Positions 1 through 64,000 of a stretch of 64,000 nucleotides of DNA are shown piece after piece. The position numbers and the translations under genes were made by a program. This DNA is from Pseudovirgaria hyperparasitica (Eukaryota), in NCBI GenBank assembly GCA_010093815.1, contig ML996567.1; one strand, given 5' to 3'. Positions within the stretch are counted from its first letter, which is position 1, and each line of letters opens with the position of its first letter. Below the pieces are notes generated by a model that was given only the letters and a program-made list of their open reading frames with translations, had not been told where the DNA came from and did not search any database.

Positions 1-453
1 ACGGAGGCACTGATGGAGTCGAGGGGCAGGTCGGCGGCGCGGCCATAGTCCCAGTCGCGCTCCATTGGCGTTTTGAGAGTTGTGAGGGTGCGTAGTTCGG
101 CCCAGGGGATGTAGTCAGCCCAGCGGCGGTGGTACCAAGTGTTGCGCATTATGGAGCGTTTCACGGGGACGATGGAGCCTTGTGTCGTTGTCAGTGGCTG
201 CCTCGATCATTGATTGCAATCAAATGAGACAAATGACGGAGCGAGTACGAAGATTGTACATACCCTTCTTCCCAAATGTCGCGACATTCTTGAGTAGTCG
301 GACGGTAATGAAGTCTGCCTTGTTCGTGTCCGTCTTCTTCCCGCGAGTCTGCTGCTGTTGGAAGGGGAGCCAAGCCTTGAGGCCATATTCAGAGATTCGT
401 CGTGAGCACGATATGCATTGTGGAAGGAGAGAAGGGCGCGTAAGAGATGCCAT
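1..453 (-). CDS. MRPL50: Mitochondrial ribosomal protein bL9m (L9 N-terminal domain); 3' end runs off the window. Exons 453-264 and 178-<1
   Basis: Presequence-like N-terminus ending QQQTRGKK. Splicing the GTATGT..CAG intron (263-179) gives ITVRLLKNVATFGKKG|SIVPVKRSIMRNTWY, which matches the L9 N-domain pattern (VxLLxDVxxLGKKGxIVxVxxGxxRN). Confidence 0.8.
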
Positions 454-846
454 CGAAGTTGAATCGCGGTCGTTGGGGTGACGAAGCTCTCATGAAGCTT
501 TGCAAGATATGATCTTTTGGGAGAAAGTTGCGGGTAGCGCGTATAATTGAGCACGATAGGCGTACAGCGATGCCCGCGGTCAGCTCCCGCTCTGGGCACC
601 TCCGCTGACCGCCGACACTGGCCGGAAGCGCTAGACAGTGGACGGAGGCATATATGCCGTGGTAATAGTGAAAGGGAGTTGTGAGCTGTCTGTGCCCTGC
701 CTGGTCTCCTCCAATGGCAGTTACAGGTTTTCAAAGTTTCACTTTGCCTGTGTCTGTATCAATCGTATTGCGCTGCTTCATTCTGTGGTAACACAGCGCC
801 ACTGGCCAATTTCGGAAACGTAATCGCATCCAAACCTCGCATCGCC

Positions 847-2760
847 ATGCCGGACAAGCCTCTCACAATCGCAACATACGCTGCTGGTGCCTCCCTAGCA
901 GCCATCACCCTCGTGTACGTCTTCGGCCCTACATTCTTCCTCGACGAAGAGAGTTCCAGCGCGAACCGCAAGAAAGGCGTTGTCGGCCTTAGTAATCCCG
1001 CAAATGACTGCTTCATAAACGCGAACCTACAAGCTCTTGCGGGGCTCCCCGAGCTTCGATTATATTTAATCCGAGAGACACATAGGAGGAAACTCGATGG
1101 CGACGTGCTGTACGCGGTAGATCCAGCCGGTCGCTATGAAGACGAGCACAAACGTGAAATTACGCCGTGGAAGCTGGAGGGACTGCAAAAGGGCGTGGTG
1201 ACACAGGGACTGAAAGATGTGCTTGACAGGCTGAATGAAAGGCCGATATATAAGAAGACAATATCCGCACAGAGCTTCATCGGGATCTTGGAAAGGGCGT
1301 TTCAGACTAGGATCAGCCGGCAGCAGCAGGATGCGCAGGAATTCTTGCAAGTGGTTACTGAGAGACTATGCGACGAGTATCATGCTGGTATAAAGGCAAG
1401 GCGGAAAGCGAAGAAGCTAAATACTGGTACTTCGTCGGCTGAAAAGAAGGAGGAAGACGAGGACACCAAGGAAGTAGCAGACTCACAGTCCGAGGTTGTG
1501 CTGGAAAAGAGCACAAACCAGCCAGACGCCTTTGGTAAAGAGACGGAGAAGCACCAAGAGGAAGATCAGGAGAAAAATGTTGAAGATGACGAAGAAGGGT
1601 TCCCGTTCGAGGGCAAGATGGAATCAATCATCGAGTGCCAAACATGTCATTTCCGGCCGAAGCCCTCCGTTTCAACTTTTGTCACGCTCACGCTCAGTGT
1701 CCCGCAAAAAACATCGGCTACTCTGAACAACTGTTTTGATGGTCTAATGAAAGTTGAGCACATAGACGATTACAAGTGCGACTACTGTCGACTCGATCAT
1801 GCTTTGAAGTCCAAGCGGAAGCTGCTATCAGCTGTCTCCACGCAGGAGGTGAAGGCCACAATACAATCAGATATCGATAAGCTTGAGCAAGCTTTAGAGA
1901 AAGACCCAGAGAGGCCACCGGAGGACGTGGAGTTGCCAGACTCGAAATTGGCCCCAAAGACACGCATCGAAAGACACGTACGGATATCAGAGTTTCCAAA
2001 GATACTCGCGATACATCTGTCTCGATCGCTGTACTCTGCAACGACTCTCTCTACGAAGAATATGGCCAAAGTCACATTCCCTGAAAGTCTACCTCTAGGT
2101 GGACTTCTGGATCAAAAGCGATATCGGCTTCTGGGAACTGTAACTCATAAAGGAGGCCATAACTCAGGTCATTATGAATCATTTCGCCGTCAGATAACAT
2201 CTCCACCGTACTCAACACCTCACTCGTTCGGTCAAGACGGTGTCTATAGCATACAACCAAGCCCTAATCCTTCTATTGCAGCTAGCCCTTATTCTACCAC
2301 TCCAACTCTCAGGCCAACAAACGGTACAGATGTACCACCGACCTCGGATCCAACCACATTACCCTCTCCTCTTTCCCCTGTGAAGTCACGCGATTCAACT
2401 GCCCCTTCATCTGTATCAACGCGCTCGTCATCCACGCAGCAAACTCCCAGACCATCAGCTTCGTTAACAAAGGAGTCATCTGACTCAGCTCATCCCCGAG
2501 TAAGTGAGTCGTCACTACGGCCACCGACTGTCACATCACTAGCTACCTCAGAACCCAAAACCCCCAGCTCAAAGACACCTTCAATTGTCGATATCAAGAA
2601 TCTGAAGCCCAAGTCGAGGAAGAAACAGCCACTCAATCGATGGTGGCGGATTAGTGATGAGAAGATCAAGGAATGTAAGACTAGTGAGGTACTGGCCATG
2701 CAAAAGGAGGTGTATCTATTATTCTATGAGCTCGATAAGCGGACCGACGAAGAAACGTGA
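847..2760 (+). CDS. UBP16: Ubiquitin-specific protease (USP/C19), membrane-anchored Ubp16-like
   Basis: N-terminal hydrophobic anchor (AAGASLAAITLVYVFGP), Cys box GLSNPANDCFINANLQAL, QQDAQEFL, His box HKGGHNSGHY and WWRISDEK; 637 aa single ORF. Confidence 0.9.
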   Translation: MPDKPLTIATYAAGASLAAITLVYVFGPTFFLDEESSSANRKKGVVGLSNPANDCFINANLQALAGLPELRLYLIRETHRRKLDGDVLYAVDPAGRYEDEHKREITPWKLEGLQKGVVTQGLKDVLDRLNERPIYKKTISAQSFIGILERAFQTRISRQQQDAQEFLQVVTERLCDEYHAGIKARRKAKKLNTGTSSAEKKEEDEDTKEVADSQSEVVLEKSTNQPDAFGKETEKHQEEDQEKNVEDDEEGFPFEGKMESIIECQTCHFRPKPSVSTFVTLTLSVPQKTSATLNNCFDGLMKVEHIDDYKCDYCRLDHALKSKRKLLSAVSTQEVKATIQSDIDKLEQALEKDPERPPEDVELPDSKLAPKTRIERHVRISEFPKILAIHLSRSLYSATTLSTKNMAKVTFPESLPLGGLLDQKRYRLLGTVTHKGGHNSGHYESFRRQITSPPYSTPHSFGQDGVYSIQPSPNPSIAASPYSTTPTLRPTNGTDVPPTSDPTTLPSPLSPVKSRDSTAPSSVSTRSSSTQQTPRPSASLTKESSDSAHPRVSESSLRPPTVTSLATSEPKTPSSKTPSIVDIKNLKPKSRKKQPLNRWWRISDEKIKECKTSEVLAMQKEVYLLFYELDKRTDEET

Positions 2761-3046
2761 GCTTGGTGCGTTATATAATCGTTATTCGGGGGTTGGTGGC
2801 TGTTTTCATGCTTCCGGAGTGGGTGAAGCAATTGCGGGTGATACTGACGTGGAGCGGCATCTTTCATTGGCTTCTATGTTTACATGTTTATTTCAAAGAT
2901 CAGGAAATGTACAGCTAGCCTGTTATATATCTCAAGACGTATGCCACCGAACGTCTCTGTACTGTAGGGTAGATGAAGCTTGATATCAGAGATTTCTCCA
3001 AAAATCTGGTGAATCTGCGAAAAGCCAAAAGAAAGCCAAAACAAAA

Positions 3047-3170
3047 GCGTGTACAGGGGAATTGATCCCCTGACGTTCCGCTCCTTCTGATTTAGGGATC
3101 CCAGATTCTGCCCTAAGATACTTTATAGGGTGTTGGGAAACCATTGTTTAACCCACTGAGCCTTCTGACC
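3047..3170 (-). pseudogene. Degenerate tRNA-derived element (tRNA pseudogene or SINE-like) with an intron-like insert
   Basis: Minus strand has A-box-like AGGCTCAGTGG, a T-arm CAGGGG-ATCAATT-CCCCTG (B-box-like) and then TTTT. The acceptor and D stems do not pair. Confidence 0.55.
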
Positions 3171-4165
3171 GAATATAATATGACAAGATTAATTTTGCTT
3201 TATAAAGGGCCGTTAATACGTCTTCGACGGACTCGAGAGGACTTTCGTGCTTGGCACCTTGAACAGACTGTGTGCATGGTACCACAAGTTGCTACCCCCT
3301 GGAATTGAGAATGGCTTGTTTCACGTCGTGTGCTGTAATATACAAGCTTCACTCCATTTTTTCTCACCGGCGTTCCGCGAACGGATATTCGGTACGTAGC
3401 CGTTCAATCCACCCACATACCACCAAAAGACTGGTTTATACGTGCCCGGGTATAGTACATCCGGCCTCTCCCTGGGCGAGATCGACGATACTATTTACGC
3501 ATAGTCGGAACTGTCGAGCCTTCACATCAATTCTCTGTACTTTGTTCTCCCCCCTACATACATCCCTTGGCATAATATCTCGCCACCCCACTGTGTTTCG
3601 AAACGCATGCTCTATTTCCTGTCGGTTCAGGTATTAATTCACCCGCCCTTGAGCTACCCCCTGTCTGACATACGCTCACACTAACGTTCACGCCCAGGCT
3701 TTGACTCGTAAACTTCCTCATAACCTATATTCTGTGACGCCCTACACGCCTAAACGTCTTCGAAATATGATGATGGGCAAACACCGGCGTTACACCGCAA
3801 ATACCGATTCCATCGAGTAATAAGTCGTGACTTTAGAAAGCTTACCACTCGGGTCAATGGGCTGTGGGAGAATGGAAGAGACTATTAAGCGTTTAGGGGT
3901 ATAGAGACCAGGTCGATAGGAGCCTCTGATACGAGCTGTGGTGTTTGTAGGGAGAGGAACTACAATGGTTCCAAGGTATGAGATATATATCCGGATACAG
4001 GGCAGATGCGTCAAGGGCGCCTATATGATCATCAAGAAGTCCAAGCTGTGGTGTAATGCACTTTGTTCGTATGGGATACTGTGCATAGTGATTATAAAGG
4101 GCTATTACCGGGGACAAACTGCCCGCACCCACGTCCCAATTCGGGTCGTCGATACAGCCACGTTG

Positions 4166-4290
4166 ACTCAGCAAAATCTTACTCGGCTCAACCTCGGCTC
4201 AATACGCTTACGATTGCACCGCCTCAACTCACGCTTGCTCACGGACACCTCAAACCTGGCCCTGACATTACAATGCTAGGCAGTTGCTCA
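4166..4290 (+). repeat. Degenerate ~10-bp-period (G)CTCA array (left array)
   Basis: NCTCA/NCTTA units start at 4166, 4177, 4186, 4197, 4206, 4227, 4237 and 4248, with a further GCTCA at 4286. Confidence 0.6.
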
Positions 4291-4420
4291 TTGCGGCGGT
4301 GACTCGCTATATCCGTCATAATCTTCACGTGATCTAGTTGCCAAGCAAAACGTGAGCTTGGTCGCTCCAGTCAACGCCCATAACCTGCGAACTGCGGCTC
4401 AATTTCGACTTTAAATCCCC

Positions 4421-5908
4421 ATGGCCACCACGACCAGGACTCTATGTCAATCATGGTCCATCAGTTGGACGCGCCGCGCCTACCATGAAGATCACTGGAA
4501 GCCCAGCGAAGAACCTCGACGACGTCGCCTACCCATCATTGCACATTCTTCTCACATGCAGTGGCACATCGCGATTACTTTCGAAGGGTCACTGCACTCA
4601 GACAGGATCTCACGGGCAAACATAACCCAGAGACGGGAGGATTTTGAGGATCTTTGTTCTTGCCTCGACTTCGAAAATTTGCAACTCCTGGACGATACTG
4701 TAACGGAGCTGCTCATCAAGCGCAAAGACGACACCACGCCACCCTACTACGATGAGGACGAGATCGTAGTTCCTAAACGTAGCCTGCCGTTGAGGAAGAA
4801 GCCACTTGCCGAAAGCGAGTATCATTCAGTCTCCGCTGATCTACGGCTTTACGTACGAGAAGACCCGTTCCGCGTGCGCTTTCCGCCGCTTGATTGTACC
4901 ACCGGCGTCCCGACTGTGGAATATTCAAGAATTACAACAATACGTGAACTGAGCGCCGGGGTACATGAGGTACGCATCACAGGTCATGCCGGATCTTATG
5001 TTTTCAAAGAAGTGGATAGGCCGCTCTACAATCCAAGAGACAGTGCAGTTCTGGATCAGGAGTTGGAGAACCTGGAAAAGTTCCGCGGGGTGGAGAATGT
5101 GGCACAGTTGATCGCTGCCATTGTTTCCTCCAATCCGTATCAAACCTCTCAAGCCAGCAAAACCGATTCCCACAAGGAAACCGATTTTACCAAGACCGTG
5201 GACATACATGACTCAGTCTTCTTGCGAGGCATCCTTCTTGAATACTATCCAAATGGTACGCTGGAAGAAATGTTGAAAAATGCACAGAACGCTTCACTAT
5301 CAGTAGCTCGGCCCTGGCTCAAGTGGGCCTTTCAAATTGCTAATGCACTGGCATGTCTACATGGGCGGGGTGTAGCTCATATGGATATCAAACCATCAAA
5401 TATCCTCATAAGTGCGACTGATGACGCTGTGATTACGGATGTGAGTGGAGTCGGCGGTGTAACTCGAGAATGGCTAGCTCCTGAAATGCTCGATATGCTT
5501 GATCCATTGTCTGAGAGTATGGGGTCACGAATGCGGAACGATATCTGGGCACTTGGGAGCCTTCTTCTACAAATGGCAAATGCTGCTTGTATAGGAAAGG
5601 AGCAACTTCATTGCATTGGAATCAGCGCTACAGTAGAGAACCCCTCTTTACGACCTTCTGCTCAAAGCTTGGTCTCCAACCTAATCGAACTCGGCACTGG
5701 GCGAGCATTGGAAAGAGGTGAAGACAATGAAATAGAGCCTAAGTGTCAAGTGTTCGGGCGAGTCTGTACGTTTGTACTGCTCTTGTCAATTTCTGTAGGG
5801 GATCTCGATTCATTCATAGTACTATCCTCAAAACGCCTCAAGACATGCAATTCTCGTATCTCCCTCTTTCCAAACCATGAATTCGAAACAATCCAAACAG
5901 TCTTGTAA
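4421..5908 (+). CDS. Atypical protein-kinase-like protein with an uncharacterised N-terminal domain
   Basis: YVFKEVD (beta3 Lys), QELENL (alphaC Glu), HMDIKPSN (catalytic loop), TDVSG in place of DFG, WLAPE and DIWALG; no Gly-rich loop. Confidence 0.85.
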   Translation: MATTTRTLCQSWSISWTRRAYHEDHWKPSEEPRRRRLPIIAHSSHMQWHIAITFEGSLHSDRISRANITQRREDFEDLCSCLDFENLQLLDDTVTELLIKRKDDTTPPYYDEDEIVVPKRSLPLRKKPLAESEYHSVSADLRLYVREDPFRVRFPPLDCTTGVPTVEYSRITTIRELSAGVHEVRITGHAGSYVFKEVDRPLYNPRDSAVLDQELENLEKFRGVENVAQLIAAIVSSNPYQTSQASKTDSHKETDFTKTVDIHDSVFLRGILLEYYPNGTLEEMLKNAQNASLSVARPWLKWAFQIANALACLHGRGVAHMDIKPSNILISATDDAVITDVSGVGGVTREWLAPEMLDMLDPLSESMGSRMRNDIWALGSLLLQMANAACIGKEQLHCIGISATVENPSLRPSAQSLVSNLIELGTGRALERGEDNEIEPKCQVFGRVCTFVLLLSISVGDLDSFIVLSSKRLKTCNSRISLFPNHEFETIQTVL

Positions 5909-5910
5909 CT

Positions 5911-6357
5911 TCAACTGAATATGCTGAAATCGACGAAACGCCGGTTACTCTGTGCTGTTCGTTCTACGGTGTGCTTCCGAAGTATACGAAGTGTTAGAAA
6001 TGCCTTTAACATCAACTCCTCATATCCTGCAAGTCGCACGAAAGTACCATCACCCTTTATATAACCCACATGAGCATCTTCTTCTTTCTCATCGAGCTCA
6101 TCATCACTACTATTGTCCTCGTCGCTAGACTCGCATGTATCGGGTACAATGAACGCCAGGTCTTTAGCGGTGGGCTCCTTATCGTCGGAAGAGGCCTCTA
6201 CACTTGAATCAGCCTCGCTAACATCGTCGTCGATATTCTGGCTATCATCGTCTCTATCATTCTCATCACGGATCCTATCCAAGCTGAAGTTGTCCCAATC
6301 ATCTTCCTCCATCTCACTATCCAAATCAGAGAACTGGTCACGTCGCTGGGCGGACAT
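5911..6357 (-). CDS. Small acidic hypothetical protein (148 aa)
   Basis: ATG-initiated ORF with a D/E-rich N-terminal two-thirds and a folded-looking basic C-terminus; its stop lies 2 bp from the kinase stop. Confidence 0.55.
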   Translation of the reverse strand: MSAQRRDQFSDLDSEMEEDDWDNFSLDRIRDENDRDDDSQNIDDDVSEADSSVEASSDDKEPTAKDLAFIVPDTCESSDEDNSSDDELDEKEEDAHVGYIKGDGTFVRLAGYEELMLKAFLTLRILRKHTVERTAQSNRRFVDFSIFS

Positions 6358-6575
6358 TATTATTTGAACAGAATTTGGTTATGCGTCGATTGGAAACTAA
6401 ATTCACTGGGCTAATAGCTCTAACTTAGATGTAGGCCGTCAAAACGCGAAGGGGTCGTTTGGATGAAAGGTCCAAATTCAGGACCCTGATTGATTAGACA
6501 CGAAGGGGGCCAAGAATCAGACCACTGTGTGAGGCTGTCTACTTAGACCCATATTAGCCGCGGCAACTGCTCCGA

Positions 6576-6935
6576 TCAGGCTTTGACGATCCGAGGATAG
6601 GTCGAAATCATGGAGTTGAACGAGATCTCTGTCTCGTGAACCCCTATGAAGATTGTGTGAAGTGCCTCCCAGCGCGTGTACTGACAGGGCGAAATCTTTG
6701 ATGGATCTGGAAGGGTTGATGTATATTGTTGCGCCTCGTCGGTCGGCGATGAGTCTGCACTTATAGATGCCGTGCACTTGCTTCGGAGAAAGTGTCGAAT
6801 TTGCTCAAGATTCTCGCTGAAATGAACAGCTTTTGTGGAAGTACTAGACGAAGTAGAAGGCCGTAGAGGGGATTTTACAGCCTCACCTGATTTCTTGCGA
6901 ACAAGTTTTAAATGTGACATGATGATGAGAACCAA
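6576..6935 (-). pseudogene. Fragment of a PP1 glycogen-targeting subunit (Gac1/Pig-like), lacking the CBM21 domain
   Basis: LVRKKSGEAVKSPLRP...KAVHFSENLEQIRHFL resembles the conserved RKKSGE + RVxF (KAVHF) segment of fungal Gac1-like proteins; no CBM21 region is recognisable after it. Confidence 0.7.
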
Positions 6936-8719
6936 CCTTAAAGCATTGTGAGATGAGCAGAGTGCTCTGGCTTAAATATGGTTTCACTCCGCCCTGCTTT
7001 CAAATATGCGCTTACCCGGACGTTGAAAGGATGCCACTATTCGACCAATCAGGCGGTTTGTGGTGGCAGTGCATATCTGACGGGGGCCCGAAAATGGGAC
7101 CTTTCGAATATTCAGCTCGGGGTAATTATTGAGTCAAGCTACAACACCAATTCGACTTAATTAGTTTCAAAGCCTGGTTTGACTCAACGTGGTGGATGAG
7201 GCAGGATCAGAAAGTGACTTAGACCTATGAATATGAACCTGTGTAACTTGATTGTGCTGTCACACTGACTAAATAAATGCGAGGAATGACCTGGTTATAG
7301 ATCTTTAACTACATGAACTCCTTCGCCATAAGAATTTCCGGCTCATTATCTTTAACATTTTGTTGACTTGCCAACAAGAGTCGTTTTTGCAAATCCGGCA
7401 AGAATCGTTTCTGTAAATCCATCACCTTTCCCATAATACCCCCAAGGACGTAGACGTGAAGAGGTCTAGTTGTGAGTCGACAGATACGCTGCATGTCCCC
7501 GTAATAGTAATACAATGCCAATCTGATCATCAGCAAGGCCTCTTACTCTTACGATCAACATAAGATGTGGCACTCCACATGTAAAATCGCAGTTCGTGTT
7601 ACCGCATGTATATCTATAGACTGTGTTTGTGGTGAGGAACCTCCGCTCGATTTGAAATTCGAAGAAGAGGAGATCATGCATAACCTGGCAAAAGTTATTT
7701 CCTGGTAGGCAGCTTTCGATGACGGATGACTGAGAGGAGCCTTCCAACACCCTATCATCAACAGATGACGCTTCATTGGTGATGAGGCTTTTGCTATCCG
7801 CCATTGTAGATGTAAAGAGAAGACGATGCGAGTTGCGAAGAAGAAGCGTGGGAAAGAGTGTTTGAGAGGAGAAGCAGCATGTCTGATAACAGAGATATAT
7901 AGCATCGAACCGGAGGGGTCTGATTTCAGGGCTACAAGACTTCAAACCGAATCGTCATCATATTCGCAGCCCGGGTCCCAGAACTGGTACCTTCCCTCCC
8001 TTACCCTATAGAGAGCTGTTCGAGGTGGTAGGCCTCCCAATATACACGACCCTAGGCTTAACGTACTGCATCTCCAACCTTTGTGTCTCAACAATGCTTT
8101 GGGAGGCATCTCTCAACTCGGCATACTTTTGACATCTCCTTAGTTCGGGGTGTTGTCCGGAAGACGCTTTCAAGATTGAGGTCCGATCGTGAAGCTGCGA
8201 AGTGCTGCAATCTTTAGAGACAATGGATTAGTGCTGTGAGAATGCCGAAATTTCTAGAGCGAGCTCCAAGTCGTCTAAGATCTGCTCGGCTCTCTAGATC
8301 AGGTCATGGAGATTTTCTTCAGCTTCGAGAATCAAGTCTGCGGACAAGTCTGAAAGCAATAACTTGTTGTTACGTGTTTGAGGTTCCATGTGGTAAATGG
8401 TCCCAATGTTATTCACAGGATATGTGTGCAAGCTACTAATAGACAGAGAGCTCATCAAGGGAGAGAGCAATTATAACTTACATTGATGAATGTGGTGGTG
8501 CCGATGAGGCACCAGTTTTGGAACCTGCTGCTGAAATGCTTGTCCAAGAAGGGCTCCAATACCATACCCCTGTGACTTGGCTCACACGGCGCCGTAAGAG
8601 GGATAACATGATCGTTCAAAACACATCTTGCTTGAGTTCTAATTATATTGATCCTGCTTTGGCTAACTACATGATATTTCCTTATTGTTCTCATAGTCAC
8701 ATAGCGTCATTGCCCCATA

Positions 8720-9196
8720 CTACTCACAAAGTCCGGACATTGAGGCCGTAGAGCTAGACGCTTTCGTCCTAGCTTGGGTACGAGTGAGGAATTCTAAGAA
8801 AGATTCACTCTTCTTTCCAGCCGGTACGCAATCCTCCACATCATACTCCATCTGCATTTCGTGGAGTTGTTTGCTTAATGCCGCGTGTGCGACGAAATTT
8901 CGAAAATGCATTTCTTTGTATAGCTTTTCGTCAACAAGGTCTTGAAGATATAGCATCTCGAATAGGTACATATTGTAATGGCTTGAGGTGTTTAATATCG
9001 AAACTTCTGAGAAGTGTTCGCTTTCAGACACCTCCTTTATAACGATGGGGGCCCAAATGCGGAACCTTCGGGGTACCAGAATCGAGTCTTCGTCAGGAGC
9101 CGCACTAGAGAGCATAATCAGTAATCGTTGCGCCACAGAGCGCTGGTCAAACCTGTGTCTCCAAATCACTTCATCACCTAGTTGCGACTGCCATGC
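8720..9196 (-). CDS. Hypothetical protein or gene fragment
   Basis: ~158-aa ORF with protein-like composition; no recognisable motif. Confidence 0.3.
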   Translation of the reverse strand, partial: AWQSQLGDEVIWRHRFDQRSVAQRLLIMLSSAAPDEDSILVPRRFRIWAPIVIKEVSESEHFSEVSILNTSSHYNMYLFEMLYLQDLVDEKLYKEMHFRNFVAHAALSKQLHEMQMEYDVEDCVPAGKKSESFLEFLTRTQARTKASSSTASMSGLCE

Positions 9197-9245
9197 CACC
9201 TCCTAATCCCCGCCAAGCCCTTTGTTGGCTTCACAAGGAACCATG

Positions 9246-10053
9246 CTATTGAACCAATTTAGCGAGAGCTGCGATGAAAAAGGCAACTCCTACATTAGCC
9301 CTTTTGGTAATATATGCACCAACAACGCTTCCGAAAACTAGACTAAGCAAAGAGGTAAACCGATAGTTTCGAGGGCTGTTGGAAGCCTTGTGTAACTTGG
9401 CGTCTACTAGAAGGTCAATATATGTTGATGTTGACATCGATGTGAGCTCGGATCTGGAGAATCCCCGAGTTACGACAAATTGAGATGCGGAAGAAAAGGA
9501 CAAGAAGGAGAGAATGATATATCCAGCTGGACTACCTTAATCAACGGCACATGAGTAGTTGATGACACCGGCAGCCCAAATGAGGGTTGCTTGAGTCAAA
9601 GAAGAAACTACGAGCCATATTCGACGTCTACTACTTCCCAGCATTCTTTTAGCTTAACCCGTCGCATAAGCACCGGCAATAAAAAAGGAGAAGCAAGCAC
9701 CGCTAACACCGTAATGAAGAGCTGTTGGTGCAAGTCCTGTCGCTCCGATGGTAAGATATTTCGTATTACTGATTGGGTTCGAAGCGGAGCAAGAGAAGGC
9801 AAGAAACTGATCTATCTTATTAGCAAAACAGCACATTGTGAGAGCAGTACAGACTTACGACAGAAGCATCTTAAACACCATTACTGAAAGTAAAGAACAA
9901 GAGCGCAAGCTCAAGATAACCATTCTCGTGGATGCGCTCCTCGAGATGCGACCAATAAATATCCTCTCGACGATGGGCTGGAAATCTGGTCGTCCCCTCT
10001 TCAAGGCTAATTTCCAAAGATATCCCTATGCACGATCTGCTACGGACATTCAT
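9246..10053 (-). pseudogene. DUF1275 (YoaK-like) membrane protein pseudogene
   Basis: Reconstructed LELALLFFTFSNGV*DAS / FSCSASNPISNTKYL / RIWLVVSSLTQATL / ELTSMSTSTYIDLLVD..RNYRFTSLLSLVFGSVVGA. TAA stops at 9871, 9654 and 9537; one GTAAGT intron. Confidence 0.8.
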
Positions 10054-10441
10054 GGAGATCCTTTAGATCAGGTATGAGCACGGCAGCACCTACAACGCAG
10101 ATGCTGTAACTTCATAGCAAACCGTGAGGTGTGATCGCGGTATAGCAAGTATCCCTCTATGACTTCACAAGTAAAGAGATGTGTAGTTACGTGTCAATCT
10201 TCGTGTTAGTCTCTACACTAGAGTTGAAGGGCTGAAAACGGGACTGATCCAACTGTCTCAAGGGTACCAAAACTGGACCCCAGAACATGTGAAGAAGCAC
10301 TAACGGAAGCACCGCCTCGACGCGCTCACACGCAGCCACATGGAATGCTTCTTTGCGACCACCTCCTGCGCTTCCAGGTAGGTAGGTAGACATGTAACAC
10401 GGTGTGCGCATCTCCAGCAGCTGCTGTTCCATCCTCCTTGT

Positions 10442-13400
10442 TTACATCTCTCGGCCTTCAGCTTGTTCTTCGTCGCGCCGTGCGCGCTTTGAATTCCTCA
10501 CAGGTGCCGTGTCATTGGCATCCTCGGCCTGCGGACGTTTTGGTCGCGAGGGTGGCTGGACCTCGTCAGGAGCCTGGGCAGTGCTCCTGTCGATTCTGAC
10601 TAGGTCCAGCGCCATGAGTGTGTCGTACTTGTCGCCGAGTGCTCGTTTCAATGCGTCCTTTGGCAGCTTTTGGAGCTTCTCTTGTGTCGCTTTGACATCC
10701 AAGTCCCAGCTACGGTGACGTTTTTCCCACTCTTTCAACGTCTTCGTAAAGCGGACTTCACCGTCGCGACCCCCGTTCCCATTCTCGAGATAATCGAAGT
10801 GCCATTTGACGTGTCTATGGTCGTCAGCAGTCAGGACTATCGTTTTTTCCTTCGCTTCGGGGTCCTTTAGGAAGAGGTTTAGCTCTGGACACGCCTTACA
10901 CCCAGAGGAATAGCACTTGTACACTTCCGCCGGGCGAGCCCAGTCTTCTGGTTTCGACGGCTCTTTGTCCACGGTCTTGGTAATGTAGGCTTCCACGAGC
11001 GATTGGAAGCAAGTCTGCACCTCCAGGGAACCTGTATCTACTGATGGAAGCAGTTCTTTCATCAACGACCATAGAACTCCCAGCACTGTATTCTTCTTGG
11101 CATTGGAAACCTTGTTTGAAAGCTGCTGCAACAGATTGGAAGCTAGGTCTTCGTCGTGCGCCAATGCTTGGTGGTAGAAATCTCGAATGAGTCCGTCAGT
11201 GTTGCCGTGATGCTTTACGTATGCGTAGTAGAGGTCGAAGTCGAACGTCGAGATTGCGAATTTTGAAATAACGCCAAATAGGTTGCGGAGGAATTCCTTC
11301 CGGACATTTTTCGGATTCGATAGTTCGAGGAGGAGCTCGACGTTCAGTGCATTCACGAATTCCTTGACTCCTTTGAACCCATCAACAAAGTCCGTGATTG
11401 CTTCGTCCATCTTCTTTCTATATATGGGCGATTAGTTCGACTTACCACTAGTTGACAGAGGATGCTAGAACCCAAATACAGAGGAACTCGGATTATCTTA
11501 CCGCTGTTCTGGTGTGTATTGGATTTTGAGGTCCATAACAATTTCTTTGATTGTGGCAGCGTCTTCCTCTCCCCTGCAATTGTCGCACATATCAAGCGTC
11601 TTAATCAGTGTGTCGCTGTACCACTGCTTCCAGTACTCCGCCTTCGCTGGGTCTTTTTGACCGACGCTGTTTCCACGAAACCCGTTGTAGAAATGGGTTA
11701 GACTCTTGTAGATACGGCAGAACGTGCCACATTTTATCAAGGACCTGAAGATGCTAGAGAGGACGTGTATGTTAGCAGTATTACCAATCAAGAGTTTACT
11801 AATATCAGGGCGAGTCTTACTCGTCTACCTCAACTGGGGGATCTTGGAGATCAATGAGTCCACCAAGTGCAGACCAAGAGTCATAATTCCAGGCGTTGAG
11901 AGTTCTTTTCCGCGCTTCCTCGAAGAGAGGCCAATTGCCGAGAAATGCAGCGGTGACTGCAGCATAACCGAGGTACGCATCGTTCGCCGCCCCGGCGGCA
12001 AACCCTTGATCCAAGATTATGCGGCAAAGGCGGAGAAGTATTCTTTGCAGCGTCGTCTTGTTGCTGTCGTTGATACCCGCTTGTAAATGCTTCATAACTT
12101 TGCCCGCATCTTGAGGAGAATCCGGGTCAAAGAGGGGGGCATACAGGGAGTCTGTCCGTACAATAACAAGCACCTGACATTAAGTGAGCACTGTTAGCAT
12201 CGGCATGCTTGTGATCTTGCGATGCTTCGACCTCAGAAAGCTTACCATGTCCGAGTAGGTTTCCTCTATGTCACCATGTTGGTTTCCCATATATTCTCCG
12301 CCGGCGCGAAAGTCCGGGTCTCTTTCATAGCTGATGGAGTCCAAAAGCGAGGTCTTGTGTATGTCCACCTCTAGTGGAGATAGCTCGAAGCCCTCGAGGC
12401 TGCAGACATGGTGCAGATACTTCCGGCAAGTCATGTTGTATTCACCCTCCTCGTCGTTTGGCCAACTCCTGTACTTGTCGAGCTGGGCAAGGAACAGGTA
12501 GAATCCGCCGTGCCGGTCACAGCTGTTGGCAAGGCAGCGAACGCGTTGGTAATCGAGGCCTTTCAGGCTAGAAAGACGCAAGTTTCTTGGCGTGTACTGA
12601 TGATCGAGAGGATAGGCAAGAAAGTCTGGCGGATATTGTAGCGTTTCCCACGGTGACAGGGCTTCTACCAGATTTTGGATCTGAGAATCCAGCACCGAGG
12701 CTGAAAGGCGAGGGCACTCGTAATCGATGATGAGGTTATACGTAAGGACCCATCTGTATCCTGTCTGGACTGGCTTGATCTTTGTACTAGTGAGTACTAG
12801 GTCGCATTAGAGACAAGAAGATAACTTACCTCATGGGTGACATCTGTATACCAAGCAAGGTAATAGGAACCATACGCTGAGGTCTCAGCCGTAGACAGTT
12901 CTAATGAATCTTCCCCGTGCTGCAAGCATACTGTGCCGCCCGTATGTTCTGAAGGAAGGCAGATAACTAGTGTTCCAAACATGCCTGGGCTCTTCTCAGT
13001 ACTATCCTAGACTGTTAGCCCTTCGTTATAGCGCCATGAGCCGAGACGCATCTCAACCTACTCTTTGTGAGGCTTGAACATGGCTCCTGGTTCGTAGAGA
13101 AGGTGCTTGTATAGCTCGGCACGAACATTGGTTCCGGCACCAGCAGGTGGTGGTACTCCAAGCTCTTGAACAACACGCTCGACAAGTTTGTTGACAAAAC
13201 CATCCCATTGAAGATTCCGGAAGGTGATTCTCTCTGCGCTAATCTGCAACGTCTTTCTCACCGTCTCGTCGACTAGCGTTTCTTGACGCTTGCCAAAGGG
13301 TGCCTTATCACTTTTGCTGGCAAGATTTTGAGCTGCTTCTTCCGACAGCGGTACTGCAATAGGCTCTCCGCTATCCACGCAGATGCCTGGGATCGGGCAG

Positions 13401-13510
13401 GAATCAAGAACACTGCCAGTTGCAAAGGATCCTGCCGCTTTGATTCCGTCGATGCGCTCGAGGAGATTTTGTCGAAAGACTTGCTCTTCTTCGCTCAGTT
13501 CTTCCTCCAT
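10442..13510 (-). CDS. 2OG-Fe(II) oxygenase-domain protein with a long helical C-terminal extension (6 exons)
   Basis: The spliced product gives LYKHLLYEPGAMFKPHKD|TEKSPGMFGTLVICLPSEHTGG...YTDVTHE|IKPVQTGYRWVLTYNL (HxD...H triad and 2OG-binding Arg), then YPLDHQYTPRNL. GT-AG introns join the ORF pieces. Confidence 0.85.
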
Positions 13511-14163
13511 TTTAGCACCCGAGTTTGAGTCGTAGTCTTGTCTGAGCGTATGAGGAATCGAGGATGCTGTTTCGATGGTAGGAAAGCTAGTTGAATGGAA
13601 GGAACAAAGAGTCTTGTTACTTCTCCTGCGGAAGCGGAGAGGATGAGGAAGTGTTGGAGATGTAGCCGAGCGATCGAGGGAGAAGCCAGTTTCCAGGTGA
13701 GAGGAAACAGCACAGAGTATTCATGTGCTCTCGTGGTATAACTATTGCGCTAACCAGGATTATCAAGCAGATCTTGACTGTCGGTTTCGAACGCCCTGTT
13801 TTGCTGCGGCGCTAGCAGGGATGGTGCTGCAGCGCTTATGTACAATGGCGGCGACTCCCGGGGAACTCAGCGGGGGTAATTCCACCTCGTTGCGTGACCC
13901 AATCACTAGCCCCGATCCACAACAGATCCATGGAGGAACAGTGGGGACCCCTGGTGACCCAGAGGTGTGGCTGAACTCGATTGTGGCTGAAGGCACCTCC
14001 TCAAGCACGGAGAAAGCATTAAGGTATAGTCCCAAAGCTGATTACAACAGCACTTGAAATTGGCAGATATGGAGAAATCATTTATTTTCTGTAGAATACA
14101 ATATCTGGCTCTCAAACTCCCCTCAAGTCTAGAAACGAAACAAGAATAGAATCGGGCTGCATC

Positions 14164-16644
14164 TTAATTATCGCCTTCCATCTCATCCTCATCACTCTCT
14201 GAGTCGATTTCTGCAGTGCTCAAGTTAGAATATAGATCCGTTTCAGCGGTATATGTCGCTTCCATACGTACCGATCGGTTCCACTTCAGTTCCTTGAAGA
14301 ATTCTGATTGGGGTAGATGCCATGACGTGAAAATACTTTGAGGTATCTCCGGACTCGTCGACTCCGTACCCAAGACGCTTGGTGGTGCGTGAGTTGCGCA
14401 AGCCAACATCCTCTTTGCCATTCGAACGACCAATAGCATGAATGACGAACTGGATCCCTCGCAATTCGATGAGAATGTAGACGCAGCCGTTGATAATTGG
14501 CTTGTTATCAACATCCACGCTCGAAACTCCAAAGTTTTCAAGTGATTTGTCAAATGGAAGAGGAATTCTGTGAGTCGAAAGTTCAGTCCACCCGTCAGCA
14601 GTGACTTCTTTGTGATTGAGCCCCTTTGTAGGCTCTACGCCAGAAAGATCCTTGTCTGACTTCAGAATTGTGAGGTCCATTTCCCATTTTCCGTCAGGTG
14701 GCTGAGGAATGTAATACGGTATAGACGATATGATGTCCGGGACCTGTGTGCCCTTTTCCCCAATGACCAGCACGCGTTGAGGTTTGTCTGTCTCGCCCAC
14801 ACCAACGTCAGGTGGGTCCTGAGGCAAGCCGTAATTGAATTGAAAATCTTGGATAGTGCTGTGTATATGTGGCTGTTGCTTGAGGCCATCCACCACGTCC
14901 TCACCACTTGCAATGTCAGAACACATTCGTAGCACAAGTCTGAAAACTTACCATGAATTTTTCGAATTATGGAATACCGAATACGGTCCTGCCTTACCGT
15001 TAAATCTTCTTTGAAACGGCACGGATGACGCTCCTCCGCCAGACGTAGCAATCCACTAGGGAAATCAGTGATTGAGAACTCAACAATGAGGACGACAGAC
15101 CTTGAGGGTTTTTCCTATACGCTTAGTCCATTCGTTAAACCAGGCGACGCTCCATTCGATCACTCTGTCGAAATGGCGGACCACCTTTCTCTTCGATGTC
15201 GTCTGCCAAATTGGATGGCAACACGTAGTTGTTGATCTCAAGCTTATTTTGCTGGCCTGAGCCAAGTATTAGCTTGTACTTTGTAAGGAAAGTCGTTTGC
15301 ATCCAAATTTCTAAGGTTGTTGTAGACTGGTCGCCGAAAGTAGTTTTTAGCCACTCTGAGGTACGCAGGATGTCATTTACAATCTTGTTAAGATTGCCAA
15401 ATCCTACCAATTTCGTAGCGCTGGCCGCAGCTTGGTACCTTTCCCAGTAGATTATGGTGATATTCTACCTGAATTAGCAGTAGGTAAAACTTTTGCAATG
15501 TGTGACGTACTCCGGTTGCATCTCCAATATCTAACATACCACCATGCTCGGCGTCTTCGAGATACACCCCGAGTCCTCTTCTTTGCTCCACAAGCAATGA
15601 CTTCAACCGGCCATTAATGGCCGCAGTAGGCTCACTGATGATGTGAACATCAACCTTTCCTTCCCACCCCGATACGTTTTCAATAATCGTTTGGTACTGG
15701 TAAGAGATGTTTTCCGGCCATTCTGCTGGAAGTCCAGTGTAAACGCGGAAGTACTGTATATCTGGGTTGGCTGTTTTCGATGAGTCAAAGATTGTGTGAA
15801 GAAGCCATTCGATGAATCTCCGATAGATTGCCTTCATTCCAATCTTCTTCTCCTTTTTCCGCTGTACTTGGAAGTGTTCGCTTGCCGGATTCATGGCGAG
15901 TTTCTTGTTATCGAAAACGAGCACTTCGCCATCCTTTTCGCACACCACGTCTGTATCCGGCCCGAACTCCAAGTCCCATTCTTCGTCTTCTCCTTTTCGA
16001 GCCACAACGCGAGTCCGTATTTGGCTACTACGTGCCGTAGCCGCTCCATTCCAGAAATCGATATCTTCGAGTTCACCGAGGCCAAGCACCCTAGATGCTG
16101 TAGTAGTGTAGTTTCCAATGTCGGCCAGCACAATCCCAAGGTTCTCACTCTTTCCCTTAGCTGCGGACTTTGCTCTTGGGCGTGGGACGGTGAAGACTGT
16201 TGCGGGATTGGAGCCAGTTGGCCATGAATCATGCGCGGCATCAATGCGTTCCGACTTTCTCACACTCTTCGCGCTTCCTGCTGCATCTTGGAAAGAGCTC
16301 AAGCTGTTGATGGCGAGGAATCCATGAGCGCCAGCCTCATTCCCGGTTGCTGTGTTCGCCTCGTTCGATGCCATGAGGCTACTCTCCTGTTTGTCGGGAG
16401 TGACTTGCGTTTGCTGCTTCGCCAGCACCTCCAACTCTTCTACAATTGGTGATTTGCGTCCTCTGCCTCTAGCATCCTTTAGTTTGCCCACAACCACTTT
16501 ACCGGCTTCCAGGCGAGCCGATCTGCCTCTCGATCGTGTTGGCTTGGTCACAGCTTGCGTCGTACGGCTCGGGTTGGAATTCTTCGCAGCGTTTTGAGCC
16601 TTTCGGCTGGTCACGCGTTTCCCTTCGACTCTTGTCTTGGCCAT
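14164..16644 (-). CDS. Highly divergent HSPA12/Hsp70-like actin-fold ATPase with a basic N-terminal tail; apparent frameshift near 15187 (possible pseudogene)
   Basis: Motifs in order: GIVLADIGNYTT (phosphate 1), TGLPAEW, IISEPTAA (connect 1), LDIGDATG|NITIIY (phosphate 2, across an intron), WIATSGGGASS (adenosine) and EDVVDGL (connect 2). Four GT-AG introns; last exon EIDSESDEDEMEGDN*. Confidence 0.7.
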
Positions 16645-17289
16645 CGTGATTGTAGCAGGTGCGAAGAGAAGAGCTCAACTCAAAACGGCAGCGTTGGAAA
16701 ACGGGATTTGGTCGCTTGTCCAGGTAGTTTAGGGTTTATAACATGAGGTTTTGGAGGCACTTCTGTGCTAACGAAAGAGAAAGTGATAGGATCTTGAAGT
16801 GGCAGAGGCGGACCACAATGAGATATAAGTATTGTGCCAGGCTGTGAAGTATGGAGGTCGAGCCCTCGAGATGACGAAGCCGAGATTACTTCTCCAAGCG
16901 GATGAAGTTGTTTCGAAAGCTGAGCAATACTCCTGCCCACAGCCTTCTGCTAGGATTTGGACCATGCTTGATGGTACACGATCATCCACTTGATCGTGAC
17001 ACGTCGGCAAACAATGAGTAACAGCGTTTGAAGACTACTCATTCCTATGCGAGGCTGCTGGCAAAGCCACTCGGCACAGCAGCAGGAAGCTTGACGCATG
17101 AAGTCCCATCCAGGGATCTCCATCACCGCCTACGGTCGCTGCGTAATGTGGAGGCTTATCGTCCGGCTGTTGAGGCTACAGTATTGTCAGTACTCATTCT
17201 GCCAGAGGATTCTGGAATAAAAGACGGTCGTCTGAGATCCGCTCGAAGCACCAGCCAAATCAACATCCCCGTCCATGAACCAGCCGATC

Positions 17290-17857
17290 ACTGACGCTGC
17301 TTCCGCATTTCGAATGCCTACCGAACCATCCTCACCGCGAAGTATCCGAGAAGTGGTTCGTACTCTTAGCCAGACTTGCACTATCCACCATTGCTGACAC
17401 GAGTAAGCTTGACTCATGTACTGCGAATCCTGACGCCGCAATCGACATTGAGGGCGCTGAGAGTTTGATGTTCCTTCGTCTGCAGCACCAGGCGGCGACA
17501 TCCGTTGATGATGATGAAGCCGTTGATGATACTGAATAAGATCTGGAGAACGTGCAAGCGCGAAGATCGCGCAATCGAGGTAGTCGCAAGGTCCAATCGC
17601 TATCGAATTTACTGATTCGCAGTTAAGGCAAAAAAAGGAAACGGAATGATGGTCAAGAGAGCGAAGCCGAGCAGACTTTATCGAAGCTGGAACGAGAAGA
17701 GGTACATGTCGAAGGAGTAATTCGCCAAACCATACAAAAAGCATCCTTAATGCTGAGCGAGGATATTAATGATCTTGCTCTGGTTGACATCAACAGCTAT
17801 ATGGACACATTATCTAGACTTGTCAGAGCACTTGTAGCGTTGCAGAACACGGAGTGA
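17290..17857 (+). pseudogene. Unannotated gene relic with two in-frame TAA stops
   Basis: One frame reads HREVSEKWFVLLARLAL...DDTE*DLENVQ...LIRS*GKKRKRND...LVALQNTE*; internal TAA at 17537 and 17624 are in frame with the terminal TGA at 17855. Confidence 0.5.
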
Positions 17858-18066
17858 ATTGAGTAGATTGAATGCCTAAACAACCAAAGTGTTCTAAAGT
17901 ACGTTGCTGATGCCGAATACTGTCCTTTTGTTATGCCTCTTTGACGTGCTTCGGTCGGTGAAAGCGGTGGTGGGAACGATATTCTTGACACCAGCCGTGC
18001 ATTGGCAGAGCCCCTTTGATTGAGATTTGAACTGGCTCGACCACGAGTAAGCGCATCCACTCACGC

Positions 18067-18590
18067 CTATTCGTCGTCCTCGTCACCGAGAATGTCGCTA
18101 ATATTACTCTTATGCTTTTTACGACTGAGCTGGCGCGCCTTTGTGCGTTTAGTTCGGAGTGCTGGCATTGTCAATTCGTCGATTGAGAATGAATCTGATT
18201 CCTCGTCAGAATTAGCCGTAAAGACCTCGAGTTGCGTGGACTGGCTATTTGAGACGAATGAAGTCAAGTAAGTGTCGGCTGAAGCTGCCTCAAGCTCATC
18301 ATTGTCCGCTCTCTTATTGGCACAGGCAATGAAGTCATCTCTCTTTTCTTTCGCCAAGTCTCGCAGGTTGCGATATGCAGCGATGCCTTGACGATGAGTG
18401 TCCAAGTTATCAGTCAAATCAAAACCTCTAACTTTGGTTTTGTGGTACTCGGGCATCCCATCTGCTCCTCTGGGCTTAGTTGGATGCATCGCGTACAGCT
18501 GCAGCGTGCCGGTTCCGCTATGGTAGGTCGATCCGAATGTATGGGCCTTATCATTAAATATAGGCTCGTCTAGTTCGTAGGACTGCATCA
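18067..18590 (-). pseudogene. C-terminal fragment of an uncharacterised fungal accessory-region protein family
   Basis: AHTFGSTYHSGTGTLQLYAMHP...PEYHKTKVRGFDLTD...RQGIAAYRNLRDLAKEKRDDFIACAN resembles the C-terminal half of a recurrent Pezizomycotina family. The 5' part is replaced by the repeat array. Confidence 0.6.
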
Positions 18591-18615
18591 TGAGCATTCT
18601 CTGTGACATCATGCT

Positions 18616-18784
18616 GCTCAGGGATAAAATCAGGCACAATCAGAGAGGCTCAGGCTTGAATCAAGCACGATCACGCCGGCTCATGCCGGCTCACGTTCGC
18701 TCAGGACGAGCTCATGAGTGCTCAGCCACAGCTCGAGTTGCTTACTAACAGCTCACGTTACATCCCGGCGTAACTCACGTCTCA
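18616..18784 (+). repeat. Degenerate ~10-bp-period GCTCA array (right array)
   Basis: GCTCA or a close variant (AATCA, GATCA, GCTCG, GCTTA) starts at 18616, 18628, 18638, 18648, 18659, 18669, 18679, 18689, 18699, 18710, 18720, 18731, 18740 and 18751. Confidence 0.75.
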
Positions 18785-19039
18785 AAACAGAAATGGCCGT
18801 TGTGTGAGGGCATTTTGTCCCCGTGTATCTTGCGCTATAGTCATTCCTAAGTATGTCTCGAGTGGAGGAGTTGGGTATAAAGTCGGCACTCATACTGTAG
18901 TGAATGAACAACGATGGGGTTGAAGTAGGGGAATGAGAACTAACTGAAAGTAGCTAAAGTACCCCACGTGATGGCGCGAAGACGTGCTCCGTAGACATCG
19001 CGGGTGCCTATGATATCAATCTAAGCTTCATCCAACGCA

Positions 19040-20225
19040 ATGTCGTCTGCGAACGCGTTACAAATATTGCTGCGATTTTTATCGCAAGACGCCAAAGTAC
19101 CCCTGGGAACAGCGATGAGTAAGGTGAAGGATCTACAGAGTGTGCATTTGAATAGGTTGGAGGATCTTTACTCAATTTCCGAGTCATGCTCATGTATAAT
19201 TCAGCCCGAACGAGATAGCAAAGTCTGATATAAAAGCGCTACAGGCAATCTTTGAGGACGAGAAGCTCTCAAAACAGATACTAAACGCCGCCAAACGCGT
19301 GGTAAAGAAGCGCGTAGCTAGTAATGGCGATGAAGCCCTGCATCCTCCCGTAAAGAGAAGAGCCACCGAAGCATTCGGTGAACCTTTGACAGGAGCCGAA
19401 TTGGAAGAATCGCTCGAACTCCCTACTGTGTGTCTAGATGAAGATATATTGAAGAAGACCGTTCTATTCGCGAACCGAGCACCTCTCGTCCTCGCCTTTG
19501 CAGTCGTACTTTTGAAATACACAATGCCCGAACAACCCCTGTCCAGCCGTTTAAGCCTTGCGCAGGCCGTCGTCAGTACGAATAGTCGGACTAAAGCTGT
19601 GAGCATTGGTCTGGAGAGTGGCAAGAGTGCGGAGGAGGAAGGTTACGGTGAAGGGCAACCAACTGTGACCGTAATGGGTCGGGAGATAAGAGTTATGAAA
19701 AGATGGGGCTACGAATGGCGAAGGGACGAAGTAAAAGAGAAGACAGAAGATGGATATGAAGTGGAGACACAAAGTACATTAAGATCAGAAAGAACCTTGA
19801 CGCATGAAGACATGCCTGCTCTATGGGGTATAGACCTAGAAGCATTGAAAAAGTCAAACGAGAAGAACCCAGCCGTTCCCAAGACGTACATTACAGGCAA
19901 TATCCCTATATATACTGCTCAATCGGCCAGAGCATACTTGTTGAAATCATTTGGAACACCAGAGAAAGAGCAACAAGATTCAAAGACTTCCAAGAAGCAG
20001 TCTTCTGCGAGCAAGATGGCGCAGAAAGAACGTAACTTAGGATATCTCCTCGGAGCTCTCCAGCTCTTATTTGAGTCCTGGAGCAAGTCTCTCAGTCCGA
20101 CAGAGTTGGACAAAAGAGCTTGGTCATGGTATGTTCGCGTGCGTCCGGAGGTAGAGGGTGGCGTTGCTGGCTGGGGAAGCAAGAACACCTTGAAACTGTC
20201 TGATATCCTATTACTCAGACATTAA
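19040..20225 (+). CDS. Conserved fungal hypothetical protein (exons 19040-19155 and 19205-20225)
   Basis: A GT..AG intron joins the two ORFs in frame; blocks LLRFLSQDAKVPL, NRAPLVLAFAV..PEQPLSSRLSLAQAVVS and AWSWYVRVRPEVEGGVAGWG look conserved. Confidence 0.8.
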
Positions 20226-20396
20226 CAGAGGGTGTAGTTGTCCAGTAGTTATATTAATGTTCCGATAGCGTGTGATGCAATTTTTTACGAGTGGTAACTC
20301 GACTCTCATGCTTCCTATACGTTCCTTGTCGAACGCCGCATCCACTGGAAAGACGTAATGAACTTTCAGATCACTATCTTGATGCCGTCTGGGCTC

Positions 20397-21423
20397 TCAG
20401 AGCTCCTTGGGCGTCCATTCAGAAAGTGTCTTCAGATCCCAGATGACTTTTAGATCAATTCCAGGATCTTGATAATCCGCTACTGTTACCAAAGCCTCTT
20501 TGTTAGGACGATATTGCGATAGATGACCGGCCCTGTCGATATAAAGCGCGTTCCAGCCAGCTTCGATAGCACCGATATAGTCTTTCTTATGATCGTCACC
20601 AACATAAAGCTTCTCGAAGCTGTCTATGCTAGCACTCGTATTGTATGGCTCTTTCGCGAGCTGGTCATCCAATAGCCTTAGGGCCATATCAAATATTGGG
20701 CGCTGTGGTTTTTCAAATCCAACATCGTAGCTTAGAACAGTAAAGCTGATGTCATCGTCCTCTGTAGCAATAATGGTTGGATCATACGTGATGCCTACCC
20801 TCCTGGACGCCACTTTAAGGCCGAAAGACCTTAGGATGCCAGGCACACGATCATCTGAATTAGTGATGATTCCCACAACAGTTCGCTCCCAAGGCCAATT
20901 TGAAGATAGACTCGGAGATCCCTTGACTCCTCGAAGCATGCTGAAGAAAGGAAGCACATCGGGGAACACGGTATAACCCTCACACGACGCGAATCGATGA
21001 AGCAAACCTGAGGTGACCGCCCAAGGTATATTTCTCCCATCTTTTAGGAACGGTCGGAATGTGTTTTCGATGATCTGCCCCTTGATTAGAACATTTATGG
21101 TATATATTACGATTCGATGTGCCTGCGCTGTACATTTTCCCACCAAGCTTGCGCACCCAATCCAGAGTCCCTTCCATAGTTTGGATGAAGCTTAGACTCT
21201 CGTCTGAATGCTATTGAAGTTATATATTAGACAATTTGACACATCTGGACTCGAAGTACTTGCCAGTGTGAAATGATGACTTGATCTCTTCGTCACTAAA
21301 GCCTGACAGGCCATGGCGACGCGCGATATCGCTGTACTGCTTGGCAATGGGCTCCTTTGGTGCGAATAACGTTCCAAATGCGTCAAAAGCTAGGAACAGG
21401 TTTGGTCTCTGTTTCGTGAACAT
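20397..21423 (-). CDS. HAD-superfamily hydrolase, HDHD3/Dpi35-like (exons 21423-21264, 21210-21134, 21074-20397)
   Basis: Motif I FDAFGTL, cap PNYG...WWEN, motif II IITNSDDR, motif III SYDVGFEKP and motif IV YVGDD...D. Confidence 0.9.
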
Positions 21424-21923
21424 GATATAGATGACGTTTGACGACCTCGGGAGCAAGCAGTAAAGATTAGTAAGATCTGTTGGCGTCACCTGCCCGTAGT
21501 CTGTTGATGTTCGGTGGTCTGTGAAGATAAAATGGAAAGCCGGCACTTCCCAAACCAGGTAAGCGTCCTAAGTTGAACGCCGACACTCATGAATAGATGC
21601 TGATGCCTTCCATCAAACTCCGTCACTTCGTCCTTCTTTCTCTTTTCGTTCTTCAATCCGATTTTTCATCTTCAAATTCATCGTCGTTAAATCTTCGAAT
21701 GATTAGAGACTGCTTGTTCCACTCCTACAGCCCACATATGAGAGAGATTGCTTGAGACCTGTCAGGTATACAGCCCATCTGCGGGCTTGCCAGCTGTCAA
21801 AGGAAGTCACCGCCCTTTGGTACAACCTCGTGCATTTCACAACATCCCCAAGATTTCTCAGGACTCCCCTCTCTTTGATTGCAACTAACTGCTTTGAAGA
21901 ACACAGCGAAGACCTCGAGCATC

Positions 21924-22926
21924 ATGTGTATCGCAGTGATAACCACAGCGCATCCAGAGTACCCATTCATTCTCCTTGATAATCGAGACGTAAGCAACCA
22001 TTGGAGACGATGATAGCAATAACACTGATCTGTTTCAGGAATATCTGTCCAGACCAACAGCGGCAGCACGATGGTGGGATTCTCCATCATCTCAGGTTCT
22101 TGGTGGTTTCGACCTTTATCACAAGGCCCATGGCACCTGGCTGGGCATTACGCGCCAGGGACGCGTTGCTGTCTTGACGAACTATCGTGAAGAGAACCAA
22201 CCCATCCTCCCAAGTGGTCGAAGCAGAGGAGAGGTAGTCAATGGCTGGCTGGAATCTCCGCCCAGTCAGCACATTGACACTGAACACTACGCCAGACACG
22301 TCGTCGAGAACGACGGCGGAGTTCAAGGCATGGGCGGATTCAGCCTGATGTATGGTCGAATACAAGACGTGATCAAGACCGGCACTGGTCTTGCGATTCT
22401 ATCAAACCGGACTCCTGACGTAAAGGGTCTCATCTGGTTGGCTCAGAAGCCTGGCGAAACTCGTGCTATGAGCAATTCATTCTTCGGTGACGTGTCATGG
22501 CCGAAAGTCACCAATTGTGAGCATGACGTTGGCGTAGCTCTGTCTGAGAGTGCTAAGAAGAAAGAACCCAAGGAAGAACTGATCAAACGGCTTTTTGCGG
22601 TGCTCAGTAAGGGTGACTTGCGATCTCGAAAGAAGGGGGAAGATTGGGAGGTGTACCTTCGACAACTGCGCAATACGATATTCGTTCCGACCATCGGTGG
22701 ATCCAAGTTATCCGAAAATGAAGCGGACGAAGTCACTACGACTGAAAGCCCTAAGGCCGTTGACACAAGCCCTGGAGTCTATGGGACGCAGAAGCAGACA
22801 ATCATTCTGGTCAACCGTGACGGGCACGCCGACTTTGTGGAGAGAACGCTCTTTGATGTCAACAGTAACGCCGTTCCACCGGGTCAGGGCGACCGACACT
22901 TCGAGTTCGACATCGAGGGCTGGTAA
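21924..22926 (+). CDS. TANGO2/NRDE (DUF833) family protein (exons 21924-21989 and 22039-22926)
   Basis: MCIA...LLDNRD|EYLSRPT, GGFDL..GTWLGIT..GRVAVLTNYRE, SRGEVV and YGTQKQTIILV. Confidence 0.9.
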
Positions 22927-23412
22927 GGTCTGCAATCCATTATACTACTCTGTTATCGTCGGCTGACTGCGTGCCAAGGCCAAAGACAACAGTCACAACA
23001 ACACGCATCGTCAAGCTCTGACAAAGAAGGCTGGCTGCAGTGAAGAAACTCTGTTCTGACCTACGAGCGAAACAACCCTTCACCACCGTTCTGCCGCTCT
23101 AACCGTCCCCCTCGCCCTGAATGGCTGGACGGTAAGTGCTCACTTCACTATCGTGATTGGCCTCACCGTCAACAATGGCCATCACGTGCTCTCATTTCGC
23201 CCACTGCCTTTGGCTTAATTTCGTCCGCCTTCTCCTTGTCACCTTCACTCCTCCATCCTTCAACCCCTTCACACTCGTTCCCCCTTTCCACTCCTGTCCT
23301 TTTGTATGCTTTAGAGGGCTTCGCTGTAAAGTACCTCAAGCTCACCAAAACCCGTTTTTCCCTGGGAATCGCGTCACCTTTCGTTCGATACCACCTCAAT
23401 TGTTCCGTAACG

Positions 23413-24675
23413 ATGTGCCGACGCGTCGTTCATCGATATGCTCACTGTGGCCACACTGTAACTTCGCCCTTGCTACACTGTGGCAACCCACAGTGCGAAC
23501 AGCGTCACGAAGATCAGCTTGGCGAACCTGGCTATGCTTGCTCGAAATGCGAAAGATCCTCAGTTGGTAACAACTCGACTTCTGTGAGCACATCAAGCCG
23601 ATACTCTCATACGCGTCGTATGAGCCTCGACCCGGCTGTTAGAGCAGATCTTCGCTCTAACCTCGCATTGCTGGGATCAACGCACAGCAATATCAGCACT
23701 GATACTCCCACATCTGCCCACTCAGCACACTTTGCCCAACATGGCTCAAGCAACCAACTTTTGATCAACCCCATGCCCACCGTGCGTCATACACACCAGC
23801 AAGATACGCCGCTGCACCTTCGACGCAGCTCCCAGATCCAGGGAGGCGTACAAATCAATGCACACGTTCGAATGAACAGTGCTATTTTTGATGGTGGAGA
23901 TCACGCCCGCAATGCGCCTGTTTCCTTCCCGCCTCCCGCCCCAAATGTCAGAAGGCAAGAGGAGATACGGACGCCTGTCATAACTTCAGCGGTACCAGCT
24001 GATCAAGGTCCTCCGTCAGCCCCCACTACTCCACGTCGTCGCCGTGACTCTATCCGTCAGGCTCAGTGGATTGGGAGTCCCAGCACCGAGACCCCACCAC
24101 CAATGCCCGCTGTCAACGTGCCATTTACCCATCCCGGATCTCCTCATCACCGTCGCCAGGGACCCTCAGTCAGTGGAGTACAGCAACATCAGAGCCTTGC
24201 GCGCAGACCCTCCAACAGCGGTGATCGACCTCAGACCACGTCAACAAACCGCCGTAACAGTGTTAACAATCCGTTCGGCACTCAGCGCCATCGAGTCAAT
24301 CAGGCACAGCCAGGCAATTCACAGCGTCAGCACCTCGGACACCGTCAACAAGCCAATCCGTCTCAAAGAGGCTCACAGGCTCAGCGAGCACTCCAGCACG
24401 GACCACAGCGTCAACACCTTGGACAGCGTCAGCAGAATATTTCGTCTCATGAAGGTCCACAGGCTCAGCGTGCAAACCAGCATGGACCACAGCGTCAACA
24501 GACCTATCCATCTCAAGCAGGTCCACAGGCCCAGCAAGGAATCCAGGACCGCTCTCAGCACCCTCAACGCAGTGGCATTAGTGTTGACAACAACAGCAGC
24601 GTGGATCTTGGATGGCCTGAGAACCCTCAGTTTGGCCACGAGAGAAGTTTCTACCATGGCAGTAACATTTGGTGA
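23413..24675 (+). CDS. Orphan protein with an N-terminal Cys/His cluster and Q-rich C-terminal repeats
   Basis: Likely start MCRRVVHRYAHCGH..HC...C....CSKC, followed by a disordered S/P/Q-rich region and QRQ/GPQ repeats. Confidence 0.65.
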   Translation: MCRRVVHRYAHCGHTVTSPLLHCGNPQCEQRHEDQLGEPGYACSKCERSSVGNNSTSVSTSSRYSHTRRMSLDPAVRADLRSNLALLGSTHSNISTDTPTSAHSAHFAQHGSSNQLLINPMPTVRHTHQQDTPLHLRRSSQIQGGVQINAHVRMNSAIFDGGDHARNAPVSFPPPAPNVRRQEEIRTPVITSAVPADQGPPSAPTTPRRRRDSIRQAQWIGSPSTETPPPMPAVNVPFTHPGSPHHRRQGPSVSGVQQHQSLARRPSNSGDRPQTTSTNRRNSVNNPFGTQRHRVNQAQPGNSQRQHLGHRQQANPSQRGSQAQRALQHGPQRQHLGQRQQNISSHEGPQAQRANQHGPQRQQTYPSQAGPQAQQGIQDRSQHPQRSGISVDNNSSVDLGWPENPQFGHERSFYHGSNIW

Positions 24676-25825
24676 TCTTACTGCATGAGTATCCATGACC
24701 AAGCCGGTGTCACTCAAACGTGTGCAGGCGCTCGGCCAGATCGACCGTACCTTCTAGCTACCGTGGAGGTGCCACGTACAATTGTTTCTTATTTCCTACC
24801 TACTCGATGTCTTCACATCTCACTTCGCTCGAGTCGTTGAAAGGCCTTACTGGCGTATCTGCACTCTCGTCCTGTCTCTACCGTCAAAAGTCAATTTATT
24901 TTTGCAAAGTCGACTACGTTCTTCTCTGAGTTCACTATATGAGCTACTTGGCTACTTGTCCTCCACGCTTTGGATCGGCAACCTCTGGACCACATTCATC
25001 ACATCACTTGTCATATCTTGGGTCTGGAGGTTGGCAAGTCATGCTCGTTGTTTTGTTTTCTTCTCTACTATCGTTTGACTAACTTCCATTGTATTAATTT
25101 GCCTGGTCATCACTCGTTCATCAACGAATTTACTTACACATCCTCTCCTTTGTCACCTGACGAACCTATCTGTTCGCCTTTACAATTGTACCATTATCCA
25201 TCTCTGTAACAGCGTCGGCGTACTTGGCGCTTTGGTCACAGCAGTCTCCCTTGGAATCTCTGACACTACGTTCGGATTGATCCCTTTGGCGGATTGCATA
25301 GGCGCGCTGTTTGTATTGATCTCATTCTTGTTTTGACATCCACACTCGTTTGGTCTCTTGTTCAACCCGAAAGTTTGCCTGCTAGGTATCTACGCTGTAC
25401 GAATAATGTAGGCACAGCGATCTCGGCGGTTGAAAATGAATATCGCAATTCAAAAAGGGGTTGGGAAATGTATATTCCTGGGTCATTATCTAGGTTTGAA
25501 AAGGTTAATAGAAAAGCTTATGAGCACCAAAAACCTGTGTGTATGCTGCATGGTATTTGTGACTGTGTCTTCCTTTAGACTCTACTTTGATTGACCATTG
25601 AATTGTTCATCTCAGGCCTTTTCCAAAGTCGAGACCTCTGTGCTAGACTAGACCCATTACATTACGCGCTCGCTAAAACGACTGAGCAACACGACAAATG
25701 AAGTGCCCGTCTGTAGTATAGAGCTAAAGCAGAGAATCCTCAGTATCAAAAGTGCTCCGCGCCATCCTATGCTTCATATCATCGTCATTTTTTCTTCATT
25801 ACTAGAATGCACATAGCACGTCATC

Positions 25826-27457
25826 TCAAACCCTCTCCTGACCCCCAACCTTCTTATACTCCTTCCGCACCTTATCCCAATCCACAATCCTCCGCTTCCG
25901 ATGACTCCGCGCAATGCGCCACCGCACATACAACATCACCGCATCACGTACACTCACAAACAAGCACCCACCAACCAGACTCCGGCCCCATCTCGTCTGC
26001 AATACGCCCGTGGGACGCCCTGATGTCGGTGCGGAGATGAGTGCTTTGGGGAGCGAGCAGCGGAGCAGTTCGCCTACGACTGCAGCGACGGAGGGGAAGA
26101 GCAAGGCGCCGAAGATCGTGTCTGCGAGGCGGGTTATGCTGAGGTATTCGTGCGGACGTTGGGCGCGGGGTGCGCGCGGGACGTTGGGAGCTGGTGCTGC
26201 GTCGTCGTCTTGCTGTGCGTCGGCGGCGTCGAGGGGTGGTGCGTTGAGCGGATGGGCTTCTTCGAGGGCGTGTTCTTCGGCGATGTGGTCGTGGTCGTGG
26301 TCGTGGCCATGGTCATGGTCATGGTCATGGTCATGGTCATGGTCATGGCCGTCTTCGACAATGATATCGAGGCCGATCTCGAGGACGTCGCCGTCGCCGT
26401 CGGCCGCGTGAAATATGCCGTCATCGTCGCCGTGCACCCCGTCTTGCGCATTCTCGTCCTGGCGTGATTGTGGTTGGACCTCACGGAGCCAGCGGCGCTC
26501 GTGCGCGCGCCAGACTTTCTCGTAGTAGAAGTTGTACATGCCACGCATGTAGGGTAGGAGAGCGAAGGATAGTGCGGCACTAGGAGGCCAGGTGAGGGGT
26601 GACTTGGACAAATCGATATTTATGTGACGTCCGGAGCTTGCGAAGAAGAGGAAGGGAACGATTGGGAGGAGACCATCGGCGAGGGACATGCGGGAGGCTA
26701 CGAGGAGGCCGGGGATGAGGGTGACACCGGTGTGGAGAGGTAAGGTTCGATAGAAGTTCTTGAAGAAAGAGAGCAGGAGAGATTGTTGGGAGTCTGTACC
26801 TTGGCCGAAGTGGTAGAGAGGCTCGAGGATTGCGCGGCCTTCAGTGTAGCCGAATATAAGGTATATCGTTGAGATGCCGTGCATGTGGCATAGCTGGTAT
26901 CCCGAGTACCCTATTACGCCGGCAATGCCAGGGAGTATGAGTGACCCAGTAAGCTTTTCGACGACCCGGACGACATCGACAATGTAGTCTCTTGGCCGTG
27001 ATATCTCTATCTTCGATTTGCACTGGGGACACAAAATTTCCTTGCGTTCTCCGGATCTTCTGCGAGTCTTTGGGGCTTCCATGTCAGCTATCCACTCCAA
27101 CAGGCAGGCTTCGTGCGCGGTGAGGGCGCATTTGCATGGACTGCGCCATTCAGAGCTGTCAGGTGTATCTTCGGTCTCATCTTGGAAACATATCCAGCAC
27201 TTGCGAACGTCGTCATCGTCTGCGAATGTTGAGGGTTTCGTGGGCTCGGTATTGGTTTGGGAGGGTTCAATCTGCTCGTCGGATTGCTTTTGTGTTGGAC
27301 TAGATGGTCTTCTGTTCAGCAAAAGGGTTTGCGAATCCTCTGATGTAGTCGAAAAGGCTTCGCTGTCGCCGCGTGCCACTTGCGCGGAAGGTTGGCACTG
27401 GGGTTCGCGAGGAGAGGAACGGCGTTGGGATGTAGCTCGTGGAGGTACAGAAGCCAT
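25826..27457 (-). CDS. RING-CH (MARCH-type) transmembrane E3 ubiquitin ligase
   Basis: CWIC...WRSPCKCALTAHEACLLEWI...CPQC RINGv motif, several hydrophobic helices and a His-Asp repeat. Confidence 0.9.
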   Translation of the reverse strand: MASVPPRATSQRRSSPREPQCQPSAQVARGDSEAFSTTSEDSQTLLLNRRPSSPTQKQSDEQIEPSQTNTEPTKPSTFADDDDVRKCWICFQDETEDTPDSSEWRSPCKCALTAHEACLLEWIADMEAPKTRRRSGERKEILCPQCKSKIEISRPRDYIVDVVRVVEKLTGSLILPGIAGVIGYSGYQLCHMHGISTIYLIFGYTEGRAILEPLYHFGQGTDSQQSLLLSFFKNFYRTLPLHTGVTLIPGLLVASRMSLADGLLPIVPFLFFASSGRHINIDLSKSPLTWPPSAALSFALLPYMRGMYNFYYEKVWRAHERRWLREVQPQSRQDENAQDGVHGDDDGIFHAADGDGDVLEIGLDIIVEDGHDHDHDHDHDHDHGHDHDHDHIAEEHALEEAHPLNAPPLDAADAQQDDDAAPAPNVPRAPRAQRPHEYLSITRLADTIFGALLFPSVAAVVGELLRCSLPKALISAPTSGRPTGVLQTRWGRSLVGGCLFVSVRDAVMLYVRWRIARSHRKRRIVDWDKVRKEYKKVGGQERV

Positions 27458-27944
27458 GTTCGGAAACTTTGATCGCTGATGGTTTCAAGAGGGTTGCATA
27501 GGCGCAAGACCGTAGGATATTAGGTGCAAAGAAATGTAAGAAGAGGTCATACGAATAGGTTTGACGTAACGAAGAATGATCTGGATGGATGCCGCTGAGC
27601 TCGAGCCACACCTCGGCTCGCGACACGACTTTCAGCTTGACGGCCAGTCTAGCCTACACTTACTTACAAGACCAGGTTGCCCATCACGCACAACTGTCTT
27701 GACGTTAAGAAAACAGATTTCGATTTGCCGAAGAGGCGTTCCTGATGGTCTGAAACCCAACGTAATCAAAGTGAGCAAAATCGACCACAAGCCCAAGTCT
27801 GCCACATGGTAGAATTTGCCATGTCATGAGGTCGATGAGAACTTCGCAAAGTTTCGCGCGCACCTTAAGATGAAACGCAGCAGTGTCTTTGCGTGCTATA
27901 ATATATGCTCCTGATCTACCTATAGCTAACAAGTAAAGGTATTA

Positions 27945-30158
27945 ATGGGCGACGTCAGGCGATCAAGCAGATCGCATAAACCCAATGCGCGATACACGCA
28001 AGACCCGCTTGAGGGTGTCGACTTTGATGATGAGCCTGAAGATGGTAGACAGTTTGAGCCTTTACCACTAAAGCATAAGTCAGGGCATGACTTTGATGCT
28101 AATGATGCGCAAGACAACGATGACGAAGACGAATATGTAGCTGAACGTAGAGACTCTGGGAAAAGCCGTTCGTACAACCACGACGATGACTCCGTGGATG
28201 AAGACGGGGACACCAATTCAGGGGCGGAAGAGGTCGACCTGACTCGAGTCCGCGCACCAAAGGAGATCACTCTCAACGATGGACGCAAGAGGCCGCTCAA
28301 GGAAGACGGAAAACGGTCAAGACTGCTATTCGAATTTCACAAAGGTAGCCATGAGAGACGGTTACACAGCTTCTATGGGAGGGATGAGGGCGATTATAAG
28401 CCTGCCTCTGCAACACGGAATATTTCATACCCGTACCCAACATTGCCAGCTCGACGATTGATTCAAGATCTCAGTTCAGGCGGCCCAGCGGGAGGCATGG
28501 CGTACAGTCTCTTCCATCCGGACGAGGCACGAAAGCTGGAGGGAACGACGGGATGGAATTGGTACTATGAGCATGGCGGACGAAGTGCTTTTCAAGAAAG
28601 ACAGTATATGAAGTCTATCACCGTAGACGAAGCGCTACCCTATGTAGCACAGCCAGCACACAAAAGCATCAATCTGCTTCTGGGGCCATTTCGGGAGCCT
28701 CAGCTGTATAATTTGAGAGTTGGCAAGAGCATGCGATTAAAAGATTCTTGGCCTCTTCCGAAAGTCCCTGACCCAACATACAAGAATGGCTGGCTTCTCA
28801 ACGTTGGGCGGAGGATACAGGGTATAGAATGGATTCCGAATCGCAATTCAGGAACACAGTACCTTTGCATCTCGATGCTCCGACAACAAATTGCCAGACC
28901 TCCGCCTGGTGTGAACACCACTAGTGCTTTCAGACCAGGCGAATCGCACAAGGACACCTTTGAGCTATGGGCTTTTGATATTCCACCTACCAATGGCCCT
29001 AACACGCCTGTACTAAGGCCAGAGCCTCGCCTAGCTATGACTATATGCACAGACTGGGGATATCTGAAGGAATTCAAATGGTGTCCATGCCTGAAGCATA
29101 AGAGTCGAAAATCTCAAGACGACCCCAAAACTACAAAATTTGGCCTCCTAGCCGGGATATGGAGCGATGGCGCTTTACGTGTGCTTGATTTAAGCTCTTG
29201 TGTGGAAGCCGCAGAGCCGCAGTACCTGCATATATCTAGAGCAGCATTCGAGGTCCGCATACCTGGGAGCGTGTGTACATCTCTCACCTGGCTCTCTAGC
29301 AATGTCATCGCTGCAAGTGGTGCAGACGGTACTGTCTCTATCTGGGACATCAGCCAGGTCTTGCGCTGTGAAGCTCCGCAAACGCCAAAGCCATTCTTCT
29401 ACGAACTCATTCACGACACGTACATACTATCCATCTCGAGTGCTTATCCATCCCATCCGCACCTCGTGACAACAACCTCGATGGATGGTTTCTTCTACCT
29501 GTTTGATATTCGGTCGCCGAAAATAGATAAATCTTGGCCACCGCGGAGTCGCATTGGACCTCCCACAACAGTCTGGTCAGACCACTGCCAAGGTTGGCTA
29601 TCACCAGACGACCACTGTCTTGTGAAATTATTCTCCATGCGGCGCGTCTTCTCATACGTCGCTGTTGGGAGAGGAGATGGAATAGTTGGCTGCTTGGCTA
29701 CAAGTCCGGTACATTTGAGCGCTTTGATGGGTACCCACAGTGGGCATGTTCATGTTACAAATCCAGAGAGGAAAATATTCGACTCGAGGACTTTGGCTTG
29801 GCAGCAGACATGGTTTCTGCATGAGTGGAAGTCAGCTCAGTGCAATGAGGACGAGTCAGACGCGACAATGGCCGATGACGATGATTTTGCAAACGGTCCA
29901 TTACATCATAAGCCAGATTCGAAAGAAGTTCGATCAAAGCCTCTAGTACGTATCACGGAGGGATATAATCCTGTGGAGGTTCAGATGAACGGAGTGGAAG
30001 CGACAGCAGATGGAGATGATTTCGATGCATCATTCACTATACATGAGGAGCAGACAGCGATCACTAGTACATCATGGAACCCAAATCTTAATTATGGAGG
30101 ATGGGCAGCGGCGGGAATGGGATCAGGGTTAGTACGAGTGGAAGATATCTCCATATAA
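27945..30158 (+). CDS. TFC6: TFIIIC subunit Tfc6/Sfc6-like WD40 protein
   Basis: Acidic N-terminus; WD-like blades (GWLLNVG, KWCP, GLLAGIWSDG, TSLTW, TTSMDG); C-terminal WNPNLNYGGWAAAGMGSGLVRVEDI. Confidence 0.8.
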   Translation: MGDVRRSSRSHKPNARYTQDPLEGVDFDDEPEDGRQFEPLPLKHKSGHDFDANDAQDNDDEDEYVAERRDSGKSRSYNHDDDSVDEDGDTNSGAEEVDLTRVRAPKEITLNDGRKRPLKEDGKRSRLLFEFHKGSHERRLHSFYGRDEGDYKPASATRNISYPYPTLPARRLIQDLSSGGPAGGMAYSLFHPDEARKLEGTTGWNWYYEHGGRSAFQERQYMKSITVDEALPYVAQPAHKSINLLLGPFREPQLYNLRVGKSMRLKDSWPLPKVPDPTYKNGWLLNVGRRIQGIEWIPNRNSGTQYLCISMLRQQIARPPPGVNTTSAFRPGESHKDTFELWAFDIPPTNGPNTPVLRPEPRLAMTICTDWGYLKEFKWCPCLKHKSRKSQDDPKTTKFGLLAGIWSDGALRVLDLSSCVEAAEPQYLHISRAAFEVRIPGSVCTSLTWLSSNVIAASGADGTVSIWDISQVLRCEAPQTPKPFFYELIHDTYILSISSAYPSHPHLVTTTSMDGFFYLFDIRSPKIDKSWPPRSRIGPPTTVWSDHCQGWLSPDDHCLVKLFSMRRVFSYVAVGRGDGIVGCLATSPVHLSALMGTHSGHVHVTNPERKIFDSRTLAWQQTWFLHEWKSAQCNEDESDATMADDDDFANGPLHHKPDSKEVRSKPLVRITEGYNPVEVQMNGVEATADGDDFDASFTIHEEQTAITSTSWNPNLNYGGWAAAGMGSGLVRVEDISI

Positions 30159-31824
30159 AGCAAAGAGAGAAGGAAGATGAGCGTCCGGAAGAATCCGTAT
30201 GTGGGACCCGAGCAAACGGGATCGGTCCGAACTAAATTAGTGAGGCAGATGAAGCAATCAAACAAACGCCATTGCTCGTGGATTCACAGTATCATGTACA
30301 CAGTCGAATGAAATATGATGAGGCAGCAGAAGCTGAATCAGAGCTAGTGGTGCTCCAAAGCGTCATGGTGAAGTTGATCTCTCAAACCCACTTTGGATAC
30401 AGGGCAAGGATCGGATAAGAAGCCACAAAAGCATTTTCCAAACAGCAAATCGAGGTCTCGAACGAATAAATGGAGCAGAAACGTAGTCAAACCGTCAAGT
30501 AGGAAAAAACAAAGCTAAGCCGGCAGTTCTTTCAATCATCCGTAGCATATCCTGTTCCACGCTGAAACGACGGGTGTGGGACAGGTTGTCTGAATGAGCA
30601 TAGTACAGAATGTCAGGCAAGGATTCGTCTCTCCAAGGCCGGGGCCAGATGATGAAGGCGAACTAGAGCAATGCAGCGATATTGGGTGATGAGTGACTAC
30701 CTTGTAGATGCATGAAAGATTAGGCAGAGTCAAGCAGACGAACAAGATTCAGCCAGGGGAGTGATCAAGACTTCATCATCTATATCGCGATAGCAACCAA
30801 CGGATGACTCCTCACTCTGATATGAATTTGCAGTCGAGTGATGCCAACAGTGTATGCTGATCATGTCAATTTGCTCTGTACCGCGAGACGGATCTGCTCG
30901 GTAGGGGGACAGCGATAATCACTGAGTATTTAGTGTGATGTTCTGGGTACGTTATATCCATATTAAACTTGGTCAATACTAGCCTTTTTCAGTTCTAGCC
31001 GAAGCTATGTAATTGGTATAGCAGAAATAATAGTCTAGCATAGTGTATTATTATTAATTCCATTGTTATCATACACGTGAGTCGAGCCAGATAGATATGT
31101 CCTTGCTGAAGACAAAGGCTCAGGTTGAGGATCCAGTATATGTATGTATAATTGTATAGTGTAGACGGAGTACCCACTGCAGTCCGACATGAACACTACT
31201 AATTAATCGCCCAGAAACTTGGACATCCGACGTAATGACACACTTCCACCCCCTACGACATCGTCGTCAACACCACAACTATTAATGCTCGGTGGAACGA
31301 CTCGACGGAGAGGGATGCCGAGTGGGGCCGGGCGTGGACGGTTGATCGAAAGAGGCTAGTGTCTTGATGAAGCATAACTTGGCGTCCAATCAGATCCCTG
31401 CTGGACCAGAGCCGAGAGGAAAGCGCGACCAGGGACCCCCAAACACCAGGCCGGATACCCAGACTACTTACCCAGCGAGGGTGAAAAGGTGCCTGAAAGC
31501 GTAAAAAGATGCCTGAGTCAAGTCACCTTGACGCTCTCCGCACTGTTATCCTCCCCAAGAAATCCCCCCAAAGCCAGCCAGCCAAACCCGCCAAACCCGC
31601 CAACCCGTCAAACCCGCTAATAACTGCTCGTTCTCTTCCTCCGCTTTCTCCTATCGTACATACTCAATCCCTTCCTCCGACGACCCTCAATCACTGCAAG
31701 TCCATCCTTCGGATAAGATCGCTGTTCTATCGTCTTCGTGGCCAACGAACTGAACGACTGAATCTCGCCATTTCGCTGCCCTTCCGCCAGGAGACGGCCC
31801 TCGCCGGGGCCTGAGGAGGTCACA

Positions 31825-34091
31825 ATGGACCGACCCACGTCGCGCGATGACCAACCCCATTCGCCTGCCTCTACTCATACGAACGTTTTCGATGACGAAT
31901 TCGAAGCTGGAACGCCCGCTGATGATACACGTTCAATTGTTGCAGATGGCTTCAGGCCGCAGGTCACATCTGAGGAGTCGACGACCTCTACCGCGAATGA
32001 CGACGTGCCGGCTGAACACGACCAAGTATTCGCCAAACACACTTCGACACAAGACACCCCTCAACTCCCTCCGATACGAAATAGTATAGCGAAAGGGGCG
32101 ATTTCTATGGATGGTCCGCTACATCGATCGAATGATTCAGATGGGCAGTCGGCATACGCCTCTCAGGCTCTAATGCATCGTGCCTCTGTGGCATCGACAA
32201 ATTCCTTTGTCACAAACGGACGCTCCTCAACGCCAATGGCAGGTCCAAGTCACCCCTATGCCATGTATCCTCAAGGGACCGGTCCTGTTCGTTCTCCTAG
32301 CAACGCAACGTCCACAGTCACGCGACAACCTCAACGCTCATACTCTGGACAACGGCCCACGCATCCTTATACTATGTATCCACAAAACTTGTTTGAGGGC
32401 GAGGAGCCGACTAGCCATACGTATAACCAGCAACAAATACCGGTCGGCTTTCCAGGACACGGGAATGGCTACACGCGGCAGATTGGACCAGACGGAGAAG
32501 AACAAGACATCATAGGCCCGGATGGTCACACTGAACAGCTGCCTCCTTACTCCAAATATCCGGAAGATTCCCCAAAAGGCTTCGCTAGCCCTACCCCAGC
32601 TGTGACCACTACACCAGTTAGCCCTCCGGCACAACCACATCGCACTCCAAGTCCAGTAGATCCGCCACTGCCGCTTGACATTCTTGCAGCAGCAGCAACG
32701 GACAATGTATCTATGGTGGACAGATCACCTGCGGCACAAAATGCTCGCGCATCTGTACAAAGCGCGACCCATTCCGCAATGTCGTCATCACCTAGTTCGG
32801 AACAATCAGGACATAAGAAATGGACTCATAAAACCTGGACCGAGAGGAGGAAAACGAGAGTGTGCGGCCGGATACCGCTATGGCTTTTGATCTTGATGGC
32901 TGGCCTCATAATCATATTCGCCATCATTCTTGGTGCTGCTATAGGGTCAATTTTTACAAAGGCAAAGAAGGCTGAAGAAGAGGCTGATCATGCGCTGTAA
33001 GTAATCAACATTCGTGTCACACAACACGCTTGCTAACCTCTTGTAGGCAGGTCACTGTTACGGAAGTTGCTACCCTATACGACGCATCAATCATCCCAAC
33101 GCCTTCCGACATGCTACCTTTACCTACTGGCTCTTTTTCGGTACAGATGGGTCAGCCGCAGGACCGAAATCCTGGATGCTTGCCTCAGGTAGACCAGCAA
33201 TACGCATGGTCCTGTGATTTCCGTGGTCCACAAGACCTTCAGCTTGGTGTCCGAAGTAATCCCTCTGTGGCCAGCGGCCTGAGTATGGGAGAACTCATCC
33301 CACCAAACGTATCAACAGCTACCACTCCCGCCTACCAGTATGGTATGCAACCACCTAACGTAGACTGGCGGACCATGGATCTGGTCATTGATCATGATCA
33401 GCCTTCTTGGGGTCCGGCCTTTCACTTCCAAGCACAATACAATAAGCTCGTCATTCTGGAAGCGCATAGTTTCCCGGCTGGCATCCACGCTCGAAAACGT
33501 GATGATCATACGGGACGTCTGCAAGACGGTCAAGGTCTTCCTCGTCACCAAATGGAGGTTGTGCAAGGTGACAGACCCTGGTTTTGCTGGTGGAACTCGA
33601 CATTTCTGGAAGTATATCTCTACGCCAACCAGTACTCCTTTGCAGGTAACAAATCCATGAATGGAGCGTCTCAGACAATTACGCTTCCATTGAGCACACC
33701 TACACCAACTTTGCCCACGCCTGTAACTTCCCGGCAGCAGGCTAAGCGAGAGCCATATTCTGCTGCTCCGACCTCGCCGTCACCAACTTATAGACGTGAT
33801 GACTATAGAGACTCTTCCAGCCAGCCAGCGTTCCCTCGCATTGTGAAAGTAGAGGAGCGGCGCATTCCGGGCTCACCACCTCCTGTCTGCACGCAGATGG
33901 TGAAACTGGAAGACGGAACGATCGTGCCCGCGAACCAAGACTATGAACCTATCATTGTCAACCTTAACGAGGACGATCCTTCGATGGCAGATTTTGCAGC
34001 TTCTCATACTGGCGACATCAGCCGCAGAAGCATTCTTGGTAGTCGAGGGGATCCAGCCGACGGCTGCCATTGCCAATGGGTTGTGACATGA
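31825..34091 (+). CDS. Single-pass membrane protein with a conserved cytosolic motif and a Cys-containing ectodomain (exons 31825-32996 and 33047-34091)
   Basis: HPYAMYPQ/HPYTMYPQ, IGPDGHTEQLPPYSKYP, TM helix LWLLILMAGLIIIFAIILGAAIG, then PWFCWWNST..CHCQW; in-frame GTAAGT..TAG intron. Confidence 0.8.
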
Positions 34092-35975
34092 CACGGCCCC
34101 TTTTAAATGCAGCTCTAGAACACTTGTATCATCGACCGGCGTTTTATTTTCCTCTAGGCTGGCTTTGATAGGCTACAGCACTTCATGACTTGAGCGATAT
34201 AAGCCTGTAGCATTCACGGCGTTTCATACGACATATTCTGGGATATTTTTAGTCCCGAAAGATCCGATACTGTCCCGGACAGCGAGACATTTTCGACCCA
34301 CTCTTCTCTATGCGAGCAGGAACTATTCGGCCCTACATTCGCGCTATATCTGCGACATAATTGTCGACGTTTAGCCGACATTTCTCGGGATTCATAAATC
34401 ATCTGAGTCTCGTTGCCAAGAACTGGCTATTTCCTATGTTCTCTTGGCCGGCACCATACCTGCAGGCATCTCGCAAAATCTGCCTGATTAGGTAACAGGA
34501 GATGATAGATGATGTAAGCGTATCAACGGCACCAGATATCCTAGCTTTCTAGATTTTTTTCTTTCTTTCATACTTGGATTTATATATTTTGTGTACATCG
34601 ATTTCTGGAGTGGAGTTGAGCGGAGTGGAGTCAAGAGGCATGGAAAGTTTGAATGGTTTATAGCATTCCATTGGCGGCGACTTGGGAGCTCGTCTGATCA
34701 GCAGACATAGAGCTGCTTACGGTGAGGTGACATCATAAAAGAGATAGGTAGATGATGTATCTTCCACACGAACGGTTTTGTCCATACAAGAGGTAGAGAA
34801 AGACGGGAGACCAGAGGAGCATGCCCTCGACTAGCTAAAATTAAGCATTATTCATCATGCTCACTTAGTATCTGTGTGTGTTTTTGTAAAAGATGCCGTG
34901 CAATGTCAGTCATGCCATGAGATATTATTACATGTATAGATAGATATATGTATCTGTACACTACTACAACGCCGTTGCATGAATGGGGCGCATATACATA
35001 CTCTAATTACTCTCGATTACCTCCGCCAACGTGTATGCTCACTCTACCATCTCCACCACGACCACCACTAACATCGCTTACATCGCTCACATTGCTCACA
35101 TCGCTCATACACAACGACCACCCAGTCTCGAATCCCAATCTTACAATTCGCAATTCCTTACAAAATCCTGCTATCCAGCTTGCTCAGATGCAGAATGGTG
35201 AACAAGCGCTTCCTTATTCCGTCTCGCCGATCGTACACTTCCTCTCATTCGAAAAAGACATATCCAGTCATCCCATGCACGGCGCATCGATTGTCTGAGG
35301 GTTAATTGTGCGGATTAGGTTCGATCACCCGTGCGTTGTCCTAAGGCTGACTACCTCCCACTTGGCCTGCTAGATGGGCTATGTGGACTCTCTTGGCTCT
35401 GCCTGACGTACGTACGTGCGTTTGTACGTACACAGATACATCGTGACTTTCACTTTTTCTCTACAGATACCACACATTTGTCCGTCCATGTCGTGTGTTC
35501 GCACGCAGGTGGAGGTATGCATGTCTGTCTGTCTGTATGTGCGCATGCATTCCACGGTGGGTGCGTTATTGGCGATGTACCAGTTCGATGGATGGTCTTT
35601 GTGAACTGGAGAGGGAGGGAGGGTAATATAAAGAGTTGGCTCGGCGATGAACAGACTACGCGTATAGTGGTGGATTGACGCATTTATGAGTCCCACGTGA
35701 GACTGTGTTGGGACAGATGAATTCCGGGGGAAAGGGGAGGGGGGAGGTTTCGTTTATTTTTACATGTGGAGAGGGGGAGAGGGAGAGGATAGAGAGACTA
35801 GGCGATATGCGCGCGGCGGGCGTGTGGGCGATGGATGCGGATTGTGATGAAAATGAGGCTCAGGGGCTGGGGCGGAGTATTATTGACGGGTCGACGACGA
35901 CCAAGTTGACTGCGTATAGGTCTTGTGGCGGTTGTAACCAGACATCCGTGACGCGACTTCTGGGTTCTGCTGCCT

Positions 35976-38900
35976 TCACTTCGTTGAGATGGCAGACATC
36001 CATTTCTGTTCGTCCTTCCTGTGAGTTTAGTTAGTCTGAGAGTGTCAAGGTGGTGTGTATCTGCTGTGATCGCACGCACCTGTCAAAATGCAGCAGCATG
36101 CCCAACACCGGCAGTAGCTGCATCTGATACTTCTTGTCTCTCTGCTCGAGAAACTGCAACAGGACGTTCTTGAGATAGACAAAGTCTATCTCTGCCTTAC
36201 TCTCCTTGCCCTCCATCATCGGCGTACGGGCCTTGCCTGCCGGACTTGTGACACGCGACGAGTCCAGCGATGTTCGCGAAGACGGTGTGTCCGCGTTTCT
36301 GGCCGATCCCACTTTCAAGCTCTTCAGTTCATCCGCCATCGTTTTGCTCGACTTTGTGACTTTGTCCAATCGTGCTTGGGTATCGTCCAAGGTGCGCCTC
36401 AAGTCACTTTTCTCCTTGTCCAGCTCGCGAGTCTGCTTCTCGCCCTCATCCAGCGCGTCTCTGAGCTGTGCCATGGCTTGACGCACTTCGGCCACCTCCT
36501 CACTTGCGCGTGCTGCTCTGGTCTCTAGCTCTCCGTTCTGTCGACGCAGCACCCGCTCCGTCGCCTCCAAGTCATCCCGTGCCTCGACAGCTCGCGCCAG
36601 CGCCTTTTCAGCATCGCGTGCCTTTTGTTTCAGTTCCTCTGTCTCGCGGCCGCGTCGTCTTGTCAATGTGTTAGTCTGCTCCTCCGCGCGCTCGCGCTCT
36701 TCCACGGCGATGTCCAAGCGTTCCTGCATGTCCTTGACACGTGCGTCGGCCCGGCCTTGAGCTTCAGCGAGAAGACGCCGCATAGTCTCGCCTTCGCGAG
36801 AGCGTTCGGAAAGCAAGCGATGTGCGTCAGCAAGTTCCTCCTCGAGGGAGTCGCAGCGGCCGCGGATCTCTTTCATCTGGGTGGACATCTCTTGGGTCTG
36901 ATCTTGCATGGAGTTCATAAGGGATTGGGCAGAGGCGTATTGGGCGCTTTTGAGTGAGATGTCTTCACGAAGGCTAGAAGAGTCTGCCTCTAATTGATTG
37001 ACCTGTTTTTCGAGTTCACTGAGCTTCTTCCTCGTGGTTTTGAGCTCCTCTTGAGACTTCATGAGGTCTTTCGTGAGCTTCTCTTTTGACTCTATTGCGT
37101 CAGCTCGCTCGCTCTCGGAGCGTTGTATGTCGCGTTGCGCTTTGCGGTTGGTCTCCTCAAGGCTTATTCTCTGGCTTGTTTCTTGCTTGATCTTGTTGTT
37201 GAGTGCCTTGATATCAGAGTCCTTGTCGGTTACCTGCGACTTGAGCGAAGTTACTTCTGATTTAAGATCTTTCTCCCGCGCTTCTAGCCGTCTGACTTCG
37301 GCGGCTTTTGAACTTAGCTCATCTTTAGTACTCTTGAGTTCCGAGACTTCTTTGCGCAGCGAGACTAGCTCGGGCTGGGCCTTTTGCAGGACCTCACGCA
37401 TGTCAGACAGGTCCTTGAATCGAGTAGCGGCAAGTTGCTGAGCCGCAGAAAGGTCCGTTTGCAATGTGTCTGCCCTCTTTTTAAGGTCCTCGAAATCTCT
37501 GGCCAGAGTATCATGTTTTTGAGTAGAGCTGGTTTGATTAGAAGCATGACTACGCAACTCTGTAATCTCAGTCTCTAGTTCAGCAACGCGTGCCTTGAGA
37601 GCGTTCTTTTGAGCCTCGATTTCCTTGATCTTCTCTTTGGCATCAACATGATCCCCACCGACATTAACGAGATCGTCACGGAGCGATTCAATTTCCTCCT
37701 TCAAGTCATCCTGGTCCTTTAGATTCCTTTGAAGCTTTTCTATTGCAGTCTCTCTCTCGGTGAGCTGCACCTCGAGAGACTTGATCAAAGAGACCTTCTC
37801 TTCCAAATCAGCTTTTACCTGTGTGAGATCTTTTTCCACTTTCTCCAGATTCCCAGAGGAGGAAGCTCCAGTTGCAGCGGTCGTCCCATTAGCTTCAGTA
37901 ATAACAACCGACTCAGCTGCTTTGTTGCCTTTCTTCTTTTTCTTGTTCTTCTTCTTTGAGGCAGCTGATGCTGGTGCTATACTAGGCACTGGTTCTGGCT
38001 CTTCCTTGTCTTCTTCACTCTGTTCCTTACGTATAGACTCTAAATCGTTTCGGGCTTTGTCTCTCTCTTTCTCCGTAATAGATAATTGAGCTCGTAGACT
38101 TTGCATGAGGCCATTCGTGGTGTCTAGTCGTTTCTCGTTCTTGGCTGCAGCCTCGCGGAGCCCGGCAAGTTCCTGCTCTAGGAGTTCGTTTTGCTTGAGC
38201 AGCTTTTCATCCCTTTCTTTCGAAAGATCAGAGTAGTCGGTGTTCGCAGAAGCTCTTTCCAGATTGTTTGTCAATGTCTCCTTTTCAGATTCAAGGCTTG
38301 CTATGCGCTCCTCATGTTCTGAATTTGCGACTTTTTGAGCTACCTCAGCTTTCTGTAGTTGGTCTTTTAGACTAGCGGCTTCAGTCTCCAGTGTCTCTAC
38401 ACGTTCTGAAAGTTCCTTTTCAGCGCGCTGCTTGAGATCTCGGAGAGACTGTAGATCGATAGTTGAGGATTCCAAATTTTGCATAAGGCGTTCTGCCGAC
38501 TCTTTGGTGCTTCCAAGGTCAGTCTTCAGGGCCGCATTCTCCTTCTCGAGATGCTCAACTTTCTTTGCCTTCGTTTGCAGTTCTAACTGAAGCCTTGGTA
38601 ACTCATCCTCGTACGAAAAGAGATCCTTGGATTCGGGTTCTTCGCCTTCCTTGGACGAATCGACAGCTTTAGGCTCTGCCTCACCTTTTTCGGCCTTCAA
38701 AGCTTCTATCTCTAATTTCAACGCAATTGATGACTCTCGTGCTTCCTTGGCAGACTTCTCGGATTCTTCGTGTTTATTTTTGAAGTCGTCTCGCTCCGTC
38801 GACACTCGCTTGAGTTCTTGCAATACCATATCACCTTTAGTATTCAGCTGATTCAGGTATTCCACGAGCGCAGTAGGATCGCTAATGGAGCTCAGGGGGG

Positions 38901-39537
38901 TATTTTCTCGCAGGGAAGCTTCGAATGGCTCGATAGCGGAGACACGAGCATGCGCGATTCGATACGATCGAAGTAGTTCTACTTGTATCAGTCGACCGTC
39001 GACACAGTGCCAACATAGTAGACATACCGCCATATTTGGACTCTAGTTTCTCCAACTTCCGCAGCTTTACGCGAACCTCAGTCGGAAGTTCCACTGGTTT
39101 CGGCCCCTCATCTACGCCAGCTCCGTCGCTCTTATCCCCTTTGTCAGGTTTGTCGCCATCTTGAGAGCCTTGTGCCGGACTATCGGACGATCCTTTGTCC
39201 TTCGCAGACAAGGGGGTCCCAGTACGGCTCAGTTCATCTTCATCGCCTACAACAAAGTCGGGATCGAACTCTGAGGGATCAGGGCCTTTTCCAGCTGGGG
39301 CGCTCTTTGAGGTGCTGTCTGACCGGGTCTGGCGTTTGGACGGAGAACCCGTGCGACCGGAGGAGCGCTTCGCTGTTGATGCGGCTCGCGAAGGGGCTGC
39401 TGGCTGAGTTCCTGAAGCGCGCTGACGAGCTTGCTCTTCAGCTATCCTAGTATCAAGCGCATCTTTCAAGCGCTAAAGTAATACATCAGTTACGTTGGGC
39501 TTGCTGTGTTTACAATAAATGATCGTACCTGAAACAT
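35976..39537 (-). CDS. IMH1: GRIP-domain golgin Imh1-like (4 exons)
   Basis: MFQ|RLKDALDTRIAEEQAR N-terminus, long coiled coil, and C-terminal GRIP IDFVYLKNVLLQFLEQ..LLPVLGMLLHFD..DEQKWM. Confidence 0.9.
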
Positions 39538-39848
39538 GCTGGCGTATTAATTCAGGGACCTTAAAATCTATATATGGTTCTAATGGAACATGTTGCTTAA
39601 AAAGTGCGAAAGGGAAACCAAAGAACTGCTTGAGGACTGAGATCACGTATTCAAGGTCTCATGTAATAATTGTCATTATGGAGAGGACAACTTCGCCATT
39701 TGATACCAACGAACCGACTTGGAAGTCAGCGTAGCGTTGTGCACGGGCCAAGAATTTACCGGCCCGCTAAACTTTTCGACTATCAAGAAAATTCCTGATT
39801 AATCACTTTCCTGCTGTCCCTCACTGCACACCTGCACATACGGAAAAG

Positions 39849-41286
39849 ATGGCAACGATCACGATTTCGCTCCCCCTACCGGTCCTACCAGAGGGCTGGA
39901 CCGCAGAGAAAGACTTCAAAGCTGTTGGCGAAGTTTCCGCAGCAACAAACCGCAGCATCGAACCTGTTGGCCCTCACTTCCTTGCTCATGCGCGAAGAGT
40001 AAGTTTGCGTTGTATTGGTACTACGAACCAAAACTAAAACAACTCATAGAAGCGTCATCGACGCACGTTCTCCGAGGACGACCGTATCCAAGCCCAAGAA
40101 AATGTGAAAAGTGTTGAAGACCAAGATGCTGGAGAAATTAGTGAGCCTGAAGATCAAGTCATGTTGCAGCGTGAGGCAAAGGACTGGAAGGTAGGTTTCG
40201 TCTCTTTTCCATGACGCCGACTGTCAAAATCTTACCAATTCCTAGGGGCAAGACCACTATGCTGTGCTTGGGATCACGAAATACAGATGGAGAGCCACAG
40301 AGGATCAGATCAAGCGCGCCCATCGGAAGAAGGTCTTGAAGCACCACCCCGATAAGAAGGCTGCTGCTGGTGGTACTGAAGACGACCAATTCTTCAAGTG
40401 TATTCAGAAAGCCACCGAAGTTCTCTCTGACCCAGTCAGACGTCGCCAATATGATTCGGTCGATGAAGCTGCTGATGTCGAGCCCCCTACCAAGAAGCAA
40501 ACCCAGAAGGGCAACTTTTATAAGCTTTGGGGACCCGTTTTTGCTGCCGAATCTCGTTTCTCCAAAATACAGCCCGTTCCTCAACTCGGCAACGATAAGA
40601 GTACAAAGGAAGAAGTCGATGAGTTTTACAATTTCTGGTACAACTTTGATAGCTGGAGATCGTTTGAGTATCTCGACGAGGATGTCCCAGACGACAATGA
40701 GAGTCGTGACCAGAGGCGTCACATGGAACGCAAGAACTTGAACGCAAGAAAGAAGAGAAAGACAGAAGATTCTGCTCGTCTGCGAAAGCTTGTGGACGAT
40801 GCTCTAGCTCTTGATGAGCGTATCAAGAAGTTCAGACAAGAGGAGCACGCCCGCAAGAACAAAAAGCGTCTAGAACGCGAAGCCGAGCAAAAGAAGGCTG
40901 CTGAGGACGCTGCAAAGGCAAAGGAAGAGGAGGCAAAGAAGCAGGCCGAGAAAGATGCTGCTGAGAAAGCGGGTAAGGCAGATGCGAAGAAAGCCAAGGA
41001 GCAGGCGAAGAACGCAGTTAAAAAGAATAAGCGTGTCATTCGCGGTGCAGTGAAGGATGCCAACTACTTTGCGACCAGCGGAGATGCATCCGCAAGTCAA
41101 ATTGATGGAGCTTTGAACGACGTTGATCTACTTATCTCCAAGCAGGACCCTGACGAGTTAGCTGCATGGACGGCCAAACTCGATGGTAAGAAGGATGCTG
41201 TCATCATCAAGCAGATCTTCGACGAGGAGGTGAAGACTCTCAAGGACGCCGGCAAGATCAAGGATGGCGAGCTGAAGACTTTGTGA
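39849..41286 (+). CDS. ZUO1: Zuotin, ribosome-associated J-domain chaperone (3 exons)
   Basis: EPVGPHFLAHARR, J-domain with HHPDKK, FYNFWYNFDSWRSFEYLDED and a charged middle domain. Confidence 0.97.
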
Positions 41287-41836
41287 GCATGTACTGACAA
41301 GGAGATTACTTGGTAGACTTTATGGTTATGTACACGTAACTCTCTCAACATTTGCCGTAGATAAAAAGCCAACAACCTTTGTTTTGTCAAACAGGTTCGT
41401 GAAGTCCTTTATACGCTGTATAAAGTCATAAACCAGATATTGTCGTAGTGTCTCTGTTGTATTTGCCCACACCAAATGCGCAAGTGTACTCGGTCAAGAA
41501 ACTTCAACCACTAGTTACCTTAGAAGGTAGGAAGTGCACTCCAGCTTTCCCTGCTTGTATGCGCATATTCCGGTAGCCCTTCTCGTTTTTAATGTACATG
41601 AATCTTTCTTTTTTCAAGCCGCCAAATGATATGTCTAACACCTTCCAAACCTGAAGTCCACACCGTACCCAATACTTCATACACGACACCTCCGCATCCC
41701 CGCCAAACTCTCCGCAATTCTTGGCGCGCATGGATGACGAGAGCTCTGTGCTATCTTCCCTCCGCTGAGGTAGCTACAGTAGCAACATACATTGATCAAA
41801 GTCTTAAATATTTACGAGGTATATCGACTATAAACG

Positions 41837-43374
41837 ATGCAACCGTCACCGTCACCATCGCCTACCTCGGCTGCCTCAAAGAAGGACAGCCCTTCCAGTG
41901 GGTCCTCATCAACAATCCGAGCTTCATCGAGACCAACAGCCCTCAAGTTCGCCGAACCCGTCGTGCAGAAACAGAATGTAGAGAGCCGAACTCCGAAGGT
42001 ATCACTCCAATTCCAAGCCCACAGTAAATCGCGGCCATCGACTGGAAGTCCTAAGTCCTCCGTTGGTGAGAAGCGACGAATGTCGTCCCCACCGCCTCCG
42101 CCGTAAGTCCAACAACATCATGTTTCGCTCCATGCATGAACACGAGCCTGACTGTAGTGTACAAATGTTGGCCTCGGTCGTTTTGGACCCTAGACCATCA
42201 TCGCGCACCAGCAATTCTCTCAGCTTTCAACATCTAGGATATACATATATGCATATAGGCTAATCCACTATAGTGTATTCCGCCCACGTGTCTCCTTCGA
42301 TACCTTCGACAAGCCTGCCGATTTCATAGAAGAAAACTCGTTTACACTAGTTTCGAAACACAAAGACTATGCATACACGAAAAGGTCTAGAACATTTTTA
42401 TGCGGCATCGACTCAAATGACTATTCTGAATATGCTTTGGAGTGGCTGATAGATGAGCTAGTTGACGACGGGGACGAAATTGTTTGTCTTCGGGTGGTCG
42501 ATAAGGACGCGAGCATTGCCGATGAAAAGGCTATCGAGAAAGGTCGATATCAGGATGAGGCCAGGACGATGATGAAGCGAGTACAAGCAAAAAACCACGA
42601 GAGCAAAGCCATCAATGTGGTGCTAGAATTCGCTGTTGGGAAAGTGAACAAGGTCATTGATGAGATGGTAAGCATCCGCAAGGTTTAACAAGCAATATCT
42701 AACTCACCTAGATTAACCTATACGAGCCAGCAATACTAGTTGTGGGTACTCGTGGCCGTAGTCTGGCAGGTTTCCAGGGTCTCTTGCCTGGTTCTGTATC
42801 AAAGTACTGCCTACAACATTCTCCGGTTCCGGTCATAGTTGTCCGACCGAATTCCAAAAGAGCCAAAGCGAAACGTAAGCGTCACGACGACCCTACGCGC
42901 CGTGGTTATCGAGATATCCTCGATAAGAGTGGTCCAGAGGGAGGACATATGATCGACTTCGACGTTCAGAACCCAATATTCGACGAAAGCCAGCCAGCAT
43001 CAGAGGATGAAGCAGCAGCCGTCGCTGAGGCCAACGCATACAAGGAGAGCCCAGAACGACATCCGCTCGCTCAACTTGTCACCCCAGCATCCTTGGCAAA
43101 AGTTGCTGCTGAGGCGGAAGCCGAAGCCGGAACGCCACCAGGAGCAAGTCGAATCATGAAGAGCCCGAGTCTGGGGACATTAGAGAGCCCTTTGTTGAGT
43201 TCAGAGGATAGTGAAGATGAAGATCAAGGTGGTGTAAGCATAGAAGCCCACCCCGAGAAGGTTGCACTCTCTGAGGACACAAGACCTGCCACAACCGCCG
43301 ACTCCATACCGGAAGAGACTGAGCTACCTTCACGGCCCAAAGTGACGTTTGGAGAGCCCCCAGAAAAGAAATGA
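41837..43374 (+). CDS. Universal stress protein (USP) domain protein (3 exons)
   Basis: RSRTFLCGIDSNDYSEYALEWL, EFAVGKV and LVVGTRGRSLAGFQGLLPGSVSKYCLQHSPVPVIVVRP. Confidence 0.9.
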
Positions 43375-43954
43375 GGTGCAATCGCTTCCAAGCATATGTA
43401 ACGATATTTTTATACCCCTTCGTTTTCTTAACGTCTGGCGCAGGTCGTTGGCGGACTCATTAGTGACTGGAGGCGGCTGTAGACTTTACAGAGGGCAATG
43501 GTTTACTGAATGACACTCATTCCGATAGAGCATCACATCTGCAATTGTTGTTATAGATCAAATTACGCACTTGCCGTTGATGAGGTGCAAGTATGGCGAA
43601 GCAGTGGCCAAGGACAGCGTTCTGATCTTGAATCATGAAGCCGTGCCCTGGATGCACCAGGTCAACAAGATCATTAAAATGGGTCTCGACTCGTAGGAAT
43701 GATCGACAATCGTGCAGTAATTAGTCCGTGCGCTGGGAGAGCTGCTGCGGCACTGACGCAACAAGGATTCACGTTGGATTTATGGTGGTCCGTGCTCACG
43801 TAACCTGCTCGTCGCCTTGTGCCTCTCTATATTCAAGTATTCATTCCTCCCTCGCATGCACACTCATTTGTGCCCTTACCTATTCAATGTACTTAAATCA
43901 CTCGTCTGATTCTCGTTCGGACTCAGTCACACAGACATTGCGGCCATGTTTGCC

Positions 43955-45604
43955 ATGCTGCCTTTCTACAGTACATGCGATGAGTGCTCGCTCAAGACGT
44001 CAAGACAGAAGTTCATTAGTTTGACCTTCAAGTCCTTGCCGTTTCTCCTTACATTCTTAGTTGTCGCAATCGTCGTGTACACCAGATTATTTCCTCTTCT
44101 TGCAGGAAGAGACGAGCCGGTCAAAGAACGCCGTGACAGCCTGCCCACTCATTCGAAAAGCTTCGGCGAGAAATCCAGCCACTGGACGTCCCGCTTCTCC
44201 ACATCCGCCAAACGTATAGCTGGAGTCACTTTCGCAACAAATATAGCATTATCTGCAGTCTTAATCGAACTCTTACTCTGCGAAATATCTGATGCCCTGA
44301 ATCCAGCGGCACGCAGCCTTGCTCTGCGGGTTACAGTCCCCCTTCTACTATATCTCCTCATCCTAGTGACCCCGGCACTCGAATTCCATTCCATCATAAG
44401 CGCAGCGGGGTATGGCTTCGTCAATGCAAAGAAAGGCAATAGAAGGGTAGCATGGCTTCTTCAGCTTCTGGCCTTGACGGCATGGCTCGTAGGGTTTTGG
44501 TATCTGGGCAGAGGACTTCTTGGCTCATACTTGCATGAGAAGTCATATGTTCGCCAGCACAGCTTTAGCGAAGGATGTCTTGAAAGAATCGGCGTGATAG
44601 GGATAGCCCTTATGGCTTCCTTGGCTGGCTTTGCAGCTGTTTCATCGATATGGCAGTCATTTGGAATCAAGTCGAGGATTGTATGTCAGCTGACAGGTCT
44701 ATTGTGGCCTTACTAAGATTTGACTTAGGTCACCGAGGCTGATATTGCACGGAAGCAAGCTGGACTTGAAGCGACGACGGAAATGCTAGATACGAAACAA
44801 AGCAGACTGCGCGCCCTGCAAAGAAAGGTAACCGAAGTCCCAAACACTGGAATTATGAATCGCGTCTTTACCACCATAAGCGGGAATCCAGAAGGTCAAG
44901 AGCGTAGCGCTTTGCATATGGAAGTCTCTGGATTGGAGACGATGCAAAGGTCTTTAAAACATTCGCTTGCGACCCTCAAAAATCGCAGACAAGAACAGCA
45001 ACGGGCCAAGACTGCACTGGGCCGCTTTCTAAATCTCGTTCAATACATCTTCGCACTCTACTGTATGTATAGACTAGGCGCAACAACACTCGCGACCGTG
45101 CGAAGATTCCGGTCCCCAGACACAACATTCTCAAACTCCGACCCGGTCAACAACATCCTGGCTCTCCTCGCAAAGCACTGGGACCCGAAGCTAGATAGAG
45201 CAGCCTGGAGCCGTCAGATATCTTTTCTGCTCTCCGGAGTCATGCTACTTGCGAGCTTTAACGCGGTCCTTCAGACATTCCTGCTCTTCGCTAGATTTTT
45301 GCCGGGCGTATTGCAGCATGCACAGGCGAATCTTGCACTTATCGTTTCGCAGGTTGCTGCGACCTATGTGATCAGCTCGACTCTTCTTCTTCGCAGTAAT
45401 CTACCAAGGGAGATGAGCACTGTGATATCTGATGCACTAGGGGCACCCCTAGAGCCGAAGTTCGTTGAGCGGTGGTTCGAAGGCTGGTTCCTGACCATCG
45501 CGGCCGCGACGGCACTTGGAATCTGGATCAGTAGAAAGATGAGGAGCGTTGAGTGGGACGATGACTATGGTGGCACGGATGTGGAGATGGGAAAGATGAA
45601 TTAG
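43955..45604 (+). CDS. GPR89/GPHR (ABA-GPCR-like Golgi pH regulator) family membrane protein (exons ~43955-44680 and 44729-45604)
   Basis: ELLLCEI, RIGVIGIALMASLAGFAAVS, a central coiled coil, DPVNNIL, SRQISFLLSG and YVISSTLLLRSNLP. Confidence 0.88.
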
Positions 45605-45959
45605 TCTATGAGGGCTGGATTGCTGGCGTTTGAGGTTTAAGCTAAAAGAGAATTTACACAGAACCCTGCAGAAGGTGTGATCATCCGAATATTATTCAAA
45701 ATGCAGTTGCGTTATGACTCCCCGTCTCTTATGGACGCACACTCGTTCGTGATTTCTTTGAGTAAACTATTGTCATTGCCAAAATGTTTCTACAACTCTT
45801 TACCCTTTTTGACTTAGCGCGCTTTGTATCGCATCTTAACAATGCGAAATCTCTGAATTCGGTGTACCGTCTTGAGCAACGAAGAACACAACAAGCGCTT
45901 GTCGAAGTGCCGCTCCTTCGCAGCAATGGCACATAGCTCTGTCAGATTATAAGACGATC

Positions 45960-47141
45960 ATGGACCATCTCAAATCCTTCCTCAACTGGTCCAGGGGGCA
46001 GGGTCTTGTGTGGGACGGTATCGACTTCAAGAGCTATCCAGGCCGCGGCACAGGCGTGATCGCAACTCGAAACCTAAAGGTCTAGCAGGCCCTGTTAATA
46101 CACTGCGCACGCTGACCTTTGGTTCAGAAAGGGGAAATAATCCTTACTGCGCCATTTCGTACATACCGTACATTGGACACCCTCTCACCACAAGTATCAG
46201 ACGCTCTCTCTGACCTTACACTTCATGCTCGTCTAGCCGCAGATCTATCTCTCGACAACACGCCCGGCTTCAAGCTATGGACAGATATGCTTCCTTCCGT
46301 CGCAGATCTTGAAGCCTCGTACCCATTCTTCTGGCCCAAGAATCTCCAGGAGCTGCTACCGGCGAAAGCTAAGCGCATATTACATAGCCAATTGCGACGA
46401 TATGCGCAAGAATGGGCAGCTGTCTCGTGTGCATTTCCAGAACTAAATGAGCCTGATTTTCGGTACTATTGGATCATCGTCAACTCTCGCGCGTTCTATC
46501 TCATGACACCAAGCATGGAGAAACTGGATCCTGATGACCTGCTCACATTGGTCCCAGTGGCGGATCTGTTCAATCATGCGGATACTGGTGTCGAGACAAC
46601 AATCGAGCCTGAGACATACAAGTATAGTACTGATCGTGAGTACGCACTAGGGGAGGAGATTGTGCTGTGCTACGCGGAGGAATCAAATGACTACCTCCTT
46701 ACTGAGTATGGCTTCATACCAGACGTGAATAAATGGGACAGCGTATGTCTCGACGACATGATACTGCCGCTCTTGAATGAAGAGCAGAAGAAGGCCCTGG
46801 TTACGAGAGAGTACTATGGGAAGTACACCATCACTGCGACCACACTGGGGTGCTGGAGAACCCAAGTAGCGCTGCGACTTATATGCTGCACGAAACAGAA
46901 CTGGGAGGAATTCGTTCGAGGCGTGCATGACGGAGGACTGTCGCAGTCGAAGGTGGATGAGTTGCTGGTATCGCTGTTGCGTGATTACCAAGTCACGGTC
47001 GATGAATCATTAAAACAGTGTACAAATCTCGTAGAGGATCAGCACGGACGGCGAGAGGTACTTGTCAGGAGGTGGCAGCAACTTCGGGAAATAGTTGCCG
47101 AGGTGTTGTCCAAATTTGACAAAAAGCTGGAGAACAGGTGA
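45960..47141 (+). CDS. SET-domain protein lysine methyltransferase (Rkm2/SETD4-like), one intron
   Basis: GRGTGVIATRNLK|KGEIIL, IVNSRAFY, LVPVADLFNH, GEEIVLCY and NDYLLTEYGF. Confidence 0.9.
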
Positions 47142-47813
47142 CGGAAGTGTACAGAGAACAGTTACGCGATAATGAGTCCGTGTTATACCCATCTTCCGAT
47201 AGCGATAGAAGCTTTGCCCTCATGACTTGGTGCTACACTTGTTCGGAACCGACTTCCCGTCGTCTCAACACTTTCAGGGGTTGGTGCTTAGGTATGCTTG
47301 GACTGATGGAAGAACTGGTGTAAGGACTGGCTGGGCACAGACATTGCTCGGAGCAGTGAATCTACCATCAATTCTAGAACGAGATATCTGCTTCTCGCCA
47401 AAGGATGTCATTTGAACAGCGTAAGGCGGAGGTAGGTCCACCGTCCCGATCCTGGATGGTATTGTACGGCTTTGTTTATCTACCAGTGTATCGAGGAATA
47501 TGACTCTTAGCGTATGTGAAACTTGGCGGTTTCCCCTGCCTTTCACAGTGTTTACAATAAAAGTGATAGTACCAAGCCAGAACATTGAGAAAGCAAGGGA
47601 GCTAACCAGCCTATTGAGCGACCAAGCCGCACACAAACGTAACACTGCCAAGTGCCTTATGCTTGTTCTTGACTGTCCAAAAAAAACTTTCGTCTTTTCT
47701 CCTCTGTCCGTTGTCTTCGTCTCTTTGCAAGTCTCAAAGTCTTTCATCTCTTTTCCTGTCTATATACGAGATATCGTCACCTGTCACGGTCCGGAACATC
47801 TCACTCATCCAGC

Positions 47814-50009
47814 ATGCCCAGGAATCCGAAAAATCTGACAATCGACACCTCCATCACGACACCGAACATCTCTGCAACCAACGACTCCAGCAGCCCCCTC
47901 AGCAGCGTCCCATCCAATCCTGTCTCCAGTCCTACAGAGATAGCACCTCCACCTGCTTTCAAACCCGCAATCAACAGGACAATCCTCCGCTCGAAATCCC
48001 AGCCCCCTACTACTACGACTGCTACTCAACCCCCTGCCCCTATGGCTCCTCGTAAGGGTACGGCAGATGCCAAGGCTAATGCAGGCTTGAAGCCAAAGCC
48101 AAGACAGAATGCAGCTGCAGCAGCTAAAGCCAAATCGGCTTCGCCCATCGAGGCTCATGTCCCTGAGAAATACAGGACGACTTCTCTGGCAGCACAAACA
48201 CAAGCACAAGCACAACCCAGCACCGACGCCCCAGTAGGCCGAAAACTTGCGAAGGCTACAAAATCGGCACGCAAACGACCAGTCTACGACGACTCCAATG
48301 ATGATGACGACGATGACGACGATGATGGCAATGGCGACAAGGAAGCCGAGCACGTCCGCGATAGCGACACGTCTAAATCGTCCCACACCAGAGACCTCAA
48401 AGCCGCGAGGAAAGGGAAGCAAAAGGTCATTGACAAAGACCCACCCAGATCTCCCTCCAAGTCTCCCTCCGCACCTCCTGAGAACATAGTCAAACGCAAG
48501 ATCCCGCCAGGTAATCGTCTGCCGGGTAAAGGCAATGCCAAAGCCAGTTCAGGGAGGAGAGTACCTAGACGAATACCAAAGGATCATTTGGGTCGACTGA
48601 TCAGAAACCCAAAGTTGATACCTAAAGCTACGGCGATGCTCAAGGCTGCGGCGGCAGCCTATAAAGCTGATAGAGAGGAGGAAGGCGAGGATAGTAGTGA
48701 AAGCTATCGCATAGATGAGGAGGATGATGAGCACCTGCCGTCCCAGGAGCATCACGATGACGAAAATCATGATAGGCGGCAGGACGAAGACTACATGGCA
48801 GAGGACGAGGGTGCTGAGGGCGGTGCTAGTCTCGAGAGAGACGAAGCAAATGAAAGCAACGAGGACCCCGATGATGGGCCTTTCCCGGGCAAGACTGGGA
48901 AATCTGCCAGCTCGAGCAATTTCAGGGGCACAGAGCCATCGTCCGGTAGCGAGAGCAGCAGCTCTCACATCTCTGCTCGCCCCCGCCCAGGAGAGCCACA
49001 AAAGCAGGTTCTCGGGCGCAAGAGAGGCAATGGAGCTGCTACCAAGGCGAGCGTCAGTGGACGAGGAAGACCTAGCAATGGTTGGAGAGGTGCTGCCCCT
49101 GGGGCACCTGACGATTCAGACCACTCGTCCAGCGACGGCTCTGGCAGGAATGCCAACATTCCTCGCCGTCGTAGCCCGGGACCATCGCCCCCTGAGAGAG
49201 CCAACGGCCAGTCTCGCGGTCAACACAGGCCGCAGCACGATGATCTTCGAGATGCCATCAGAGCGTTTGGCAGTTCTCCCGACGGGGACGAAGACGACTC
49301 CGAGGCCGACAATGGCCTAGACACCCCCTCCGACGCCCTCTCCACCACCGAGGACGACGACGACAACAACAACAACAACGACAACGACGCCCGCACCATC
49401 CCAGGCTGGCACAACGCCGAATACCTCCAATTCGACATCGACATGAACAAGCGCTACCTCACCCACATCGAGGGCCTACAAAACTCCTTCCTCCACGCCC
49501 AGAGCATGAACCAGAACCTCCTCAACAAGCTCAACCGCAGACGGCTCCGAGAGCGAGGCCTACACACCCGACACGCCGCCGCCTCCCTCAACGACGACAA
49601 CGACGAGCACGCCCAGCAAGCCGCCGAGATCGCCAAACTGCGCAAGCAGAAGCGCGACCTGCTGCGGCGCAACCTGGAGCTGCGGAAGCGCGAGCGTGCG
49701 CTGCGGCCGCTGGCGCAGAACGCAAAGTTCTATGTTCGCGGGTACAGGCGCTACAAGAGTAGGTCTCTGCGGGAGTCGGGCGCGTCGTGGGTGGATTCGG
49801 ACGGGGATATCTTTGGTGATGCGGATTTTCCGGGGAGTGAGGGGGTGGAGGAGGGAGAGGAGGCGGAGGTCGAGCCGGTTGCTCCGACCATGGCACGCTC
49901 GAAGAAGAGGGGCCGGGGAGAGGTGGAGGAGGATGAGGAGGTGGAGGGGGCTGGTGGGAGGAGACTGCCTCCGGCGAAGAAGACGAAGAGGGCAGGGGGG
50001 AGGAAGTGA
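47814..50009 (+). CDS. Low-complexity, largely disordered orphan with a C-terminal coiled coil and NLS-like end
   Basis: 731-aa open frame with alternating basic and acidic blocks, coiled-coil-like EIAKLRKQKRDLLRRNLEL and terminal PPAKKTKR. Confidence 0.6.
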   Translation: MPRNPKNLTIDTSITTPNISATNDSSSPLSSVPSNPVSSPTEIAPPPAFKPAINRTILRSKSQPPTTTTATQPPAPMAPRKGTADAKANAGLKPKPRQNAAAAAKAKSASPIEAHVPEKYRTTSLAAQTQAQAQPSTDAPVGRKLAKATKSARKRPVYDDSNDDDDDDDDDGNGDKEAEHVRDSDTSKSSHTRDLKAARKGKQKVIDKDPPRSPSKSPSAPPENIVKRKIPPGNRLPGKGNAKASSGRRVPRRIPKDHLGRLIRNPKLIPKATAMLKAAAAAYKADREEEGEDSSESYRIDEEDDEHLPSQEHHDDENHDRRQDEDYMAEDEGAEGGASLERDEANESNEDPDDGPFPGKTGKSASSSNFRGTEPSSGSESSSSHISARPRPGEPQKQVLGRKRGNGAATKASVSGRGRPSNGWRGAAPGAPDDSDHSSSDGSGRNANIPRRRSPGPSPPERANGQSRGQHRPQHDDLRDAIRAFGSSPDGDEDDSEADNGLDTPSDALSTTEDDDDNNNNNDNDARTIPGWHNAEYLQFDIDMNKRYLTHIEGLQNSFLHAQSMNQNLLNKLNRRRLRERGLHTRHAAASLNDDNDEHAQQAAEIAKLRKQKRDLLRRNLELRKRERALRPLAQNAKFYVRGYRRYKSRSLRESGASWVDSDGDIFGDADFPGSEGVEEGEEAEVEPVAPTMARSKKRGRGEVEEDEEVEGAGGRRLPPAKKTKRAGGRK

Positions 50010-50235
50010 GGGGGGATGCTGTCGGATGTATAAATTCCGGCGCAGGGTGCGCAAGATTGTCGTGTATCATACTGGGAGTATAGCACTGAGCGAGCTCTTC
50101 ACACTTGAGGAGTCGTTGCTGTTTGACATAGCTTGACAATTGCATGTTCGTTTCTGTTTGATCTCCATTAAAAGCAGCACATAGTAGTGCTAAAAGCGAC
50201 CATGACCGTTGAGCCACTATAATATTTCTCTAACA

Positions 50236-50550
50236 AACATAACTTGTAGTGGTTATACCTAACTTAAAAGCACCTATTCTATGATATAGTCAAGACTAAA
50301 GCAGATCTAATGGCTATACACGTAGATATAAGCTCTGTATAGCATAACTTGTTATAGTTATATCCCCTTCAAAAGCACTATTTTTCTAGCCCGGTCAAGA
50401 ATAAAGCGGTTCTAGAAGCTATACACGTAGACATAAGCTCTACATAATATAACTTATTGTAGATATGCCTACTTTTAAAGCACTGTTTCTATAACATAGT
50501 TAGGAATAAAGCAAATTTAGTAGCTATACACTTGAACAGAAGCCCTATAT
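50236..50550. repeat. Three degenerate tandem copies of a 105-bp AT-rich unit
   Basis: GCTATACAC at 50313, 50418 and 50523; ATAACTT and AAAGCAC recur at about the same 105-bp spacing. Confidence 0.85.
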
Positions 50551-50859
50551 AACTGTTACGGCTACGGCAGTAGCAACACATGTATAATTAATGTAGGCAG
50601 TAACCACTGACCGGGCGGTTGTATAAGTACAACCAACCGGTCACTTAGATAGAAATGTCATGCTTTATGACCAACTCAACTTGAACTGTCAATGAACTTG
50701 ACAAAGTGGTAGCTGAAAGACAGCACCCACCAGTTCGTACATTTCCGATACTACTATATCACCTTAAACCTCTATACACTCTGACGCTTTCTAGGCCCCT
50801 TGAAAGCTATAAAACCCATATCCATTCCACCGATCCATAAATTCCCCCTTATAGGTACG

Positions 50860-51030
50860 CCCAACTACCTATACCCATCACACCACAAAGTGATTTCTCT
50901 AGACTTGGATAGTAGTATCATCTATACCCACCCAACCAACCCACGACTTCCCTCCCTTAGAAGTAAACCCAACTATCTATACCCAACCCACCACTCCGCA
51001 ATTTCCCTAGGCTTATACCATAGTATTTAC
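50860..51030. repeat. Degenerate ~108-bp duplication
   Basis: CCCAACTAYCTATACCCA at 50860 and 50968, each followed by CACCAC..ATTTCYCTAG..TAGTAT. Confidence 0.65.
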
Positions 51031-51478
51031 CTCACAAGCCTGTGTTCATCAGTCTTTATATACGTAGGTATACATGTTAAAATCATACCCAACCTACCGA
51101 TCCACAAATCTTCTCTCTCTCTCTTTAGATTTTCAAAAAAACCTAGTACATACACACCTCTCCTTCTTCTCACAACAAGATACAAGATATCAAGGAAGAG
51201 AAGAAGCCCGCTCTAAATGCCAATCAAATAGAGAAGAAGATAAGATGGGAATCGTAAAGACATGTTTTGATAAAAATAAAAAAAAATTCATGGACCCGTT
51301 TTTCTTCCAAACACTAAACGGCGTTGTAATCGTCGTCTTTCTTCTTCTTCTTCTTCTTCTTCTTCCCAGCTATGTACACAAACCCCCCCAAACCCCCAAA
51401 ACCAACCAACCAAATGCCTCTGCGTCAGGGCATATTTTGGGGGGTTATCTTTCTCCCCCCAAAGAGTCCTCCTCAAGC

Positions 51479-53038
51479 TCACTGCGGCAGACCCATCAAA
51501 TGACCCGCCGCGGCCGCACACGGACTCAAGTCCAGCAGCAAGTCACCGGCCTTGATATCAATAGCCGCCGTCTGATTATCCTCAATACCAAACGACACAA
51601 CCAGCACATCATCCCTGAACCCCTGATACTTCGACCCGGCATCCTTCCACGCAAACGAGCTAATATACAGCATCTCGGTACGATTGAACACCTCCGACCC
51701 CGGCTCCTTCATCGACACGGGGTTACCTCTATCCTTGTACCCGCCGCGGCCCGAGATCCAGAACGGCTTCGTGCTGAGGGCAAACAGGGCGAACGGGGCG
51801 GTCCGGCTGAAAAGCGCAATGTACGGCTCGTACACGGCGCTGAACATGCCGACGTATTTCTTGTGCTGGTATATCGTCATCGCAAAGGTATTCGCTTCGC
51901 TCGGGACACACTTGGGGTCAGCTCGGTCACACGTCGTGATCGCAAGGGAGTTTGTGCTCTGGTGGATCTTCTCGTGGGCTTCGGGCTCGAATTTCGGCAT
52001 GTGCTGCTCTATGCATGCCGCGTCGGTTGCAGCCTGCGACGCCAGATCCTCGCCGACAGAGCCATCCGGGGAGAGCTTTGCAAAGGCGCGCTTGGGCGCG
52101 ATATCGAAATGCACGTAGGTTTCGTTGTTCCAGTCGAAGAAGAAGAACCAGTTCTTCTCCACGGACGACCATGAGCCTGTAGGCCGCTGCAGTTCGACGG
52201 CGTTGCGGAAGGGTGTCTCATCGATGCCGCCGCCAAAATCGGTCAGCATGCGGAAATCCTGTGCCCACATTCCCAGGCAGGTGTGGACGGAGTTGGAGCC
52301 GAAAATGACATAGGGGATGTCTGGACCCCAGAAGACACGGGCGTCGTGCGGGCCGATGTTCAGAGCAAAGAAGGCGATAGGGCCTTCACAGTGTCCGCCG
52401 TTGGGGGTATTCGCGATAGGGAGGATTATGGGAGGTGATATACACTCGAGGACGTCGTTTTGGAACTTTGCGCTGCAGACTAGTTCGACGTAGAATACTG
52501 CCGTCGCAGGCGACCGCGGAGGGTGCAGGCGCTGAGCGACGACGATCCAGTGATCTTCGAGATATGGATGAGGTATAATGTTCGGATTTATGGCACGTTC
52601 GCCGTGGCCCCAGTTGATTGGGAAGTATGCACCATTCTTCGTCGACACAGACTTGACCACACGGTGTGTCCCTGATGCATCGTATAGCAGGTCTGGCTTG
52701 GCGAGATTGTTGTCTACTATATGTATCGAGGTATCTGTATCTGGGCCCGGGCTGTTCGGTGGAGAAGGGAAGTTTACGACAGGAGTGTTAGGCTTCAAGG
52801 CTGGATCGAGGTTGGGGTCAAGGTTCGGGTCGAGATTGGGATCAAGGTTTGGATCGAGTTTGCCAGGAATGGCAGCGCTTGGAGGCAGGTGAGGTTTCTG
52901 GGCATCTGCTTCATTGAGAGGTGTAGGATTCCATAGTTGGTCTGTAAATGTTTTATCGTAGCTCTTGAAAAGGACGACGCTGAGAATGAGGAGGACGGCG
53001 ATGGCAGGGATGAGGCGTTTGGTGCTGCGGATGAACAT
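51479..53038 (-). CDS. Type II membrane (Golgi-like) protein with a putative five-bladed beta-propeller, GT91 beta-mannosyltransferase/GH130-like
   Basis: N-terminal signal-anchor, Pro-rich stem with (LDPN)n, then INPNIIPHP, GPHDARVF and SVEKNWFFF, which resemble the (F)NP, EDPR and EKNW motifs of GH130/GT91 propellers; SFGIED near the C-terminus. Confidence 0.65.
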   Translation of the reverse strand: MFIRSTKRLIPAIAVLLILSVVLFKSYDKTFTDQLWNPTPLNEADAQKPHLPPSAAIPGKLDPNLDPNLDPNLDPNLDPALKPNTPVVNFPSPPNSPGPDTDTSIHIVDNNLAKPDLLYDASGTHRVVKSVSTKNGAYFPINWGHGERAINPNIIPHPYLEDHWIVVAQRLHPPRSPATAVFYVELVCSAKFQNDVLECISPPIILPIANTPNGGHCEGPIAFFALNIGPHDARVFWGPDIPYVIFGSNSVHTCLGMWAQDFRMLTDFGGGIDETPFRNAVELQRPTGSWSSVEKNWFFFFDWNNETYVHFDIAPKRAFAKLSPDGSVGEDLASQAATDAACIEQHMPKFEPEAHEKIHQSTNSLAITTCDRADPKCVPSEANTFAMTIYQHKKYVGMFSAVYEPYIALFSRTAPFALFALSTKPFWISGRGGYKDRGNPVSMKEPGSEVFNRTEMLYISSFAWKDAGSKYQGFRDDVLVVSFGIEDNQTAAIDIKAGDLLLDLSPCAAAAGHLMGLPQ

Positions 53039-53308
53039 GTCGACTCAGATGGCGTGAGAGTGTGGTCGCGTGTGGATATAGGATGGCCTCATGGCTGTGC
53101 CCGGCTCAGGCGTCGAAAGGCAGGAATTCTATGTAGAAGTTGCACACACGCGAAACGCTGACAATGGAGAATGCGAGTGATGTTGTGAAGTTCAACGCAG
53201 GATTGAGCTATTGTGAGAAAGAGGACTAGCGCCAGTAGTCGGAAAAGCTTCAGGGGAGAGAGAGAGGGAGAGGAAAAAGACGGCGGATGGAGACGAGGAC
53301 AGACAGAA

Positions 53309-53340
<32 letters not shown>

Positions 53341-54179
53341 CGATAGTGACGTGCACGGGCCAATATCGCTTTCCTCTCCTCATGGCAGAGGGAGAAGCTC
53401 TCGGCAGTCCAGACTTGAAATTCCTCCGGTCAGCCACCACCAGAAATGTAAAACGTCCTCGGCTGCGTCTGGCCAATGAATGAATATACATATAATGTTA
53501 CTATCAACATATGAATGAACATGTACATATCCATAGCATTGATACGAGCCTGAGCCTGCCTGCAAGCCGGGCCAGGTAAGAAGTAATAATAGATTCAAAC
53601 AATATATCTTGCAGTTGCAATTCAATATCGCCTCCAGCTCCCTCGCACGAGCTTATGTTCCCCCCCAAGAGTCTGCGATGCGCGAGCTGAGCCACGCATA
53701 GACTTGGCACGCTTGTTCTTCTTGATTGGATGTGAAACACCCGGGGATCTCCAGGTGGTCCCCCTGTCTACTGAAGCCCAGGGCCCCCCTCCTTGTATCG
53801 GAGATCAATGCTGTGGACTAGTGCCATCGGTCCCTTCAAAGTATCAAAATTCTTACCTGGTCGCCAAATTGCACGTGCAAATGTGCGATTTCACCATGCT
53901 GCTTGCACGCGCTCCTTCATGTCACGCCGTGTTCATGGTAGCGATCTGCATTGTAATGACAAGCATAACCGTGCATGTAGCCGTCCATCGTTCGGTGTGG
54001 CCGTTGGGCCGCTTGCCGCTGCCGACTACCGGCGAGTAAGCAAGCATGAACTGGTACCGGTAGACTGACCGAGCTATGGACATCGTGTTAGTGATACGGA
54101 GAATTAAGCTTGAGGATAACAATGTGTCATGTATGATGAATTACTAATATTGTACGCCAATGTATGCGATGTGTCTGGT

Positions 54180-55847
54180 TTATGCCGCAAACTGTCCTTT
54201 TTCTAGGCTCAATGGTGTACCCACACCCAGCCCCCTAGGTGTGCTAGACACTAACGGTGATGATGACGGTTGAAGTTTGCGCCAAAGGTTGCCAGCAGCC
54301 CGTACGCAAGGCTCATCAATGAGCTTCGTCATCACATCACCCAGCCACAGCGTGAGCGGTAGTGTGATGATGTTGACCAGCAGGAAGTTGGACTCTAGTC
54401 CGAGAGGTCCGATGTGCGGTATGGGAAATGCATTTGGCCATCCGGGAAACTCAGTCTCGTCCAGACCTTCTCTGACAAGTCCGACGGCAGAGTATAGTCG
54501 TCCACCGACGAGCCACAGTACAGGACCGTGGGCGAGGTAGAAGCAGTACGAGATGCGGCCCATGAATTGGCAGAAGCGCGATTCGAAGAATGCCTTGAGG
54601 AAGTGTATCCGTGGAATTACGGCGACGATAGGGACTGCGCCGAAGAAGAGGTAGAACCACTTGGGTGCGAAGACGGCCTGTGGTTTGAGGAATGACAGCC
54701 AGTACCAGCCCGGCGTCACTCTGATATCCTCAAGCTCATTGCTCTGCGAGGGAACACCAGCGAAAAACATGCCAATCATGAACAGACTGTACCAGATCAT
54801 CTCTTGGTATGGCGCCAGATTGACAATCCATCGCGGTAGGTTACCCAGCTTGGCAAGCACGTCCAAATCCGCCAGAATCATGCCGGCGACAAAGTAAGCC
54901 ACAAACCAGCCATCAACAATCCACATGAAGTACCAGAGTAAGGCGAGTTCGGCGTAGAGTCGGGCGTTGCGCGAGAATCGTGCGAAGGATAGACAGGCGA
55001 GGTAAACAACGAGCGAGCCTCGAAGTTCGCATGGTATCGTCCAGATGTGGTCGTTGAGGTAGAAGTAATCTTTCCCGCCCATGTTGAAGACGAATGAGTA
55101 GTTTTTGAGTTCCACATACCAATCCCAGACCTCACCCAGCCACGTCGTGTTCATCTGATGAGGTCCTTTCAGATCCGTCAGGTGGAGAAATGTTGCGTAC
55201 AAGAACGTTACGATAGCGATTGGAACCCATAACCTGAACCATCTTCTGAATATGGCCGATGCCAAATTGTCACCGAGCTTGCCGTATTCCCCATTGTTTA
55301 TCATCGTGAGTGGTTTGAGGGTAAGGACGTATCCTGAGATGACGAAAAAGCAGCCAACGGCAATGTGGCCACCAGTGAAAAAGTTGCGGATGAATGGCAG
55401 ACAGGCAAAGTAGAAGTTGCCATGATGGCCGAAGCCATTTTCCAGGATGCGATCGGCGTGATTGAGCGCGCTGTGTGCCCAAAGTTCGTGGTGTAGGATG
55501 TAGACTAAGAATGCTGCAAAGCCTCTCAAACCGTCTAGATATGCAGTTTCTCGTAATTTGGTGTTTGAGCGTTCATTCTTCAAGCCTGCAAACGACGGTC
55601 GCGTCGCCTTCACGACTTGCCAGAACAGACTCTTTGCGCGCAATCGAGGAGAGGATGGAGGATCTGAGGCGGGCTTCCAGGTTTGAGGATGGTCTAAGAG
55701 ACCTTCTTGAACGACAGGCATGATGGCAGCGAGTGTGGGCTGCTGGATGGCGGGTACGCCGGACTCGATGTCGATATCCTTGAAGAGTTCACCAATGTAG
55801 ATGTCGGCAGACTTTGTTCGACGATCGGGAGGATTGCGCGGTGGCAT
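54180..55847 (-). CDS. Acyltransferase-3 (OafA-like) polytopic O-acyltransferase
   Basis: YLDGLRGFAAFLVYILHH, AVGCFFVISGYVL, RRWFRLWVP, HIWTIPCELRGS and GRISYCFYLAHGP; about 10 hydrophobic helices. Confidence 0.93.
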   Translation of the reverse strand: MPPRNPPDRRTKSADIYIGELFKDIDIESGVPAIQQPTLAAIMPVVQEGLLDHPQTWKPASDPPSSPRLRAKSLFWQVVKATRPSFAGLKNERSNTKLRETAYLDGLRGFAAFLVYILHHELWAHSALNHADRILENGFGHHGNFYFACLPFIRNFFTGGHIAVGCFFVISGYVLTLKPLTMINNGEYGKLGDNLASAIFRRWFRLWVPIAIVTFLYATFLHLTDLKGPHQMNTTWLGEVWDWYVELKNYSFVFNMGGKDYFYLNDHIWTIPCELRGSLVVYLACLSFARFSRNARLYAELALLWYFMWIVDGWFVAYFVAGMILADLDVLAKLGNLPRWIVNLAPYQEMIWYSLFMIGMFFAGVPSQSNELEDIRVTPGWYWLSFLKPQAVFAPKWFYLFFGAVPIVAVIPRIHFLKAFFESRFCQFMGRISYCFYLAHGPVLWLVGGRLYSAVGLVREGLDETEFPGWPNAFPIPHIGPLGLESNFLLVNIITLPLTLWLGDVMTKLIDEPCVRAAGNLWRKLQPSSSPLVSSTPRGLGVGTPLSLEKGQFAA

Positions 55848-58800
55848 GGGGTCGTCCACGATTAGAGACGATGACGGGGCGTGTCGAGCTCACGTTGGAG
55901 CAGCGACGATAGTTGAAAAAGAGAGTCTGGAGAGGTTGAAGCGCCGCTAGCAATGAAGCTACTGGCCGCGCACGACATCAACCAGTGGCTTGTTCGGGCT
56001 GGTGGACGGCGGACAAGGATGCAGGCGGGCACTGCCAGGGAATACGCGCTTGGCGATTCGATGACAGGAGATGTTGGTGCACGCGTCTCACTCTCGTTCC
56101 GAAGCTGTGAACAGGGAGGGAGACAGTGGCGTGAGACTGCTGCTACATTATTTACAATGATTACCGTCACCCTGGGCACACTGCGGCATCAAAAGTGGGA
56201 GCAAAGGAACCGATATATCCAGTAATATTAGGTCATGATGATTTTGCGCTTTAGCTAAGCTTATATTACCAACAGCACTTCCTGAAAAGTCTCAAGATCC
56301 TTATGCAAGATCAAGGCTAGTCCCATAATAGATGAAAGTTGTGATTATGGGGGAGACTTCGGTTGTTGATAACCGCTTATGTAGCCCTCGTAAAGTATCA
56401 TCTGTGTAAAGAAAAGCTGTAAGACAAGCTGGATCTAGCTATCTCATAGGCTGGCACCCCCGCCCAAACGCAGTGACCAGCCGAGGCGAATACGGTGCGA
56501 GAAGATCAAGGCTCCGAGGTATTAGGAAGAGCCTAAGAGGTAAGGAGAAGAGGTGCGATTATGTAACGTGGTACATGTTTCTCAGTATACTTATACGCTA
56601 CATAATTAGTACCCACGTACCTACTACAGTTTAGTACAGCAGAGTCGGATGCGGCAAGCTGCAGCGATGTCTGCACCTGGTGACATATTCAGACAGAGCT
56701 CTCTCTTTAGACTTCTCTTCTTGCAGCTTCCGGGCGCTTTAGGTTTCAATACGAGGAAACGAGTCGGGCAATTTGAGTGCACACTGCATCTCTAGTAGGT
56801 ACAGTAGCTGTGGATGATTTGGCGGATAAGGCGGGAAAAAGTGGTGCCTTACCAGCGCTGTCTCTCATCGACGCCCCTCCGGGAGATAATTCATCAAATC
56901 GTTCGCACTTAGGAACGGGTTTCAAAAGCCCCTGTTCACTGTTACTTGTCACTAATCATTACGGTCACTAATTGATACTGACATTGGTTGGAAAGTCAAG
57001 ACTCAGGAGAAGCTGGAGAGCGGCCCGTCGAGCGTTAGCCTTTTTGACTAACCCCCTGCCCCACGCCCCTCGCCGTCGCCGTCGCCGGTGCACACACACT
57101 CCTTTGATCAGAATCTGAAACTCATTCGTATTGAGCAGTGAGCACCAGGGTCTGTCCGTACTCTGGTCTCTCACATGTCTCTCCAGACCCTTCAGCTCGT
57201 CTCAAGCTTGACCAAGGATCAAACAATCGAGCATGGGCCTCGCTGATCACAGATGGAATGCCATCGTCTCCCCTTAATAACGACGATATGAAGGAGTTGA
57301 GAGAGATAGCTATCCGACTAGAAGCAGACCGTGGCCGCAGAATTTGCAGGTGCTAGAGCGGAAGGAGCGGCAACTGTGCATTAGCTCTGCGGCGGCATGA
57401 ATCTATCTCAGCGGAAGAATAAGCTAAGGTTAGAAGGCATCACAATAACTATGACCTGGACCTGGCTAGGTATAGTAGTACATGGTAGATCTGGAGGCAA
57501 TAATGATGATATCGTGGGCATTATGCATTAGGTGAGGTTAAGTCTGCTGGAGCCTGGGCTACACTCGATCTCGCGCGGTAGGTAATTAGCTTGCACTCTT
57601 CGGTCGAGTTTCAGCTTTCATCACGCTCTCCACCACTACCACTGTTGCTGAGTGCCGTTGTTCATTCTGGTCCGTTCAATCATCGAGGAGCTGTCTGTTA
57701 GCCATTTCCGGTGCCAGGTCTCAGAGTGTGTCGGTCTGCTGTAACGGCCATTCAAACCTACACATCCATCCACCACGAGGCATCCAGCAACACAAAAAAC
57801 TGTGCGTGGAAGGTTCCGCCGAAATGGAGTGGCTTGGCAGCTCATTGTCGAAAGAAGCGTTAGGAGATAATCTCTGGCGCCTGGATCGCGAGATTGGACG
57901 TGCAGGTAGTGATGCAGGTCGGCCAGGGGGGCATGAGGGATAGGGGGCATTGGGCATAGCATGGGGCATAGTATGGAGCATGGAGCATGGAGCATGGGGC
58001 ACGCCGGACTCACGACTACGCAACCCCCCAGACTGCCGGCGCGTCTATTGGCCGACAGCGATGGCTTTTCCCATGAGGCTGTCTGGTGCTGGTGCTCGCT
58101 CTGTAATTAGTTAATTAGTGTATGGGATGTCTGTAGTGATTTCTACGTGGCTGCAGCCAGTCTCTCCTCAACGGGATGATGGAGCGAAGGGCTTGCTGCA
58201 TGGCATGTACATATGTCATGTCTGTCTTGAGCCAAGCCGAATGACATTTCACACAAGTCAATCAACCTTGAACAAGCAGCACGGGTGGCTGGCAGAGGCG
58301 CATGCTTCGTCATTTTCGCCATCCTCACTTTTTCTCACCTCGGCACTGCGACAAAAAGCGACATTGGCGTTACAAAGCTAAGACTTTTAGTCTCCTGGGG
58401 CTCCCTGCCATCTTCTCTACCACGCTTTCCCCCGCCAGCCTTCTCCATGACACTCACCGCCCCCCCCCCTCCCCCCCCTTCCATTCTCCTCCCCCTTGTC
58501 TTCTACGCCCGTACCTTTGGCGCAGTACAGCAAGCTGCACCCAGTAGTTCCAAACCTCCCCCATTCAGGTCCGTGCACAGCTCTTCTACACGCGCCCACA
58601 AATCACTTTCCGCCATCACCCAACTATCATCTAAATTACGACCTCTACTACTACTACTACTACTACTACTACTCTTCTTCTCCTCCTCGCTAATAACATA
58701 TCTCTCCTAATTGCCCCCCAGTCCCTCGTTTCACATCCACCTACCATTGTCATCTCATCCATTGTTATCGCGCCCTGTCCCCCCGCTGTCGTCTACGTTC

Positions 58801-58850
58801 CTCAAATGTCGACGTGAGCCTCACCCTCACGAGTCCTACTGCTACCCTTT

Positions 58851-60284
58851 ATGCGATCTCGACCACGCGGCTTGACCATAGACACAAAGATGCTGCTGAA
58901 CTCGCCGACGGCGACAAAATTCGGTGGCGCCTTCCCCAAACAGATCCAACGTGCTTTACCTGTCGGCATCGCCGTCGTCGTCCTCTTCTTCATCCTCTCC
59001 TCCGCTGGCTTCCGTGGCGTCTCGCTAGAGAACTCGTTGGAGGAAAACTCCCACATCAGCAAAGGCTTTCCCCGCAAAATATGGCAGACATGGAAAGCTG
59101 ACGCTCTCAACCTGGAAGAACGAGATCTGGGGCGCGCACGAACATGGACCACAAAAAACCCCAGCTATCGGTACGAGCTTCTTACTGACGACACCGACAT
59201 GTACTATGTCGAGACTCACTTCGGCCCGGAAGGCTTCAATCGACCCGATATCGTGCACATGTACCGTTCCATTACTGCCAGAATCATCAAGGCCGATCTG
59301 TTGCGCTATCTCATCATGTACGCTGAAGGTGGTGTGTACACCGATATCGATGTCGAAGCTATCCGTCCACTCGAGCGATTCATCCCCGAACGATACAATG
59401 TCGAAGATGTTGATATGATTGTCGGTGTAGAAATTGACCAACCTGAGTTCCGCCAACATCCCATTCTCGGACAGAAATGCCAGTCGTTCTGCCAATGGAC
59501 TTTTGTCTGCAAGCCGCGTCTGCCCGTCATGATGAAACTCGTCGAGCACATCATGAAGTGGCTCAACGAGCTGTCAAGGAAGCAGAACAAGTCGATTGGC
59601 GAACTTGAACTTGACTTTGACGAAGTCATCACAGGAACTGGGCCGTCTGCCTTCACAGATGCCATCATTGCTGAGATGACCAGAAAAGAGGGCAAGGTTG
59701 TTGGCTGGGATCAGTTTCACGGCATGTCCGAGTCAAAGCTCGTTGGAGGAGTTCTGGTTCTCACTGTGGAGGCTTTCGCTGCAGGCCAAGGTCACTCCGA
59801 CTCGGGCAATCACGACTCTCGCTCTGCATTGGTGAAGCATCGATTCCATGCGTCAGGGTGGCCAACTACCCACCCTCGTTACTTGCATCCCGTCTACGGC
59901 GAGGTGGAGCACTGCAACTGGAACGCCGATTGCGTCAAAGCGTGGGATGAGGGCACAAAGAACTTTGAGAGCCTCCCTCAAGAAGAGAAGGACAAACTGA
60001 TTGCTGAGAAGAAGATCAAAGATGAGGAGGATGAGAAGAAACGCATCAAGGAAGAAGAATTGAGCTACGCTGCAAACGCAGTCTTGGGCCTCATCGGTGC
60101 TGGGCAGGTTCCCTTGACACCGGACAGTGTTTCGAGCCCAGCAGATGCTCCCGCCCCCGAACAGGGACCGCCCGCAGCATTTCCACCAAGCGATCCACCA
60201 GCCGCATTTCCACCTCCTCAAGAACAGCCAGCGTTCCCGGCGCCTGACGCAAGCCATCAGGAAGCGAAACTACGGAAGATATAG
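58851..60284 (+). CDS. GT32 (Och1/Hoc1-like) glycosyltransferase, type II membrane
   Basis: Signal-anchor, FPRKIWQTW, KADLLRYL..EGGVYTDID (DxD), QWTF, TGPSAFT and VKHRF; extra Cys-containing tail HPVYGEVEHCNWNADCV. Confidence 0.93.
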   Translation: MRSRPRGLTIDTKMLLNSPTATKFGGAFPKQIQRALPVGIAVVVLFFILSSAGFRGVSLENSLEENSHISKGFPRKIWQTWKADALNLEERDLGRARTWTTKNPSYRYELLTDDTDMYYVETHFGPEGFNRPDIVHMYRSITARIIKADLLRYLIMYAEGGVYTDIDVEAIRPLERFIPERYNVEDVDMIVGVEIDQPEFRQHPILGQKCQSFCQWTFVCKPRLPVMMKLVEHIMKWLNELSRKQNKSIGELELDFDEVITGTGPSAFTDAIIAEMTRKEGKVVGWDQFHGMSESKLVGGVLVLTVEAFAAGQGHSDSGNHDSRSALVKHRFHASGWPTTHPRYLHPVYGEVEHCNWNADCVKAWDEGTKNFESLPQEEKDKLIAEKKIKDEEDEKKRIKEEELSYAANAVLGLIGAGQVPLTPDSVSSPADAPAPEQGPPAAFPPSDPPAAFPPPQEQPAFPAPDASHQEAKLRKI

Positions 60285-60549
60285 TCGCACATTAGATGGG
60301 ACTCTCGACGCATTTACAATTCCAGCGATTTCCAACGTTTTCTGACGGCTCTATGGTCTTTTATCATTTTGGTGGTTGGTGTTTCTGGTGTTGAGCGGAA
60401 TTGGGTATATCCAGCCGGTTGGCTTGTTCACTATCTAGAGGGCGGTGCATTATCATAATAGACGTTGTATATACGAACACGATAGCATACGACATGCAGC
60501 AGCACAAATGACAAGGCACATATTCTAACGTGTTTACCTTTTTCAATGC

Positions 60550-63480
60550 GAGATATAGGTGTGTGTGTGCGGGTTGGGGAGGAGGAAGCTGACGTGTGTG
60601 CTTAGATTCTAGGTTATAACTTTTGTCCCTCCTTCCAAGTCTGTATGTATACCCCTTTTATCTAATACCTGACCTCCCATGATCATCTAAAATCTCTCAA
60701 AACTGAAATTCCGGAAACGAGTTGTATCAAAGCAATCTGAACCTCTCCCCAGACGTTCATGCATCATAAGCACGTTGGACAACCGCCAACGGATGTTCCA
60801 GATCCGCGATTGATCATTGTCCCGGCGCGTGTGTGTGTGTATGTGTGTATGTGTGTGTGTGGCCACGTGCTGCTTCACGCTCTACCTTGGCTCCTCCTGC
60901 CTGGTATCAGATCGGATGGTATATCTGCATGGGCACGCTATTTATCTGTCTATCCATCCATCCATCTAATCAAGTAATTCCTCTCCATAGAATAGATTAG
61001 AAGAGAATACTCCGGAGAATAATTACAGTTCACCTGGGGCGTAGGGAGGGGCAGGTGGTCACGCAAGGCAAGGTGGCGAGGCCTCGCTTGAGCCGCCGAT
61101 TCAATGCTCGGAGTATTCATTAGTTGTCTCCGTGCGTGTGAATACTGCCGGTGTTCTAGGTCTCTTCTGGGTTTGCTAGGCAGGTTGTCTTGAGCACGTG
61201 GGATGTGTGATGTGTGATATGTGCTATGTATGTAGTTTGTGTGTAGTTTGTGTGCTATGTACCGCTATATAACAGCGGGGAGAAAAAGCATCGATGGTCT
61301 TCTTGCTTGCATGTATGTATGTATGCATATAGTGGGCTGGCTGTCATGTCAAAAGTGTCAAGTAACGGTCGGGCCGGACGCACGCACGCACGCACGCATT
61401 CATTCATGCACGCATGGACGTACGCGTGGTTGGAATCTTAGCTTTGGATTACGTGTACATACGTGGACATATGTATGTACTTGTGATTGAAGCTGGCGTG
61501 TTGGTCTGACGGATGGATGAATGTTTCTGGACTTTGGAGTGTTCTTTGTCCATGCATTCATTCATTGGTATTGTAGCTGCTACTTGTCTACTTGTCTACG
61601 TAGTCTATCCAGTCTGTCCAGTCCGTAGCTAGTCGCCCACTCACTCACCCACTCACTCACTCACGCACCCAAGTCAGGCGTTTCAAATTTACGAATAAAA
61701 ATTTTCTCTTGGGGAGGTTGATAGAAGGAAAAAAAGAAGAAAAAAAGGCACCGAGATTTTCGGTGGACCCTTTTTTTCTAAAACTGACTGATTGATTGAT
61801 TGATTGGTTGATTGAGGGCAGGGATCAGGGATATTGTGAGTGGTGCTTAGGGTGTTTCTGCTATTAGGGAGGTGAGATGAGATGGGGTTGAGATGGTTTG
61901 AGAGTGCTTGATATTAGGTGGATGGATGGATGGATGGGCTTGGACGTGACATGTGATGATGGATGTCGGTCTGGCTCCGATGTGCCTGCTGCGCCTCATA
62001 TTACATGGAATACAAACTCGAAGCAAGCGTCCAAGGTACCCGTGCCGTCCGTCCACTGCGTCCTACAAGCTATCGTCGTCGCACCCGATCTAGATGCCTC
62101 AGGCCTCCTATAACACACCCACCCATAACCATATCCACATCTCATCCCGACAACCCGTCCCCATCAAGCCATGACTCTACGCGCCGTGGCACAACGCCAC
62201 CACCATCCATCCACTAACCCACCTTCCCCAGAATCTAAACACGCCTCATGCATGCGTGCGTGCATGCATGCATATATTTCCTTTTTAGACAACTTAAGCT
62301 ACGGTACAAGCATGTACAGTACATTATCACCGGAAAAACGCCCCCGAGAATGGAGAATGCCGAACATCTCCCCGATGCCCCCGATGGTGCAGTGTTATGC
62401 ATGCAATGCCATGCCATGCCCTGCCATGTCATGCAGCCCTGGGTAGTGTGCATGCCATAGGTAGTGTGCATGCAATAAGTGTAGATTGCATTGCATTGTA
62501 TGTGCATTTGCATGACTCGTGTGTTTGCTCCGGGTGCGGGGGGGGAATTCATGGCGGCGTTGTGTTTTTGTTTGTGAGTGTTATCGGCGGATTGACGAGC
62601 CTCGGTTCGGTGGCTATCCATGGGATATTGGCTGGACTGGAATGGGATGGAATGGGGTAGTACAGTATACACATATACATTTACACACAAGTATCCGCCG
62701 CACCTCACGAAGCCTCCTCGGAGCAGCAGTAGCAGTAACGACAACAAGTCCGAAACGCGGGGAATCACCTCAATCCATCCAACAATTCCACCCAATCAAT
62801 CCATCCAGCTAATTAATCCATAATCCCCGCGACACAAACACACAAACACTAACATACACCCATCCGAGGTTTCCAAATTCCACCTCCCTCCCTCTCTCTC
62901 CCTCCCCCGAAAGTCCAGACTCCCATCACACTACCCACCCACCATTCATCCTCCCGCAATCCACACAACCACCACCACCACAACAGCAGTAATTAGCCCC
63001 AGGCCCAGCCCAGCCCAGTCTAGCCGCTGCATCGATCGATCGATAGATCTATAGCACAAGATGTAGTAACACCACATAGTATAGAAAGTTATTTATATCT
63101 CCCTCCTCTCCCTCCCGTCCATGTCCCCCCAACATACGTCATGCCGTCACGTGGCGAGCTGTGTCGGGAGGCTTTATTCTGGATTTTTTCGATGGCGCGG
63201 ATGGGGTTTGCTCCGAGCGGGTGTTGGGTGGGTTGTTCTGGATTTGAGGTTGTGTTGAGGGTGCTAGGGAGAGGGAGAGGGAGGGGGAGGGGGAGGTATG
63301 TGATGTTTTGTGTTGTGCCGCGGTAGGGGGGGGTATTGGGTTTGAGAGAGAGAGGAGGTGGATGAGATGTATTGTAGGACGGACTGCTGTTTTCGTGATG
63401 TTATGTGGTGATTGGGTAGGGGGGGGGTTTGATATACTTCTTCTCCGGGTTCTTTTTTGTTTTCTGTTTTGTCCTCTTCT
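60550..63480. repeat. Gene-free region rich in microsatellites and low-complexity sequence
   Basis: (GT)n, (GCAC)n, (CACT)n, (GATT)n, (GATG)n, (CATGC)n and purine/pyrimidine tracts; no credible ORF. Confidence 0.75.
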
Positions 63481-64000
63481 TTGTCCTATTCTATCTCTAT
63501 ATTCTTAAATCATATACCATCTATATAATATATGGAGTGTTCAATATGGTCTTCGATGCTTCGTGTAGTCTATGTAGTCATGTGTCTATATAGACTATGA
63601 TGTTATGTAACCATGTAGAGGGTATAGTAATGTATGTATATGGACCATTTAGTCATGTTACTACATAGATTAATTATAGTGCTTGGGATTGAATACGTAC
63701 CGCTTTTCGCTGGCTAAGTGCAGTTTCAATGAGTGTGAAATAGAACCTAGATATTACCGTATTTAGTTTCTCTTATACGCTAGTAGAGTATCATATACGG
63801 CGTCCTAGTAGTATTCTAGGGATAGCTTTAGTTTTAGCGCGGATTATACCTTATAGAAACTATATATGTTTAGAGGTTTGATGTGGTCTCCTATCAAACT
63901 CACTAGTTCTAAGATGGTATAGTATAGTATAAGTGTACATTACCATGAGTATCTAGTTTACCATGTATGTATATACACACACCTATACACATATAAGAAA
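63480..64000. mobile_element. AT/TpA-rich segment, probable RIP-degraded repeat relic
   Basis: Abrupt rise in AT content with abundant TA/TAG/TATA and no ORFs; the element family cannot be identified. Confidence 0.45.

Follow-up and report, generated by a model that had tools for sequence, protein, structure and literature searches.

The locus described here raises the question of whether a propeller protein, an acyltransferase and a glycosyltransferase encoded side by side act on one and the same glycan. The window (the whole stretch of 64,000 nt analysed, from contig ML996567.1 of Pseudovirgaria hyperparasitica) carries them as three neighbouring single-ORF genes, and the proposal of a sequence-only reading was that together they build, extend and O-acylate a dedicated surface glycan. 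The gene coordinates and strands were confirmed (Table 1), as were the divergent arrangement of the acyltransferase-3 gene (AT3) and the GT32 gene across a shared upstream region and the tandem position of the propeller gene (PROP), which sits downstream of AT3.

Table 1. Features of the three-gene locus (positions in the window)
Feature	Position	Strand	Remarks
PROP (type II propeller protein)	51479..53038	minus	single ORF, 519 aa
PROP stem repeat, LDPN-type low-complexity	52795..52862	minus	tandem, period 12/24; between TM anchor and propeller
AT3 (standalone acyltransferase-3, PF01757)	54180..55847	minus	555 aa from first ATG
AT3/GT32 head-to-head intergenic region	55848..58850	.	3.0 kb; candidate bidirectional promoter
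Och1-like GT32, type II	58851..60284	plus	477 aa; PF04488; DXD D165-I-D167

Contigs from two runs of one sample span each of the three ORFs and show 0 gaps, as would be expected of intron-less genes. The same contigs gave little or no cover at 49000-50500 and over much of 56014-58518, where absence of cover is not evidential. Translation of AT3 probably starts at Met43 (55721) and not at the first ATG, because that is where translation starts in the 11 homologues and in the database model; the different C-terminus of that database model was rejected, since the contigs span the end of the ORF without a gap. The flanks had been described as repeat-rich. They do contain microsatellites, a 105-bp tandem repeat (3.1 copies, 50228-50553) on the PROP side and two short dispersed repeats (around 50554-50753 and at 63760-63866, with 11 and 13 other matches, respectively), but the description applies only to a modest degree.

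The sequence-only reading had named unlinked orthologues in related genomes as evidence against it; the trio was found to be linked, in three gene orders and in several ascomycete classes. All three genes have consecutive identifiers in Chlorociboria, Exophiala xenobiotica and six Aspergillus genomes. In metagenomes, both partners were present at 19 of 63 PROP loci, and at 10 of the 15 whose flanks extend for 5 kb or more on both sides. AT3 and GT32 were head-to-head in all 19 metagenome loci carrying both, with a spacer of about 0.7-2.1 kb. When 14 non-redundant trio loci were compared two by two, only 3 of the 91 pairs had flank genes in common, and the long loci examined revealed no fourth conserved member (no sphingolipid, sugar-transport, backbone, transporter or regulator gene recurs). 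The linkage exceeds chance because the trio recurs in distant fungi while the neighbouring genes do not, and the trio is a conserved unit.

PROP often occurs alone. Five of the 15 long metagenome loci, like both PROP paralogues in the P. hyperparasitica genome, are without partners within about 10 kb, and the three homologues listed for Coleophoma crateriformis sit on contigs that differ in length. In FastTree reconstructions the linked AT3s separate from the unlinked AT3 paralogues of P. hyperparasitica, and the linked GT32s likewise from GT32 paralogues, whereas linked and solo PROP sequences are not clearly separated (6 changes versus a shuffled mean of 7.5). Divergence among the trio genes is correlated (rho 0.38-0.62), as expected from vertical descent alone. 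No conserved coding or motif content was found in the AT3/GT32 spacer: k-mer sharing with other loci was not above that of shuffles, tblastx and blastn returned no match, the top 7-mer occurred in 11 of 15 loci against shuffled maxima of 8-11, and a 119-aa ORF at 57636-57995 is without tblastx support in other loci.

The enzyme classes first assigned to AT3 and GT32 stand. GT32 matches PF04488 (E 5.9e-14), has a single N-terminal hydrophobic segment (residues 36-54; an anchor is present in 107 of 112 homologues) and carries the DXD residues D165 and D167 found in 119 of 119 homologues. Its best structure match is yeast Och1 (9n3s; E 3.7e-33 by profile, E 2.7e-13 by fold), and it is the only copy of its subfamily in the P. 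hyperparasitica genome, the next matches there being just 34% identical. It is an Och1-like glycosyltransferase with a GT-A fold, for which alpha-1,6-mannosyl transfer is predicted. Sporothrix OCH2-4 fail to complement yeast och1 (PMC6312695).

AT3 scores 88.4 bits for PF01757, where the cut-off is 31 (E 6.3e-25), and the motifs R108-X10-H119, F167xxxxG172, R202xxR205 and S433xxxY437 are conserved across 12 sequences. R-X10-H, FxxxxG, RxxR and SxxxY are functional motifs of AT3 proteins, which acylate extracytosolic acceptors (PMC9833829, PMC12423673). A simple hydropathy scan gave five or seven segments depending on the threshold, against a family expectation of ten TM helices, and a search of the PDB with the AT3 profile gave no match. 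With PF01757 and all four functional motifs, the protein resembles the standalone bacterial AT3s Oac, WecH and IcaC, and may also be comparable to fungal proteins like CHIP3 of Colletotrichum; it has no SGNH domain. AT3 paralogues lie head-to-head with other, unrelated glycosyltransferases. A 517-aa ORF behind one of these paralogues was considered and is not a PROP relative.

PROP has a single N-terminal hydrophobic segment (residues 9-27), an anchor seen in 110 of 113 homologues, together with conserved cysteines and N-glycosylation sequons, and is therefore regarded as secretory. The type II propeller topology first proposed for it is backed by this segment, by a structure model and by fold searches, and the fold can now be narrowed to the beta-mannoside type of GH130, GT108 and GT91. 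The model (mean pLDDT 76.6, below 50 in the stem at residues 36-69 and 76-108) is a five-bladed beta-propeller, the luminal domain covering about residues 115-512. Among 48,161 chains the top four matches were mannoside enzymes of GH130, with Z 17.9-19.9, an rmsd of 3.4-4.0 and 276-280 residues aligned (for 5ayc, Z 19.9, rmsd 3.4 and 278 aligned), ranks 1-5 were all GH130-type, and GH62 followed with Z 16.0; Foldseek matched PROP to GH130 with E 1.8e-08. Identity to GH130/GT108 enzymes is 8-13%. At profile level the match to GH130 is weak, with a probability of 2% and E 0.024; it scores 24.2, the best of 30 shuffles reaching 21.7, and its alignment misses D487 and is unreliable in blades 3-5. 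Pfam searches at E<=0.1 assigned PROP to no family, neither PF12141 nor PF04041 was matched by PROP or by 31 distant relatives, and sequence searches of the PDB with PROP alone or with a 57-sequence profile returned nothing meaningful. The Atlas-feature similarity of PROP to yeast BMT was 0.93-0.95 (208-218 of 256 features shared), with only 7 of 10 named matches in the BMT family in one comparison and 3 of 10 in the other. PROP is spread among filamentous ascomycetes, and more remote relatives occur in Neolecta and Lipomycetales. A GH130 family search of the P. hyperparasitica genome gave no candidates; the corresponding BMT search also gave none, but its control matched nowhere and it is uninformative. 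BMT was not found among the 301 bacterial genomes searched, and none of 34 pattern matches in viral contigs was confirmed as a PROP relative.

Five PROP residues, N151, D232, K295, Y403 and D487, are invariant in 120 of 120 homologues. D232, within GPHDAR, aligns with the EDPR motif of GH130, N151 with FN and Y403 with Y, while the counterpart of D487 was assigned from blade position only. In BT3780 the -1 mannose is contacted by N74, D142, Y302 and D363 (PMC4599007). The alignments thus indicate that PROP keeps the GH130 catalytic Asp and mannose-pocket residues, D487 by blade position. The residue preceding the catalytic Asp is His231 in 119 of 120 homologues; GH130 beta-1,2 enzymes have Glu there and beta-1,4 enzymes Tyr (PMC4599007, PMC12814180). 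At the blade-4 site of the BT3780 candidate base Glu268, hand mapping places the invariant pair H359/Q360. The PROP of the window has Ser at position 400, a site occupied by His in 120 of 120 homologues. By its modelled fold and active site, PROP is a putative beta-mannosyltransferase of an unnamed family with a GH130/GT108/GT91-type propeller.

Set beside known systems, PROP shares the five-bladed propeller, the catalytic-Asp motif and the -1 mannose residues of the GH130 mannoside phosphorylases/mannosidases and the Leishmania GT108 MTPs, its best structural matches, yet differs from them in being membrane-anchored and secretory. The closest named family by Atlas features, not by alignment, is the yeast Bmt family (GT91, PF12141), which also has an N-terminal anchor. 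Bmt enzymes cap alpha-mannan with beta-mannose and act after alpha-mannosylation on glycoproteins or glycolipid, as is proposed for PROP (PMC4564806). Unlike Bmt, PROP lacks a PF12141 match, has His instead of Glu before the catalytic Asp, clusters with AT3 and GT32 and occurs across filamentous ascomycetes. As for the trio, the OchC/Af3c cluster of Aspergillus fumigatus is likewise a fungal glycan-building cluster around an Och1-like GT32. Its companion genes specify a GlcNAc transferase, a deacetylase and a nucleotide-sugar transporter, all three of which are missing from the long trio loci examined, and neither an AT3 nor a propeller protein is known to be part of it. A trio counterpart in A. 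fumigatus is likely to include AFUA_6G14040, one of the four GT32 (Och1 paralogue) genes of that species: its neighbours are annotated as 'acyltransferase, putative' (14030) and 'conserved hypothetical protein' (14020), in trio order, and from annotation and gene order it is likely the orthologue of the trio GT32. What och1-2 and och1-4 do is described as unclear (PMC9769593).

The explanation we prefer, to which we give an even chance, is a dedicated glycan-tailoring module of the secretory pathway, probably in the Golgi. With GDP-Man as donor, GT32 would first attach mannose to an acceptor glycan in alpha linkage, probably alpha-1,6. Luminal PROP would then add beta-mannose, also from GDP-Man, in an inverting single-displacement reaction with D232 as GH130-type catalytic acid, as in the yeast Bmt enzymes. 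AT3 would take an acyl group, by default acetyl, from acyl-CoA in the cytosol, pass it through the membrane and esterify the newly added sugar. Most likely the product would be a short side chain of alpha- and beta-mannose with O-acyl groups, carried by wall or secreted glycoproteins or by heteromannan; the activities and their order, location, carrier and acyl group are all inferred. The unlinked PROP copies, the Coleophoma crateriformis contigs, the weak GH130 profile match, the lack of PF12141 and PF04041 matches, Ser at position 400 and the missing promoter motif count against this module, as do two findings from A. fumigatus: the available text of PMC11237753 reports no phenotype for the quadruple och mutant (which includes AFUA_6G14040), and that of PMC9964227 does not mention beta-mannose in G3Man, which is lost in the mutant.

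The chief rival keeps the chemistry and changes the carrier, the trio building an O-acylated, beta-mannosylated glycosphingolipid on glycosylinositol-phosphoceramide. Precedents exist in the Och1-like OchC, which makes the Af3c glycosphingolipid (PMC9769593), and in Bmt5 and Bmt6, which beta-mannosylate phospholipomannan (PMC4564806), and a lipid acceptor would suit the membrane-embedded AT3. We consider this carrier unlikely, given that sphingolipid or sugar-transport genes do not recur beside the trio and the sequences hold no pointer to a lipid acceptor. It is rather improbable that PROP is instead a hydrolase, phosphorylase or transglycosylase trimming the glycan, or a transferase of another hexose (for example for the beta-Gal/beta-Glc side chains of G3Man). 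The GH130 fold holds hydrolases, phosphorylases and dual enzymes (PMC4599007, PMC12814180), His231 differs from both GH130 alternatives, and conidial G3Man needs Och genes while its side-chain transferases are unassigned (PMC9964227); however, type II topology, two biosynthetic neighbours and Atlas closeness to Bmt favour synthesis, H359/Q360 occupies the place of the candidate base by hand mapping, and the retained -1 pocket favours mannose.

Linkage could also be regulatory or historical, through a shared promoter and a hitch-hiking neighbour, with the genes acting on separate glycans. The unlinked PROP and AT3 paralogues, the pairing of the latter with unrelated glycosyltransferases and a correlation explained by descent alone are in keeping with this; but PROP remains attached across three gene orders despite turnover of the outside neighbours, and the product of each of the three genes is a glycan enzyme anchored in the membrane, which makes such independence quite improbable. 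Least credible, and in our judgement very improbable, is that the trio makes a secreted natural product, a small glycoside or glycolipid with an acyl group. Fungal AT3 genes are found in natural-product clusters (PMC12423673), and Afu6g14020-14040 lies inside a secondary-metabolite cluster next to it if one of the automated boundaries is followed, yet manual curation ended that cluster at Afu6g14000 (PMC3689640), the trio loci have no backbone enzyme, transporter or regulator in common, and both glycosyltransferase candidates are type II and luminal.

The sequence-only reading recognised no characterised pathway for the trio, and a literature search likewise found no description of it, with most subscription journals and all bioRxiv supplements outside the search and an earlier mention there possible; the available parts of PMC4960244, PMC7388969 and PMC7426166 hold nothing on it, and a supplement search gave 0 matches. 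The trio is real and apparently an undescribed variant on fungal glycan clusters. More tentatively, and with some doubt on our part, PROP may represent a new family of beta-glycosyltransferases on the propeller fold, with GT91 and GT108 as its sisters, and the trio may make an O-acylated beta-mannosyl surface epitope of moulds, including Aspergillus and dermatophytes. Such an epitope would have escaped notice because O-acyl esters are lost in standard alkali extraction and because neither Pfam nor CAZy has a label for the enzyme. The module would give a pathway to the orphan Och1 paralogue of A. fumigatus, whose function is called unclear; its enzymes are candidates for adding beta-mannose and O-acyl groups to glycans in filamentous fungi, and PROP adds an unlabelled, putative glycosyltransferase family on the propeller fold. 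In yeasts and bacteria, recognition by the host is influenced by beta-mannosides and O-acetyl groups at the cell surface; the product could thus be relevant to the interplay of moulds with their hosts. It could matter also for glycoprotein production; the trio is present in A. oryzae as BAE58542-44, and at least two of the genes are adjacent in A. niger.

The window is part of contig C3 in G000, the genome of a filamentous ascomycete, and the three long ORFs predicted by the sequence-only reading were found at the claimed positions, with coordinates and strands in agreement (Table). Two sequencing runs whose kind is not on record, both from a single sample and study, gave contigs that span 51373-53336, 53311-55937 and 58692-60482 without gaps or differing letters, which supports intron-less ORFs. 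PROP and GT32 each carry a single N-terminal hydrophobic segment, a feature present in 110 of 113 full-length PROP homologues and in 107 of 112 for GT32. The true start of AT3 is probably Met43. The flanks had also been called repeat-rich; with microsatellites and a pair of short dispersed repeats present, this is true only to a modest degree. The repeats listed in the table are likely to be decayed mobile-element relics.

Coordinates of the trio genes and other features (window positions, unless an L-number denotes a locus elsewhere in G000)
Feature	Position	Strand	Remarks
PROP, propeller protein	51479-53038	minus	519-aa ORF; no Pfam match
AT3, acyltransferase-3	54180-55847	minus	555-aa ORF; PF01757, E 6.3e-25
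GT32, Och1-like glycosyltransferase	58851-60284	plus	477-aa ORF; PF04488, E 5.9e-14
RINGv gene	25826-27457		24 kb from PROP
GRIP-domain golgin	36031-39033
GPHR Golgi pH regulator	43946-45604
105-bp tandem (x3.1) beside ~200-bp dispersed repeat	50228-50753		11 other matches, 70-85%
51-base CT..AC stretch	56931-56981
107-bp dispersed repeat	63760-63866		13 other matches, 81-92%
AT3/glycosyltransferase pair, contig C9	L116:2059-3351; L116:5830-6819	minus; plus	head-to-head
AT3/glycosyltransferase pair, contig C6	L120:6063-7193; L121:899-2272	minus; plus	head-to-head
Two divergent AT3 genes, contig C12	L031:264-1814; L031:2614-4023	minus; minus	tandem

In both runs, a low-depth contig (window 56756-57112) omits the 51-base stretch. 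The omission looks like splicing, and both runs may therefore be RNA. Read as a minus-strand intron, the stretch lies about 1 kb upstream of AT3 and may point to a non-coding transcript or to an alternative 5' exon. As evidence that the three genes are all transcribed in the one sample, the contigs amount to no more than a weak hint, and their depth cannot rank the genes. Cover is continuous from the 5' end of AT3 through PROP to about 50730 (window 50729-55937), interrupted at microsatellites only, and AT3-PROP read-through, or long UTRs, is possible within this interval.

A metagenome scan for PROP returned at least 63 loci. Among the 63 matches listed, both partners were present at 19, AT3 only at four, GT32 only at four and neither at 36, the majority of these last being short contigs; of the 15 listed loci flanked by 5 kb or more on either side, ten held the trio and five no partner. 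The expectation that the genes would remain linked elsewhere was thus upheld, both in these loci and in named fungi. AT3 and GT32 are head-to-head in all 19 metagenome trios, which display three gene orders: that of the window (15), PROP behind GT32 (2) and PROP convergent on GT32 (2). In a control using 14 non-redundant trio loci, flanking genes were common to only 3 of 91 pairs, and no fourth recurring gene was found beside the trio in the loci examined. The conserved unit is therefore exactly three genes, kept together despite rearrangement.

Linkage in named fungi was drawn from the best 120 hits per search, a sample and not a census, and family identity was checked for the cluster members. 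Trio identifiers are consecutive in Chlorociboria aeruginascens (B7494_g2852-2854), Exophiala xenobiotica (LTR20_010798-800), A. oryzae (BAE58542-44), A. flavus (G4B84_004101-103), A. caelatus, A. parasiticus, A. pseudonomiae and A. novoparasiticus. Within the same sample, PROP and GT32 identifiers differ by two in Rhinocladiella, Paecilomyces and Helicocarpus, and PROP is adjacent to AT3 in Emmonsia, Emmonsiellopsis, Stictis, Trichophyton, Microsporum and three further Aspergillus species (A. niger, A. hancockii and A. coremiiformis). The fungi with linkage belong to the Eurotiomycetes, Leotiomycetes and Lecanoromycetes, and linkage is likely in Sordariomycetes also. In Coleophoma crateriformis the three homologues sit on contigs of unequal length, which counts against the linkage.

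Evidence against linkage also comes from the source genome, which carries two extra PROP copies (50-56% identical) and three more close AT3 copies, all partner-less within about 10 kb on each side, and from a FastTree tree of PROP, where solo copies are scattered among linked ones. Linked AT3s and linked GT32s each lie on one side of a branch, with the unlinked paralogues of the source genome on the other (support 89 and 95, respectively; long branches). A homologue of the window's RINGv gene is present at two solo-PROP loci, L044 and L086, possibly a trace of an older common neighbourhood. The longest contig given for a GT32 orthologue (P0679) equals in length the contig of solo locus L092, a hint that partners may share that contig with PROP at a distance of more than 10 kb.

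AT3 is without an SGNH domain and keeps the motifs R108-X10-H119, F167xxxxG, R202xxR205 and S433xxxY437, tied to acyl-CoA binding and transfer in the available text of PMC9833829 and PMC12423673. The GT32 protein has yeast Och1 as its best match, is only about one third identical to two other Och1-like genes of the genome, and shares its DXD motif with all homologues (119/119). AFUA_6G14040, one of four A. fumigatus och genes (PMC9964227 supplement), has a putative acyltransferase and a conserved hypothetical protein as neighbours (PMC3689640 supplement); matched by annotation, this is probably the same trio. In the accessible portions of the respective papers, och1-2 and och1-4 functions are described as unclear in A. 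fumigatus (PMC9769593), no phenotype is reported for the quadruple och mutant (PMC11237753), and Sporothrix OCH2-4 do not complement yeast och1 (PMC6312695).

In the PROP model, built from 57 sequences (mean pLDDT 76.6, pTM 0.74), a disordered stem lies between an N-terminal helix and a beta-rich domain. Foldseek returned GH130 mannoside synthases and phosphorylases at the top (E 1.8e-08), with Leishmania GT108 MTPs also listed. In a comparison with 48,161 chains, GH130 took the first four places (Z 19.9, 19.5, 18.6 and 17.9; rmsd 3.4-4.0); below them came a GH130-like hydrolase at Z 17.1, a Leishmania protein at 16.6 and GH62 at 16.0. The nearest named family in the Atlas was Bmt (PF12141 clusters, 0.93-0.95), a lead only. 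The PROP profile (68 sequences) matched a bacterial GH130 profile (72) weakly (probability 2%, E 0.024), but its score of 24.2 was equalled in none of 30 column shuffles and the register was as expected: N151 at the FN motif, D232 at EDPR, K295-N296 beside the NK motif and Y403 at the blade-4 Tyr. In BT3780 the -1 mannose is contacted by N74, D142, Y302 and D363, and D142, K199 and D363 are essential (PMC4599007, available text). Placed on the 5a7v alignment by hand count, these residues correspond to N151, D232, K295, Y403 and D487 of PROP (D487 from blade position only), invariant in 120/120 homologues. In GH130 a Glu (beta-1,2) or Tyr (beta-1,4) precedes the catalytic Asp, according to the accessible part of PMC12814180, whereas PROP has His there. 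Residue 400 of the window's PROP (51839-51841) is Ser in place of a His that is found in 120/120 homologues and kept by both unlinked paralogues. A search of 1.84 billion representatives with the PROP profile matched 356 proteins at E<=0.001, the named distant relatives being from Neolecta, Lipomycetales and Aulographum; 31 of the more distant relatives gave no Pfam BMT or GH130 match. PROP, a putative transferase, phosphorylase or hydrolase, would work in the manner of GT91, GT108 or GH130, yet is filed in none of these families. Distant relatives from Neolecta, Lipomyces, Dipodascopsis and Myxozyma (P0461, P0471, P0473, P0475, P0484 and P0486) mostly retain the DPR, EKN and HQ.TN motifs.

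The activities that we infer for the three proteins most likely, at about even odds, form a Golgi module for an alpha-/beta-mannosylated, O-acylated wall or glycoprotein glycan. GT32 would alpha-mannosylate the glycan, PROP would add a beta-mannose cap with GDP-Man as donor, and AT3 would O-acylate the product. O-acyl esters would be stripped by 1 M NaOH at 65 C. That treatment was used to extract the G3Man polymer, the conidial form of which is absent from the A. fumigatus quadruple och mutant (PMC9964227, available text). The carrier might instead be a glycosphingolipid, with OchC and Bmt5/6 as precedents in the accessible parts of PMC9769593 and PMC4564806, although we consider this unlikely. 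It is quite unlikely that PROP is a trimming enzyme or transfers another sugar, and very unlikely that linkage is conserved without a common product; least likely of all is a small secreted glycoside as the product. No description of the trio combination or of the unnamed PROP family was found in the literature searched, most subscription journals lying outside its reach.

Golgi housekeeping genes also occur in the window (36031-45604), and the golgin and GPHR genes have no match in other trio loci. Elsewhere in the source genome, AT3 is paired with a PF05704 Caps_synth protein or a GT2-like protein on contigs C9 and C6, and the pairing of an AT3 with a glycosyltransferase may be a recurring fungal design. 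The tandem AT3s on contig C12 are 29-33% identical to the AT3 of the window.
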